This document shows positions 1-64,000 of a stretch of DNA of 64,000 nucleotides, piece by piece. The stretch is taken from NCBI GenBank assembly GCA_010405405.1, contig MU004236.1, forward strand, positions 1,308,070 to 1,372,069, in the 5' to 3' direction. How positions within the stretch are numbered: the first letter of the stretch is position 1; each line of letters starts with the position of its first letter. The DNA comes from Microthyrium microscopicum. Taxonomy: Eukaryota. The notes beneath the pieces are model-generated. The model saw nothing but the letters and a program-made list of their open reading frames with translations, had not been told where the DNA came from and did not search any database. The translations under genes were made by a program, and so were the position numbers.

Positions 1-335
1 ACGCTAATATTACATAATAGTTTAAGAATATTTAAGGGCTTTAGTAATCTCGTAGAGAGAGTATTCTTATAATATTATATCCTATACCTGCTAGCGTTTA
101 AATTTAGTAAGGTACTTACCTAAATTCATTATAAGAAGAGACGAGATAATAAGATTAGTTAAAATAAGTAAGATCTAAAGATTTAAACAACACTAAGAAT
201 ATTATAAAGTTAGATATTAAGATATATTATCTATAGTAATATATAGAACCGCTAAGCACGCTACTATATAAATTTATACTATAGTATACTCCTTTAGTCT
301 AGGGTCTCTCCTAATCAAGATCCTAGATCTATAGC
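1..335. mobile_element. AT-rich RIP-degenerated repeat/transposon remnant (truncated by window start)
   Basis: Abrupt very AT-rich block, rich in TA/TAG/TAA and poor in CA/TG. Normal composition resumes at about 335. Small inverted repeat near the boundary (tctagggtct 298-307 / agatcctaga 318-327). Confidence 0.7.
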
Positions 336-1346
336 TAAATCAACAGGCCAGATTTTGCCCTATATAACCACAGAACGCGCAGCAGAGGTATGAGCGGCAC
401 AGAGCCTGCAACAAGTGATCATATAGCAAGGTAACGACATGTTCCATAATGCTCGTAGAGACGCTGTAAAAGTACAGGACACTTCGATTGGTGTGATATG
501 TGATGGAACACTTGGATGTCTAGGAGCGCTGACTGGCTTTTGAGCTGCATCAGTTCAGTTCAAAGCACAAGAAGAATGTCGCTGCGGTGATTCTTGTCAC
601 TTGAGGGATGTTGATGGATATTAATGGATAACAGGCGTTGATGGCGTTGAACTGCACAATCTGTTGGCTGCCGCGGCCCTGCCCCGACTCTCCTTTTAGC
701 TGCCCAGATTGTCCCAACACCAAGACACCCACCCTTTGGATTCCCGGCTGTTTGGGACATGGTGATACATTTGCCGTCCTCCATTGTGTTCACTTGCGAT
801 ATTCTATTTTTCTGTCTTGTTCCGGCTAAAAAGAAGCAGTGACGGGACAGGACCCTTGGTACCACGGCTGTAGAGATAGCACTCGTTCTCATTTTCATGA
901 TCCTTACGCGGATTCCTGTGCCATCATCTAGCTTCCGTGACCCGCATCAGTGCCAGCCCAGCTCGTAGTCCAAGTCTGGTCGGTGAAATTGGTGACAGGT
1001 ACGCGGCGCTCTTTTGACACTGCAGTCTCGTCTCGTAAACTCCCAAGACTCCACATCAATCCATCCCACTACTCCATCCTCTTCTCCCTTTCTTCCCTTG
1101 CTCCACCACCTCTTGTATACTTACCTACGCATTGCATCCTGTCTTCTCTTTTTCAATCTTTAGTTGCCTCTTTTCCCTCTTCATTGTACTGTTTTATGCC
1201 AATGTCTGCTGCTATTCTGGGTTGGACTCTTGTTAGAGGTGTCCTCCACGAGGATACAAAGCCACACGACACCAACCCAGCTTTCTGGTAACGCTGTCGT
1301 ACAAATCTGCTGCTTGTCCTCCGTCACTATCGACAACACTTTCGCC

Positions 1347-4300
1347 ATGCCGGGGCACTCGCACTCCTCATCTGGATCTTCAGGTCACTCTCTCAAGCCC
1401 CAGCAATTGCTTTATACCCATATCATAAACTAACCCGTTCAAAGATCGCGACCCGAATCGTACCAATGGCCATTCCCGAACGAAATCGAAAAGCTCTATG
1501 GCTCGTCCACGGGGTCAATCTGGTAGAGCCGAACATTCCTCCAAGCCGTCCGCAATCGATACCAGTGTAACCAACGCACACCGACCGCCCCTGAAGTCTC
1601 GCGCCCTCTCTGCCCCATTAGTCCCGAAAGGCACGTTGCCATCGCCCTTGCAAGAACGCGGCAATGGCTTCGGACCCGTGGCCGCCACAAACCCCGGAGA
1701 TGTGGTCGACGAAGAAATCGCAAACGACCCCTTTTTCCAGCGCTACAGTCTGCCACACAACGGCGATGATAGTGACGAGGACGATGAGGCGCCTTCGTCC
1801 GAGGGTCGCATCGATAGTGTACTGTCGCCCACGAGTTCCACGGCCTCGTTGTTACGACCAGAATCGACAACGGGTGAGCCATTACTCTCGCCCTCGAGTC
1901 CTAGGTCTCCTCGATATGTAAGACTAGCGATTTCATATTCCCCCCTAGACTCATCGTGACGTGTCGAAAATAGAATTGGGAGGAAATGAGGCTGACTGGG
2001 CATTTTCTAGTGGAACTCGAGCCAATCGACCAAACCCCAATTACAGGCTGTAAATATCGCAGTGGTAGGCGCCAGTCAAGTTGGCAAATCAACTTTCATA
2101 CGACAGGCCCTTGATTGGGAAGATTTACCGGACACTCCTTTTACCCAAAGAAAAGTTCAGATGGACGGCACTGTTTACGTCGTTCGCTTGATTGAGATTG
2201 GATTTGGTGATCTGGATTTGGATGATGAGAAATGCATTTGTTGGCCGGACGTTATCAGAAATACCCCCGTTCCTCATATTGATGGTGCATTTACGCTTTA
2301 CGATGTAACATGCAAAGACAGCCTTATTCAAGTCCCCGAAACACTAAGTGCGCCTCCCCTTGGAAATTGCTGCCCCTTGAGCTGACATTCGAACTTTGAC
2401 AGACGGACTTTATAACGCCAAAATTCCCTTCTTGTTGGTAGCATGCAAATGCGATCATTCTCCAAACTTGACGCCGGTCAACCCAGACCAAGTGGATGCA
2501 GACGCTCGAGCGCAAATTGGCAGTATTCGTACCCTTAGAACATCGGAGGCCGCCCCGGATACGCAAAAACGTTGTGTTGCTGTTTTACTGCGAGCAATCG
2601 CTGCAGTTCGTTCTCGTAAGTTTCGATGATTTCTCGTAACGACATTGCTGGACTCGAAAGATGGTTGTGCGTGGAGAAAGGGAGCAATTGGGCATCCTGC
2701 ACTGTTGACGTTCAGCCTCTTCGTTTCATACTAGAACCACACCGCTAACCACTCCGGCGCCTATAGAGCAACTCAACAGTGCACCCAACCGCCGAAGAGC
2801 CAATTCCTCGGCCATACACTCTCAGAATACTCCTGTGTCGCCTCCTCTCCAAAAACATCATCGCGCGAATAGCGAAATGTCCATGAACATGTATCGAGGC
2901 ACTCAGCGCACCAACAATTCGAGCAGATTCAGACCCGAAATCAATCCTCCGTTGTCGACGCGATCTCAATCGCATCAAAACTTGCCCGCTAATGCTGGAT
3001 CACGAACCTACGGCGATGGTACACGCCAACACGACTTTGTATCTAACGGCGACGACTTGGAGATGAATCCTAAATCCCCAGGAATCGCCTCGCCACTGCA
3101 AGGGGATTCTTTTGAAGACCTTGTGACTCGACTATTATCTCCTCTCAGATTGAAAGCTGATACACAGTTTGCAAGCGTGTTCCTGGCATTGTACCGACTA
3201 TTCGCCTCGCCTGGTCAATTACTGGATACCATCATAAAGAGCTTCGACGCGTTAAACTCCAACAGTATCCCACAAATGATTAAAGCAGCAGCACAGCAAC
3301 GCCATCTCAGTGTGCTAGAGATTTGGACCAGCAACTACCCAGGCGATTTTGCACATCCATACAGCAGTATGAAGCTACAGAGCTTTGTTACTCGAATCGC
3401 AAACAGCCCCTTATTCATTGCTGCGTCACAGGAACTGGCCGCAAATCTCGAGTACATTTCTGAGGACGATGACACCGATTGGGCCTTCTGCGACCGAGAC
3501 CGTTCCAACGTTCCCATAAACAAGGGTTCATTGAACCTAATCACCAAGAATCTGTCTGGTATGAACCTGGCCAGCATGGCCGACAAATCCGCGTCTCAAA
3601 CACCCGTCTCTCCAACAACCATTGGGAACTCCTCAATGTCCTCTAGCCAATCCCATCTTTCTTTCGTTGAGCAAGCCATCAGACAGGCTACTCACCTTAC
3701 GCCAACGCCACGATTCCCTCTAAACAAACTTCAATGGCACCTATTGATGGACGCGCCAGAGGATGTAATCGCCAATGAAATGAGCCGAATGGATTGGACA
3801 ATGTTCTGTAGCATTCGTCCACGAGACCTTGTGCGTCATGTCTCCCTGTCCGGCGCCGCAAAAGCAAATTGTCGCGCCCTCGAAAATGTGGAACGAATGA
3901 TTGACCATTTCAATCATGTCGCGCTATGGACAGTCAACATGATACTTCTACGAGACAAACCGAAACACCGAGCACTGATGTTGGAAAAACTAATGAGAGT
4001 GGCACGCGAACTACGACGAATGAACAACTACAACGGAGCCGGTGCTGTAGTGGCTGGAATCAACAACGTCGCGATCCAGCGTCTTCATAGCACAAAGGAG
4101 CTTATCAACCCGGCCATCGGCAAAGACTTCTTGAAGTTGAACATCCTCATGGCGCCTGAGAAAAGCCACTCAGCTTATAGATTGGCCTGGGAGAATACCT
4201 CTGGACCTCGTATTCCCTACCTCCCGATACATCGCCGCGATCTCATCCATGCTGCAGAAAGCAATCGTACATTCATCGGAGAGGAGGATGATTCAAAGAT

Positions 4301-4610
4301 CGGACAAACGGTCAACTATCGCGAGCGCCGCATCAACTGGAAAAAGTTCGAAATCATGGGCGCTGTGGTGGTTTCTATGGCGAAAGCTAAAGATGCTCCA
4401 AACCCAGGAGTCAGTCGCAATGATGAGATCAAGAGCCTGCTCATCGACGTTGAGATTGAGCGTGACGACGAAGTAAGCTCTAATACCGACTAGAACGTTT
4501 TATAGGAACTTATGCTAACCGTTGGATAGAAACTCTGGGAGCGAAGCCGACTTGTCGAACCATCTCCCTCGGACAGCAAAACGCGCTCCTTTCCTTGGCC
4601 CAAGCGATAG
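1347..4610 (+). CDS. RasGEF (REM + CDC25-homology domain) with N-terminal atypical Ras-like P-loop domain
   Basis: Six exons joined in frame: 1347-1383, 1445-1917, 2011-2347, 2403-2615, 2767-4472, 4530-4610 (GT..AG with branch sites). P-loop NIAVVGASQVGKST and G4-like LVACKCD; REM-like FLALYRLFASPGQLL; CDC25-HD motifs LRRMNNYNG and PRIPYLPIHRRDL; C-terminal INWKKF and LWERSRLVEP. Confidence 0.88.
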
Positions 4611-5270
4611 TACGAATACAGCTTTAAGGAAGGAGAAGAACTATGGGTTGAATGGCCGGACTCCGAAGACCTACCCTTGACAGACCTCCAGAAACAGGAG
4701 TGTATCAACAACCTTCACATCAAAATCACGGTGCAACGGCTCATTGAAGATGAAAAGCGTGAACAATCGCAAATGACGCCGGCCGAGAAGGAACTCCAGA
4801 GAGAGCAACTTCGAGAGGAAGAGCAGCAGCGAAAGCCCGCCGCGGTTCTAGACGAAGAAATTCTTAAACACAAAAACGAGCTGCTGCAGAGAATGGATCA
4901 GCTCAACAGACTCTATGGCAAATCACAAAAACAGCCGAAGCCAGAACCCAACGTGGCCAAGAAACAGGAGAATATCGACAAGACTAAGCTTAAAAGCTTA
5001 TTGCAACGGCTCATTGACGATGAAAAGCGTGAACAGTCGCAAATGACGCCTGCCCAGAAGCAACTTCAGATAGAAGAGCAGCAGCGCAATCGCGCCCCAG
5101 TTCTCGACGAAGAAACGCTCAAACTCAAAAACGAGCTGCTGCAGAGAATGGAGGCGACCAAGAGACTCCAGGCATTCTATCGCACGCGAAATCGCCAGAC
5201 AGTACAGCCAAAACAAGAAGCCAAAGTGGCCACGAAGGAGAACAAGTACTCTTGTTGCCAAATTCAATAG
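4611..5270 (+). CDS. Open reading frame in frame with, and directly after, the RasGEF stop; coiled-coil Q/E/K-rich, internally duplicated, ends KYSCCQIQ* (CaaX)
   Basis: No stop from 4611 to TAG at 5268-5270. The two internal repeat copies differ by synonymous/conservative changes and one in-frame indel. No in-frame ATG until about 4773. Confidence 0.55.
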   Translation, partial: YEYSFKEGEELWVEWPDSEDLPLTDLQKQECINNLHIKITVQRLIEDEKREQSQMTPAEKELQREQLREEEQQRKPAAVLDEEILKHKNELLQRMDQLNRLYGKSQKQPKPEPNVAKKQENIDKTKLKSLLQRLIDDEKREQSQMTPAQKQLQIEEQQRNRAPVLDEETLKLKNELLQRMEATKRLQAFYRTRNRQTVQPKQEAKVATKENKYSCCQIQ

Positions 5271-6976
5271 CGACCTTGAAAGCAAGAACGCAGGGGCATT
5301 CATACGCCAGGAACGAGGTTACGAACACCTCGCGAGGCATTATAACGAACATTTATACGCATCAGCATCAACGACGGCATAACGGAATTGCATTGGGACA
5401 TTGATAGTCTGTACTGGTCATCATTAGTCCGTATTGGCGGGAGACCTTTTACGAGTGCACGGAGAGGTATCAAGTGCTGTATCATCAGATATCCATCACT
5501 GGAAGTACATTTTCTGAAGGAGCATTCAATAATGGACATGAATAGCTATCATTAGTGAAATATGATTAAAAGTATTAATAAATCGCTCTGCCACGTGCGT
5601 GACATGTAGCGCTGAATAGGTGAGTGGATATTCTGCATGTGCCATCCATTTAGAAGTGGAGCAAGCAGATGCCCCTGAATGGCGAGACCCAACGGAACCA
5701 GGCTTGAAGATACAAGCGGAGGATTAAAGGGGTTTGGGCCTTTAGCAGGCTAATGTTTGTAACGACGCTAAAATTGGCTTGATGTGACACTTTTCAACAC
5801 CATGATCTGGATCTAGCGAGAAAGGCGTGTAAAGGCGTTGTTGATGCCAGGGTAATACATGATGAAACGGCCTAGGATCACTCTTGAGCTTTTTCAGAGG
5901 GCCTTTATAATACTATGGTTAGTAAGTTGACTAGATATGTTTCGATAAGAGTTTGCAAACCAGCAAACGTGACAGTTGTTTCTGGCTTATCTGCTGCATG
6001 CTCAAAGTAGCCGTGTGCTGTACTCTAGTCACGGCATCATGTCTCAAGCCGCCCAATACCAGTTATGTACTCCGTATGGAGTGGTAAGCTACAAGTATGG
6101 ATTTCATGTATGAGCAAAACACAGGCCTAATTGAGGATTGATATATCATCTGGTATGCGTCCAATCAACCTGCCAAATGCCAATATATCTGACAGTTTGA
6201 CAACCTTTACTGGCAGCTAGCTGCGCCGTAGCTCTCGGCACTCTAAATCCAGCTCTTTGTTCACAGTGTTACTTTGGCGAAAGAAGCGGAATTATCTTTT
6301 GATTGGAAAGCTAGTTGACAGAGTCATACATCCACATTCATCTGGTGCTTTGACTGTACACAAAGAGCCCCTTTAAACGGCCTTGACGGCCCCAACAGGC
6401 TCCATCATTGCCCTCTTGAACCCAGTGACACTTTGGGTAATACCTGGCTGAATCAGGCTGAGCGAGGACATAATGCAAGGCTAAGATCTGGGACGGTGGT
6501 TGGCTGGGTGTGACTTTCTACCCCTCTGCCCGTAGGCTGGTACAGAACCGGGCCTCCCTCCCCTCCAGGTCCTCTATCAACTAACTACCTCTCTTACTCT
6601 CCACCACCAACACCACCTCGCGACTGACCCGTTTCGTAAGTAATCCCTCTGCTTTGTCTCTCAGTCTTGCATCTATCCCTATACAACCTTGGCCTGCATC
6701 AATAGACACTTTGTCTTCCATCAAACGTCAGCCGTGCGTCACCGAACGCCTCCACGCCATCTCCCCCTCTCTCATCCCTGTACTTCCAGCCTAGCAGTGG
6801 GGAGGTACTGACCAGCACGACTGCACTGATATCCTTTCAGCTTCATTTGTACTTAATTCTTTTTCATCTCATGGTTCGTGGAGCAATCTGAAAGCTTGGG
6901 TGTTAACGATTCACACAGTACCAGAATCTCCCCAAGCAATCCGCCGCCATCCAAGCAATTTTCGCCCGTTCGCATC

Positions 6977-7396
6977 ATGGGTCTAGCATACAATATCTAC
7001 CTAAACTGTGCCCGTATCTACGCCTGTCAACAATGCAAGACGCATCTCGCTAATCACGATGATATCTTGAGCCGAGTATGTTCATCCGCCCACTAGCTTC
7101 ACATTCGACAGCTTCGCCTTACCCATAAAGCCCGTCCATAAAGCCGTACTAACAGTTTCCAGAACTTCCGTGGCCAACATGGCAAAGCCTACCTCTTTGA
7201 CAACGTCGTCAACGTGGACGAAAAAGAGTCCTGCGAGCGCAACATGACTACCGGCAAGCACATAGTACGTGATATCGAGTGCAAAGAATGCAAGAAGGTA
7301 GTCGGCTGGAAGTACGACAAGGCCTACGAAGCATCCGAGAAGTACAAGGAGGGCAAATTCATCCTTGAGGCTGAGATTCTTTGCTCTCTCAACTAG
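6977..7396 (+). CDS. MOH1: Yippee/Mis18-family zinc-binding protein (Moh1/YPEL5-like)
   Basis: Exons 6977-7075 and 7163-7396 give MGLAYNIYL..YACQQCKTHL..SRNFRGQHGKAYLF..MTTGKHIVRDIECKECKKVVGWKY..KYKEGKFILE, with two CxxC pairs. Probable 5'UTR intron 6636-6840. Confidence 0.93.
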
Positions 7397-7929
7397 CCAC
7401 TTCATCTATCAACCTCGATCCTCTTCTGTTGGTCTTGTTAGACTTAGAGTACATCGGCTAGGCTACCTTTTGGGACACAAGACTCGAAACTTTGTCTTTG
7501 GATTCACGACGAGTTTTCTCATCGACTCTTCCCCTACGAGCCACCTTTTCGGGATCGCTTCCTTTTTCCTATTTGCATTGGGTGGTCTTAGGCGTAATGG
7601 TTGCTTGGGTCCTGGGATATTCAGGGTTCCAGTACGAAGAAACAAACAGGTGTTCTTTGTATGGATGGATCACTCCTTACTCGATGGTTGGGCCCTTTTC
7701 TTGTATTTCTCATTGCATATGAGCATCTTCTGAGCTCCAATCTACTACCTTTAAATCTCATAATCTTGCTCTCCGCTCTAAATTATCTGAAACCTTCATT
7801 TGCTGTGAGGTTTGATTCTGTCAAGCCATGAAATCTTTGTAGTTTCCCTATCGAGTATATGACAGAACTAGATTCAACCTCCATACGCTGACCTTCATAC
7901 AAAGACCAAGAAAGCAATATGGTCTTCTA

Positions 7930-9550
7930 CTATCTTTGCTCCGCTTTGAGGCCCGACGACGAGCATGATGAAGTCAATGGTGCCTCAACCTCACCTTCCG
8001 AATCACTATACTCATCCCAAAGAAACTCATGGTCTCTAGGCTCGTTGCTAATCTTGCGACCAGAGAGCTTTATATCGCCGGTGAAACTGGTGGACATCAT
8101 TGCTGTAAACCCAGTCAATGTGACCCTGAAGTCTATGTGTCCTACATTGACAGAGGCGTCATTGTGATTTGTGTTGTTTCCAAACCCTCGCCATACCATG
8201 TCAAGTCGGCGAAGAAACAGCGACCTTTTGCTCCCGTCACTCGTCTTAAGTTTCTTTGCTGTCGAAGCATCTAGATCATCGGTAGCCGGCCGTTTCGAAG
8301 ATCCTTGAGCGGTAAATTTTGCACTATTGATTTCTTGGTCAACATCACATGTATATGTTTTCTGGTCTAGGGGGCACTAACCTGGCGTTGGCACTACTTG
8401 AAGCACTCTTCGTAGTGGTTTTAGGAGTATTGCCGAACGGGCTCTTGAGTCTGTTCTCAGGCTGTGCCACAGAGAGTAGCATCGTGCCCTCCAAGAAGCC
8501 AAAGTTGAAAGCACCTGTCAGACAGTTCTTGTTGGCGTGGGTGGAAATACAAAGAGTCATCTCACTCGCAGGTTTATGTTGCCTGTCAAGAGGGGTACTA
8601 TCATGCAAGTAAAGGACATAAGAGCCAACGTAGGATTCGGCTTTGGACGAGTCCTTTGGATTTGCTTCGGCCGCGGTGGATAAGTTCTTCTGTAAAACCA
8701 GTATTTCGGCCTGTCGCGCGGAATTCTGCTTGTTTAAGTCCTCGCTTTTACGCGCCAGAAGTTCTTCGATTTTCCTTTTATGTTTCTGCTCGTATTGATG
8801 CTTGCGAAACTTCTTCCAAAGAGTTGTCTTGCTGATGACATCTTTGAGATCCCATCCGATGGTGAGAAATTGTTCTTGTCGGAAGCTAGACCCAAAGCTG
8901 TACAAACCTTGAACCTCGCTAGCTTCTTTATGTAGTCTATCACAAACAGAGGAAGATAGGCCAGTGAGAGTTTCGGACTTTGGTCGTATCGTCCTGTCTG
9001 GAGCTCCATCAACGTTCAGGTAACGCCATTTGATGTAGCGCTCTGGATTTTGCTTAGCTTGACGGATGGGAGAAAGCTTAGAGTAGGCAACTTCGTCTCG
9101 ATAATTCTCCAGAGCTTCCCAGTAAGGATTCGCAATCCTACGCCATTTTCTTTTGAAGTCGTTCTCTAGTATTTGAATTCTCTCAGGTATCGTTAAAGCT
9201 GCGGAAGCTGCACCAACATGGGGTGGCACAGAAATGCTGACATTCTCGTGGGCCAAGATTTCCTTCTCCAGTCGGTTCTTTAGCTGTTCAGTTGTCTCGA
9301 TATCGTGAAAGTCAAAGCCGTAGTGAGTCAGTTGTGCTGCGAACCAAGATCTCGTGCAGATATGTTGTGCGTCTTCAACGGTGTGTGAGCGTTGATCTTT
9401 TTCAATTCGTTCAGGAAAAAGCAGTTCTAGGACTTCTTCATAATCGTATCTTAACACGCCGTGGACTCTAAGATAGCCATCATAGGTAAAGCCATCATTT
9501 TTTAGTGGTTTTGGTGGCTCAGGGACCGTGAGAATACGAAGCTTGGGCAT
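7930..9550 (-). CDS. Uncharacterised fungal protein, paralogue A
   Basis: The 401-aa ORF joins the 7930-8199 frame through a 58-nt intron at 8324-8381 (GTTAGT..TTGAC..TAG). Motifs DGFTY, SWFAAQLTHYGF, ESYVGSY, GAFNFGFLEG, VWRG are shared with paralogue B. Confidence 0.75.
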
Positions 9551-10309
9551 TGTGAATGGTGACAGTCAAACAGGAACTCGGGCGTAGAGGAGAATATTGT
9601 AAAGAATGTATTCGAGATAGCGAAGTGCACTGCGAAGGATGTCATCCCATTGAAGACGCGTCGATTAGACGCGTTGGTGGCGCTGTGAGCCCCTTTCCAC
9701 TCTCGTTTCTCAAGTAACCTCTGTGATTACGCCACAAGGCTAACCACAAAATGTTTGAGCGAACGTCTTTCTCTCAAGAGTCAAGACGGAATGACAGGAC
9801 AGAAACATGGTCAAGTGCTCGAATTCGGTGCTTTATGAAGTTTGAAGCCTATGGTTCACGATAGGCTTTTATACTCGTTACTCCATATTCATAAATGAAT
9901 GAGCCTTTGATAGCCTTCATCCAATTATGATTCAATCATCAGCTGGTCTCAGTCTACTTTCGCTCTCGACGAATACCGTGCATAAATTCCCAGAACAAAG
10001 CGAACAAAATCACGCAGTTTTGTAGAGATTAATTAGCACACGTCGCAATGATCTACGGTGCAACAGTGGACCAGCAGCAGGCACCGGCACACTGATTGTC
10101 TACAGAAAGAGCAATTCTAAGGATCACTATCGTATTTACTGTCTTTAGGCAGCATATGTATTTCATCTTTCTGGAGACCTTAGACAACCAATCTTTGATG
10201 GGTTGTTGAGGCCTCCAGAGCACCAGTATCAGTTCTGCGCGAGTTATTTCTGGCATTGAAACTGCATAGAGCCTTTAGGCATAGACTAAGTTAAGTGATT
10301 ACGGTTGCC

Positions 10310-11145
10310 TTATCTCAGTGGACTCAGACCCTCAGGGAGTGTTAATCTAACCCTATCGGGTTAGATAGTATTCTATCTCCTTAACAACCAATAACAATAC
10401 TCCTAAATAAACACTCCCTAAGGGTCTGAGATTAACTTACACGTTCTATACTATGTCTGGCTTAGCTTTTTGTTTATAAATACCTTTTTTAACCCCTTCT
10501 TTTATAACGAATTATAAGATAACTAATATATAATATAGCCTAAGATTTAGGCTATATAATCTCCTTATTCTTAGCTATCTACCTATATTAAAATCTTCTT
10601 TATGCCCTTTTTAGTTATCTTATAATCTCTTATTAAAGTTTAGTAATAAAAAAGTTAACTTTTTTTTTAACTTAGTATTACTATATAACGAAAGGTTATA
10701 GAAAAAAAAGAATAAATTTTATAAATACGTTAAAATATACTCTCTCTATAGTAAGATTTCTAAGATATAAAATTAATAGATAGGCTTAAATATATATATT
10801 AAAAATTATTATACTTTTTAGAAAAGCTAAGCTAGACTCCTATTTAGATTATAAAATAAGAAGATTTTTAAGGAGTTATATAGTAAATATTAAAGCCTAA
10901 AAATTAAACTATATATAGATATGCTTCAAAATTATAGCCTTTTATAAGAAAATTACTTATAGCTATTCTAGTTATTAAGATATTTAGTAAATCATAAAGT
11001 AGGATTTTTTTGTTAAGGCTAATATAGTATAGATTGCTTAAGTATCTCTTAGGCTCTAATTCAGGGTTAGGGAGCGTTAGCGACTAAAACTAAGCATTAA
11101 TAATAAGACGCTAACCTGAATTAGAGCCTGAGCACGCTGAGGTAA
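10310..11145. mobile_element. RIP-mutated non-autonomous DNA transposon (about 836 bp) with imperfect TIRs and 8-bp target-site duplication
   Basis: Direct repeat cggttgcc at 10302-10309 and 11146-11153. Left end ttatctcagtggactcag versus reverse complement of the right end ttacctcagcgtgctcag. Interior extremely AT/TpA-rich with no ORF. Confidence 0.8.
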
Positions 11146-11487
11146 CGGTTGCCCCAACACCAATAAAAATTCGCTGTTTAACGAACTAGGTCATGTTGAA
11201 TGCTCGCGTTTCGTTCGTTTTGTCAATACAGCCAAAATGCAATAACCTTATGCTTCCATTCATTGTTAAAGACGGAGACATCATTTCTATTTAGCTAGGT
11301 ACTGTCGCTACAGACCCTGTCGGCATGCTTTGCTCCTAAGATACTATTCTTTGTTGTAAACTTTTGATTTTGAAGCCGTAATCTGTAAAGTGCATTAACA
11401 TATCGCACTTCATACTGGCAAGATCAAACTTGGCGATCAGACTCTTGGGGAGCCTTGGTTCATTGTTCTCGAGCTCTTGTTAGCACA

Positions 11488-11602
11488 AGGGAGACAATTC
11501 CTATGTTACATCTTTTCACCAGGGAGATAATACTAAGCCGCTTCGATTCGCCGGGGAGACAATACTAAGCAGCCTCGCTTTTCCAGGGAGACAATATTAA
11601 GC
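11488..11602 (+). repeat. Four phased copies of RGGGAGAYAAT(AYTAAGC) upstream of the CaaX-peptide gene
   Basis: Copies start at 11488, 11521, 11553 and 11585 (spacing 33/32/32), separated by diverged spacers. The first copy lacks the TAAGC tail. Confidence 0.8.
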
Positions 11603-11851
11603 TTAGCCACATCACAAAGTCTTTATATCGTGCGTTAAAGCAATCGTCTCCATAGCAAAGCATCCTTTATCATCCTAAAAAAACCCCAATACCAAAGAAG
11701 TCCTATGTTCTAGCCCAGCTCCAACGCACTACTTAATTCCTCAGCTCCAACCATACCCGGAAAGCTCCATCCCTAAACACAAAAACCTACACAACATAAC
11801 CACAAAAACAAGTTTTCTGGTAAAACAAACAAAACACAAACAAAAATCACA

Positions 11852-12073
11852 ATGATCTCCAACATTTCTTCGCCCGTCAACCAGAACGCCGATTGGGGCT
11901 CCAACTGGCAACTATGCACTGTCATGCGCACTGATGACATTGCCTTGCCCGTCGACGAGAATGAGTTCATGCATACATACTGGTCATGTAGCGTCATGAA
12001 AAGCGAGGAAATCGCCTTGCCCGTCAACGAGAACGAATTCATGCATACATACTGGTCATGCACCGTCATGTAA
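11852..12073 (+). CDS. Putative a-factor-like lipopeptide mating pheromone precursor with three tandem CaaX units
   Basis: 73 aa: ..PVNQNADWGSNWQL-CTVM-R..PVDENEFMHTYWS-CSVM-K..PVNENEFMHTYWS-CTVM*. Terminal CaaX. The 72-nt repeats differ mostly at synonymous positions. A-rich 5' leader and CACAATG start context. Confidence 0.8.
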   Translation: MISNISSPVNQNADWGSNWQLCTVMRTDDIALPVDENEFMHTYWSCSVMKSEEIALPVNENEFMHTYWSCTVM

Positions 12074-12613
12074 ACCGTAAATAAGCATGGACGTTAAGCA
12101 AGTTCAACTTGTTGATGGTGCGATTATAGATCTCTATAGAGGACAGACTGTCGGTCACCAGCACCGGATGATGGTGATTGTAATCAGCTGTTTTTATGTC
12201 GGCCGCTCTAAGATAGACTTCCCTTTCTTCTCAATATAACTTTTTACTTTCAATATTTTGTTTCAACGAACTGCGTATGTGATAGTATTCACTAACAAAA
12301 GTAAGTTGGTACATGCATTGAATTCGAGATGATATCCTTCTCCTCCAAGGCACTGAGCGCTTTTCGTTGATTCATCAAAATGCGAGCATATCTTTGATAT
12401 CTTAAGGTTTTGTGAACATCCCATCAGTCCGATATTGGCGGCTGCCAAGCCTACTACCATCTATCAGGCTGAACCTTGCACCATTAGGCTGAAACAGAAG
12501 GTGACGAATTTCATGCACAAATGTTCTTGAATGTAATTACATGTTGAAGTAGATGAGAACTCTTAGTGCCTATGAACAGAGCCGGCAAAAGCAGTTACTT
12601 AATTGCTATCTGC

Positions 12614-14274
12614 TTACTTAATGTGCGTCCAATCGAAATCGCGCAGCTTAGGAGTATTACTGATTTTGAGACCAGAAAAATAAATGTCATCAATTTCGTC
12701 CAGAGGGTCCAGCGACGACCGTCCGCCAATGCACAAATGTCCTTCAAAAGAGGAGAGATTGTTGTAAAAGTTCAAGGAGCCAGCATATGGACTATCGTCA
12801 TAAGAAATTTGACCATTCTCCCAAACTCCGTGCCAAGTCAGTGGAATTAAAACACTTCCTTGATTGACCTCCGTCTTTGACTTTTTAGCCACAGGTGAAT
12901 AATTTGAGGCGGGTCGTTTGCCGTTGGCGTTGGTTTCTGCTCCGTTCTCGCTAGATTTATCTAAAGTTTTCCAATTATCATTTAGGAAGCCAAAGATGGA
13001 GCTCTTATCGGAAGCCAATATGGGGTAACCAAAGCTGTGCACTTTGTAAGTTTGAGGCCTTGTAGCTACGTCGCCAAAATTGAAGACTTACATGTCAAAT
13101 ACAAACGGTTGTTCAGGCAGTCTCATGTAAATGCAACCACCGAGAATGTTAAACTGAAAGACACCAACCAGAGACCGCTCTTTAGGATGGATGAATATGT
13201 CAAGCGTCTCGAAATCCGATGGCAGCTGTTCTTTCCGCCTTGAACTTCCTTCTAGTGGAGAGAACTCTAGAGAGTAACGGCCCACATACGATTCAAGTCG
13301 TGCAGAATCCAGACGTCCCGATGAGCCTGCAGCCTTTGATTCTGTGTTGAATAACAACGTGCGTGCATGTGCCTCTTTAACCAATAGTCTGGACTCAAGC
13401 CTTTGTAGCCTGACCTGTTCTCGCTTTTGTAGATTTGGTATTCCCTGTCTCGTAACTTGATATGTCTGAGCCTCGTTCCACGCAATGGCAACAAGGTCTG
13501 TTTGATGGATGCTCAAGCCGTATTTGTGTAGACCGGGAACCTGATCAATAGCTTTGTAAAGTGCTTCTCGCGCTCCGGGACTAAAGCAACCAATCAATAC
13601 GATCGGCTCTGGGCTTTTTGTTCTTTGTGGTTTGCCGTGCTGATCCAAGTAGTGTCTTGAGATGAACTTTTGCGGGTCTTTGTTGGCCTGCTCGAAAGCT
13701 GGCAGTGCAGCAAAAGCAATTTCCGCTTCACGCTTTTCTTTGGCATTTGCTATTTCCGCTTCGTACTTGCGCACGTCGTCCCGGTATTCTAGAAGTTGGA
13801 AATGGTAGCGCCTTTCAAGTCTTGTTTCTATCTCTCGGAGATTCTTTGGGATTATGAAGTCGTCGACCTGTCGAGCATACGTTAGACCTCTGTATCGTAT
13901 CTGATGAAAGCAAGCTGCATCCAAGGGATAATCATACATACCTCTTGATGGGCCAATACCAGACTCCTGAGTCGATTCCGCAACCCATCATTCGTATCCT
14001 CGGTGTCGAAGTTGAAGCCATAGAGCTTTAGTTGTGCTACCAACCACGATCTGTCACACAAAAGATTCGCCTCTTTTCGAAAGATTCGTTGTTTCTCTTC
14101 ACCTTGCACTAACTCTGGTAAGAGGAAATTTTTGATTTGATCATAGGTATATCTGAAGATTCCACGGTACATGATGCGATCATTATAACTGAATCCATCG
14201 GCTTGTACTGGTTTCGGTGGTTGAGGACGATTTGGTAGGAAAGAGCCATTCGTGACTGTTACAGGTCTAGGCAT
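12614..14274 (-). CDS. Uncharacterised fungal protein, paralogue B
   Basis: Exons 14274-13942, 13867-13092, 13034-12614 (introns GTATGT..CAG and GTAAGT..CAG). Motifs DGFSY, SWLVAQLKLYGF, ESYVGRY, GVFQFNILGG, TWHG align by eye with paralogue A. The extreme 3' end may contain a further small intron. Confidence 0.75.
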
Positions 14275-15210
14275 TGTATCGCAACTGATGGGGAATATTC
14301 TACCCGTATCTGATTCAGTAAAGATATGTGAGTAGAAAGTTTCGATGGAGGGTGAACTTAAGATCATTAGGGAGATGTGGGAAACTAAGGGGGAATAACA
14401 CTATGGCTAACTCCTCAACCATTCTACCTTCTTCTAGCATAGTTTTTGCTTTTTTCACTCCGGAGTTGCTCTAAGTAATGGTTAAAAGGTTCTCTTCGAA
14501 TCAGTGTATAGGATGGCGTTTAGGCGTTACTGGGTATGGGGAGTGCCTGATGTCGATTGGCATCAATGATAAGACTCTCTAATTTGCTCCAACGCCACAA
14601 GGCTGAACTTGACACTCGAAAACCCCTTACCGTCAAGAAAACTGGCTAGACTACTCATAACTCGTGTTCTATCTGGTCATCTGATGTCTGACGATCTGAT
14701 ATGGTGGCCGTAGTTGGGCTAGGCAGAATCGAAGGAACCTGCCATCAAGAAAGAACAAGAGAACGAATATATTCAAAACCTAAACACCTGTTAATTTGCT
14801 ATGATCAGAAAGATCATCAAGGTTACAAGCGGGCCAATGATAGAGATAAGTTCAAAACTGGCGTTTTGGGGGCGTCAGCTTATACAGGAAAACAACGCTA
14901 AAGGTCGACTAAAGCAAGCCATACGGAGTATATTCTTGGAAAGTGGCCATTAAGAGGCACATCCCAATAAGCACGCACACAAGCTGACTTTATAATTAGA
15001 CAGGCCAAGTGGAATGAATCTGGGAAACAATAAGCGTTACTAACAAATATCTGCACAATCGGAGGATGTTTCATTAGGCATGGCTAGGTTATTGTCGAGT
15101 GGTGTACAGATCAGGAGTAGATGCCAGTAGAACCTGGAAAGCTATGAACAATGCATTCGCTAATAGACAAAATATACTAAACAAACTATGTACAATTTCT
15201 CCACCTTCCC

Positions 15211-18200
15211 TTAGCTCTTATCGCCGCCCCCCAAAATTCTATCATAAGCATCCTCAACATTCCTCGCTACACCTAACAGCCCCACAATGACAATTTGGTG
15301 CGTCACATTCGGCAACCGATCCCTATGCAGCCCAATCCACTCCAACGGCGGCGTAGCCTCACCCATATCCGCCAACTGCGGTGTTTCTATGACCGGCGCC
15401 TCTAACGCGCGGTAGTTGTACTTGCTCTGCGGCACATTGACGACAGCGGTAATCTTCTCCGTCTTCTCCTCGCCATCCTCCGTCGTCGACAAACTAAGCG
15501 CACTGGGCGGTCGTGCACCGTCATTGCCTGTCGTCGTGATCTTGACTGCAGATTCAGGTAGTGGTTTGCCTAGACGGGATGCGAGAGATTGCGAATGCGT
15601 GGTGTACATGTCGCGGATAAAGGTTATGCGTGCAAAGTTCCAGCCCACGTCGACTTTGCCTTCGAATGAGGAGTGGAAGATGTAGTCAATGAGATAGGTG
15701 CGTGGTGCTTGCCAGGTCTGCATACGGGCGACGACTTTTGGCACGCGTAGAATGATGCCTCCGCGGGCGGTGGTGAGTGTGTGGACAACGTCTTCGACTG
15801 TGAGTGCTTCGAGGGTGAGCTTTGGAGAAGAGGAGTGTGGGACTTGCGCGAGCGCGACTTGGACTTTGCCGAGCGTCATGCCCAAACCCGAATGAATGAG
15901 GCCGTCATCCATTTTGACGGCGAAGCGGCCTTGGATGTTAGAAGCGTCGATAAGGAAGACGGTAGAGTCAGAGAAGGAGCCGGGGAAGACACCAAGGTTT
16001 ATGGCGCCGAGGGATACTACGACGTCGGTGTGAAGTGAGATGGGAGCGTCGAGTTTTTCTTCGCCTTGAGGAGGTTTGGGAGAGATGTTTGGGGTGGTGG
16101 TGGATTCTTGACGTGGTCGGAATGATCCAGATGCTCGCTTGAGATATCGATCGATGTCTTTGAGGGATTGTGAGTAAGCGGCCTGGTTTTCTTGAACTAG
16201 TTTTTCTACTGCTTGGAACAGCGCGTAAGCTTGAGCGGCGGATTGAGCTGTGCAGCAAGCGTGAATGGCTCCGCCATCGAGAATAGCTACTAAACGGTCG
16301 CGAGGTACATCTCCACCTTCGCGGATGTTGTACATGACAAAGGAGAATTCGCCAATGTCAATTATGCCAAACGCTTGGTAGTCGAATGCAGCTTTGACGC
16401 GGAGTCTGTTAAACCCAGCTGAGGCTTGAATCAACGGCGTGTTATGCGGTGATTTTTCATCCAGAGGCCAGGAGATTGAGGTACGAACTTGGACATCCGC
16501 AAGCTCGACAAACCCACTTGTGCGACCTGTACTTTCAATGGCAACTTTCTCGATACCAACACAAAGGTTTTGCTCCCAATCAGAATTTTTCTTCGACGAT
16601 GCCCACAGGTCTGAGATCTGCAAGGAAGCTTTGCCAATTGATTGGCCCATGTCGAGATCAACTTCAATGCTTTGAATAGAGACTGTAGCGGTCCAAGGAA
16701 AGGCTGTCGCATTGGCAACTTGTTGGTATCGTTGAACGAGATAGTCTTGCTGATCATGCGTTGGCTGAGTTGAAGGAGCAGGAGATGAGCGCATCTCCTC
16801 TGGTATCCAGATGTCTCTAAAGAGTAAGAAATCTTGTAACTGTCTGGCGTTGAAGTGGGTTTTCATTGGGAATATTTTGAGCACTGCGGAGATACCTGCA
16901 CGACCGCTGAGATGTTTGCTGTTCATCACAGACAGCACTAAACGTTCCATGTCAAAGCTAAAGGTGGGCTCCCGAGAATAAACATGCTGTACTGATGCCT
17001 GCAGCTTCTCAAACGACGCAGACACAGCGAAGAAGAGATCTTGCTCGGGCGATTTGACACTGTTGGCAGTGATATAAATATCATCTACAGCAACTTCTGC
17101 GTCTACTCGGGCGATTGGTTGACAGCCGAGACTGAACTCCTGGCGACAAATCCGTATACCAAGATTGAAGCTTGTCTTGCCCAAGAGAGCGCCAGGGTCG
17201 GCATTGAGTAGGCGCTCATCCGAGAAAATTGACTGGCTGAGTTTGCCCTCCGTAGACTTGACTACTTGCTTCTCCGTGGGATCGTCAACCTGTTTCTCGG
17301 CAGGCTTATCGGTTTCTTCGACAATCAGCTTAACACTATTTGAAATGTCCATAATCAAAGGAACAACCATCGGCGTAAGAGCATTTGATGAGCCACTGAT
17401 ATTGAACTCGGCCGTGAACGATGAATCCGTTCCATCATCCTCATATTCGACCTTGAGCGCTATCCCGGGCGTTCTAAAAGTTGCCTTGGCAGATTCACCA
17501 TCGCTGGAAAACTGGCCGAAGCGACCAGGATGCGCGTCCTCTGTGCGACCAGAAAGTTTGCCAAAAGCATTGGTCTTGCCATGTTTGCTATCCGTCAGCG
17601 TAAACAGTGCACTGGCAAAATCGGCATCAACGAGTAGCGCTGACAGCCGTTTGTCTCCGAAGATTTTCTTTCGCTGTGCTCCAGATGAGGTGGGTGTCAT
17701 TTCCCATAAAGCTGAAGCGTCACGGAACTTGTCTACAGCCAGAAGGATTGAGCGTTGAATCATGTTGGCCGGAAGAAGAAAGGCGGACTCTAATTGCACG
17801 TCGACGGATTTGCTCTTTGACTGGAAAGACATGTTGCGATCTTCGTCGCTTGATGCATATGCCACGTTGAACACAACCTCCGGCAAAAGTGCCGAGTTGC
17901 GGGCTCGCATCTGCTTGTCCTCAGATATGGGCACCATCTGCAGTTGCAAATCTTGAATAGTCAGCCGAGAAGTAGATCTTGAGCGCGAATGGAGGTCGAT
18001 CATCTTGATTGAAAGCACAAGATCATGTGCCTCATGCCCAGGAAATGAATCCACAGAACTGCCAATGATCCATGCAACCTCAATATCTTTGAGTGAGACT
18101 GAGAACGCAGACGCAAAGATGCCACTCGATGTCAAGCTTGCTTCAGAGTATATTGAGTCGCCAAGGTGAGTTGAGGGTCTACGAGCTGGCTGCCGCAGTC

Positions 18201-21200
18201 TTTGCAAATAACGTCGTTCTGCAGACAAGTCAACATCCTTCAGACGATCTTGCAGATGATTAAGAACATCGACCACGGTCGAGGCTGTTTCAGCAAATAG
18301 CTGGAGCTGTATAAAGTTGACTTCCATTTTGTAGTTCCTCTTCGCCATTCCCTGTCGTGAATCGCGTCGCGTCGCTTGGATTGAAGCAGACAAGCCGAGC
18401 TTTCCACACGGACGAGTCCCTTGTGAATCTTGAATATGAAGCTCGACAAAGACTTGGCGCAATTGAGCTTGAACTTCAGGCAAAGAAAGTAGCGGCCCAT
18501 TCTCATTAGTAACATTGTAAGCATTGAGTTGCACTGAGTCTAAACCAATGGAGAGTGTGTCGAGTCCATCTTTTCGTGATTTGCCAGGGGCAACAGCTGT
18601 TACTTTAATACCAGCCAATGTGGCACCAATATTGTACACCAGCTCCGGCTTTTCGGTTTGTACTGGTGTTTCTGGTGGCGTGGTTTCCGGCAGAATTGCG
18701 CGAACTCGGTCTTTGATCGTTGATATGTCTGACTGAATGGCGCGGAATGTTTTGGATACCTCAGGTCTTTTGAAAGTTGCTAAAACAGCATGCACTGCTG
18801 AAGCTTCAATATCAATCTGCTCGATAATGGTACGCAAATTCAGCACAATTCGTTTAGGAGTGTGGCGAATGCCAAGTTGGCCGTTGACCGGGGGAAGACG
18901 TATGGATGCAATGGCACCTTCTTCGCCATCTGTTGTAGTGACAAGTCGATGAGTATTACCATCGAGGTCGAAGTTGACATACAATGAAACCTCTTGAAGG
19001 AGTCGTGGCACGATAGATATACGGCCTTGTTTGCCTTCCATTGTGTATGTGATAGCTTGGAGCAAGGCAACTCGAATGGAGTAAGAGTCCATTAACAATG
19101 CTAGATTTAGCTTCGGAAGACCTCGCTGTAGAAGCTCCTTGGGCTTAACGCGCTCATCAGGTGGTCCAACTAGCCGCTTGATTCTAGGAACAAGTTCGGC
19201 TACTTCAGTGGTGATAAAATGGTCCACAACCTCGATCATATCCAATAACTCACTCTCAACGTTGAGAAATAGATATGAGCTAGTGCCAGCAAGTCGCCAC
19301 TCAACTTCCTGTGAAAGCGACTTTTTCTCCGGAGCTTCACGAGAGATGTACAAGGTCGGTGACTGAGTGACCATCTTCAAGAGAAGTCTTGATGAAGATC
19401 TGAACTCGCTCCAAGCCTCTCCAGAGGTCAGGACAGCGCTGACAAATTCTGCATCATTTGGAGTCGGCCCTGAAGATCCAACGATAGACATATTCATGCC
19501 GTTGTTGGCAAATGTAGCTTGAAGATTCGGCGTCTTTACATCTAATGCACTTTCGTTGACAGTGAGAACAACTTGGATGGCATTGTAAACACCTTCTTTT
19601 GGTTTGGGTGGCGTGCGGGGTGGTTGAGATGGAGCCTCAGACTGCTTTCTGTTGTTTGCTTGAATAGTTGTTCGCACAACGGCAAGGACACTCTCGACAA
19701 CAGAAAAGATAGCCCAGTTGACGTTGACCGATATGCTCTCCGCATGGATCTGCAATATTGACTTCATCGAAGGCGCTGCAGGTCCTACGATGTTCAACCC
19801 TGATGGTTCTGAAGCAGGCGAATTTGCCAAATTGACAGCCAGGTTGCGGATTGCAAAATCTGTTTGATCCCGTCCGAGGTCGATAATTGCGCGAAGTATT
19901 CCGGATCTGATTCCGACCTGCAGCTGTTTCTCAGAGGACGCTGCTGGGATTGGAGGTGTTATTTTCCGCCCGAAGAGATACTTCATGGCTATGCTGTCTT
20001 GAACGTCAGACAAATCCCAGGTCCGCCATTGGTTCCAAGAGTTTATGACAACAACCTCAGCATTAGCGGGCATGAGGTTGGTGGTATTCAGACAATTACT
20101 CTTGAATCTCTGTTGCTCATCTTCAGGTAAGTGTTCGTAAATATGGCGAAGTCGAGAAACAATTTTCCAGGAGTCATGGTTTCGGAGGTGGCCAGAGGAT
20201 GCTCGTAGGAGATACGAGGGCCTAGTCAGAAAAACGGGGTCCGAAACATCTTCTCCGGCAAGAGTTAGGATATACGCGAGACTTGCAAATCGATGGCTTT
20301 GTTTGTTTGTCATAGTGAGAACACGGTTCGCAAGTTCTTGGCCCAGTTTGGTGGTTCTTTGAACCATGGCAGCAAGGTATCCAACTTGCATACTGGTGAC
20401 TGCAATGTGAGCATCTCTGAAAGATGTGTTTATAGTTTGCTGTTCAGCAAAAGATAGCCAGAAGAGCAGATCATCCAATCTAAGCTCAAGAGCGACGTCA
20501 AACTTTGCATGTGAAGGGCATCTTTCGGTAGCTTTGACAGTCAATGACTTGAAAGAGCAATGTAGGCTTGCAGCTTCAGTATTATCAGAGTCGTGTCCAG
20601 GCGTGCTATGTCTACCAAGGAAGGACAAGCCAGTCAACGAGAGATCAAACTGGTCCAATCCCATCGGCATGTCAGGTGTATCCACTTCAAATGGATTGAG
20701 AAAGCGAAGTGCAATACTTGGAATATCGAGTCGGAGCTCCAGCACTTCTGGGGTGCCATGGGTCAACTTCTCTTGACTTGCAATTTTGTTTGCGACTGTG
20801 ACTTGCAATTCATCAAGTAAATCATCAGGTGTCTTGGGTGCGAGCACCCCGAGAAGTTCCATGATTGAGAAAATTGCATCAGGCTTGACAAACCACTGGA
20901 TACCAGGCCCCGTACTGACGATAAGGCTTGTATGTGTGTGCTCTTCGGATAGACTAGTATCTGGCACACCAAGATCATTGTCTACTCCCGGTAAGTCTTT
21001 CTTCGAGTTGGCACCCATAAGAGGTGGTAGTTCAGAGGCATCTGGCTGAACAGCATTAAGAGGAAAATAGGGAGTTGCCAAAGGACTTGACAAAACCAAG
21101 TTGTTTGACCATACACCACTTCTCCGAGATGTTCTGCGTGAGGCGCCGGGTCGATGCTCTGAAAAGGACAAATCAATGAGTTCGGATTGCGGAGTCTCTG

Positions 21201-24200
21201 CTCGGGCTGTCTTGAAAGAAGCATGACTTCTTTTTGAACGAATCGACTGTGATAGGGATGCTGTGGACTTTTGGCGTCGGAGCTTTCCAAGCTGCGCAGG
21301 TGAAGCGTTGGCTTGAAATTGGAACGACCTGCTACTACTGGACTTGAAAGTCGGAGTAATACTGCGTTGATAGGGCCATCCTTGATGATGTTGCAATGGC
21401 TCTGGAATGGGCGGAAATATCATAGCCGGCGGATCGTCTTTTGATAGAAGTTGCCTCTGTGGCATGACTTCGGTGTTTCTCAAGAATGTGGTTCTATGCG
21501 TTCGACTATCCTGAACCATGAGATATTCTTGTTGTTTCTGTCGTTCATCAGAAAAGTTCAATTTCCTTTGGAGCACATCTAGAGAAAGGGATGTGCGAAG
21601 GTGAGCCTGGGTAACAGGTTTCAAGTCGCCTCTACTATTTCTGCCACGGTTTGCAGAATTGGCATCAACAAGAGATACAGTAAGCAGAGGACACAGAACC
21701 TTGACTCGAAGGGAAAAGTCGAGACTGGCCCAATCGCTCACATCCACAGTGATTGGATCAGCCGTGACTAATAATGCATTTTGGTCAAGGTGCATCCAGA
21801 CCTTGATGATTTTGGTCTTGGCTCTGACGAAAGTAACGTCGTGAATGGAAGCCAAGTCAATCAACCCTATTGAGTTCTCGGCGTTGGCAATAGTCAAAGC
21901 GAACGATTGAGCAGCATGGAGCAATTTCTCAGCAAAATCAATCGAGGCTTCTCCAGTGATATCGCCTACACTGACGTCCCAGTGAGAGAAGTAAGTTGGT
22001 TCAGTCGGCGGAAGACCAAAAGCTCGATGACCGGTAACATTGACACTTTGAATGAAGACTTCGGTTCGACTGTCCAGGATGAGTGGTGTACTTTTGACCT
22101 GTTCTGCAATGTCCAAGGAGACGCTCAAAGGGCTGGAGTCCATTTGCATGTCTAGATAGTAGTTTGACAGCCTCAGGTCCGCCGTAGCATACGCAACGTC
22201 AATGACCACGTTCTCTGTTGATTTGTAAATATTAGTGGGGAGCAGAACGCGAATGTCATCACAATTGATCAACATAATAATGTCCAAGTCGTTTGATCTA
22301 TTAGATCTTTGGGCAATCTCCGTTTCTTCTGCATCCACTTGTTTGCCACTCGCCAATGCTTGATACTCTTCCAGTGTTTTAAAATGAAGGTGTTCACCAA
22401 AGTAATTTTCTTTCAATGTCACGAGGTGGTGAACAACAAATCCGAACATCCAGAGGGTGACTTTAGATCCATGAATGTTAAAAGTGAGTCTGTCGGTGAG
22501 TTGCGTTGAGGTATCAGTATTTGCTACATGACTGCCTTTAAGCGTAACTTCCTCGAGTACCATAATGTCGCGTTTTCCCGTGAATTGAGCTGCTGTGTTT
22601 CGGCTGTTCAGGCACAGCTCTAATCCAAAATCTCTACCAACAACGTTGAATGGAATTTCTTTCCGCTTTGGATTGAGTTCATCTAGTGGGATGGTGACTT
22701 CGGCATGCAGCTGGCGCCCATGGAGGATCAAAAAGTGGTTATCATCAAGCTCAGACGGGTTGTTGATGATGTTCGAGTCGTTGGAATTGAGATACATCTT
22801 GAAGTTGCGAAAGTGGACGTCAAGAAAATAGCGGAATGGAGTAAATGTATGAAATTCGGATGCAGGGCCTGCGGTCCAATCTCCAACCACGTCCGTAATG
22901 AGAAAAAGGTGATCTCTCAATATGAACAAGTCAAGATCATCATTCTCAACATTGAAGTACCACTCTCGCAGAGTATTAAACTCCAGTGGAACAGAAAGGT
23001 CACAATCCAATTTCGTAGGCCCGGATCGCCACAAGAGTCCGTGATTTACACTGGTGTATATTTCCAGCGAAGGAATATCAGCATCTACTTGACTCTTGAA
23101 CCCCGAAGGACGAGCAATCATGTCGGATTTGTAGTTCACTGTCGTGTTCTTAGGAATCTTGACGTCGAGCCAAGCATATGGACGAGCATTGGGACCTGCA
23201 GAAGCCTTGTCTGATGCCTTCCAGAACTGACGACGTTTTCCTCTAGCGCGTGCCTTTGGGGCTTTCTTGTTTTTGTCCTTTCGGGGCACAATTGTACCGG
23301 CTTTACCCTTCCATTTCCAATCCTTTGATTGTTCACGAACAGGCAGTCGAAGAGTTGTTTCGTCCTCGACGCTCAGGTAGAGTTTGAATTCAGTGCTCAC
23401 CCGTAAGTCTCCGGATGATAGAGGCGTTCCTGGAATCGCATGTGCGTAAATTGGAGGAAAGAAGATGTTTTGAAAGTTTATTCGCTGTCGATCAGTCCAG
23501 GGGCCGTAGTTCACGGTTCCACCATAGATCAGGATGTCCATGCCATATTCAGGAGGAAGAGAGCCATTGATATGATCTTTTGGCTTTCCATTTTCGAGCC
23601 TATCCAGAGTTTTGGAAACTGTTCCTGGTATATCCCAGTAGAAGGAGAAGCCAATCTTGGGACAGTCTGCCAGAACAGACGAGCGCGCATACTCTACATT
23701 CCCCCACTCATCGTGCTCGTTCCTGAACCCGTCGTCAAGATATCGACTTAGCCCCGCCCATTGCTCTTCACCAGGAAGGTTCTGGAAGTCCGGACTGGTC
23801 GCCCCGTCCATACTATGCAGCGACGAACCCCTTACCGAATCACCGGAGCTGGAAATAAACGGCACCTTGATTTTGCGCTGGCGCTTCGATGGCTTCCGCT
23901 TCGGATTGATATCCTGTTCGACAGATTCATGCTTCATTCGAGCAGCTGCAGTAAGTTGAAATTCTTTAAAGTCCATGTTCGGCCGCAAAGTTATGTATGG
24001 GTGGTGAAAGTCAAAAGTAAACATTATTTTGTAGACATCCAACGGCCCAGCTTCTGCCGCGTCAAAAGTTCCACTTGCTGTATCCAGTTTGACTGTGATG
24101 ATCGACTTGGTGTTTTCATTTCCGAGAATTAGCGCTGCTGTTTTGCATTCGACCTGAATGGGGAACATTCTTAGCCACGAGGGTGTTTCTGGCTTAGAAG

Positions 24201-24978
24201 ATTTGGAAGAATCACTAGTTGCTTCATCATCTTCAGATGTATTTCCCTTGAGCCAACCAGCGGGAAATGATGGTCGCGGAATATGTCGCTTGCTAGCCGG
24301 AGCATCAGCGCCATTGGAGCCAGGAGCACTTTGCTGATCTTCTGATTGTCTCCGGGATCCAATTTCTTGATTCAGCGATCGGTTGATGTTTTCCAGAATG
24401 TTGTCGTATGCTGGAGATCTATTGTAGAAGAACCCTTGGACACCCTCGACATTTATCTTTATTCGGCATGGCAAAGTCGATTTCTCTCCTGGCACATTGG
24501 CAGTTTCCTCGTCGACCTTTTCTGCAGCATCAGTGCTAGTCGAGAGTGGACTTTCAGGCTTCTTGTCTTTTGCCAGGCGACGTGTTTGGAAGATTTGAGC
24601 TAGGCGTGCCCTTGGATACCAGTAGTGCCATGTGATGAAGCCAGAATGGACGAGGACGGTGACATTGTGACCGTGGTAGCGAACGTCCTTGAAAAAGATC
24701 CTACCACCAAGCAACGATATTTGAAAAGCCTGGATATCGACGTATGCGCCATAAGTTCGCCAAGTATAGAACCGTATTATGTAGGAAAGGACGGTGCCGA
24801 TTAGTCGATCGAAGTACGCGAAGAAGAAGACGGCACTAGTTAATTGAGTAAGACGCCCAGAGTGCTGAGACGACGATGCAGCTTACAGGACTCCGGAGAG
24901 TATCAGCTCAATGAGCAAGATGTAATTGAAGGCTTGGTTGCTGCCATCTATAAGCTGGCCGACCAAGCCCGTCACCAT
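15211..24978 (-). CDS. CSF1: Csf1/BLTP1 bridge-like lipid transfer protein (about 3240 aa)
   Basis: The 3167-aa ORF extends upstream via intron 24836-24886 to ATG 24978, giving an N-terminal TM (LLIELILSGVLAVFFFAYFDRL) followed by QAFQISLLGGRIFFK. Also GGTVNYGPWTDRQR and C-terminal PQLADMGEATPPLEWIG, typical of Csf1. Confidence 0.92.
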
Positions 24979-25501
24979 GTTGTTCGTCCGAGGCTCGACG
25001 TTTTGGCGAGGAAGAGATCATTGTCATGATATAGACATGGCAAGGCGCAGGATTGGTAGAGGAGGATTCGTCGCAGGTGTACGTGGTAGGAGAAGGTCTG
25101 AATGCGAAGACGTGTAGATTGTAATTTGTTGGAGAGGTACTTCGAAGTAGCTTTGGATATGTCAAGATGTAGTTGGCAATAAAGTAGAGAGCACCTGCCA
25201 TGATCCACGCGAATACTGGTATATAGTGCAGGGGTGGCACGGACGAAAACATGGAGATGGCAGCTGCAGCTCAGCTTTTGGTGTGGTCTCTGTGGTCTGG
25301 GTCGCGCTTGCACTTTGTCTCGTGCTTGCCAGGCTCCCTCCATCGATCCTTCCTGCTGTAATGACATCGACATCTTGATATCCTTCTGATCATCAAGAGA
25401 AGCGAAATCTTCGACTTCATTATCGCCATGACTTAACTCTCCACATACAACCACACTCCCTCCTACAAACCACCTACGAGCCCTTAATTCGCTATCTACC
25501 T

Positions 25502-27705
25502 ATGGACTTTGTCGCTGCTAGGGATGGCGGAACTGGAAGTCGATTCGGACGTGTTATAATCATCTTGACTGGTGTTGCAAGTTTGCTCGCCACTCTAACC
25601 ACTGTGGTGTAAGATATCACGGCCGACTCTCTGGTACCATTCACTAATTCTTCCGCGAATAGAGCAGTATGGCTTCAAACGTAAACTTCCCCGCCTCGAC
25701 TACTACACAACATTGCTAAGATATCTACAGTAAGAACTACCGCAAACCACTTCTTCAGCGATATGTCGTACGAATATTACTCATGTCAGTACATCATACA
25801 TCTTTGTCTATGAATCTGCGCTTAAACATCATTTAGGGTGCCAATATACTCCATCTCCTCCTGGGTTAGCTTAATATCAATGAAAGCATCGGATTTCATA
25901 GATCCATTTCGAGATGTCTATGAAGTACGTTCTGCACCAACATACATTCAATCCGACTAACACTTGCGCTAGGCCTTCACCATATACACCTTCGTTCAAC
26001 TTCTTATCAATTTTCTCGGTGGAGAACGATCTCTCCTTATCATGACCTATGGCCGACGCCCTGTCCGCCACCTCTGGCCACTCACCCATTGTCTCCCACC
26101 CGTTGACATCTCCGATCCATATACATTCCTGGCCATCAAGCGCGGTATATTGCAATACACGTGGATGAAGCCAACCCTAGCTTTAGCGACTATCATCATG
26201 AAAGCGACTGGGACCTACCAAGAAGGCTACATAGGCCTCACATCTGGCTATTTTTGGAGTGGTATAATATACAACATAAGCATTACAATCAGTTTATATG
26301 CTCTTGCCATGTTCTGGGTCATTATGAGCCAAGATCTGAAGCCGTTTCGCCCAATGCCCAAATTCCTGTGCGTCAAAGGCATTATTTTCGCCTCTTATTG
26401 GCAAGGATTTTTTCTATCAATTCTAGTCTGGCTCGGCGCCTTACCAGATGACGTCCCTGGATATTCACCTGACAACCTCGCAGTTGCAATTCAGGATGCG
26501 CTGATTTGTTTCGAAATGCCAGCTTTTGCACTGGCTCATTGGTACGCCTTTTCTTGGCACGACTATGCAGACCCTACCATCTCTGCTGCCCGCCTGCCGA
26601 TCAAGTACGCCTTGCGAGATGCTTTCGGACCGGCTGATCTCATTCAAGATACGAAAGAAACATTCTTCAAGAGTCATTATGACTATCGACACTTTGATGC
26701 CCGGGATAGTGTGCTTGCTCATGAAGAGTCATCTTCAAGGAATGCGAGAATGAAAGCAGGAATGCGATATACTCGCGGCAAAGGAAAATACTGGCTACCA
26801 GAGTCAAATGGTAGCAAAAAGCCGCTCCTACAGGGAAGTAGAGCACGCGGCATGTCCAGCCCGTCGAGATCAAGAGATACATCCCAGTATGGAACCCTTG
26901 ACGCCGAAACTGACGGAGAGCCTGAACTTGATCCGGATGAGGAGCGACTTTATGACGATGCAAAACAGCTGGAATTTGGGGACTGGAATGTAAGTTGGCA
27001 ACCAACAAATTCATGGACATGTACTCACCAGTCACAGTATCCTGTGATAACAGCTCATACAGCTAACCGAGAAGCACTTTTATATCGCGATCCAAGCATT
27101 GTGACTGCATCCACCAATCGCAATCTACTTCAGCCTGGTAAGGTTCAAAGACAGAAGAGAAAGTCAAGGATTCAGGAGATTCAGGACTCTTCTGACCCGG
27201 CATCTACAGCCGCTGGAAAGAAGAAGTCGGACAGACAAGACTCGGGTAGCAAAGATCAGAAACCACTGCTGAAGAAAAATAAGTCAAGCTCGGGTTCGTC
27301 TAGTTCTTCTGCCAACAGCCAGCTGGTGGATTTAGTGGTAGAAGACGAAGAAGCAGAAGAAATCGAACGAGTTCGTGCGCGTAAGGAAGGCTCGCCGAGA
27401 TGGAATGAGACAGACCCCAAGCACTTTGTGTAAGTCTGCTCTCTGCTGCGACCTATCGGATTAATGCTAATCATGCCATGTAGACGCACGTACCATGAAG
27501 CCGGACAGGCAGAAGAGGTGCGAGAGGGATACGCACCAGACGAGGTAGATCCCAACCAGCCGCACGGCGCAGAGCAGATTCACACTTTGGACCAGCCTCT
27601 TCAAGAAGGTAAGATTTTTCCTGGAAACAAAAGCTTGTTGAAATACTTGGCCAACCAACAGATGATATGTTTCCCATCAAACGTGGTGAGAAACAAAGCA
27701 TTTGA
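25502..27705 (+). CDS. HFL1: TMEM184/OST-alpha (DUF300) family membrane protein, Hfl1-like
   Basis: Spliced N-terminus KNYRKPLLQRYVVRILLMVPIYSISSW..RDVYEAFTIY; KRGILQY; KFLCVKGIIFASYWQ; ICFEMP..HWYAFS; LYDDAKQLEFGDWN/YPVI motif. About seven introns; the 3' end (stop 27703-27705) is less certain. Confidence 0.85.
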
Positions 27706-29844
27706 TGGACGCCACCAGCCATTTCAACTCGCCACTTTGACCTACCTACTATGACCTAAACCACTAACCAGGCACATTAGACGAGCATCCCGAGCCTGAG
27801 CAGACCGACGAGGCCTGGCATCATGAAGAGTATTCGGGTAGCAATAATGCTTCGCCGTTTGCGGAAGAACGCAATGTCTGGGGAAGCCGTGACGATGATC
27901 GATAAAGCTACTTATTGAGCGGGAAGCGTACATTAGCTTTCCCGAGCTTAAGCGTTTGTTGCATCTGCAATGCATGCCGCACGGCTCAAAGGCGACGAAC
28001 AGTTGAACACGGCGAGGCAACTCTTCCGCCGAGCGCTTGTTCTTTAAGGTCATCAGGACAGGAACAGCAAAGTCAAAGTTAAAAACCAACATCGCCCGGC
28101 CGTCTTGGCTTGCAGATGCAGGCAGGCCAGTTGCGCTGCTCACGATGGATTCTTGAAGAACCTGACTGCTCCCATGCAAGAATTAGCAACTTGAGATGCA
28201 TTTATGTGGAGTCTAAGGATTCCTTGGATAAGGTGTGCTTGCAGATCATAAGCTGGGTTTTATTGCATATTGAATAGCTGTTCTAGCATGGAATTCTGGC
28301 GGGCCGATGTGATCTTGATGGTAAGAGGGGCATCTTTTCCTTTGCATTGAATTACTACCTTACCTTACCAGCGGGGCGTTCGAATGGTGCTGGGTATAAT
28401 TGCCTGAAGCAGAATTGAAAGTTTTATCTCTTCACTGTTTTTCAGCCACTGCTATCAAGTTACAAATGGTTCGCAATCAGCGGGGTGACCGAATAGCAGT
28501 TGTCAATGTGAAGTGTATGAACTGTTGCAAATTAGCGGTGTGGCTGCTGGAGGCTCTTGGAAGAAGTGTGCTGGTCGGTTTACATGTATCTAGACGTCTT
28601 TACAGGTGCGTTGCTGTCGCAGGCGATTCCAGGAACACCAAGGGTGTGCAGCCAATAAAAAGGCATATATCATGCTTCGTTTTGATACTGCAGCTTGACA
28701 GCGCCTAATCACGACGATTATTCGCTGTCCAAGCTGTCTCCCCATACACCCCTTTGTCTCAGTTTTTCTGCTACTTCGCTATCCATTGGCCTTTTGCTGT
28801 TCGCGCGAGGCTCTGTCCAAAGCTCGTCCTCCCTCTGCTCTGGCCCATAATGTTCGTATTCCCAGAACCCTTCATCGGAACGCTGGTCCTGCTACGCTCA
28901 AAGTGTTTCTTCAAACAGATCTTCCCCCCCTCATCATCTGCGCTGCTAAACGGCTGAGTTTGCGCTGGTTGGCTTTTTGCGCGCAAAGAAACAAGAACTC
29001 TCTTAAAGACTGCCCGTGTCGCCGTTCTCCGTTTGTCTTGCTTTCCTTGACTGATGCCCAGGCCGTGCCTGTCTATCGCATAACCGGATATCTGGAATAC
29101 TGGATCTTTTTGATATTATTCTTAGGCCGCAAACAGACTTTTATTCTTCCTTCCTTTTTTTATTTCTTGCCGACTCTGGTTCAGTCTCTCGTTTTATCTA
29201 ATATTCCTATAAAGTTCCAAGCTCGAGTTATCCTACTACTATCCTCTGAGTCGCTAGGAATCCTTGCAGTACTTTCATCTGGAAATGCAACAATCTTCGT
29301 AAAACCTCCAGGAAATCATGGGACGCATATACGACCACCTCGAAAGGGGAGTGTCCAACTCCATGCAGGTGGTATGCTGTCTGCCAACGCAGCATGCGCC
29401 TGCTGCTGAGAAATTTGGAATGCGATCTGGTATGTGAAGGCCTTACGTTGCTGCTTTTTCCTTGCGCGGTCATCACATTTCATGCCAATATTGTCGAGGG
29501 CGTTGTCTTTGAAACCTTTTGCACACATGAGATTAGAAAGTCGTCGCAAATGCCAGCAAGTTATTGTTTTACGGTCTTTTCCTCGGCCTCTTGTGGTTGG
29601 AAACACTGTCTTGTCATTTGGGCTCTTCCCCCGTGTATTCGCTTCAGTCTCAAGTTCTGCACGCATGGGAGAGCCTCACCATCCTTGCATTTCATGAATA
29701 GCTTTCTTTTTTGTGTGAGGGGAATCATCTTCAAAATGACCCCTTGCGCCGGCTCAAATTATAAAATGCATCATTGCTAATTGCTTCTTAGAATCAACAT
29801 ATTCAGGAATCGTATATCAGGAACCACTGTCAGACGGCTCACAA

Positions 29845-31341
29845 ATGGCATTCGAACGCTTAGGTCCTCCTGTTACCACTATCAGTTCTGGTACTCCTCG
29901 CTTAGATTCAACAAGAAGAAGAACTAGCCTCTTTTCTCGCCCAAGGACTGCTGGAAGCTTGTCGGCCATGTCACGACCTTGGACTTCAAGTGGAATGAAA
30001 TCAAGACCACGCATAAGTGCGCCGATGGATTTTCGTCGAGTCAGCGATCCTCAGTTTGGTGTTCCTATGCCTAGGAGGCGCCAGTTTAGACCACTCGAGC
30101 TCAGCATCTATGAACCTAGTGGGAGGTTATCACCTCTACCTGACTTTGGCTCTGATGCCTGGGAAGAGATGCCAACTATGCCCAAAGCAGCGGTGGTAAG
30201 AGACTGGGATATAATTGCTGCAGAGCAAGCTAGGAACAATCCGTTGAGAAGCAATCCAGTCACTAGCTCCTATGTGGATTTGGCAAATCGATTCAGTTCT
30301 GCCAGTGATGGCTTTGCTTCTAATGGACCGGGACCAGCAGTGCACAACGACGATATTCACATGTCCGCTACTGCCCTTCCATACTTCGACGACGACATGC
30401 CAACCAGTCCTCCAATGACAGACGCCCCAGCGGTTCTTAGAAGACAAACCTCATCAGGATCTCGACCCAAGACAGCGACATCCGCCACAAAACGGTCACG
30501 TAGCCCAATCGAGCCCACCCTCAACCACAGCCGATCCATCTCAGACATGGTCCGTCCCCTAAAATCATCCGGCAGCATCAGACGCCGTCAAACCAGCGAA
30601 GTCGACGAAGAGATTCGCGAACTTAACACCATCGTCGAAGAACGTCGCGTTTCAGCACTCACCCGCGCCCAAAGCGATCAAACCACCCTCCCCACCCGCC
30701 AACACATTCCCGCCATCGCACCAGCCATGAACATCCGCGCCCGCAGCCAAACACTGAGCGACATTGGCTCCGCCTTCAGCGTCCCCTACGCCAACACCTC
30801 CTCCCAACCATACCCACCTCTCGCCTCACCCCCGGTAGCCCTCACTACAAACACCCGCCCCTCGCGTCTGCGCTCCTGGCTCACCACCCGCTCCAACAGC
30901 GTCCGCTCAACCAACACCACCGCCTCCCTCCTCTCCCCCAAAAACGCAGCACCCCAAGCCTTCTACAGCGTCCAACCCGTCCCAGGCGCCACATACAGCG
31001 AAACTTCCAGTCCAACGCTCTCCGACTTCAGCGACGATAGCTCCGCGCGCGCATATGCACTTACCCCAACGACACAGCTCTCGACTCCGCAATCATTCAG
31101 TCCAATACGCGACCTCGCCACACCCAACAGCCTAACCGCACGTGATTGGTCACCGCCCGGCTCGCTGCGCAAAAGCAACAGCGCGGCACGACGCATGCGT
31201 GCTGTACGTCCTGTGGTAGCGCCAAAGCGTGGGCTTAGCATCGAGTCTACGATGACGACGGATTCTGTGGGCACGAGTATTTTGGGTGGCAAGAACGATG
31301 GGGTGATTATGCCGCCAGCCGCTGTAGGAGTTGCGTTTTAG
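29845..31341 (+). CDS. Ser/Pro/Arg-rich hypothetical protein (last exon; true start probably upstream, about 29318)
   Basis: 498-aa ORF with coding-like composition. Acceptor gctaattgcttcttag at about 29791 opens in frame. Motifs RISAPMDFRRV and FRPLELSIYEPSGRLSPLPDF. Confidence 0.7.
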   Translation: MAFERLGPPVTTISSGTPRLDSTRRRTSLFSRPRTAGSLSAMSRPWTSSGMKSRPRISAPMDFRRVSDPQFGVPMPRRRQFRPLELSIYEPSGRLSPLPDFGSDAWEEMPTMPKAAVVRDWDIIAAEQARNNPLRSNPVTSSYVDLANRFSSASDGFASNGPGPAVHNDDIHMSATALPYFDDDMPTSPPMTDAPAVLRRQTSSGSRPKTATSATKRSRSPIEPTLNHSRSISDMVRPLKSSGSIRRRQTSEVDEEIRELNTIVEERRVSALTRAQSDQTTLPTRQHIPAIAPAMNIRARSQTLSDIGSAFSVPYANTSSQPYPPLASPPVALTTNTRPSRLRSWLTTRSNSVRSTNTTASLLSPKNAAPQAFYSVQPVPGATYSETSSPTLSDFSDDSSARAYALTPTTQLSTPQSFSPIRDLATPNSLTARDWSPPGSLRKSNSAARRMRAVRPVVAPKRGLSIESTMTTDSVGTSILGGKNDGVIMPPAAVGVAF

Positions 31342-33904
31342 GAATAAGGAGGGAGCAAAAAGGGTTATTTTGCTGGTCGGAGTAATTCTTTAAGGCTGTG
31401 GATGACATGAAGTGAATGAGCACTTTTCTCTGGTATTATGGGAGAACGTCTTTTGGGAGAAGAGTTGGACTGTTGCTTGGTTTTGGTTTGCGCAAAAAAC
31501 TTTATATACCCCCTTTGGCGCTGGATTGGCTAATCTAGCGGTGGACACTTGAGGTTAAGAGATGGAATTGCATTTGGCCTGAGAGGGCAGTAGTTGGTTA
31601 GTTGTAATGAAATCGAGGTCTACAAATTTTCTCCAATGCCTTGGATGCTTCGTGAATGACATTCTCGACTATCTGTGCATTTTTTCATTTCAACATTCAT
31701 GGATGAGTAGACTACCATCACCATCTGCAAAGTCTAGGCCAACAACGAATTCCAAGATACGTAACCATACAAGCACCGAAAAAGAATATAGCCGCGCCGT
31801 TACTCGATCGCCCTCAACGCATAAACGTGCCCATCCCGCCTCCAACATTCCACGTCCCCATAGTCGCCGACCCATTCGGCCACGGGCAGAGCTATTTCCG
31901 TCGTGGCTGAACGAAGCGGTCGCACAAACGGCCCACGAACCAGTCCCACAAATGATCAGGGCCCACGAATATGGTCACGAATGCATATCGATTGCTTCCA
32001 GTGGAGCTACATTTCTGTGAAAGACCTGATGTTATTTGTTGCTAAGATTTGGCGATGTTATAAGCATTGGAGACTTTCATATGCTTTGTAGGGAGTATGG
32101 ATGGAGTGCAAGGTAAGGCAAGGTAAGGGGTTGTTGTGGTTCGACTAAGGTAGCTTTTGCTGTGAGATCTGATTGGCTGGGTGGTCTGGGAGCTTGCTTG
32201 TGGTTAGATTTGAAGATGTGGGTTTGACGAGGATTTACTTTGGGGGGAGTAGATGTCTCCTAGTTATTAGTAGGTTTTCTTTTGAGTAGGGTTTAAGCTA
32301 AATGGGATATGATTTGTTTTAAAAGCTTGTTATGGAGTAGAATATTTTATGGAAGTATAATTTGCCATATTTAATCAAGTTTTAACTAAAAGCTTACAGC
32401 CTGCTACATCATGGCCCAACATATAACTTCATGCATCTGCTTCAAGTGGGTTATTTGCCTTGAGAGTGTGCTAAAACAAGGAACTGTAAAGTTTTTATCA
32501 GCCTCAGTCACTCAAATGGATGAGATGTAGTTGCTTTCATCCTACCTCAACGGGGTCCGAAAGAACAGTCTACCAAAAAAATAACCAATTGCCGTGCTCA
32601 ATGAACTTCAGAGCGGACATAGTAGGAATAGACTTCAATACCAACAGTTGATATGCGAACCCCTTTTCGTGTTGGCCAGTGGTGTGTCCTTGTTCGTTTG
32701 ATTGTTTATTTCTCGGCAAATGTAGTACATCGCATTCAAAGCTACCATGGGCTAATGTTAAGTCTCGGAAGTCATCCAACGAGCATCACAAGTTCTTTCT
32801 TCATCAATGCGACCCAGAGTCTATTATGACGAGAGGGAACCCAAGATTGACTTCCTAAATATCTCATCACCCTGGGCTCCGTCGCCACACGCCTATTTTG
32901 CTGCATCAACATATACTTCATGATTTGTAGCACCTAGCCCAAAGTGGTGGCAAGCTGAATTGGTGTTGTACATGCTTGTGAGTGTGCCTGTCGCTCATAA
33001 ACATTCAGCGCGTCTGGGGGCTGAGGACAAAGTATTTTTCTCTCTGTAGATTCGCCGGTAGGTCTTGGTATTAAAGTCAGTACTCCTATGCTCAAGCCTT
33101 TCAAAGCTGCATAGTCTACTAAATATTGATTTTTGCTGGGTAAAAGGATAACTCGTAAACCATGCCTTGCTACCCTTCGATTGAGGAAGTGAAGTTGGAA
33201 CGGATGATAATGAAAAGGGATTTGCATAATACAACATTTCAAAAAATGGGCCTCTGGATTGCATATCATCAGCTATATATATTTCAGCAACTCTTGCATT
33301 ATAGTCTTACGACAGCTCGTGTCTTATACAAATACGAACCATCTTAAAGTTGATACTAATCTCGTCATTTGCTGACCTCGGCTGTATATGATTGGAAATT
33401 TTCAGGTACCAGAAAGACGCCGGTAACCGAAGGGCAAGAACCGCAAAGTCTAAATGAGCGTCGAATCCTTCGTAATTAATAGTAGCGGTCATACTAGATC
33501 AGTGTCGACCCATCGTTCTTAAATCTGCCCTGAAGCCACTTCAGCACGCCAATTTCAATCTCTTTGAATCTCAACAATATGTCAACGCACGCCAGGTTGC
33601 TGGAAGCTTACCGTAATCCGAGATTAACGCACAATAGCCAGTGATTTGTTGTCAAATCAGGGGGTTTGCTAGGGTCTGCTAAAGATCGAAGCTCCTCACT
33701 GGTGAGCGTATTTTTAACAAGAATGCACCGTCCATACACTATGAATACAAATGAAATGTAATTATCTTCGACGTACTCAAAGCAGAGTTCGGAGTCTATG
33801 CTTTTAGTATAACAAAGCTATCTTCCATGCTAAATAGCATGTAACTCTTGACTTAATGTTTTTCTTGCTAGTAGTTGAAGTCAACCATTTAATATCCTCT
33901 CAAC

Positions 33905-34954
33905 ATGTTGTCCTTAATACTTTCGTTTGCTCTAGGAGTCCAAGCTTTGGTCGTGGAGGTTCAGAGTTCAGCAGATGGATGTTCGAGAAAATGGCATATT
34001 AATGAAGGCTCTGGTATGTATCAGACCCATAGTCTTACATCTTGCTCGTTCTGGGGACTGTGAAGCTCAAATGAAGCAGTAATCAGCTGTCAGACACTTC
34101 AAAATTCGTTTTCAATATCCAAAGAGGATTTTTATAGCTGGGTATGTGTAGCACTATGCCTGCTCTAAGATATAAATGTTTAGGTACTTGAAAGCTTATG
34201 AATATCAGAACCCATCCGCAGAACAAGATTGCAAATTACCTCAACTTCCAGTAGGGCGAGAATATTGTATTGCGAGTAAAGACCAGATCACGGGTCCAAA
34301 ACCTCCTGCCAAAGCTTCGCCGACACCATCGCCGCCGGCCGCATCAAATACGCCGACAAAACAACCTCCAGCGGCCAGTCCGCCACCGGACGCTTCATCT
34401 AGCAAGTATAAGCCAGGATGTAAGTACAGAGCTTGCACACCAAGCGAGATCAACTGATAGTCTTTGTAGGTAGCAAGTTCTACGATGTGGTAGAGGGAGA
34501 CACATGCTGGAAAATTGCCAACGAAAAACTTTCTCCCAAATCATCAGTCGATGAAATTCGCAACCTCAACCCGTGAGTCACAAAGTCCTATCACAAAGTT
34601 CGTACTAACGTAATATCCAGCTTCCTCAATAATTACTGCTCCATACAGCCCGGTATCAAACTCTGCATTGCAACAGGAGGACCCATTCCACCTTCACAGC
34701 CAACACAGGCACCAGCGCCAGCTCCTCCAGGCAATAGTTTGCCCAGCCCCATCTGGTCAGGCTCATTACCACCAAGCAAGTGCAAAGAGTATCGCCAGGT
34801 GCGTCACCGAGAAGATTGTTCTTTAATCGAGGCAGACTTTGGTCTCAATCATATCGTCTTCCAGATTTTGAATCCTGGAATTGACTCGGGCTGTGCCAAT
34901 GTCATGGCAGGCTTCTATGTTTGCGTTGCACTGAAGCCTGATGTACGCCGGTAG
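33905..34954 (+). CDS. Secreted protein with three fungal-type (Cys-containing) LysM domains
   Basis: Signal peptide MLSLILSFALGVQA. Introns about 34014-34079, 34142-34208, 34420-34469, 34573-34620. LysM1 C..SCQTL..FYSWNPS..C..GREYCI; LysM2 CSKFYDVVEGDTCWKIA..LNP..C..LCI; LysM3 CKEYRQVRHREDCSLI..LNPGIDSGCANVMAGFYVCV. Pro-rich linkers. Confidence 0.85.
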
Positions 34955-37876
34955 CGGGACGAGGCAAAAAGGGAGGATATGAAGCAGACCGAGCGGGAAT
35001 TTTAATCCCTAGAAGAGGTATTGTGGAGGTACTGGATGCATGTGCACTTCTCAAACACATCGGTTGTTCTGGAACCTAATGTTTGCAAGCACTTGAAAAA
35101 TTCACCTTGGCGGAATAAAATAAGTTACTAGGCTTTGACTTTTTATCTCAACAGCAGACATGCTGTTTAACAAAGATTTATGGACTAATTTATAGAAGAA
35201 CCTCTTGTGCAATACCGTAATACGCTTGCAATAACGGAGTTGAATATGTTGCCCACGCATTTGCCTGGTATTTGATTGCTGTGAGAAACCTGACTCTGGG
35301 CTCGATGGCTTTTACTTCTCTTCAGTCATCCTTTAAAGCTTGGCTATATTTGCACTGGCTTCCAGTCATGTTTGTTTGCTCGAATGTCGTGCTACCATTA
35401 GTAGTAAAAAAAGGCAAGTCTCGAATCCCACAACATAAAAGTGCTCTTAAACTCTTGAGTTCATGACCAAGCAAAGCTCCTGCGGCGAAGATAATGAACT
35501 ATGTCTCCCACCGAAATATTGCGAGGCAAGTATTTGGTTTTGGGCGCCAGCCGGTCATGGCTGCCTATAAGGCTGAATGCAACTAACCCTAGCTCAGCCT
35601 TAATGCATGAGAATTTGACCAATCAGAAGCACAGATGCATGCAAGCCACCAAGTTCAGCCTTGCAGTAGGCCACCAAATCCCAAAACCAGAGACATTCTC
35701 TGACGACGCGGCCCAGCTCGAGAGAGAAGACCATTTCCAAGTAATCGAATCATTTGACCGTTCTATTGGGCGGCATGTGGGTCTCCGGAAGAGGCCGGAT
35801 GCGCAAGTGTGGGGGAAAGCAAACAAAACCCGGACGCAGACACGTTGCACGACACAGTAAGAAATTTCAAAATAGCAACATCGCCGTGAACGAGGATGCC
35901 TGTTGCGTATCCCGGAGAGAAAAGGAAAAAGTGGGCTTTCCACAGCTTCCAGAAGGCAAGGTGCACGGGACGCTGCACAGCGGGAAGGATTGGGAAACCT
36001 CGATCTGGAATCTTAAACAGGGTAGAAGGCATCCAGCATGAGATGCAAGAAGTTGCTTTTTTGCCTCACAAAAGCAATAGCGTTTGGTAGATCTAGTGGC
36101 AATTCGTAACGACATGTGGATAAATGCAGCGTATTATTGTAATAATATCCGTATTGGTAGTAGCAAAAACAACTCCTCTAGAGAGGAGGCACAGGTGATG
36201 AGCTGACACTGTGCTTGGATACCATTGGAACTTTCTTTCATACCATGCCTTGACAAATTGTTGACCGAAAGTACCACCTGCTACAGGCAAACAAACTGCC
36301 ACGACTGATCCATACACATGTCACTTCAACACCAATGCTACCTCCATGCAACAACGCTTCTGTAATCAACTAACAACACCAACTCCAACGCTTACAAGTG
36401 CTTGGGCTAATTTGTATGCAACGGGTATCATATGCTAAGGGGGCAGGTTTGCGGGGACGCGTACGAGTCTGGAATGGGCAAAAAACAAGGACGCACGCAA
36501 CAGCAATCAACACGAACGTATTGCAAAACGACAATTTCGAAAGCAGCATACTGCTACAATTAAAGGCGAGGAGGTATAACGGAGCAAAGCAAAGTAGCAA
36601 AAAAAAGGCAACATAATCATGCTATTCATGTGTTCAACTGCAAAGTAGGTAAATCATATCCAAAGAGAAAATCAAAGACGCCCATAACGTACCCTGAGGA
36701 ATGCAGTCTGTTAAAACACAAAAGAAACCAGCAAAAAAGGAACAGCCAGAACAATGTTCCATCACAAGACTCTGCAACTTGCCAGTTAAGTGAAGAGAAG
36801 GAGTTTGCAAGATGAGACGCTGCCGCCAATAATGGCAAGATTGTCAGAGTATATAAGCTGAGGGGTATATATACCTCTCTCAACTCTTGACAGATGCTGT
36901 GCATGGACACGTTTTCCGGATGTAACAAGACTGGGAGTACCCTTCACTCCGTACACCTCACCGATGCAAAATATGAGAGGAAAAACAAGATGTCGCTAAA
37001 AGCGTAGGAAATGATATGAGATCGGTAAACCATGACGCAAGACACCGAGACCCCATTCTGATTAGTTAGTAGATGCAGCGCCAAATGACGCTAATGTGTA
37101 TAATGTTGAGCCTGTGGAGGCGTGTACCAAATTCTATTTCTGGGTAATAAATGCATTTCCGGGTGAAGCGCTGGATGCGATGAAAACAAAGAGATAGATG
37201 ACCACCGATAGAGAGGTGCGGATGATAGGAGACGATTAGTGAGAACCGCGTTGTATGTTGCGTGTTGGGTGTTATGGGCCTGATTGCTTGTTGATAAGGG
37301 CAGATGACGATATACGGGGAATAGGGGGAACTAGGGGGAACTAGGGAGGGTCGGATGACTAGGGCGCTGACGAGGCGGAAAGACGATGCGTCAACGACAG
37401 AAAAGGCAACCTTGATATGTGAAAACGGATGTTCGTAACTTGTTCCAGATGGGAGAGCCTAGGAGAATAGTTGAGTCATGGAGGCGGAGCATGACTGAGA
37501 CTCGATGGTATAGATGTTGAAGTGGTGTGGAGCCGCAAAGTGGTTTGGTTGCTATAGAAGAGTTGAGAATATTGGAAGAGTTGGCAGTTTGGAACGAAAG
37601 CACAAAAGCATGTGTAATACAAAGAGTAGTGTGAGACTCCAGAAGAGGATAGACAAGGCTGACAGGCTTCAGCCTTGGGAAGGGTTGACAGGCATGTTGA
37701 TAATGATTGTTTATGGTTGGCTGAATGGTGTTGAGTGGGGGGTGTCACATGCCCCTTTTCCGGAACGACTGGGATTGGCGATTGTTTCCTGACCACCCTT
37801 CATCCATGATGATCCAGTAGTATGTGTTTCTGCTCCTGTCAACTTCTTCTCATAATCTTGTAAACTGGTTTAGCGG

Positions 37877-40284
37877 TTATGCCCGCGATCCTTGCGGTCC
37901 GTAGCCCGGGCCCGCTGCTGATGACTGTGTGTTCCCCTCACCAGTTTGCTCTTGCGCTCGTCCAGTAGTGCGGTAGTATCTCAGTGTTTGCGAAGCTGGT
38001 GTGGTGTGTCCAGTTTGTCCAGTTTGCGGTTCCATGTATGCGCTCAAGTCCCATGAGCGTCCACTAGGTAACGAAGCTGGACCTACAAGGCCTGTGCTGT
38101 ACGGCGAACTGTATTGTGGAGTGGGCGCTGGATTGCTTGCCCACGGTCCCAGACTAGGGCCGCCATGTCCTAGGAGCTGCGGCATGGAAGACGAACCTCG
38201 AAGATCGTGCGAGGATGCTGTAATCTCGAGCCCTGCTGATCCGCCTGGTAAACGGGGGGACAAGGCTGTCGAGGTCATGCCGCCTGCATATGCAGCAGGA
38301 ACAGTCGAGCTCGTGGCTGATGCAGGTGAAGCTGTCGGATGCTGATGCTCGCTGGTTTCTGTCAGAGTCGTACCATACATAGCTGTGGATGGTTGTGGTG
38401 TCCCAAGAACTGAGCTTGTCGAGGCATAGCTTGCAGACTAGAAAGAGAAGAACTAGATGTTAGCTGCCGCACCAATATAATACCGGAATAGTGTGGTTGC
38501 ACAACACCCATCACTTACATATTTGCCAATAATCTTTCGTAGTGCCTGCGACAGAATCGACCAGGGAAAGATCTTGATATCCTTCTCGATATTCCGGGGT
38601 TTGGGGCTTGGAAATCCCATGATCAGCCTGAAGATGTCATCGCATTCGTCCTTGTTCTTGGACACTGTGTATGGCTTGAAGCCTTCGAGGTTGCGCCTGA
38701 TGCGATTCTTCTCCTCCACTGTGAATCGGACTGCAACTAGTCCCTCGAGCAAGGCAATGGTGTCAACACTGGTCACATAGCACTTATCCTTCTTTTCCCA
38801 GTATATGCAACTAATGCACGGGTTGTTTGGCGACCGTTCCTCCAGTGAGACAGCACTGAAGGTTGCAGTGATTGTGCTGCCTATTTGGGTTCGCTGAAAC
38901 TCCACGATTCGCCGGCTCGCCGACTTCTCTTCATCCGTCCAGTCATGACACATTGTGGCCAGGTCGCCGATGATTTCAAGGCGTGCTTTAGTATCCGGGT
39001 ATTGAGCATAGGGATTGAACTGTGGAGTTGTACCATAGGCTCTCGTTGGAGCAGACTGATGTTGTCTCAATTCTGATGTGCGAACCCATACCTCTGAAGA
39101 TGTTGAAACCGATCTGCTCAGTGGTACTGATGCGGCTGGCTGTGTCGAGATTTGAGGGCTCTGGGTATGTGCCATGGGAGGATAGGATCCGTAATTTGTG
39201 AGTCCTGGAGAGCGGACTCTGAGTGACTGAGGAGCCAGGCTTGGACTCATCGAATAACCATACTGCGGTCTCATTGCTGAAGCTTGCCCATACTGACTGC
39301 GCTGAGAGGCCGTCCGGTCTGATGCAGGCAAGGCGAACAGCGAACTGGGGTAAGGCGATGCTTCTTGCAATGGCACCGAATGCCCTGAATACACTGTTGA
39401 TGAGTCTTTGTACTTTGATGGTCTCAAAGGTTGAGATGGAGTTCTCTTTGCCGATGGGAAAGAGTAATCCGATGAGAGTTCAGAATGTTTGCGCTTACGA
39501 TCTTCTGGGTAATAGCCCGCGCCATAGAAGAACATTCCAATGTTCTTCTGCTCCAACGAGAGAGCATTCTCGTCTTGCATGTCAATCATTAGCGGCATGC
39601 CTTGAGACGCGCCCGGCAATGCAGGGACAGTTGAAGTCAAAGAAAAGTGATGATAGGGCTCTTGGTAGAAATCTTTGGCTAGAGTAGCTCTGACTTTAGA
39701 AGTTCCGCCAAATACAAAGTAAAACGTGTATTTTGGGACAGTATATTCGATTTGGGACTTGAACTCGATTCGGAGGATTTCGTTGGTATCGCCGTGGTAG
39801 GGACCGGTTGAAGTGAGTTCGATAAAATTCCGGGACCTTGCATCCATAAAAGGTGCAGGAGTATGGTGGAACGCCTGGTCACGAGGAGCAAACGTCGTGC
39901 CTAAGAAAGGCATTTGGTTCGCATGGGGCAGACCACCATGTGGTTCAGAGGCCTGGCTTGTCGGTACAAAGGTCGAGTGTGGGTCGAAAGAGGGACTTGG
40001 TTGCGCATATCCTCCGTAACTATGGCCTTGACTAGGTCTTGTGGTTGGGTCGTAATCTGTGTCAGCTGTCAGTTACTCGTTCGCATAATCAGCATCTGTA
40101 CTGTGATCAATTCCCCATCGGATGACAGACATCATGGATAGCTTCCTCGGCACGTCCCGGCTGAGCCCATTCAAGGCAAGTTCGAATGGGCTAAGCCTTG
40201 CCATCTGTCCAACCACAAAATGAGCCACGAGGCCGGTTACTCACCATTAACATAAGATTCCTGGCTTTTTTCGTAACCAGACAT
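37877..40284 (-). CDS. medA: Medusa-family developmental transcriptional regulator (MedA/Acon-3/Ren1)
   Basis: Exons 40284-40245, 40056-38519, 38437-37877. Conserved domain CISCIYW..CYVTSVDTI.LLE.LV..RFTVEEKNRIRRNLEGF..IMGFPSPKPRNIEKDIKIFPW..L..AL.KIIGKY/SASY. Confidence 0.9.
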
Positions 40285-43200
40285 GGAAAGCAAACTGATG
40301 TCAGAACAAGCGGAAGCCGGCCACCGCTGGTTTCTAAACTTGAATCGAGTGCTCCAGGGAAGATGATTTCTCGGCTCGTTTATGGGTTGTGGTGTCGCTA
40401 TGTGCGCTTGCGACAAGATATGTGTTAGTGGAGGGTAATGAGCTTTGATCTAGACAGAACTAATGGTTGATTAGTCTGTTCTCCAAGGCAATGTCCCAAT
40501 GTAGGCACCAGTAGGATTGTGAATTTGTGATATGATCGATTTGGAGGCTATGCCTACCAATGACAGAGTGAACTAGCAGTTTCGGCCTCATTTTAGCACA
40601 AGAGGCAGAATGTTGCCCAAACTGCGACCCAAATTTCATGTGTTGGGTAAAATGAACGAATGAAGATGAATGAAAACTTACAGAATTCGCTTTTGCGCAC
40701 AACTAAATATAAATGCTTGAATATAGTTTGACCTGAACTCAAGACCCAATCTGGTATCGCAGGCTGTGTGGTAGGGAAAAGGGCAGAACAATGCAGTGTT
40801 CCTGAGGAAGTTGTGCGCTTCGACGTGAGATAGTTCTGGCGGTGAGATGAACCAAGACAGTGCGCGAAATTGATGGTTTGCAAAGTGTCTACAACAAGCT
40901 GAACTGCCTACTCACAACGGTTTGAGTTGAAAAATCAGACCTCTTTCTAGAGCGAGAAGTGGCAGGTTTATGAGGTGAACCAGAGCGTCGTGAGCTGAAG
41001 AAATGCTTCTAATTCAGTTAAATTCTTCTTCTTTTGCTTCCGAAACCTACCCCTTCGTTGGCGGAATCTTCAAGACACCATGCTGGTAGCTGAGGATCGA
41101 TCCCAAAGAAAGGGAAATGAAGGTTCGGATACAGACATAGGAGTGCTTTCAAGTCTCACCTGTTTTCCAAGTCTAGTTTTCCTTGATTTGACCCGCAGAG
41201 CTCTTGGGCTGAAGCCGATCCAATACACTTCTATCTCCTTCATCCGAAAGCAGCCACAAGCTAAATTGAAGAAGCTACAAGTCAACAAAAGACGTTCCAT
41301 AACAACTTTAGAAATCAGAGTGCGCATTAAGAGTGGCCATGCAAATATTGCCTGACAGTGTTGTGGAGGCAAGGGGAGAGAGTTGCCGCGCCCTAACTCC
41401 AACGCGCAACGCATCTTTGACAACAAATAGATCGGCTGGAGCCGAATTCGGATCATGAAGGAAGGGAAGTTAAGAATGAATGCAACGTACTGAGGTGGGA
41501 GTTCTCTTCAAGAGAGACGCCAATTTGGCGCTTCGCCATTAACGTCTGGTGGCTCCAGTAAATCGTCCTGGATGGATATGTGCATGTGCCCAAACCCAGT
41601 TCAAGAAGCTGGGAACAAAAGAAACAGTGAGGCTCATCAGACAAGGCGTAGCTGGAGCTAAAACTCTAAGATTGGCTGACCGCTGGTTTTGTCTGGAAAT
41701 GTTCCGGTGAAGTGGATCGCTGGCAGTAGATGAGGGGAAGTCACTGCAGAGAAGCTTTCGGGGGTAATTTGATAAAAGGCAAGAAATGAAACAACGGAAA
41801 GGCTCCCGCTCCGGGGGAGTAAGATCTTCTAGTGAAGAAGGTGCCTGAAGTGGTGGAGGCGAGGATTCGATACCGTCCACGTCGTCCAGACGCCAAGGCG
41901 GCAGCGGCAAACTTGGAAAGGTCAAAGGAAGGGTGGCCTAAACGAGAGTCGGACAGGCTCAAAGTAGCAAAAAGGAAGCTGTATAAGTCAAGTTGAAACC
42001 TTTAGTGGTGAGTGGTGTTGCCGAAGCTAATGGAGGGTACAAAGGTGTGGGATAAAGGTTTGAAAAGGGTGGGTTGCGGACAACTTGACAATGAAGAGCT
42101 ACATATGGGGCGAGAGATTATTCTTGACACTGACAACATTGAAATCATCACTACTGGAGGCGTAGCTCCAAAGGAATAGAACTTGGGTATTTTGACCATT
42201 CAGCTTGGAGAAGTGGTAATTCTCGATACTGATTGGCGCGGTTTCTGTGACGAAAAACGCTAGGACCGTTCTCGAATGGAGCTTTTCACGACAACTTGAA
42301 TCCACTGCCGGGCTAAAGAATGTTTTTCTTGAGGGAATTGGTTTAAAACGACCAGCTGCTCCTCAATAGTTGACAATATTGTGTATGTTTTTGCGTCTCT
42401 GCACCGTACGTCTCCCTGACAGTCCTTGTATAACACCAGGAGCCAGGTTGGGATACCTACAGTACGAACTTGCATCACTGGGGATTACGGATACATGGCG
42501 ACGGGGGGATCCTTGGAGCGCGGCCAGAGCTGCAGGGCCATAAATGCTGCTCTTCAGAATTCAGCCACTCTAAATTCGCATAATTTCCTCCTTGTTGGCG
42601 TCCGTCGGCTGTAAATTTGTTCATTGGCTCAGAAGCTCAAGCCCAAAGCCGTCCTTGCGAACCTGGTGCGTGGGTCGACATCCCAAAGTTGACCGGGGGT
42701 GAAGCAAGTCTGGCAGAGCTGCTAACCATTCTTTGTTGACTCTTGAGAATCTTGAGTCAAATCGATATATGTTTAGGCGACCATCGCGTTATCCCAAAGT
42801 ATCGACTTTTGCAGATTAAGGGTCTCTGGCGGGTCGCTTAACAACTGCCATATTACTAAACAGCCATCCCTTGCATCGGCTAGACAGCAAACGCTCAATC
42901 GGTTGTCTTGAATACCACTTTCTATGGTTCGGCTCTTTAGTATGTCAATGAAAGGCTGTGGACGAGCCAGCTAAAGCTTCATCTCGGTCATACCGCTCAA
43001 CAAACGGAAGTTGATCAAAGGGTCAAATCAATATTCGAGGCCAAGTATTTCGGTCAAGCTTGACGGTAACTTTGGTCGTTTGCGATGACGAGAAGAAATA
43101 TCATATTGTATTTCGCGAACATGTCAATGACGCATCTGGAATGGTAAAACGCATCATACCATCATTTTCACGATGATATCAAGTCACATACTCACAGCAG

Positions 43201-46200
43201 CAGTCACTTATCAACGCGCCAATACCTGCCACCCAATTTAGAGTCAGACCCAGATAGTTGGAACTTGGAATCTCAGTTTGCAGAATATTCCATTCCAGGT
43301 GCTTGAGCCTTGACAAGAAAGCAAAATCTCCACGAACGTCCAAGTTGCAACTTGCCGAACTCCCCGGCGGCCGATGTACGTGGCGCACGCTACGACCAAC
43401 GCTGTCAGCCCCGACACTCTGGCGCCGCTGTTGATCCTTTGTGCTGGACATGGTGGCGTATTCTTACTTCTCTCCCGACCAGACTTTCCTCATCGTGGAT
43501 GGTGTGTATCAAAAGCTGCGAACCTCTATCAAACTATGCGTCCTCAGTTTCCAGTAGATTGGTCGCTTGGCTGAAATCTAGGCAGGTTGACAGTTCCGCG
43601 AAGCGCCACTACAAACTTGAAACTAGTATTAGAATCTCTAAGGTCCTTAGCGGTTCTCTTTTTAAGGCCGACCTCGAAGATACGATTACGAGGGCATTGG
43701 GCAAGATGATAGACCCAGTAGATTGGTTGGGAAAAAGCAGAAGAAACGTATGGATTGCATTGCATATGCACAACATCAGGTATGATTATGAACATGCATA
43801 GGGCGATTCAATGCAATAAAAGCAAAGTGCAGAAAGGTGGTTATACAGAATAGTCCCCGAAATGCGCGTTGACTCAAGTTTACCAAGGTAAGTTTGGGAA
43901 CGTCGCGATGCCGCCGGGGCATGCAGGCAACGATCAATGTTACTTGGAGTCTCCTCAGAGAGTGAAGCATAATAGGCCTGAATACCAAGCTATATACTTG
44001 CCTGCCACCGCGTTGATAGACTGATATCTCTCAATGTTGGGACTCAGGATTATAGAGAGTATTATGAAGACATTTAACCATCAATGACCACTGTTACTAA
44101 TTGTAACGCCCTCCCTCGGTACATGCTATACATCCACGGTTTTGAGCTTTCTCATAGTCGCAAGCACCCTCGAAGATAAAGAGTAGATTGTTTTGACCTT
44201 TGGGTAGACAGCAGACATCCAATGCAAGTCATAGTATACTGATATCTTTTCTTTCTCCGTTGACTGAACGATCGATTCTTACATCAGTCACCCAATGATC
44301 AGTGGCTCGAGCAATACTTGAGGGGAGATAGGCAGGCGCCACGCTCTCTTTAGGTACTCATCTGTATAGTGTATACTCACTTCTCGGAGGGCATGTATAG
44401 CCGATACGCGTATGAACTTGGAGGGTATGAAGCTCGTTCCAATTGCTGAACACCTTTGGGTTCACTAAAACAAAGTATTTCCTACGAATCGTACCCATCT
44501 TCTTGTCAGCCCTGTAAAAAGGTAGATATACATCCATGCCGTCTGGTTCTACGGTCCTGGTACTCGTGCAAAACTACGTGACTGTCGTTTGAGCAAAAGC
44601 GTGGGCGGGCGACTCTCTTGGTCTGGGCTTCTTTAAAAGCAATTTCGGCGAGGCGGAAAGACCAGACAAGCTTGCCGCTTCCAGAGGACCCTTTGATGAT
44701 ACTCCTTGGGCGTCCTGGGAGTAGCCTTGCTCTCAAGGTCGGGGAGGTGTTGATGTTTTTGATTCGACGTTGACATCTGCATTGACCGTTACTGAACGAT
44801 ATGGAAGGCCATGTAATATCCCCTTGTATGTCTCATTTTCTCTAAACTCTATCACATCAGGCACAGTAACCACCCTGGCGATACGACCTGTCAAAATCTT
44901 AGATCAGAGGCTAACCTTTCCAATACCTTGTTAGTCAAATCGCCGATAGATGGCAAAGCCAGTAGACTAACTTCTACAGCTTGTATTCGCGACTTAGGCA
45001 TACTTCTGTCTCAGTTCGGTAGATCACATTGGCAAATCTAGAGCAAGTGTATCCGCATCCTGAAGAAGTAAGCGTCCAAGTCCCTATCTTTCCGGTGAGT
45101 TGCAACCGCTGTGTCTCAATTAACCAGGTCCTCACGAGGGCCACGCGACTCATCGCCGCAACGGACATGATCGTTTGGCAAACCGTTCTCTATATTCTTA
45201 AGGCGACCAGTAACGATTGAGGAATGTTGTCGCTCTCGTCCGAGGGTCAGATCAGCGTAGTAGCTGGCAGAACAATCGCTGCTTCTGCACTCTTAGCGGC
45301 CGCGGAACAACGCAAGTTGGAGCCGACCGTATTTATTCCTAGCATAGATAGCTGCAGTTTACACGTCACTGCCGAGTGAGTAAATGCTCGCCACGAGTCC
45401 ACAGCAGCCTGTGAAGGCTCTGTATGCATGAGATGTTGAGGCGGTGAAGAACTAATCCACCTCGCCGCATCTAAAATTGCACCTTGATATTACAATTTTG
45501 CAAAGTCTTCGTGACTTTCTACATGATAGACTTGATGTTGACCTTGCTCTGCCTCCCGTTCTGTTCACACTAGGCAGTGAGACATTCCCCCAGCCGTGGC
45601 TACTCCGAACTTATCAAGCCCACGCCAATCAGACGATTCCTACGAGGAATTCCAAAAATGGAGGGCACGCCTCGAGTTTCTGACTGTCACTCTCACGACT
45701 GCATCCCTGAAGTACGTGAGCATACGAATCTGCCCAAAATACAGTTTCGCATGATTTAGGTGGCACGGCAGTTGGACATACACGTCACTACAGCATTCAA
45801 GCAGTTCAATCGAATCAGGAACCGCCACGACCATCTACCGACTTTTCGCCAAAACTGCGAGCATGAAGAGCAAGAATAAATGTTTTCTTGGTAAGGGGGT
45901 TGGAAGGTTGACAGATGGAGAACATATTTTGCAAGCCTCCATCGACGATGGCCGCCATCATCCTCCATGAAGAGAATTTCTAATCTCCTAGGGCAAGCGA
46001 TAAGTTTGCGACCTTCTCGACGCATTCCATAGTAGGAGAACTTCTTGTGATAGGTCAGTAGAATAAAAACCAAAAGCATGCCTAGTAGCCGCTCGTTCAT
46101 TGGGATTTTCCTATCACATTCATCACGCCTCACCTTACGGTCAGGCCGCCCAGTTTACTCATCAAAGACATCCTCACACATCTGCAAGGGCCAAACATGA

Positions 46201-47857
46201 CTCGGAACGCACCGAGGACGGAAACATAATCTGGCTTGTATCGAAAGGGCCATCACACAAGGAGGTTTGTACTCTATACTTGTGACTTGATAGACAGTTG
46301 ATTGTTGATTGGGTAGCACCGCGGACCGCAAGGGGTTCGCCTCTCAATCAAGCGCGTTATGACACAAGGCGCGCTCTTTTGAAATCTTCACGCGCGCCTT
46401 GGAAGCTTGGTGGTGTGATGAGATGTTTCATGATGGATGTGGTGTGGGTAGAGCTATTTTCAGGAAGAGGGCGCAAAGCTGGATGTGATCTCAACGGCTA
46501 CCCAACTCTTCTGTATTCGGATATCTGGAAGCCAACCTCAAGCTCTAAATCGAGGTGTGTGATAGCGCCTAGAAGGCATTGAAAATGGACTAAAGGTCTG
46601 AATTGGCGATCAAATGCGCTGATTGTAGATGGTTTGTCTTGATGAGCGAGAGCGCAACTCAATTTGTCCGCAGTCTTATTGAACTCCAAGGCTCGTACGT
46701 CGGCTCAGGCCGAGACAAGCCGCTCAAACTTTGAGGTCCCGATGTGATATGTTGCTTGAATAGTTTCGCGCGTGTTGTTACATTCGTACTCGCACCTCCC
46801 AGATGAAACAGCGCTGTGCTCGTGGCAAGGCAATCTAGGGTTCTCCATGCACGTAATTGAGAAGTGGAAGGCTGCAGAATGATAATGTTGGGGTTCAAGT
46901 CGGTTGTGGTCCGGTAGTGTAAATCTCGCTCGCATTCGTTATGTTCCCGAAAATGGTGGAGAGGCTGAAGTTTCAAGTGCGGTAGCAATGTCAATAACCA
47001 TCGCATCACGCCCTTCGAGACGGCAGACGCCGTTTTTCCTCTGAGAGCAAGATTCGTACCAGTATTTAATGGCCCTTCGGGCTCATTGACCGCGTCGTGT
47101 GCACTTCTACAATATGACTATTACCCAAGACAAAGACGTGATGGATACGAGAGCACGCAAGCTGCTATCCTCAGAAATTCAGAGACAACTGAACGCTGTA
47201 TCTGTCAGGCCAGGCGCTCCCAGTTCGCGCTTCTGCCTATTTTACGGCTCAAGAGGTTGAAAATCTTCGATTTGCCAATGATGAGGCGAATCAAGCTATT
47301 GCGCTGTCCCCTCCTCCTATGCACATAGGCTCACAAGTCATCCAGCGCCCAAAAGACGAATTTGCTGCCTCGAGCAGCTACTCTTTCTCATTTTCCATCG
47401 CAATTCCCAACGTCTTTACTGTATCAACATTAGGCGCATCTTGCTCACTGAAGCCCCATTGCTCAGTCAATCTCAAAAGTGGCAAGACGCTCCCTGTTGA
47501 CACCGACGCGCTCCCGAAACGTTCCTTCTCCCTCCGGCGACCTGAAAGTTGATAACCAGCCGCCGCTGCCTCTCAATACACACCGCATGACGTCTTTATT
47601 ATCATCGGCGACCAGATAAACCAATGAATGAGGTTCTCGACCTGATAACGAGCGAGCGGGAGGCAGGTAGACCCTACGATGAGCGGTTTTCGGTGGTCGC
47701 GATGACGGGCCTGTGGTGGAATGGCTTCCGAATCAAGCAGCTTCGCAGTCCACGGGGCTCCAGACCGTCGCGAGATTGGCGATAGCCGTCTTCGCGCCTT
47801 CCATCAGCTTCTCAGCAATCGGCGACCACAGTCACGGGATTGAGGGCAGCTTGTGTC

Positions 47858-48420
47858 CATAAAAGGCCTCCTCGCCCTCGAAATCTTTCTCTTCTTTTCT
47901 CTCCACACTCCTCATCTCACATTCTTACCATCCACATTCCTCTTCTCGCACTCTTACCAACAACAACAATGGTGTAGGTTTTCCCCGATCGCTTTCTTCT
48001 GCCACCGCTGACTTGGGTCGACAGCTCTTCAGACCCATTTACGCTCAACCGCCAGGGTGTGGCCCTCTTGCAGCCAACCACCAAGTCATGAGAGGTGGGG
48101 AGGGCCCATGGCTCTTCAACACCTTTCACGCCTAATCGCCAGGGTAAGGCCCTCTCCCAGCCAACCACCAATTCATGAGAGGTGGGAAGGGCCCCTGGTC
48201 ATCAATTGATGCGAAAGTCTTCTGTGAGTCAAGCCTTTCGCCAACCACTAGCTGAACACTGACACCCGACAGCTCGACATCAAACGGCTCCGTCGTGCTG
48301 CGGCATCGCCGGCTGTAGATGACATGGTGATGTGTGTGTCGTGTGCTGAATGTCAGTCCAATTTTCCACCCTTTGCCAATGCACGCAAGATAGCTGACAG
48401 TGCGAACAGGTATGGACAAC
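47858..48420 (+). other. Small spliced transcription unit without a long ORF, containing two tandem 86-bp repeats
   Basis: CATAAAA box at about 47859, CT-rich leader, ACAACAATG at 47969. Intron-like segments 47974-48024 (GTAGGT..GCTGAC..CAG) and 48224-48272 (GTGAGT..CTGAC..CAG). Repeat copies at about 48025-48110 and 48111-48197. Confidence 0.5.
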
Positions 48421-49944
48421 AAAGCCAAGGTGTGACGATGGCACACTTTTACCCGATTATCCTTTGCACGAGTGGTACAATTGTTTCGTGGTGGGTGGAC
48501 TTGGTTGTGATGGAGGTGACAGGTATGGTTTGGTGGAGCTTTACTCTGGTTTGTCTAGTGGACAACTCATGTATCTTGTTTGTGCGGATGGTCCTGATGG
48601 ATGTGTGTTGGACTGGCAAAATAACTGGCGTGCTCCCATTAAGTGCTTGGATCTTTGTAGACAGAGCAGAAATGAAAGTTGTCTCCCATCAAATTTGCAG
48701 AACTCCCAAACTTTGTGAAAGTGCTCAGTAGGTAACAAGTCTTCGCTTCAGTGTCTTGCGCTGGAGTCGGCTGGACACATGTCGCGTTATCTTCATCCCG
48801 TCCAGATAGCTTCATTGATATGCGAAGAGAATAACCGCATTGCTAGATGAAACAACGTCTGCCTTGTAGCCGTACAAAATCACTTCCCGGAGAATTAGCA
48901 GCTCTTTTGTTGTTCTTGTGTGTATTGTCGAACGTAACTTTGCAATACGAGGTTCGCCCTTAGAAGATGCAAACTCTGGGCGCCCGGGCGAGATTGCATG
49001 CTCTCTCGGCGTAGCTTCTGCTGTTTGATCTCCTTGAATTAAAGACGAGACTGAAACAGGTCGTATTAACAATGCGTGATGTCATCCAGCTTGTAAGCCT
49101 TCATCTTGGTGTGCACGCTTTGTTGACGCCCCTGAGTCTCGAGATTCAGGGGCTGACTTCACTCGCTGCTCGGGACCACAACAGACTCGGTGCCCTAGAA
49201 TTTGAGCAATGAGTAGCGCCTGGTATAATAGGCTCTTCCGCATAATCTTGGACTCCTCAGCTGCTTGCTCTAGTAGTTTTCTTACTGCAAATCTTGTTCC
49301 TTGCTCTTTTTCCAGTCCTGGGCGAATGCTTTGAGGCTTGTGGTGTCGACATCCAGTATGATACCTTTCAAAGCATTGTGGTGTATAAGAGTAGTTAGAT
49401 TCTACGTTTCCTGGCTCGACGGCTCGAAAGAATCCTGGGAAATGCTGAATTCTGTACGCATGGCTGCACGATAGCGATGCTTTGGCAAATGTAGGAACAA
49501 GGCCTACGGTTCGGGACTCGACTCGAGGATGATAAAGTATAGTCTGAATGCTCATTCTCGTGCTCGCATTGTTTATGTTAGCTATATTCCATAATCATCG
49601 GTGCGTAAGGAGTAGATTTTGAGTACTGACCTTCGACCCCTCGACCGTGCATTGCATGAAGCATGAATATGTCGGCAGCCACCTGCTCCTTTTGAGCTTT
49701 TACTGGCTTCTTGCCCATTCAGTGCGCTGGGAGCATAGTATGATGGCCGAAAGGAGTGCCTAGAATCAGTGTTTGAACCATAGTAGTATTGTCACAATAG
49801 GAAAGTAAAAATGAAGAATATCGATATATCAGCGCGGACAAAAGAAGAAATAAAGACTCAAACTGGCATAGCCAAACTTTTATTCCACCAATGCAGCACG
49901 TGCGATATCGTAAAAAGGAAGGCTATGGGTATTCGGGTGGGTGC

Positions 49945-50226
49945 TTAGTTGTACCAAGCATCAGAACAGAAGGACCATTCCGAGTCGTCAGTGGACGACT
50001 CGGAACGGATGTATGGCGGGCGGATGGGTCGCTACTCAGAGAAGATATTAGCATCGCTTGTTTATTGCTGACTCTTAGTAGCCGTTTGTTTTCTGCTTCG
50101 GGTACTTACGAATAGTGGTGATGGCGGCGGAGAAGGCTCTCGGCGAGCCCAATGACGAGCCAAAATGGCGATGCTCGCCACGAGCAAGAAGAAGGAGATG
50201 ACCAAGACTTGGGTGATGGCTTGCAT
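49945..50226 (-). CDS. 67-aa single-pass membrane microprotein
   Basis: Exons 50226-50110 and 50031-49945 around a canonical intron (GTAAGT..GCTAAT..TAG). Product MQAITQVLVISFFLLVASIAILARHWARREPSPPPSPLFRPIRPPYIRSESSTDDSEWSFCSDAWYN. A/C-rich leader and ATCATCATG context. Confidence 0.6.
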
Positions 50227-50845
50227 GATGATGGTGTTGGCTTGGATGAGAAGGTTTGTCTGGTTTGGTTTGGTTTGGTTGTGTTGTGATGGAGTGGTAG
50301 AGGAGCAGAAGTTGAGGAAAATAGGAAACATAGGCACCGCGTCGCCAACCCTCAGAACGAGGAAGCTACCTTCCTCAACAACGGGGTCACGATAATACAG
50401 TGCGAGGATGTACTAGCTCCTGCCCTGAAGCTAGCCTTTGGCCACTGTCATATTACTCGCTAGAATCATGCTTCTTACCGAACCAGTTCTTTCATGAAGA
50501 GCCCGCTATGCCGTCCTATTCCGTTACTTTGACACTCCCCTTTGCGAACGACGCAATAGCAACACTATCACCATGACCGAACGCAAGCACATACCATGAA
50601 ATAAAACTGGAGGATACCACAGTTGACCAGAGTCCAACACCAGCATGATTCCAGCAAGCGCGGTGCTTACCATCTACCACCCTTTACGATCGAGACCTTA
50701 TACACATACAACGCAAAGAGGAAGGATGTCACATCGGACGTGATGGGATGATTTGATGCCTTCTATGTTACATAAGGAGCGCTGGCAGACATTGTTGCTG
50801 AAGGGGGTATATAATGGGTTTCACCTCTGCCGTATGATACAATGC

Positions 50846-53800
50846 TCAACTAAATTGGTCTCCGTGGTCTCCTTCTCCTAGCTTTCTGCCTTTTGGAATA
50901 CCTAGCCGCATCTTCTTAGATTTCCGTGAAGCTTTGTCTCGTTTCTCCTGCTCCAGTCTTAGCTTTTTCTTCCGCTCGTATACCGCTCGAATAGCTCGTT
51001 TCGTTTGCTCTTTGCCCTCATCGTAGTTCGCGCGTGCCAGTGATACCACGTTGTCGATTTGCTCGGGAGTCTGCTTTGTTAGTGAGGCCGCAGCATGGGG
51101 TATTGTGTCAACCGTGGTGAAGAACTTACATAGACCATATTCCACGTCGACAAATAATCCGACACTGCAGGATCCACACCGCGTACTTTGTCATTGGTCA
51201 GCAGTGGAAAGTAGACAACCGTGATTCCCGCGTCTGGGCTCTCAAGTTGGTGTGCATTCTCCCACTTCTCACTGAGCCGTGACGAGCGTGTCTGATTAGT
51301 CGTGCTCCCAACCCACACATTACAATACCCCAAATCTCCATCCCGAGCACCTTCCGGCCGTTTCTTCTGCTCGCCTGCATCATCTCTTTTCACTTCTTCA
51401 ATATGCTGCTCTACATTCTCCTTGCTATCTTCAATTGCTGCCGACAGCTCCTTCTCCGTCTGTGGCACCGCCTCATCCGCCTTTGGCCATCCTGCCCCGA
51501 TGGGCCACCCTCGTATACCGCGCTTGACGGCATAACCATCGACTACGCTCAGCCAGTTGTCCGTTCGTACATCGGCACTACTGTCAAAGGCAACAATGAC
51601 ATCCACCTTGCGACTGGGCCGAAGAAGACAGTAGATGGGCAGGTTGTTGGACATGCCCGCATCCATCAACTCCAGCTTGGGCGCCGTCAGGAGGGTACCG
51701 GACGCAGCCGCCGCTTCGTTGGCTGGGAATTGCCGGAACAGGTCAACGGCGAAGCTGGGGATGGAAGCGGCGCTGATGGGATGTACTTTTAAGAGGGCAT
51801 CGTCGCGGGATGATATGAGCCCGTCGACACCAGAAAAACCAGCAAGACCTTGCATAATTGGGCGGATCTCGCGGTAGTAATGGGATAAGGTTGCGCAAAA
51901 GGCGGATCCCCAGATACCTAAAAGGATTGGAATGCGTGTTTCAGGCAAGGCTAGGCCGTTGCGTCGCCATACTGTCTTTCCTTCCTTGAACTCTCTACCG
52001 ACAGCCCAGATGGGTATTCCAGCACCAAGATCCTCGCTGAACATTTCATATGGACTGAATCTATGAAAGACCTGTTAGTTGTTTGCTTTCAAGTCGAGAA
52101 AGTGGCTAGTTCTGACAAGTGGAAACAGCAAAGGAACGAACATAGTTAAGAAGCAATACACAGTTGCATGGACAATATGAGTATGGCAGAGAAACAACGG
52201 AAAAGGCTACGGAAACAGAAAGAGGAGGCATAACGAAATGGCTACCTAAACAATCAAAACAAAATGGGATGGGCTTTGGCAAATATAATTTGTAGGAACA
52301 TAGCGACCGAGTCAATACAATGAGGTGGAAGAGACGAACACATTACCCTATGCAAAAGATACTGCCGTCCCCTTGTACAATAGACGTATTTGTCTCGGTG
52401 AGATCAGGTAACAGTAAGAAGTCACTGGAAGAGAGTGAAAATTTCGAGAATAAGAGCAGGGAATGGTAAGCAAGTAACTTGATGGAAACATATCACTTGG
52501 TAGGTTCAATGAATGAAATGCAGGCCGCAGGCCGCAGGCAACAGAAAGAAAGAGAGAGACTTACTCGAACCATTGGAACCATGAACCATCATAGTCCTTT
52601 TTGGATTCCTGGTTGCCGTTATCCAGTGGGGCTTCTTCAATCGGAATCTCGTGTCGAACGCAGGAATACAGAGGAAATGGATTCTGTCCTTTGTTGACAT
52701 ACTTCTGTTGTGTCGAGAGCTTCAGGTCATCCATATCGACCCCTAATTCGCCCTTGGGAACCAAAAGTCGACTAGCGAGCAGCATACCATACATATCAAC
52801 GATTCCAAAATCCGCGTCAGGCATTCCCTTTAGTTTTTCGACCAATCCACTCAGCAAGAACTTGTTTGTCGGAGCAGAGTTTATGAGTCCAAATGCTGAG
52901 GGAGGATAGGCCATATGGACACCAAGACGATTTTTCAGATGGTTGATGAGTTTTTCATGGCTTTGTTGGCCCATGGAGCTGTAGTAAAGTGTTTGCAGCC
53001 AGCAGCTACCACTGACGCCAGCGGTATATGTGATACAATCAAATAAGCCAGACTCCTTGGACACCAGATACGATCCAGATCCAGCAACAAGGGCTCGCAG
53101 ACCACCTCCTGATCCGCACATGGCAATGGTAGGGACATCATCAGGGTGGATCTCGTGTTCAGGGAGGTTGAGATACTTTGCTAATGCTTTTACAGTGTGT
53201 TGTTTTCGACTGGCTAGGAAAGCCTTTTCTTCTTCACATATATCGTCCGATATGCGCACGTTTGCATCCCACATGATTTCTGGATTGACCTCTGGATCAT
53301 TTGCTTCTCGCCAGATCTCCTCGGCCAGAGAGCCAGGAGCCATTGATAATTCATTTTGGAATTTGTTCATAAACGCCGGAAAAAGCTTGAGCCAATCAGG
53401 GACTATTAGGCCAGTTATCATATCCGGAATTGAAGCCCATTTTACTGATGAGATGCTTGTAACAAAAGAAGTCCATCCCTTGTCCTCTCCCGAGTTGTCC
53501 TCGTTAGTTGCTATGTTCTGTGGTGGAGGCTCTTGATCTCCAGATTTACTTGATTTAGGTAACCTCGGTTGTCCAGATTTACTTGAATTAGGCAACGTTT
53601 GGTCCTTATCTGAGGTTCCATTGGGTCCAAAGGAGAATGATCTAGACGAGTCCGCTCTCAGTGGTCTCTTTTGAAGGAAGCTACTGTGGGAATTGAAATA
53701 GTAAACACCGCCAGCAACGGTACTACCACTAATAAGGGAGAGGCCCCATCCTGACGCTCTTCTTCCAGCAGTAAGTCCAGCCGCCATGGTTTGGTGTCTT

Positions 53801-53966
53801 CTTAAAGTTGAGCTAGTAAAGAAAGGCCTTAAGCAATCAGTAGGCAGCACGATAGCTACACAATAGATAGATAGACCCACCTCCTTCCCCGTTTGACGTG
53901 ATTCTGATATCGGAAGCTGTTGGCATATCTGATCCTGTATGCACGTGGCACACAGCCAGGCGCCAT
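50846..53966 (-). CDS. Cytosolic-PLA2/lysophospholipase (PLAc domain) family protein
   Basis: Exons 53966-53881, 53827-52565, 52060-51130, 51070-50846. Oxyanion motif CGSGGGLRA, nucleophile GVSGSCW, WFEFSPYE across an intron, catalytic LMDAG, and R.VDVIVAFDSS. Confidence 0.88.
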
Positions 53967-54508
53967 GTAACAATTAGGAAGCAAACACTACTGAGCCACC
54001 AAGACCACAAAGACTAGACACCAGAAAACGCCGCTACAAAAACTGAACGATAGGGTACGATGGAACTGAAAAGTGTTGAATCTTCAAGTATACAAATGAA
54101 AGATTGGAAGAAACGAAAAAGTGGGAAGTTGGAACGCGCTAAGAATCCCTGGCAAACATGCTTGATGCGCACCAATGAGAATTCGAAGAATGAGACGAAT
54201 TTTGATTGGCAGGTGAAGGCATGCAAACCCCTGCCATCCAATTCTGATATCAACATTTGTATGCTTCGGTCCCCTACTCCTCCTCTTCAACATCGTTGCG
54301 CCCTCAGTCACTACGAATTTCCACCGTCCAAAAGCACCTCTTATGAACCATCGTAATCCCCAACCATAATCCACCCGATGTACGCCGGCCTTTCACCCAC
54401 CTACGCGCCTTGCAGAACCATTACAGTCCCTTGCCGGGACTAGCTACTACAATCGTCCCACAAACCGTATCCCCACCCCTCCCATAAGCCACCCGGACTC
54501 CCATCGCC

Positions 54509-56605
54509 ATGGTGGCACGCAAATCGGCCTATGCCGAAGAGAGTGCTGAGGTCGAGGTCCTCTTTGCAAACCTCGAAAAGCTCAACACTCTCACAAAGAA
54601 GATCCAAGGGTCAACCAATCGTCTGGATGCAAGTGGGAAGAATGTCCAGACCGCGCTTGGTCCGATACATGGGAGCACCCGTAATCTCAAAATGATACAA
54701 ACCAGTGCGTATAATTGGATCCGATGATATCTTGCGCTCTTGGTTGCTGACTTGCAACAGATGTCGACCGAACACTGGCCGTGATAAGCAGACTACAGGC
54801 GCCTATGGAGCAGAGAGACCAAGAAGAGACTATTATCCGAGCAGAGTAAGGGTTCCATCAGCAAATGAAGATATCCTACTAATTATTTTTAGTCCACGTC
54901 GTGTAGGTCTCAAGGAATATATTGCCTCGATGCAACGCGCCGATCAGGCACTGCGTGGGTTAAGGAGTACAAGTCTCGCGGCAAATCAAGCTGCTATGAG
55001 GGAGACTCAAGCTCTAGTTAAGTACGGGGCTCGGCAGCTTGAAGAGATATTCAAGCAAACCCTTCTTGCGACTGGTGCTTCAGATGCGCTAGAGCCTCTC
55101 GGATACATCACCAAAGGTATGGTATCGTGCATTGTGCTTGTAATTCGTGCTAACTTGGTTCGTTAGAAAAGCTGTTTCCCATAATACCAAGAGAGGAAGG
55201 TCCACAGCTAAAGATGATCAACAATTTCATTGCCTCTTCCACAACGCGAGGCTCACAAACCAACTTATCAGACATGTACAGCACTGCCAAACTATTCTCT
55301 GATATTCGAGGCAGTTATGTTGCACGAAGCGTGGCGAACATGGCCGCTGCCACCCTTTCGACTGCCCGAAGATCAAAGGAAACGCCATCTGTCTACAAAA
55401 GGGGCGACTGTCAAATTAGTTATTACAAAGTCGCCCTTCATGGCATGCTGGCAGCCGAGTTTGACAATATTAGAATGATTTTCAATCCGGAAGAATACGG
55501 CAAAATTCTCGTCTCTACAGCTCGCCCTGCGCTTGCTGATTTTGGAAAAACTCTCAAGGACTTGAACTTAATTGTCCAGGAGAATCTTATGACGGATAGT
55601 TTCCTCGCGTTTGATGTTCTGGATACATCCTCTAAAATGGGCCAACAGTTGGGAGAGATGGCAGGACCAGAAATCCAGAGAATGATTACCGAGCTATGCC
55701 AACCTATACATGCAACTGCCAAATCAGCCATTCCAAAGATTGTGGAATATACCAAAACTCAAGTTCAGCGACTGGCAACTCTCCCACCGGAAGGCGCTGC
55801 CATTCCTGTAACAGTTGAGACACTCGAAAGACTTCGCTCTCTCACGGATTTCCTTACCCCTGTCATTGGCATTATGAATGCCATAGGAGACGGCAACTGG
55901 GGCAACTCACCAAATTCACCCACTTCCTCCTCAGCACCGTCTCTTAGATCGTTTGACTCTACTTTGGTGGGCAGCATTGGACCTGGCAGCGACGGCGTAC
56001 AAATATTTGTACACTTCTGCGGTGATGTTATCGAAACCCTCGTCTCCACCCTCGATAGCCGTGCGCGCCTACTACTCAAAAACCAAGGCGTACAGGCCGT
56101 CTTCATGCTCAACAACTTGGCTGTCATCGAAGGTATGACACGTGGTCACGAAATACTAGGCGATATGCTACTGAAGAGCGGGACACATTCCCTGCAACCA
56201 CGGCTAGACCTCTGGCGTAGCAAACACATCAAGCTGTACCTCAATTATTGGGGCTCAGCTAGCATGCCACTACTAGATGTGCAGTACACAAGCCGCAACC
56301 GACGGTCGGCAGCAGCCGTTGGCAAGGACAGCGAAGCAATCGTTGCTTCTATGCCTAGCAAGGAAAAGGAGGCCATCAAGGAGAAATTCCGTGCTTTCAA
56401 TGCAGCGTTTGATCAGTTGGTTGCTAACCACAAGACTTATCGTATGGAGCCTCAGGTCAGAGTGTTGCTGGCCAAGGAAGTCACGCAGCTGATTGAGCCG
56501 CTCTATATTCGCTTCTGGGATCGATATCATGAGGTGGATCGTAAAGGCAAATATGTCAAGTACAGCAAAGAGGCCTTGAGTGGCCAGTTGGCTTCCTTGG
56601 GTTAG
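54509..56605 (+). CDS. EXO70: Exocyst subunit Exo70
   Basis: Exons 54509-54704, 54761-54845, 54893-55116, 55167-56605. N-terminus [59 protein letters not shown]. Confidence 0.92.
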
Positions 56606-57014
56606 GATCTGCTTTGGTTGAATTTACCTGGTCAATCACTCTCGCACTGCTGATAAGACCGAACGACAGGCAGCTACTTTTTTGTACAGGTTTTAATCGT
56701 CTATTAGCGAAGTATGGAATACTAACTCTTCTTTTCTCCCTAGGGACACTTTGAAAGTCGTGAAGCTCATCGAGATAACATCTAATAGTGTGACAATATA
56801 GAACAGGACTGAATTAGAAATGAACGATCGCTCGGCAATCGTCCTACGTATTCTTAGCTGGTCATTCAAGCGAATGTCCCCAGACCAGCAAAGTGTCTCG
56901 ATCTCATCAATGGGATGCGAGAAGAAAGCTATCATAACATCCGTAGAGCTCGAACAGAAAAACATTCACTAAACGCTCAACATCACAGTTCCCAAACCCG
57001 AACAGATGACAACG

Positions 57015-57881
57015 TTAGCGCATCATCAGCAGCGACGACGACCATGGATTCATTCCCATCCCCATCCCGCCCCCCATACCATCCATCTCATGATACATAT
57101 CGTCCATGTCGCCATACATGCCACCCATCCCCATCCCCATACCACCACCATACATACTTCCCATCCCCATCCCCATCCCCATCCCTCCCATACCGCCCAT
57201 TCCATACGGACTCATCTCATCATAGTCCTCATAATCATCATAATCATCCTCCTCATACATCGGCCGATTATACGCCGTAATCCTCATCGGCCCCTGCCTC
57301 CCCCCAAACCTCGGATACGCACTCCTAGTCCTCCTTCCACTAAACGGCATGTGCACCCGTCGCTGATACCCAGCCCGCCGACCTGGCATGTACGGCTGAT
57401 ACATATGCGGCGGTGCATACATGCCCATACCGGCACCAGTCATCATCGGCTCCATTCCGTGGCGGCGGCGCCGGGATTGGGCGCCGTCAGCGTAGTAGGC
57501 TTGGCTGCTTGGATTGTTGCTGCTGCTACTGCTGTATCCACTACTGGCGCCATAGGGACCGGCGGCGTAGGCGGAGTAGTAGGGGTTTGGTGGATAGCCA
57601 CGGAGATGCTGCGCGTGCTGGTGGTGAGAGGGCATGCGGGCGTGGGTGTAGCCTTCTGGACCGTAGCTGGTTGGGAAGGGGCCGTGGGGAACCATTTGGG
57701 CCATGTTGCGGGGGAGATAGCTGCCCATGTTTGGTGAGTCGGAGGATGAGGAATCCGAGGGGCTGTTTGGACTGTTGGGGAACCCGCTTGGAAATCCGTT
57801 GGGAAAGGGGGGAGGGATGGCTGGGCGCTGTTGTTGCTGCTGCTCCTGGGGAGGGAACGAGCTTGGTGGTGGAGTTGTCAT
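57015..57881 (-). CDS. Pro/Gly/Met/Tyr-rich low-complexity hypothetical protein (288 aa)
   Basis: Uninterrupted ORF with a TATA-like element upstream (ttgtataaaaa, about 58100, minus strand) and a CA-rich leader. GMGMG repeats and an acidic Tyr stretch. Confidence 0.6.
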   Translation of the reverse strand: MTTPPPSSFPPQEQQQQQRPAIPPPFPNGFPSGFPNSPNSPSDSSSSDSPNMGSYLPRNMAQMVPHGPFPTSYGPEGYTHARMPSHHQHAQHLRGYPPNPYYSAYAAGPYGASSGYSSSSSNNPSSQAYYADGAQSRRRRHGMEPMMTGAGMGMYAPPHMYQPYMPGRRAGYQRRVHMPFSGRRTRSAYPRFGGRQGPMRITAYNRPMYEEDDYDDYEDYDEMSPYGMGGMGGMGMGMGMGSMYGGGMGMGMGGMYGDMDDMYHEMDGMGGGMGMGMNPWSSSLLMMR

Positions 57882-60728
57882 TCACCAGAAGTGTTGGGTG
57901 GGTGAGGGCTGCTTTGCTGTCAAAGCATACTGTGGGGAGTGTTGAGTGGATGGGCGAAGGGCAAACTTCTTGTAGAGGTTGTGGGTGGGACAGATGGAGG
58001 TTGTGTTTTGGATATTTGGAAGTTTGTGGAACGGGTGCATTGAATTTTGAAGGGTAAAGGTCGGTGAGCTGGGATGGGGATAGGGATTGTTTTTATACAA
58101 CGTTATTCTGATGTGATCTTGCTTCGCAAGGGTGGAATTTGATGCTTCTTGGGTTTGCTGGACGATGATGAGTTCGTCCTGAAGGCCAGCCGGCGGTTGC
58201 TCAATTTGCCTCTGGTAAAGCTATGAATTGGTTGGTGGGCAAGTGCTTCGACGAGAAGTGATACATGATGCCAATCCCAAGGAGGTTAAGATTCCGGTCA
58301 TGATGGGGGGACTAGATTGGGGTGAAGTAGATTAGTCTGGGGTAATGTACATCTCCAACGGCTGCCGAATAGCGATAACTTGATTCAGACAAGCCTTGAC
58401 CTACATTTGAAGCGTCTGTCGTCCAGAGCTTACGTAGAGGGTGGCCAGTGACTGCAATATTTGATAAATACTTGGATGACAGGTCGACCAGACAGGGGTT
58501 ACTTCAGATAGCAAACAGACAGAGACAAACATATCTCAGGAATCATGAACACAAAACGGGAGGAGGCGACAATGGTAAGGAAGTAGCAAACTATGAAGTC
58601 GATAGCAAACAGCTAACTCATAAATGGTTGCTCAACCCCGGCTGCACCATTTTTGTACTCGGCAGGCTTCCTCCATTCGAGTAAGACGAAGAAGAGATCT
58701 CGAAGATTCTAAACACTCACTAGCATATATTGAAGTAAACTAGCCTAAAACTCTGAAAGTGCTGTTGGTGAATGTAACATAACATACCAGTCATAAAGAA
58801 TGTTGAACGCTGTCAATCTTCATTGGAACACACAAAAAGGAGTCGACTCTACTTCATAGTCGATATACTCGACTCCAGGTAAAAGCATAGATACTTTGAC
58901 GAGCTTGATTCAAATCTGCTCCAATTACGTCTCGCATGTAATCAGCGCACGATACTGTTGACATAGATACCTACCTAGGTGCCTAAAGTAGGTAGCACGA
59001 CGTCGGTATATCGTTGCCGGGAGTACACATCTTTACGGTTGATAGCCGGAGGCATTTGACCATCTCCTCGTTGCGTGCCAAGGTTGATTGGCCTCCTTAT
59101 GGCTGCTTGTGTACAACGTTGGGCGGTAGCTTACGAGGGATCTACTTTCCAAGAATGCTCCCAATCCTAGAGTATTGCCAAACGAAACAACCAGTTATAT
59201 CCACCAAGCTGTCTGTTATGATCAGCACACCGGTCTTTCTATCCAATTGGCTGGCGCTCTATGAGTTATCAACAAGCTGTGGTCCGAGTTTAGGTGTGGT
59301 GAACGAAACTATTAACTACGATTGGAATAGAAAATTTAAAGGACCGACTATTAGAGTTCTACAAATGGTCAGGATGAGACAGGAATTCAGGTTGAGGTCG
59401 ACAGTGTAACTGACTTTCATAGTCACTAAGATATCTTCGAACCGACTACTAGGCCGTAAATCACACTCCTCTTCCGCGAGAATTCAATGATAGCGTGCGG
59501 ATTAAGGATGAAGGGTAGTCCGAAGGTACGCAAATATGATGAGCATTACCAAACTATGAGGAAGCAGAACCATTGAAGCTCTTGCATCTACAAGATATTG
59601 GTACGCTGCAAAACCCTTCGGCACATAGTATTGACACGTCGCATCTAGGCCATCAAGATCTCGGATGTTGGGCGCCTTGGGCTCAGCGGTTGAAGCTATC
59701 GAATTAATGGTCGGTCGAAATGTTGCTGGTACCTGTCCAGCCGCACAGCCAGTTTTTGTAAAGATCTCGTTCCTATTGCCAACTAATGACGAGCTCTATC
59801 AATGAATTTCAAGCCGGACTTGTTAAAAGCATTCGGACAGAAAACAAGCTTCTCATCTCTATGCTTGATCGGCTCATTGCTAACTGATGCTTCTGACCCG
59901 GTGTAGTACAATCGCGTCTTCTCCAGCCAGTCGCAAGAACCCGTAAAAGTAGACAGCAAACATGACGAAGCCGGGTATTTTGTGTAACCAGAACAGATCT
60001 TGATATCTTCAATTCTCCATGCTCGTCCAGTATCTTTAACGCGATGGCGCGGTCAGAAAAGAAAAGTGCCAAGGCTTCTGATTACAGAGCCAGCTCACAA
60101 CAGCCTCCTGACGCGCCTTTTGAAATCAAAAGAGATTGGGTTCATGGTCGCGCGGTACCCAGCTTTGGGAGCGCGCACAGAAAAGCACACGGAAAAGAAA
60201 AATAAGAGGAAAGAATTGGGGGTCGTACCGGTATGTGGTCTCTACCAGCCCTCGCAAATTTATGAGTTGGGGATCCGCTAAGGAATAAGTAACATCTTGG
60301 CTCTATTGAAAAATTGATGACTTCAATTTTAGAGCTGAGCACATGCGTCTTTAGATTAGCGGCGCCAGGGCCTCGAGAAATAGCGATACTCCCACTAAAG
60401 TATATCGCGCTAATGTATGATACACGTATGTAAGCAGATTTCAGGGTTTTCAAAACGGCACTACAGACTTTTGATCAATCGCGGGAAAGCTTCCATCCTC
60501 AACCTCAACTCCGTACTCTCACACTCTAACTTAACTTGCAAGTTGCCTCCATCACATATCACTGTCTTCATCGACTGTATACCAACACTCGCATATCTCC
60601 ATCCCGAATCCATACCGCTATCCTCAAGCATCACCTTCAGACCACCCATCTCTCAATAATCGCCTCGTGCTCCACAAAACCAAGCGCGCTCCTTGCCTAT
60701 ACTTGTCAAATACTTGATCACCACAAAA

Positions 60729-63700
60729 ATGGCAGATACCTTTGCTTCTAAAGCAGCTCAAAGCACAAACTCAAGCTCCCCTCGAACAGATACTGGAGAA
60801 CCATGGTATGTTTTCCCCCTCCTGCCACCCTCTTATCCGTCTGCAGCACGTTGTGCACCTGCTCTGAAGTATCATGTATTTTTATCATGGCACGCGACAA
60901 CCTACATGATCAACCACTAGGACGACATCGCGTGTCTTTTTCATGTTCTACTTCCTTCTGCTACATCTACGGCGCTTTGTTTCTCGTTTCATGCTCGTGT
61001 GGTCGCTAGTCGTCCGCGTCTCATTTCTGGTTCATGAGCTAACTCTCTCTGCTTACAGGTCTCGACGCGCAAATGGTTCTCAAATTCTTCGTAGAACTTC
61101 CGCTGCTCCCAGCTCGGTCACACAAGGATCAACACGCGATACCACCACTCAGAACCGCAACTCCTCAGAGCACCTAGGCCCATATGTACCACCGCACCGT
61201 ACCAATGGTGCTGCCAGCGGACCTTCATATTCATACCCCAAAGACGGCATGTTGTCACTCTACCAATCCCTGAAAGAATCCGGAGACCTCGAGAGAGATG
61301 TATCGGATTTGTTCGTACCCGGATGGGACCCGGATGCTGGCAACGTTCCCACTTCACCTTGGCACCGCCGCGATGATCAACAGCGCGATGTGCAGCCTGG
61401 CGTAGAAGTCGCCTGGATTCCTAATGGCAGTGTGCGGCCCCTCGGCCTGACAGACTGGACCGCAGAAGAGCGAGAGGTTAGTATCCCATTCTTACGCGTT
61501 ACTTCACCGCTAACCTCAATAGACCTTCTCCGGTTCCGTTAATTCGCCCATCAAACCACCGGTACAGAACGCCGCCAAAGAAGGCGCTACTCGCGAGCCC
61601 ACCCACCGTAAATCTTCCGTCTCTGGTGTACAAAACAGCCCAGGAGGTTACGGTCTTACCTCTCCAACTGCACGACCTGGAAATCGCCGTCGTGATACTA
61701 GCGAAGCTTATCCGTTTCCTCCCGCACAAACTTCTGGGAATGGTCGTTTCCCTCGAGAAGAATCTTCCACGATGCCTCTTCCACCAGCATCTCTTTTGCG
61801 CCGCAGAACCGAGTTAGCCAAAGATATTGACCAAGACGAAGTAGAGAAAGAAAAGGAGAAGCCTAGTAAAGCAGAAAATGCGTCACCTTTTGCCGGTCTC
61901 AAACGGGCTGTCACAGGTGGATTAGCCACAAACGGTTCTTGGAATTCTCCAAGCGGGCAAGGAGGCTCTACGTTTTCCCCTATGGGCGGCGCTTTCAGCA
62001 ATTTCCCCATAGGATCTGCCGCAGCCACACCTACTACTGCTGACAAGCGATCTGGGTTTGGCAGCATGAGCCGATTCAAAGGATTGATGAAAGAGTCCAA
62101 CGGAGAAGGAAACTCGCCTCTTAGAGAGAAGACGTCGCTCATAGGACTGGGGAGTTACCTCGACAACGCAGAATCCAAGCCACCGCCATCCAAAAGTGAA
62201 ACCTCGAACCCGTTCGCCGAGTCTAAATTACCGACTGGAAGCGCTGCTTTACAAGGTGGGGATGACTTGAGCCCGCCTCGAACTCGAGGTACTGCTCAAC
62301 GTCTTCCAGGAATAAGCAGTAGACTAAGCCAGGACTTCCAACAAGACGCGAATCAGCACCCGTCGCGTGGTGGTCCTGGCGAACCGATGAGCCCCACTGG
62401 CACCAATACATATCAAAGCCCAGAGAATAACAAGCACCAGTCGAGCGAATTAACCAATGATGCGTTTCAACAGACTTTACCAGGACTTGGTGGTTACATG
62501 CCGGGCGAGACCTTCCCTGGCCTAGCTGGATTCAATAGCATGAAGCCCGGCCCTGGCCTTGATACAGTGGATCGAAGCGGAAGTCGAGGACCTTCACTTG
62601 GCCAGATGGGTTCTCTTCCAGGGCTAGGCTCAAGTTCAACCTGGAACACTATGCAAGCGACGGCTGGTACACCTACGCGTGAGCGTCCGGCTCCTTTTGG
62701 AACTGCGTTTGGAGATGGAATCTTTTCTCCAGTCGATCAACCAGCAGGGCTAGGATTCTCACCTAGTACTTTTGGAAATGCGTCTGGCTTTGGTAGTATC
62801 GGCCGAGGAAGCCGGATACAATCTTTTCTACCGCAGGCAATGCACGATCAAACAAGACAACAAGACCCTGCTGGATTATCTAATGATAGACCATTTGATC
62901 CATTCAGTATGCCATCACAATCTGGATATCAAGGCTTGGATCGAAACATGTTTGGCGCAGGCCCATTAGGAGGTCCTCCGACTCGGGAGGGCGATAGCCC
63001 TTTTCGAACAGGTCGAGCCTTCCCACTAGATGATATGATTTCAAGTCAGAATCCTGGCAGCGTTCCTGGCGACAACAATGCATCTCCTATCATTGCCTCA
63101 GGGACCACACCTCAGCAGGGAGCTCAAGGGATTTCCCGGGGTCCACAACGTCAAGGCTCTGTCAACAGTAACACTTCCAGTCAACCAGGGCCTCCACAAG
63201 TCAGAACCATGGTTATGCCCGATAGAATGAAGTGGGTGTACAAAGACCCGGATGGAGTAACTCGAGGTCACTATTCAGGTCTGGAAATGCATGACTGGTA
63301 CAAGGCGGGCTACTTCACACCAGAGTTGCTCATTCGAAAGCTTGAAGATAGGGAATTTGAACCACTTGCTCAGTTGATTCGGAGAATTGGCAACTCTCGG
63401 GAGCCATTTCTGGTTCCTCAAATCGGTGTGCCTCATGAGCCTGTCAATGCTCGCGGCATGCCTTTGGGCGGCGCCGGCGGCGGTCAGCCTCCTTTCCCCA
63501 ATAGCTTTCCAAGCTTCGGGACTACATTGACCGCTGAACAACAAAATGCCTTGGAGCGACGCAAGCAGGAGGAGCAGTTTTTGATGGCTCGCCAGAAGGA
63601 ATCTCTCGCTCAACGACAGTATATGATGAATATTGGGATGCATGGTAATAGCGGTAGCAGCTTCCCCACGCCCACTCTCAACCACCAGGCGAGCCAGCAA

Positions 63701-64000
63701 AGCTTGCATAGCCAGCCTAGTTTTGGGAATCTCGCCTCTATTGGAAATTTTGGAGCTCCAGGCATGCCAGGGCCTATAGGGGCTAGTCCTGCTATGCCGG
63801 GTATGGTCGATACTGGCTATCGTGGAGCGCCTGGTATGCCATCCGCTGGTGGATTAGGCATGGATGTGCTTAGCAATGTGCCTGAAGAAGGCCTCAATGA
63901 CATTATGAGCCGCCTCGATATGAACCTAGGCTCTGGGCATGATGGACTTGGCTCACTTGGCCCTTTAGGCCAGCACGGGAACGGAGCTAATCAAGCTCAT
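60729..64000 (+). CDS. GYF-domain protein (Smy2/Syh1/GIGYF type), 3'-truncated by window end
   Basis: Exons 60729-60805, 61059-61476, 61523-beyond 64000. The ORF track misses the long third exon because it has no stop in the window. GYF domain at about 63215-63365: MPDRMKWVYKDPDGVTRGHYSGLEMHDWYKAGYFTPELLIRK. Confidence 0.88.

Follow-up and report, generated by a model that had tools for sequence, protein, structure and literature searches.

The stretch of Microthyrium microscopicum DNA that we analysed (the window, 64,000 nucleotides of contig MU004236.1) contains at positions 1347–4610 of its + strand, the strand of all features described here, a gene of six exons (1347–1383, 1445–1917, 2011–2347, 2403–2615, 2767–4472 and 4530–4610). 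Its product of 948 amino acids, which is followed by a TAG, includes a P-loop/Ras-like region, a RasGEF_N domain and a RasGEF domain. Splicing gives a coding sequence of 2847 nt whose only stop is the terminal one, and all five introns have GT..AG ends and are skipped in contigs assembled from a single sequencing run. We took this run, for which the sample stage is not given, to be RNA-derived because its contigs skip these five introns. In 2709–4472, Pfam reports RasGEF (PF00617, 2.1e-46, 158.5 bits against a cut-off of 23.1) and RasGEF_N (PF00618, 3.7e-13, 50.1 bits against a cut-off of 28.3); with both domains above their cut-offs, the gene belongs to the RasGEF (Cdc25-homology) exchange factors. 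An exon-5 query was 100% identical to the protein P0001, named 'ras GEF [Microthyrium microscopicum]'. Orthologues are widespread in Pezizomycotina, and the nearest named relatives are no more than about 49% identical in the GEF domain. From general knowledge and the titles of papers, we take M. microscopicum to be a Dothideomycete.

The last RasGEF intron (4473–4529; 57 nt, phase 0, GTAAGC..CTAAC..TAG) contains three in-frame stops and is real, as the first-pass annotation of this sequence had assumed: in an RNA-derived contig 4472 is followed directly by 4530, the 57 nt with their GT and AG ends being skipped. The final exon then encodes ..RSFPWPKR and ends, again as had been described, at the stop codon TAG at 4608–4610 (context CGA TAG TAC GAA), which is unchanged in the RNA contig. 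The position of this stop coincides with the C-termini of both named and metagenomic orthologues, which read ..RFxWFxx*, and 66 residues separate an INWKKFE motif from the C-terminus of the Microthyrium protein, compared with a commonest value of 67–72 residues among the 191 homologues, of 228, that have the motif. Because the orthologues terminate at the same ..RFxWFxx* position, the position of the RasGEF stop is ancestral.

Beyond this stop the same frame is open for another 219 codons, which bears out the observation on which the first-pass annotation was built. The ORF (4611–5270, 219 codons plus TAG) adjoins the RasGEF stop in the same frame with no intervening stop, is open over 4611–5267 and closes at the TAG at 5268–5270. 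Its product, rich in E, K and Q and predicted to be helical, begins YEYSFKEGEELWVEW.. and ends ..KENKYSCCQIQ. The openness of this ORF is beyond chance: when 4611–5267 was shuffled 20000 times with its dinucleotides preserved, frame 0 was free of stops just once (mean of 8.0 stops per shuffle), and in the actual sequence the two remaining frames contain 5 and 11 stops. Short stretches are not significant alone, with 4611–4772 open in 240 and 4611–4683 in 569 of 5000 shuffles. We rejected one control, the next in-frame ORF after each of 35 window ORFs of at least 150 codons, since in-phase introns give long 'next ORFs'. The GC content of the ORF by codon position is 0.61/0.27/0.58, and 95 of its 657 bases are T. 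Directly 3' of the ORF stop and within the same transcript contig, all three frames of 5271–5523 are closed (2, 3 and 2 stops).

The product of the ORF ends in a lipidation-type signal, as had been claimed: in ..YSCCQIQ there is a Cys at −4 (C-Q-I-Q) with a second Cys directly upstream. The codons for CCQIQ lie at 5253–5267 and are preceded by a basic stretch, residues 197–219, that is predicted to be disordered. Under the general CaaX rule for residues a2 and X, CQIQ fits the pattern, with its Cys at −4, an aliphatic a2 and an X suited to farnesyltransferase, and is a predicted substrate. A strict CC-x-aliphatic-[SMQAC] end is found in only two of the 580 stop-to-stop ORFs of at least 50 amino acids in the window, this ORF and one chance read into an intron, and a looser CaaX ending is found in 8 of the 580. 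Among the 228 RasGEF homologues, one has a Cys at −4 and none ends in CC-aaX, nor did we find among them a natural GEF with a CaaX end. The tail resembles that of yeast Ras2, ..CCIIS, in which a flexible region precedes the tail and two adjacent Cys residues occupy −5 and −4, the second in the CaaX box and the first a site of palmitoylation (PMC9927470). The two differ in that a1 and X are both Gln in the ORF tail (CQIQ), and an X of Gln is farnesylated in Ydj1 (CASQ) (PMC9927470). They differ further in their carriers: the predicted lipid anchor here would sit on a coiled-coil sequence that is an orphan and may be joined to a GEF, rather than on a GTPase.

The first in-frame ATG lies far inside the ORF, at codon 55 (4773–4775), and the first 54 codons (4611–4772) have none, which agrees with the first-pass annotation. 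This ATG, which has a C at −3 (tcgcaaATGa), would start a stand-alone product of 165 amino acids; a second in-frame ATG is at 4893, and out-of-frame ATGs occur at 4643, 4652 and 4750. Several coding-like features, namely position-specific GC, the start of a repeat and a predicted helix, reach 5' of the ATG at 4773. The codon-usage score of 4611–4772 is 0.106 in frame 0 and −0.398 and −0.521 in the other two frames, and the GC content by codon position is 0.59/0.24/0.54 before the ATG, compared to 0.62/0.29/0.59 in the rest of the ORF.

Much of the ORF consists of a tandem repeat. Copy 1 spans 4690–4913 at the DNA level (repeat search families D1 and D2) and about 4689 to 4946 in the protein alignment; copy 2 spans 4960–5168 and is internally shorter by 15 nt (5 codons). 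The copies are 81% identical, and the spacings of 270 and 255 nt, like the 15-nt indel, are all multiples of three, such that the frame is kept. The tandem unit begins at about 4684–4690, some 83 nt 5' of the ATG at 4773, and in the protein alignment 17 of 28 residues are identical between the part of copy 1 that precedes this ATG and the corresponding internal part of copy 2. Nucleotide differences between the copies fall on the three codon positions in numbers of 20, 16 and 23, and dN/dS is 0.70 overall, 1.23 before the ATG, where changes are very few, and 0.57 after it, where counts are also small; constraint between the copies is weak and their divergence nearly neutral. An AF2 single-sequence model of the ORF product (pLDDT 66.7) has six helices, of which helix 25–54 corresponds to helix 119–143 of copy 2. 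The three most confident 10-residue blocks (pLDDT about 90) make up residues 31–50, all before the first Met, and residues 171–180. In a product begun at Met55, unit 1 would be without its first helix.

We found no relative of the ORF in any collection searched. A phmmer search with the 246-residue read-through product against 1.84 billion representative proteins returned no match, a word-indexed protein search over lengths of 120–384 amino acids and a search of the ESM Atlas found no homologue, tblastn gave nothing below E = 1, whether in 45 related loci or elsewhere in the window, and Pfam reported only a sub-threshold match to Mnd1 (E of 0.096). These collections, which cover the proteins annotated in this species' record, contain no protein of this kind, and within them the ORF is an orphan. 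Of the features that the first-pass annotation proposed to look for in relatives, the stop position is kept, but the ORF and its CC-aaX end were not found, and the extension is absent in more distant relatives. A last exon could be recognised in 33 related loci; in 28 of these, fewer than 60 in-frame codons follow the stop, and the runs in the other five are unlike the ORF. Long runs of 207 codons (locus L021) and 120 codons (locus L016) were considered and rejected as signs of a family-wide extension; that of L021 had no match in the other loci. Long C-terminal tails, seen in annotated orthologues from Hypocreales, Eurotiales and Chaetothyriales, were likewise set aside; they look like merges with downstream genes, and none carries a CaaX box.

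RNA evidence runs continuously across the stop. One transcript contig joins 4113–4472 to 4530–5523 with no differences from the genome, through the TAG and the whole ORF, which answers the check on continuity at 4610 that had been proposed, although a contig that spans two genes is not proof of a single transcript and contigs cannot show where RNAs start or end. The interval 5524–6031 is not covered by a contig, a gap that is no evidence for an RNA end. Our reading of these data is that the 219 codons are a real, young and lineage-specific coding sequence carried on the RasGEF messenger.

The first-pass annotation had suggested that a longer isoform could arise by readthrough of the UAG, by A-to-I editing of it or by a splice from 4472 to 4611. 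Continuity of the RNA, a precondition for such an isoform, was found, but none of the three routes was itself seen. The readthrough route drew no support from the stop context, UAG UAC, which is not the known leaky context of fungi; that context is UGA CU(A), and readthrough of UAG was lower than that of UGA in Ustilago reporters (PMC4207609). The editing route fared similarly: position 4609 is A in the RNA contig, with no A>G change, in an assembly of a kind that drops rare variants, so that rare edited or spliced forms could escape it. Among fungi, A-to-I mRNA editing is described as characteristic of Sordariomycetes and of Pyronema, and none was found in Leotiomycetes (PMC11087585); the edited A prefers a preceding U, typically in UAG (PMC11156358). 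The host, as a Dothideomycete, falls outside these editing lineages, and U4608 A4609 G4610 does have the preferred U. In the literature on fungal readthrough and editing that we consulted, we found no description of mRNA editing or programmed UAG readthrough in Dothideomycetes.

A possible hairpin at 4586–4635, with a pyrimidine arm CUCCUUUCCUU and a purine arm AAGGAAGGAG, would place the UAG in a 15-nt apical loop, but this hairpin is not significant: its folding energy of −15.5 kcal/mol (z of −1.62) is weak, being equalled in 13 of 200 shuffles, and a wider stretch of 131 nt around the UAG has a fold z of +0.78. Rfam gave no matches in 4300–5700, and no tRNA gene was found within the window. 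The proposed joint 4472^4611 is absent from the contigs, and no CTRAY branch motif occurs after 4515. We listed 36 GT..AG pairs by which the TAG could be spliced out with the frame kept; all lack a branch motif closer than 4515, and the contigs use none of them. The least bad of them, 4554–4610, would remove 57 nt with a GTCGAA donor and a pyrimidine tract before its AG.

When a draft fungal genome shows an in-frame ORF after a stop, the commonest causes are an assembly error, a nonsense mutation and a missed intron. Applied to this locus, such a reading holds that the TAG is an error of assembly, a strain-specific lesion in a longer ancestral gene, or part of an unrecognised intron. We regard this as very improbable and largely refuted: the TAG is also in the RNA contig, which shows no differences over 4113–5523 and has 4472^4530 as its sole joint there, and orthologues end no more than a few residues from the RFxWF motif, at a position homologous to the Microthyrium stop, as the 66-residue distance from INWKKFE also indicates. 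It is less improbable, if still unlikely, that the ORF is untranslated, either newly arisen de novo or decaying as a remnant in an unusually long RasGEF 3' UTR, held open by its T-poor, purine-rich composition and its recent duplication and ending in CC-aaX by chance. The orphan status of the ORF, its low T content and the nearly neutral divergence of the repeat copies are consistent with this reading; moreover, random substitution leaves one repeat copy open in about 6–7% of trials, and loose CaaX ends do occur among window ORFs. Composition nevertheless fails to explain the openness, given the shuffles and the stops in the other two frames. Spacings and an indel in multiples of three, a strict CC-aaX end, which is rare, behind a basic tail predicted to be disordered, and the closure of all three frames directly after the ORF stop also count against this reading.

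A separate small gene, read from the ATG at 4773 or from a near-cognate start slightly upstream into a prenylated coiled-coil protein of about 165 amino acids that is specific to the lineage, is a possible reading, already allowed for in the first-pass annotation, that we consider doubtful. Its own transcript would begin within the last RasGEF exon or shortly beyond it and overlap the 3' end of RasGEF, the assembler would have merged the two, and the sharing of a frame would be coincidental. This is the default reading for a eukaryotic locus, with the in-frame ATGs at 4773 and 4893 to serve it, and a contig across two genes is compatible with two transcripts. Mean word depth, which cannot rank expression, is 884.5 in the 3' contig and 528.2 in the upstream contig, a difference that permits an extra transcript and does not demonstrate one. 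The lower dN/dS after the ATG than before it, although based on small counts, is as expected if only the later part of copy 1 is translated, and the merging of annotated RasGEF orthologues with close downstream genes in other orders implies that tight same-strand neighbours occur beside this family. The coincidence that such a gene demands, an in-frame position (roughly one third) with 54 open codons (0.05–0.1), has a chance of a few per cent, which is not negligible and so also weighs against bypass of the stop. However, only 162 nt separate the TAG from the ATG, which leaves no room for a 3' UTR and a promoter; the ATG has a weak context, and a separate mRNA that started 5' of 4643 would meet three out-of-frame ATGs before 4773. 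The repeat unit and the confidently predicted helix begin 5' of the ATG, such that the Met55 product has a truncated first unit, and no such protein is found in the collections searched, including the annotated proteins of the species.

The absence of an in-frame ATG from 54 codons that are nonetheless filled with coding-like features, and the out-of-frame ATGs that a separate mRNA would meet, favour bypass of the stop. The shared and non-randomly open frame, the repeat unit and helix that begin before the ATG, the continuous RNA contig and the rare CC-aaX end point the same way, whereas the stop context, the lack of any counterpart in relatives, the weak constraint between the repeat copies and the non-significant hairpin count against it. 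We tentatively propose, as the most likely route, that a minor, C-terminally extended and lipid-anchored RasGEF is made by bypass of the UAG; translation across the UAG, lipidation of the tail and any effect on Ras signalling are inferred. A small fraction of ribosomes would bypass the UAG at 4608–4610, probably by near-cognate readthrough, with developmental A-to-I editing or a rare splice less likely, to give a minor isoform about 220 residues longer. The added sequence would lead from a short acidic linker through a three-helix coiled-coil unit, present in two copies, to a flexible, basic tail and the CC-aaX end, of which the CaaX Cys would be farnesylated and the preceding Cys palmitoylated. 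This dual anchor would be the same as the membrane anchor of fungal Ras and would place the extended isoform beside its substrate. The full proposal, in which bypass of a conserved UAG adds a young coiled-coil arm of 220 residues and a Ras-type farnesyl-plus-palmitoyl anchor that directs the exchange factor to the same membrane domain as Ras, is one we put forward with more doubt.

A CC-aaX end on a Ras activator would make functional sense. Engineered exchange factors provide a parallel, in that Sos with a farnesylation signal is brought to the membrane, with Ras; the likeness lies in an anchor on a Ras exchange factor and the difference in that those are artificial constructs. We found no natural recoding event that adds a lipid anchor, either in our literature search or among the 228 homologues. 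A close natural likeness is fungal readthrough at UGA-CU, in which a normal stop is followed by an in-frame extension with a targeting signal that acts only at a C-terminus, and a minor isoform is sent elsewhere in the cell. Those cases have UGA-CU, a short extension and a PTS1 that is conserved across fungi, whereas here we find UAG-UA, 219 codons, a signal of the lipid-anchor type and nothing conserved outside this species' record.

Stop-loss editing, as in DBF2 of Fusarium graminearum, shares with our locus a UAG, a U before the A and an open in-frame extension, and possibly the placing of the UAG in a hairpin loop; in Sordariomycetes only the sexual stage produces the extension (PMC13123824, PMC11087585). 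There are two differences: the Tad2-Tad3-Ame1 interaction is reported to have arisen in Sordariomycetes, and the DBF2 extension is 24 amino acids long and is a degron, not an anchor (PMC13123824, PMC11087585); the host here is a Dothideomycete. De novo genes in 3' UTRs are also similar, in the lack of a homologue, weak constraint, simple helical composition and growth by internal duplication, but they differ from this ORF, which is exactly in frame, adjoins the upstream stop and ends in a specific lipidation pattern.

If the ORF is a separate gene, it would be an unannotated orphan encoding a prenylated protein and sharing RNA sequence with its neighbour, an ordinary outcome that would nonetheless urge caution about gene models in tightly packed fungal loci. 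If, instead, the extended RasGEF is made, then bypass of a stop codon can deliver a membrane anchor, beyond the peroxisomal signal or degron, and 3' UTR sequence can grow by duplication into a long functional extension within a single lineage. The efficiency of one stop codon would then partition a signalling enzyme between cytosol and membrane, and this single codon would be a handle on how much membrane-bound GEF a fungus needs.

The first-pass annotation had described a RasGEF gene whose last exon ends at a TAG (4608-4610), with an open frame beyond it. Indeed, we find that this gene (1347..4610, + strand) ends ..RSFPWPKR before the TAG, that the same frame is free of stops from 4611 to 5267, a run of 219 codons (the downstream ORF) that is closed by TAG 5268-5270, and that, as also described, it lacks an in-frame ATG for about 54 codons, the earliest lying at 4773 (codon 55). 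Its product would start YEYSFKEGEELWVEWPDSEDLPL and end KENKYSCCQIQ. Base composition does not explain this openness, because only 1 of 20000 dinucleotide-preserving shuffles of the downstream ORF had zero in-frame stops (shuffle mean 8.0 stops). The other two frames contain 5 and 11 stops across the ORF, and beyond 5270 all three frames close at once; over the three codon positions the GC content of the ORF is 0.61/0.27/0.58, versus 0.45/0.51/0.44 in 5271-5523. Taken alone, neither 4611-4772 (open in 240 of 5000 shuffles) nor 4611-4683 (569 of 5000) is significantly open. An out-of-frame mini-ORF of 9 codons (ATG 4750 to TGA 4774-4776) overlaps ATG 4773 as ATGA, which may be chance.

RNA evidence came from the assembled contigs of one public run, the single one to contain this stretch, whose RNA label is itself a guess. 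These contigs skip five GT..AG introns of the RasGEF gene on the + strand (1384-1444, 1918-2010, 2348-2402, 2616-2766 and the last intron, 4473-4529) and are thus derived from spliced RNA. The exons joined from ATG 1347 yield a CDS of 2847 nt with one stop only, at its end, and a protein of 948 amino acids; the Pfam domains RasGEF_N and RasGEF both lie within 2709-4472. The continuity of RNA across the stop that the annotation envisaged is found in a 1354-nt contig, in which 4113-4472 is joined to 4530-5523 with 0 differences from the window, and which runs unbroken from the GEF domain to beyond the end of the downstream ORF. The TAG at 4608-4610 is present in this contig, and the main splice form (4472^4530) retains it. 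A contig spanning two genes is not proof of a single RNA molecule, and assembled contigs show no RNA ends and lose rare variants; thus the contig would be compatible with a minority form produced by editing or alternative splicing, and also with a pair of transcripts that overlap.

The public protein P0001 (‘ras GEF [Microthyrium microscopicum]’, 918 aa) is 100% identical across the exon-5 query, and the window is therefore assigned to a Dothideomycete. The closest named relatives, Tothia and Venturia, share only ~49% identity over the GEF exon, and a few metagenome proteins reach 53-64%. P0001 starts MARPRGQSG; based on the 61-nt intron 1384-1444 and the in-frame ATG 1347 of the RNA contig, the protein begins MPGHSHSSSGSS.. 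and gains 30 N-terminal residues, and orthologues likewise begin MP... The public model is probably too short at its N-terminus. An AT-rich block at 1-330 (GC 0.25-0.33), adjoining sequence of ~0.5 GC, has the appearance of a decayed repeat, possibly one mutated by RIP. The gene that follows on the + strand (6978-7396, second exon 7142-7396) resembles a Yippee-type zinc-binding protein (MGLAYNIYLNCARIYACQQCKTHLANHDDILSR..), and a Yippee-type gene lies beside RasGEF in none of 45 related loci.

The C-termini of orthologues show that the RasGEF TAG stands where the protein ended ancestrally. Named orthologues finish a few residues from a common motif, ..LYERSxxLEPxxx(K/R)RFxWFxx, and the Microthyrium protein ends ..KLWERSRLVEPSPSDSKTRSFPWPKR. 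An INWKKFE-like motif is present in 191 of 228 homologues; the distance from this motif to the C-terminus is most commonly 67-72 residues among its carriers and is 66 in Microthyrium. Since orthologues end at the equivalent place, their C-termini and the motif distance speak strongly against both a recent nonsense mutation and an assembly error as the origin of the TAG.

The 45 related loci came from metagenome contigs; the last exon was located by pattern in 33 (L039 doubtfully), and the pattern was unmatched in the other 12, one of which lies on a contig ending 20 nt past the match. Past the stop, 28 of the 33 keep the frame open for fewer than 60 codons; the in-frame run reaches 60, 78, 79, 120 and 207 codons in L034, L030, L025, L016 and L021, respectively. 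The arrangement was not found in the rather distant relatives compared: orthologues keep the stop position, with neither a counterpart of the downstream ORF (45 loci; tblastn, no match at E < 1) nor the CC-aaX end of Ras-type lipidation (0 of 228 RasGEF homologues).

The metagenome orthologue L021 has a Sordariomycete-like last exon (..KKKFPWLTK), then a TAG and its 207 in-frame codons (L021:6924-7547), with 0 stops in frame (the other two frames have 4 and 7) and no counterpart in the other related loci. It is a candidate case of stop-loss editing in an editing-capable lineage; its TAG lies directly 5' of GTTCGG, and an unrecognised intron is the alternative reading. Many annotated orthologues (P0136-P0204, P0163-P0199) carry long C-terminal tails: 339-621 residues past the INWKKFE motif in Hypocreales, with a conserved ..HLWIARTGSC.. 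region; 160-302 residues, mostly 160-213, in Eurotiales, usually with PF13233 (Pfam); and, in Chaetothyriales and lichen fungi, tails with NifU-type domains. Such proteins look like fused gene models, in which the RasGEF stop has been passed over and a close downstream gene joined on; this suggests that same-strand neighbours are unusually near this RasGEF gene in several orders.

The downstream ORF itself is an orphan in the databases searched. No relative was found in a word-indexed search of proteins of 120-384 aa, in the ESM Atlas or in Pfam, nor for the 246-aa read-through product by phmmer among 1.84 billion representatives of any length. The ORF contains a tandem repeat on the + strand, with copy 1 (4690-4913) and copy 2 (4960-5168) 81% identical; the repeat spacings, 270 and 255 nt, imply a 15-nt indel that preserves the frame. 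The protein-level unit spans residues ~27 to 112 and again ~117 to 203, and copy 1 thus begins ~83 nt before ATG 4773, the first in frame. Between the pre-ATG part of copy 1 and the matching part of copy 2, deep inside the ORF, 17 of 28 residues are identical. The copies differ at 59 of 243 aligned bases (20/16/23 by codon position), with a Nei-Gojobori dN/dS of 0.70 overall, and of 1.23 before and 0.57 after the ATG, with few changes behind each. Divergence is close to neutral, and a copy remained open in ~6-7% of trials of simulated random substitution at the observed level. In a single-sequence AlphaFold model (mean pLDDT 66.7), residues 1-24 are predicted to be disordered, followed by two triplets of helices (25-54, 57-73 and 80-103; 119-143, 147-159 and 167-196) and a basic disordered tail bearing CC-aaX (197-219); the three most confident 10-residue blocks are two in residues 31-50 (pLDDT ~90), wholly before Met55, and residues 171-180.

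The tail fits the predicted lipidation signal: in CCQIQ, Cys stands at -4, Ile at a2 and Gln at X, and another Cys directly precedes the one at -4. The Cys are paired as in yeast Ras2 (CCIIS), in which the first is the palmitoylation site, and the Ydj1 box CASQ, with Gln at X as in CQIQ, is farnesylated (PMC9927470). Among 580 stop-to-stop ORFs of at least 50 aa in the window, Cys occupies -4 in 23, a loose CaaX is present in 8, and the strict CC-x-aliphatic-[SMQAC] in 2, namely the downstream ORF and a frame that runs by chance into an intron. Of the 228 homologues, only P0176 (..CSRC) has Cys at -4, and its end is probably translated intron. The pattern is suggestive of selection on the tail.

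None of the three proposed routes across the stop is demonstrated, and each may operate. The leaky stop context characterised in fungi has CU(A) after UGA, and changing UGA to UAG lowered readthrough (PMC4207609); the RasGEF stop (CGA UAG UAC GAA) does not have this context. A-to-I mRNA editing in fungi favours an A that is preceded by U, often targets UAG, and has a preference for hairpin loops (PMC11156358; PMC13123824). A hairpin at 4586-4635 can hold the UAG in a 15-nt loop; it is weak (-15.5 kcal/mol, z -1.62, 13 of 200 shuffles equally stable), and the wider stretch has z +0.78. According to PMC11087585, such editing is widespread among Sordariomycetes and also occurs in Pyronema, whereas none was found in Leotiomycetes, and the enabling Ame1-Tad3 interaction is reported as arising in Sordariomycetes; Microthyrium microscopicum falls outside these groups. 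Splicing to the AG of the TAG would be in frame, as proposed, but the 4472^4611 joint is absent from the contigs. The doubt already voiced about a branch site is justified, with no CTRAY past 4515 and many intervening AGs.

The downstream ORF may be an in-frame C-terminal extension of RasGEF, a reading that we hold tentatively, given a stop context that is not leaky, the lack of conservation in the relatives compared and the weak constraint between repeat copies; to our knowledge, fungi generally have few long readthrough extensions that are functional. A stand-alone small gene, encoding a prenylated protein from ATG 4773, is only slightly less likely, though 162 nt at most separate this ATG from the RasGEF stop, its context is weak, three out-of-frame ATGs intervene, and a start there would split both a repeat unit and a confident predicted helix. 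Moreover, the matching frame and the open spacer would then be a coincidence, of about one third times 0.05-0.1. That the ORF is untranslated, either young or decaying, is improbable in view of the shuffle result, the frame-keeping indel and the specific lipidation pattern at the tail, and an artefact would be very surprising.

The arrangement parallels that of the peroxisomal isoforms which fungi make by readthrough, with a targeting signal placed C-terminally behind a stop, but the RasGEF stop lacks their defining feature, the leaky context. The extensions created by stop-loss editing in Sordariomycetes are similarly arranged, but Microthyrium differs in the defining feature of lineage. A narrow literature search, with subscription journals outside it, found no case of stop-codon readthrough linked to CAAX or farnesyl among the top-ranked papers. 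If the RasGEF extension is real, it would be a new variant of recoding; if not, the sequence is an unannotated orphan ORF.

Follow-up and report, generated by a model that had tools for sequence, protein, structure and literature searches.

A candidate a-factor-like pheromone precursor with two unlike predicted CaaX peptides in the dothideomycete Microthyrium microscopicum

The a-pheromone genes of Sordariomycetes are described by three working features: a CpaX box, several peptides that each carry their own box, and several loci per genome (PMC13037118; PMC10182648; PMC3068285). The CpaX form, with a polar residue at the a1 position (p = T, S or N), was proposed for Hypocreales and is also used for the a-pheromones of Ceratocystidaceae (PMC3068285; PMC13037118). 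HPP1 of Trichoderma reesei carries three (L/I)GC(S/T)VM copies and is described as essential for male fertility (PMC3068285). Huntiella species have up to seven a-pheromone genes with up to five repeats per gene, and their units begin with Arg (PMC10182648). According to the description of Ceratocystidaceae, each gene encodes one to five peptides of 7–10 aa, with N, S or T as the polar residue, and the peptides from the several loci are ‘similar but not identical’ (PMC13037118). A likeness to the genes of the Fusarium fujikuroi complex is noted for the multi-repeat genes of Huntiella and other Ceratocystidaceae (PMC10182648; PMC13037118). Repeated precursors are also described in basidiomycetes, both in red yeasts (rhodotorucine A, RHA genes) and as the tandem MFA1 of Microbotryum and rusts (PMC3236058; PMC10977897; PMC3068285). 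Regarding the a-factors of Sordariomycetes, Leotiomycetes and Ceratocystidaceae, the features given for their recognition are a hydrophobic, Ser/Thr-rich N-terminus and a Gly-Tyr motif (PMC10569646; PMC13037118).

According to a 2023 survey, no a-factor gene of a filamentous ascomycete outside Sordariomycetes was ever found before its own putative Leotiomycete gene (PMC10569646). A Dothideomycete genome paper reports no predicted pheromone genes (PMC4886633), yet a study of Ste6-like exporters describes them once per genome in all the Dothideomycetes it examined (PMC6071951). For Dothideomycetes, our literature search turned up no published a-factor-like gene; the class includes many crop pathogens with poorly understood sexual cycles.

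Here we describe a 73-aa ORF in a 64-kb stretch of DNA from Microthyrium microscopicum (hereafter the window) that makes a rather convincing candidate for a pheromone precursor gene, on evidence taken from one genome. We think it probable that the ORF is a real, unannotated gene, one of two unlinked paralogs, and that its product is processed into farnesylated peptide pheromones of the a-factor-like kind. The three units follow each other in the order MISNISSPVNQN-ADWGSNWQLC-TVM-R, TDDIALPVDEN-EFMHTYWSC-SVM-K and SEEIALPVNEN-EFMHTYWSC-TVM-stop, with unit lengths of 23–26 aa; their coordinates are given in Table 1. The translation agrees with the initial annotation, which had described a 73-aa ORF with three PV(N/D)(Q/E)N units, Trp-containing cores, C-(T/S)-V-M boxes and an R or K after the internal boxes. 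Units 2 and 3 had been called 72-nt repeats, and a repeat search returned the same pair (11914-11985 and 11986-12057, 81% identity), which is not listed by Tandem Repeats Finder. The repeat search also gave a 17-nt family (GCCCGTCAACCAGAACG-like) present three times with a 75/72-nt spacing; these copies encode the PVxxN motif.

Table 1. Features of the candidate precursor gene and its surroundings (window positions)
Feature	Position	Strand	Basis or remark
Candidate multi-unit lipopeptide pheromone precursor, 73 aa, ATG to TAA	11852..12073	+	ORF translation
Unit 1 pro-region MISNISSPVNQN, ending in the PVxxN motif	11852..11887	+	Translation; the paralog KAF2670057.1 starts in the same way, MISN..SPVN.N
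Core A ADWGSNWQLC, predicted mature peptide 1; Cys22 is the predicted farnesyl acceptor	11888..11917	+	
aaX of the first CpaX box (TVM) and single basic R26	11918..11929	+	
Unit 2 pro-region TDDIALPVDEN	11930..11962	+	
Core B copy 1, EFMHTYWSC (Cys46)	11963..11989	+	Identical to the B-type unit of KAF2670057.1
aaX of the second box (SVM) and single basic K50	11990..12001	+	
Unit 3 pro-region SEEIALPVNEN	12002..12034	+	
Core B copy 2, EFMHTYWSC (Cys70)	12035..12061	+	
Terminal aaX (TVM) and TAA stop; the sole true C-terminal CaaX as translated	12062..12073	+	
ATG-free, CA-rich leader, 143 nt; in-frame stop at 11774-11776; start context cacaATG	11709..11851	+	
Four GGGAGA(C/T)AAT motifs, 32-33-nt spacing, 257-363 nt upstream of the ATG	11489..11610	+	Candidate cis-regulatory element
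CSF1	15211-24882	-	Pfam Csf1_N 5.4e-147, Csf1_C 1.6e-94; 3 kb further on

The ORF belongs among short ORFs (up to 100 aa) with a CaaX or CpaX box right before the stop, being 73 aa long and ending in C-T-V-M-stop. In the six-frame translation of the 64 kb, C[TS]VM occurs three times, all of them inside this ORF. CxxM-stop ends are rare in the six frames of the window (2, including that of the ORF, against 165 Cxxx-stop ends), and 45 small ATG-ORFs end in Cxxx-stop. A degenerate DNA pattern for PV[ND][EQ]N..C..VM-TAA had a single match in the window, with 0.00 expected from 100 shuffles. By Kyte-Doolittle profile, used here in place of a dedicated predictor, the 9-residue maximum of the ORF is 0.84, at the extreme N-terminus, and there is no signal-peptide-like stretch. 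The N-terminus is weakly hydrophobic and weakly Ser/Thr-rich (3 Ser among the 12 residues of MISNISSPVNQN), and the 73 aa contain no Gly-Tyr dipeptide, so that the combination of a Ser/Thr-rich N-terminus with Gly-Tyr is absent. The ORF has no dibasic sites (KR, RR or KK), its basic residues next to the boxes being the single R26 and the single K50, and it lacks the alpha-factor-like (ppg1 type) combination of a signal peptide with repeats flanked by KEX2 (KR/RR/KK) and STE13 (XA/XP) sites.

Searching for relatives, we found one protein, KAF2670057.1, which is 125 aa long, is filed as a ‘hypothetical protein’ and comes from a different scaffold of the same M. microscopicum genome. It lies on a 2.78-Mb contig, and the genes of the window lie on a 2.42-Mb contig. 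The window gene and KAF2670057.1 are thus unlinked paralogs within a single genome and not orthologs. From Met51 on, KAF2670057.1 repeats the three-unit layout, but its cores run A-A-B (two copies of ADWGSNWQLC, one of EFMHTYWSC) and it ends in C-N-V-M, where the window gene has A-B-B; the A:B ratio is therefore 2:1 in the paralog and 1:2 in the window gene. The two genes resemble each other from MISN onwards, and their DNA is alike only as far as the stop codon. Nothing in the window corresponds to the 50 residues that precede Met51, as the window ORF has an in-frame stop 75 nt before its ATG. This annotated extension is hydrophobic (Kyte-Doolittle maximum 2.26), so that KAF2670057.1 might enter the secretory pathway if the extension were used, which would not fit cytosolic prenylation.

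KAF2670057.1 was the one candidate and the one match in a word-indexed search of proteins of 40-128 aa. It was also the sole true relative among five matches in a phmmer search of 1.84 billion representative proteins of all lengths (E up to 0.001); the other four, long and unrelated repetitive proteins, were set aside by eye. The exact 73-aa protein is absent from about 15 billion collected proteins, and the gene is thus unannotated. Pfam assigned no family to the ORF, and the ESM Atlas gave a low recognition score, no feature match and nothing usable. In a metagenome scan with the alignment of the two paralogs, none of the 154 pattern matches was confirmed by tblastn. Six metagenome loci picked with a structure-based DNA pattern, at roughly the chance number estimated by hand, were rejected for in-frame stops or lack of repeat structure. 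As relatives outside the M. microscopicum genome were not found, conservation rests on two paralogs of one strain. The initial annotation had remarked that genes this small usually escape annotation, and this is the case here: the protein collections lack one copy and list the other as hypothetical, with a start upstream of the conserved one.

The ORF is best read as an a-factor-like lipopeptide pheromone precursor with several CpaX boxes, which resembles Trichoderma HPP1, the a-pheromones of Huntiella and other Ceratocystidaceae, and rhodotorucine A. Like HPP1, a small ORF with no signal peptide, it is small, shows no signal-peptide-like stretch and has three C-(S/T)-V-M copies, one of them at the C-terminal extremity, and in both the internal boxes are followed by basic residues (PMC3068285). 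The hpp1 mRNA (591 nt) and a 615-nt contig of the paralog, described below, are both of about 0.6 kb (PMC3068285). Seen against the h-type (HPP1) class, the window ORF has the three C-(T/S)-V-M copies with one terminal, but not the (L/I)G before Cys: HPP1, of 48 aa, has the motif (L/I)GC(S/T)VM, whereas the window ORF has QL, WS and WS in that place (PMC3068285). HPP1 carries dibasic Kex2 sites (KR, KK) where the window ORF has a single R or K, and Kex2 sites between copies are described only in H. jecorina HPP1 (PMC3068285). As described, HPP1 has neither a repeated PVxxN pro-region nor a second unlike core (PMC3068285). The protein searches detected no sequence homology between the two, which belong to different classes (Sordariomycetes and Dothideomycetes). 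The boxes C-(T/S)-V-M of the window gene and C-N-V-M of the paralog fit the CpaX form.

With Huntiella and other Ceratocystidaceae, the locus shares several unlinked loci, varying repeat numbers and peptides of 7-10 aa (PMC10182648; PMC13037118), and in Huntiella an Arg starts the unit after each box, so that there too a single basic residue follows the box (PMC10182648). The differences are in the units: they are of 12 aa and stand back to back in those fungi, whereas in the window they have 23-26 aa with their own pro-region ending in PVxxN (PMC10182648; PMC13037118). The peptides are called ‘almost identical’ or ‘similar but not identical’ there, whereas the two cores of the window share only one Trp and the Cys (PMC10182648; PMC13037118). 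The repeats of Ceratocystidaceae, Huntiella and rusts were compared through their descriptions in the text, and some may also carry very unlike peptides. The flanking genes differ as well, with tubulin, a nucleolar protein and laccase-1 there and CSF1 plus two paralogs of no known function here (PMC10182648; PMC13037118). In the MFA1 of cereal rusts, the three repeats can differ from each other (PMC10977897; PMC3236058), a further likeness. However, rhodotorucine A and MFA1 belong to basidiomycete genes of the mating-type locus, with the same or similar peptides and, as described, a spacer with no long pro-region (PMC3068285; PMC3236058; PMC10977897). Each unit of the window ORF matches N. crassa mfa-1, S. 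macrospora ppg2 and the putative Leotiomycete a-factor in size and layout, with a pro-region, about 10 aa up to the Cys and an aaX with Met (PMC10569646). These precursors differ in being a single unit with a Ser/Thr-rich N-terminus and a Gly-Tyr near the C-terminus (PMC10569646), the latter absent from the window ORF.

The initial annotation had spoken of a possibly undescribed architecture for this lineage. The claim holds as far as the lineage goes, given the lack of a report from Dothideomycetes in our literature search, but a-pheromones with repeated CaaX boxes, several loci and non-identical peptides were already known in Sordariomycetes. Since such genes, which the initial annotation does not name, are known from Huntiella, other Ceratocystidaceae and the Fusarium fujikuroi complex, the architecture would be new for the lineage and not in general. 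Candidate novelties are the class Dothideomycetes (Microthyriales), a pro-region with a conserved motif in every unit, two unlike cores in both paralogs and the mirrored copy numbers. With two predicted products of calculated mass and a unit grammar, the candidate makes the a-factor question testable in Dothideomycetes.

Regarding transcription, no run covering the stretch is on record as RNA, and run X5 was taken as RNA from an automated guess together with a spliced contig. In this mismatch-free contig of 1575 nt, position 13034 is followed directly by 13092. The missing 13035-13091 has the form of a 57-nt GTAAGT...AG intron on the minus strand, and without it the two frames of the neighbouring gene become one that reads through the junction, with a single stop in 439 codons. 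According to this result, X5 holds spliced RNA of M. microscopicum. Two further X5 contigs cover 11303-11770 and 11766-12006 with no mismatch; they are thin in depth (4.6-5.5) and, as contigs, strandless, and one of them reaches 549 nt upstream of the ATG and crosses three upstream ATGs. Another X5 contig, of 615 nt, fits only 12020-12073, with 5 other letters, and because the 30 letters before this fit read, by eye, as residues of KAF2670057.1, we take it as the transcript of the paralog. By arithmetic, the annotated start of KAF2670057.1, 50 codons upstream of the conserved start, falls inside its RNA contig. Contig depths were not used to rank genes, nor were stretches without X5 cover (e.g. 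12096-12581) used as evidence. Run X6 has one exact 244-nt contig at 11720-11963 (depth 2.8), from which we drew no inference.

X5, which holds RNA, has contigs of both paralogs and no sign of a cross. One could argue from this that the products are prenylated signalling peptides, with the biochemistry unchanged, whose role is other than mate recognition, such as density sensing, hyphal communication or development. The putative a-factor of three heterothallic Leotiomycetes points the same way, as its expression does not follow mating type and a classical mating role is questioned by the authors of that study (PMC10569646). For Fusarium oxysporum, a quorum-type use of a-pheromone outside mating is cited in the work on Huntiella (PMC10182648). 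Against this, HPP1 and the classical a-factor-like genes are required for male fertility (PMC3068285), and nothing in our data speaks for a specific non-mating role, which we consider unlikely.

If the ORF is a pheromone precursor, as we favour, its product, which shows no signal-peptide-like stretch, would act as a chain of three small a-factor precursors with a single basic residue at each joint. Each C-(T/S)-V-M box would become C-terminal through an endoproteolytic cut at or beside R26 and K50, followed where necessary by trimming of the basic residue; alternatively, the precursor could be processed from its C-terminus one step at a time, as has been suggested for rhodotorucine A. The Cys would be prenylated by the cytosolic farnesyltransferase (X = Met), the aaX tripeptide removed and the Cys carboxymethylated. 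Cleavage behind the invariant Asn of PV(N/D)xN would then remove the pro-region, and a Ste6-type ABC exporter would release the peptides. The predicted products are S-farnesylated, O-methylated peptides: ADWGSNWQLC once per precursor (calculated [M+H]+ 1397.69) and EFMHTYWSC twice (calculated [M+H]+ 1421.66). A Ste3-type receptor would sense them, and the paralog would supply both peptides at 2:1. Yeast a-factor candidates have been filtered by a cleavage site behind Asn (bioRxiv 10.1101/2021.09.28.462209). The way in which internal boxes become C-terminal is described as unresolved also for HPP1 and rhodotorucine A (PMC3068285).

The internal boxes are the point at which another reading departs from this scheme: the terminal box alone could be used, giving one 70-residue farnesylated protein or a single pheromone from the last unit, with the internal boxes as leftovers of duplication. 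Farnesyltransferase requires a C-terminal CaaX, and as translated only 12059-12070 offers one. To our knowledge, no enzyme cuts at a single basic residue in the cytosol. Besides, HPP1 remains functional without its Kex2 sites, fertility not being abolished by their loss (PMC3068285). The conservation between the paralogs argues the other way. All six units have P-V-(N/D)-x-N, the Cys and x-V-M in common, the polar position reading T, S, T, T, T and N. The four internal boxes across both genes keep Cys, Val and Met, vary only between T and S at the polar position and are each followed by R or K. In addition, core A is confined to non-terminal units (3 of 3) and yet invariant, which is hard to explain if those units never matured. 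We judge the use of the terminal box alone quite improbable.

The cores are constant where the pro-regions vary: in the two pairs of same-type units between the paralogs, they differ at none of 19 positions, against 8 of 31 non-core columns (Fisher one-sided p=0.015). The spacers of the middle units look orthologous between the paralogs (TDDIAL and TEE-AL), and both third units begin with S; the middle unit, however, carries core B in the window gene and core A in KAF2670057.1. The sequences suggest that cores may have been swapped between conserved flanks. The inference of the initial annotation, an a-factor-type precursor releasing two different peptides, is strengthened by the unlinked paralog, which keeps both cores, the PVxxN motif and all C-x-V-M boxes with swapped copy numbers, as well as by the absence of the gene from annotation, the X5 contigs and the fit to the CpaX form, and weakened in its argument from synonymous changes, treated below. 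An a-factor-type polyprotein giving two different CaaX peptides is, in sum, a partly supported reading. Its fullest form would have two chemically unrelated farnesylated peptides per precursor, supplied by two unlinked genes in mirrored ratios (A1B2 and A2B1) and thus in three copies of each peptide overall, with the cores as exchangeable cassettes between PVxxN and C-p-V-M-basic flanks; this we put forward as a tentative possibility that may well prove wrong. If true, it would amount to a two-ligand lipopeptide system in an ascomycete, with both peptides needed together or with separate receptors or functions, and its unit pattern could guide searches for the a-factor-type pheromones that have long been missing from Dothideomycetes. 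Two unlike peptides in both paralogs raise, in any case, a new question of ligand-receptor logic.

Units 2 and 3 had been said to differ mostly synonymously, which the codon comparison contradicts: the units differ at 10 codons, and while 4 of these changes are synonymous (I, N, E, C), the other 6 replace one residue by a similar one (R/K, T/S, D/E, D/E, D/N, S/T). The silent changes listed at that time are real, and over the nine core codons both differences are synonymous. The pN/pS values are 0.047/0.36 over motif, core and box, and 0.33/0.58 in the spacer. Nevertheless, an antisense ORF of 98 aa (11773..12069, minus strand) contains the same repeat with 5 synonymous and 4 non-synonymous codons. 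As the antisense frame scores about as well, the comparison of units 2 and 3 alone cannot pick the strand or show selection on the sense peptide, so the argument for selection drawn from it stands only in part. Between the last unit and the RNA contig of the paralog, 5 of 54 bases differ and one residue is changed (T to N); with a single residue change in 18 codons, four of the five base differences are silent.

The open antisense frame, along with strandless contigs and the low ESM Atlas score with no feature match, leads to the question of whether the sense frame makes a peptide at all, or is a chance or antisense reading of a duplicated sequence that is non-coding or coded differently, with the 98-aa minus-strand ORF or a non-coding RNA as candidates. 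Several observations favour the sense frame. C[TS]VM is exclusive to the ORF within the window, and one box lies exactly before the stop. The similarity to the paralog spans from ATG to stop codon, so that start and stop are shared, and the genome annotation called KAF2670057.1 on the sense frame. No other ATG occurs in the 143-nt leader that precedes the start codon, the plus-strand ATGs within 11300-11855 being only those at 11325, 11503, 11705 and 11852. Rfam (E up to 1) and a tRNA scan over 10000-13000 and 9500-13000, respectively, gave nothing at the ORF. On this evidence, a locus with no sense-frame peptide is very unlikely. Finally, a secreted, Golgi-processed repeat precursor (alpha-factor-like, Kex2-processed or RiPP-type) with no prenylation is suggested by the repeated units with basic residues between them and by the hydrophobic 50-residue extension annotated in the paralog, but it is highly improbable for an ORF with no signal-peptide-like N-terminus, an in-frame stop 75 nt upstream that blocks an extension, no dibasic sites and no peptide-modifying enzyme family among the larger ORFs scanned.

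Upstream of the leader lies an array, a 32-nt repeat of 2.8-3 copies, whose four GGGAGA(C/T)AAT motifs span 11489-11595. This motif has 5 matches across the window, with 0.36 expected, and 4 of the 5 are in the array. A look-alike of 11553-11600 shares a DNA contig with a second pheromone unit (a look-alike of the last unit) in runs X3 and X1, where the depths of this contig and of the window's own contig were 1151.5 vs 867.8 and 109.6 vs 104, respectively. These similar depths agree with a second gene in the same genome. A copy of the upstream array element accompanies the paralog. From the sequence we infer that the array may act as a cis-regulatory element. Its ACAAT core may resemble HMG-box sites; the motif GAGAMCAATR had one match in the window against 0.66 expected, i.e. 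no enrichment.

Around the ORF is a long intergenic region rich in AT (GC 0.36 over 10001-12000), and the ORF stands between two collinear minus-strand paralogs of no known function. The nearby CSF1 that had been noted from the sequence is borne out by the Pfam matches to both of its domains (Table 1). We scanned 24 larger ORFs of the window, taken as stop-to-stop frames of at least 150-170 aa, and their Pfam families were Csf1, RasGEF, Ostalpha/DUF300, DUF7082, PLA2_B, Exo70 and GYF, with no match for the remaining ORFs. Among these 24 frames there was no peptide-modifying enzyme, mating-type protein or cyanate lyase; Sordariomycete a-factor genes are described as adjoining a cyanate lyase gene (PMC3068285). 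The 486-aa reading of 25973-27433 is identical to a M. microscopicum DUF300 protein at 470 of 470 aligned residues, the next best match reaching 72%, and the single 16-residue gap of this alignment is an in-frame intron. We also detected sub-threshold Rfam hairpin matches at 10320-10433.

Regarding the immediate surroundings of the candidate pheromone precursor gene (11852..12073, plus strand; 73 aa), we compared the minus-strand genes on either side and obtained two matching stretches in collinear order, with identities of 28% and 38% (E values of 6e-22 and 5e-27, respectively). Neither of these genes has a Pfam family. Judging by this similarity, the two flanking genes are paralogs of each other, which places the small pheromone-like gene inside a tandem duplication of a gene without a Pfam family. 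The features of the region and the other genes recognized are collected in the table.

Features and genes recognized in the window
Feature	Position	Strand	Basis or remark
RasGEF	2709-4493		
Flanking gene 1	8345-9565	-	no Pfam family
AT-rich stretch with hairpin-forming inverted repeats	10300-11145		inverted repeats around 10320-10433 and 11052-11130
Flanking gene 2	12614-14400	-	no Pfam family
Intron of neighboring gene, 57 nt, GTAAGT...AG	13035-13091	-	spliced contig in run X5
DUF300/Ostalpha intron, 48 nt, in frame, stop-free	about 26990-27037	+	raw ORF against annotated protein
DUF7082	38453-40072	-	
PLA2_B lysophospholipase, two exons	51079-53973	-	
Exo70	55154-56605	+	
GYF-domain protein	61523-64000	+	

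The 57-nt intron of the neighboring minus-strand gene was confirmed by a spliced contig in X5, a sequencing run with spliced RNA of M. microscopicum, and its excision fuses the frames 13088-13987 and 12614-13087. In the DUF300/Ostalpha gene, the 48-nt intron is in frame and lacks a stop, so the unspliced ORF reads 16 residues longer than the annotated protein.

Several diverged contigs from the source DNA runs cover the AT-rich stretch upstream of the pheromone-like gene, at 3-8x single-copy depth, which suggests a dispersed repeat in a degraded state. A search of this stretch against Rfam gave only sub-threshold matches, to miRNA-like hairpins. Closer to the gene, positions 11553-11600 of the GGGAGA(C/T)AAT array have a 48-nt look-alike, differing in 5 letters, in a 4154-nt contig of X5. 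By eye, its flanks are also similar to those in the window (CATTGTTCTC on the 5' side and CACAAAGT on the 3' side). This contig may be a third locus carrying the upstream-repeat element, or it may be the upstream region of P0001 (KAF2670057.1), the paralog of the pheromone-like ORF on another scaffold of the same genome.

The annotated start of P0001 lies 50 codons 5' of the conserved MISN start and falls within its 615-nt RNA contig, at about record position 54 by arithmetic. The predicted extension (residues 1-50) is hydrophobic, with a Kyte-Doolittle maximum of 2.26, and has no counterpart in the pheromone-like gene of the window.

Finally, we found a single exact 244-nt contig covering 11720-11963, at a depth of 2.8, in X6, a run labelled as another organism (C); it may represent carry-over between libraries.
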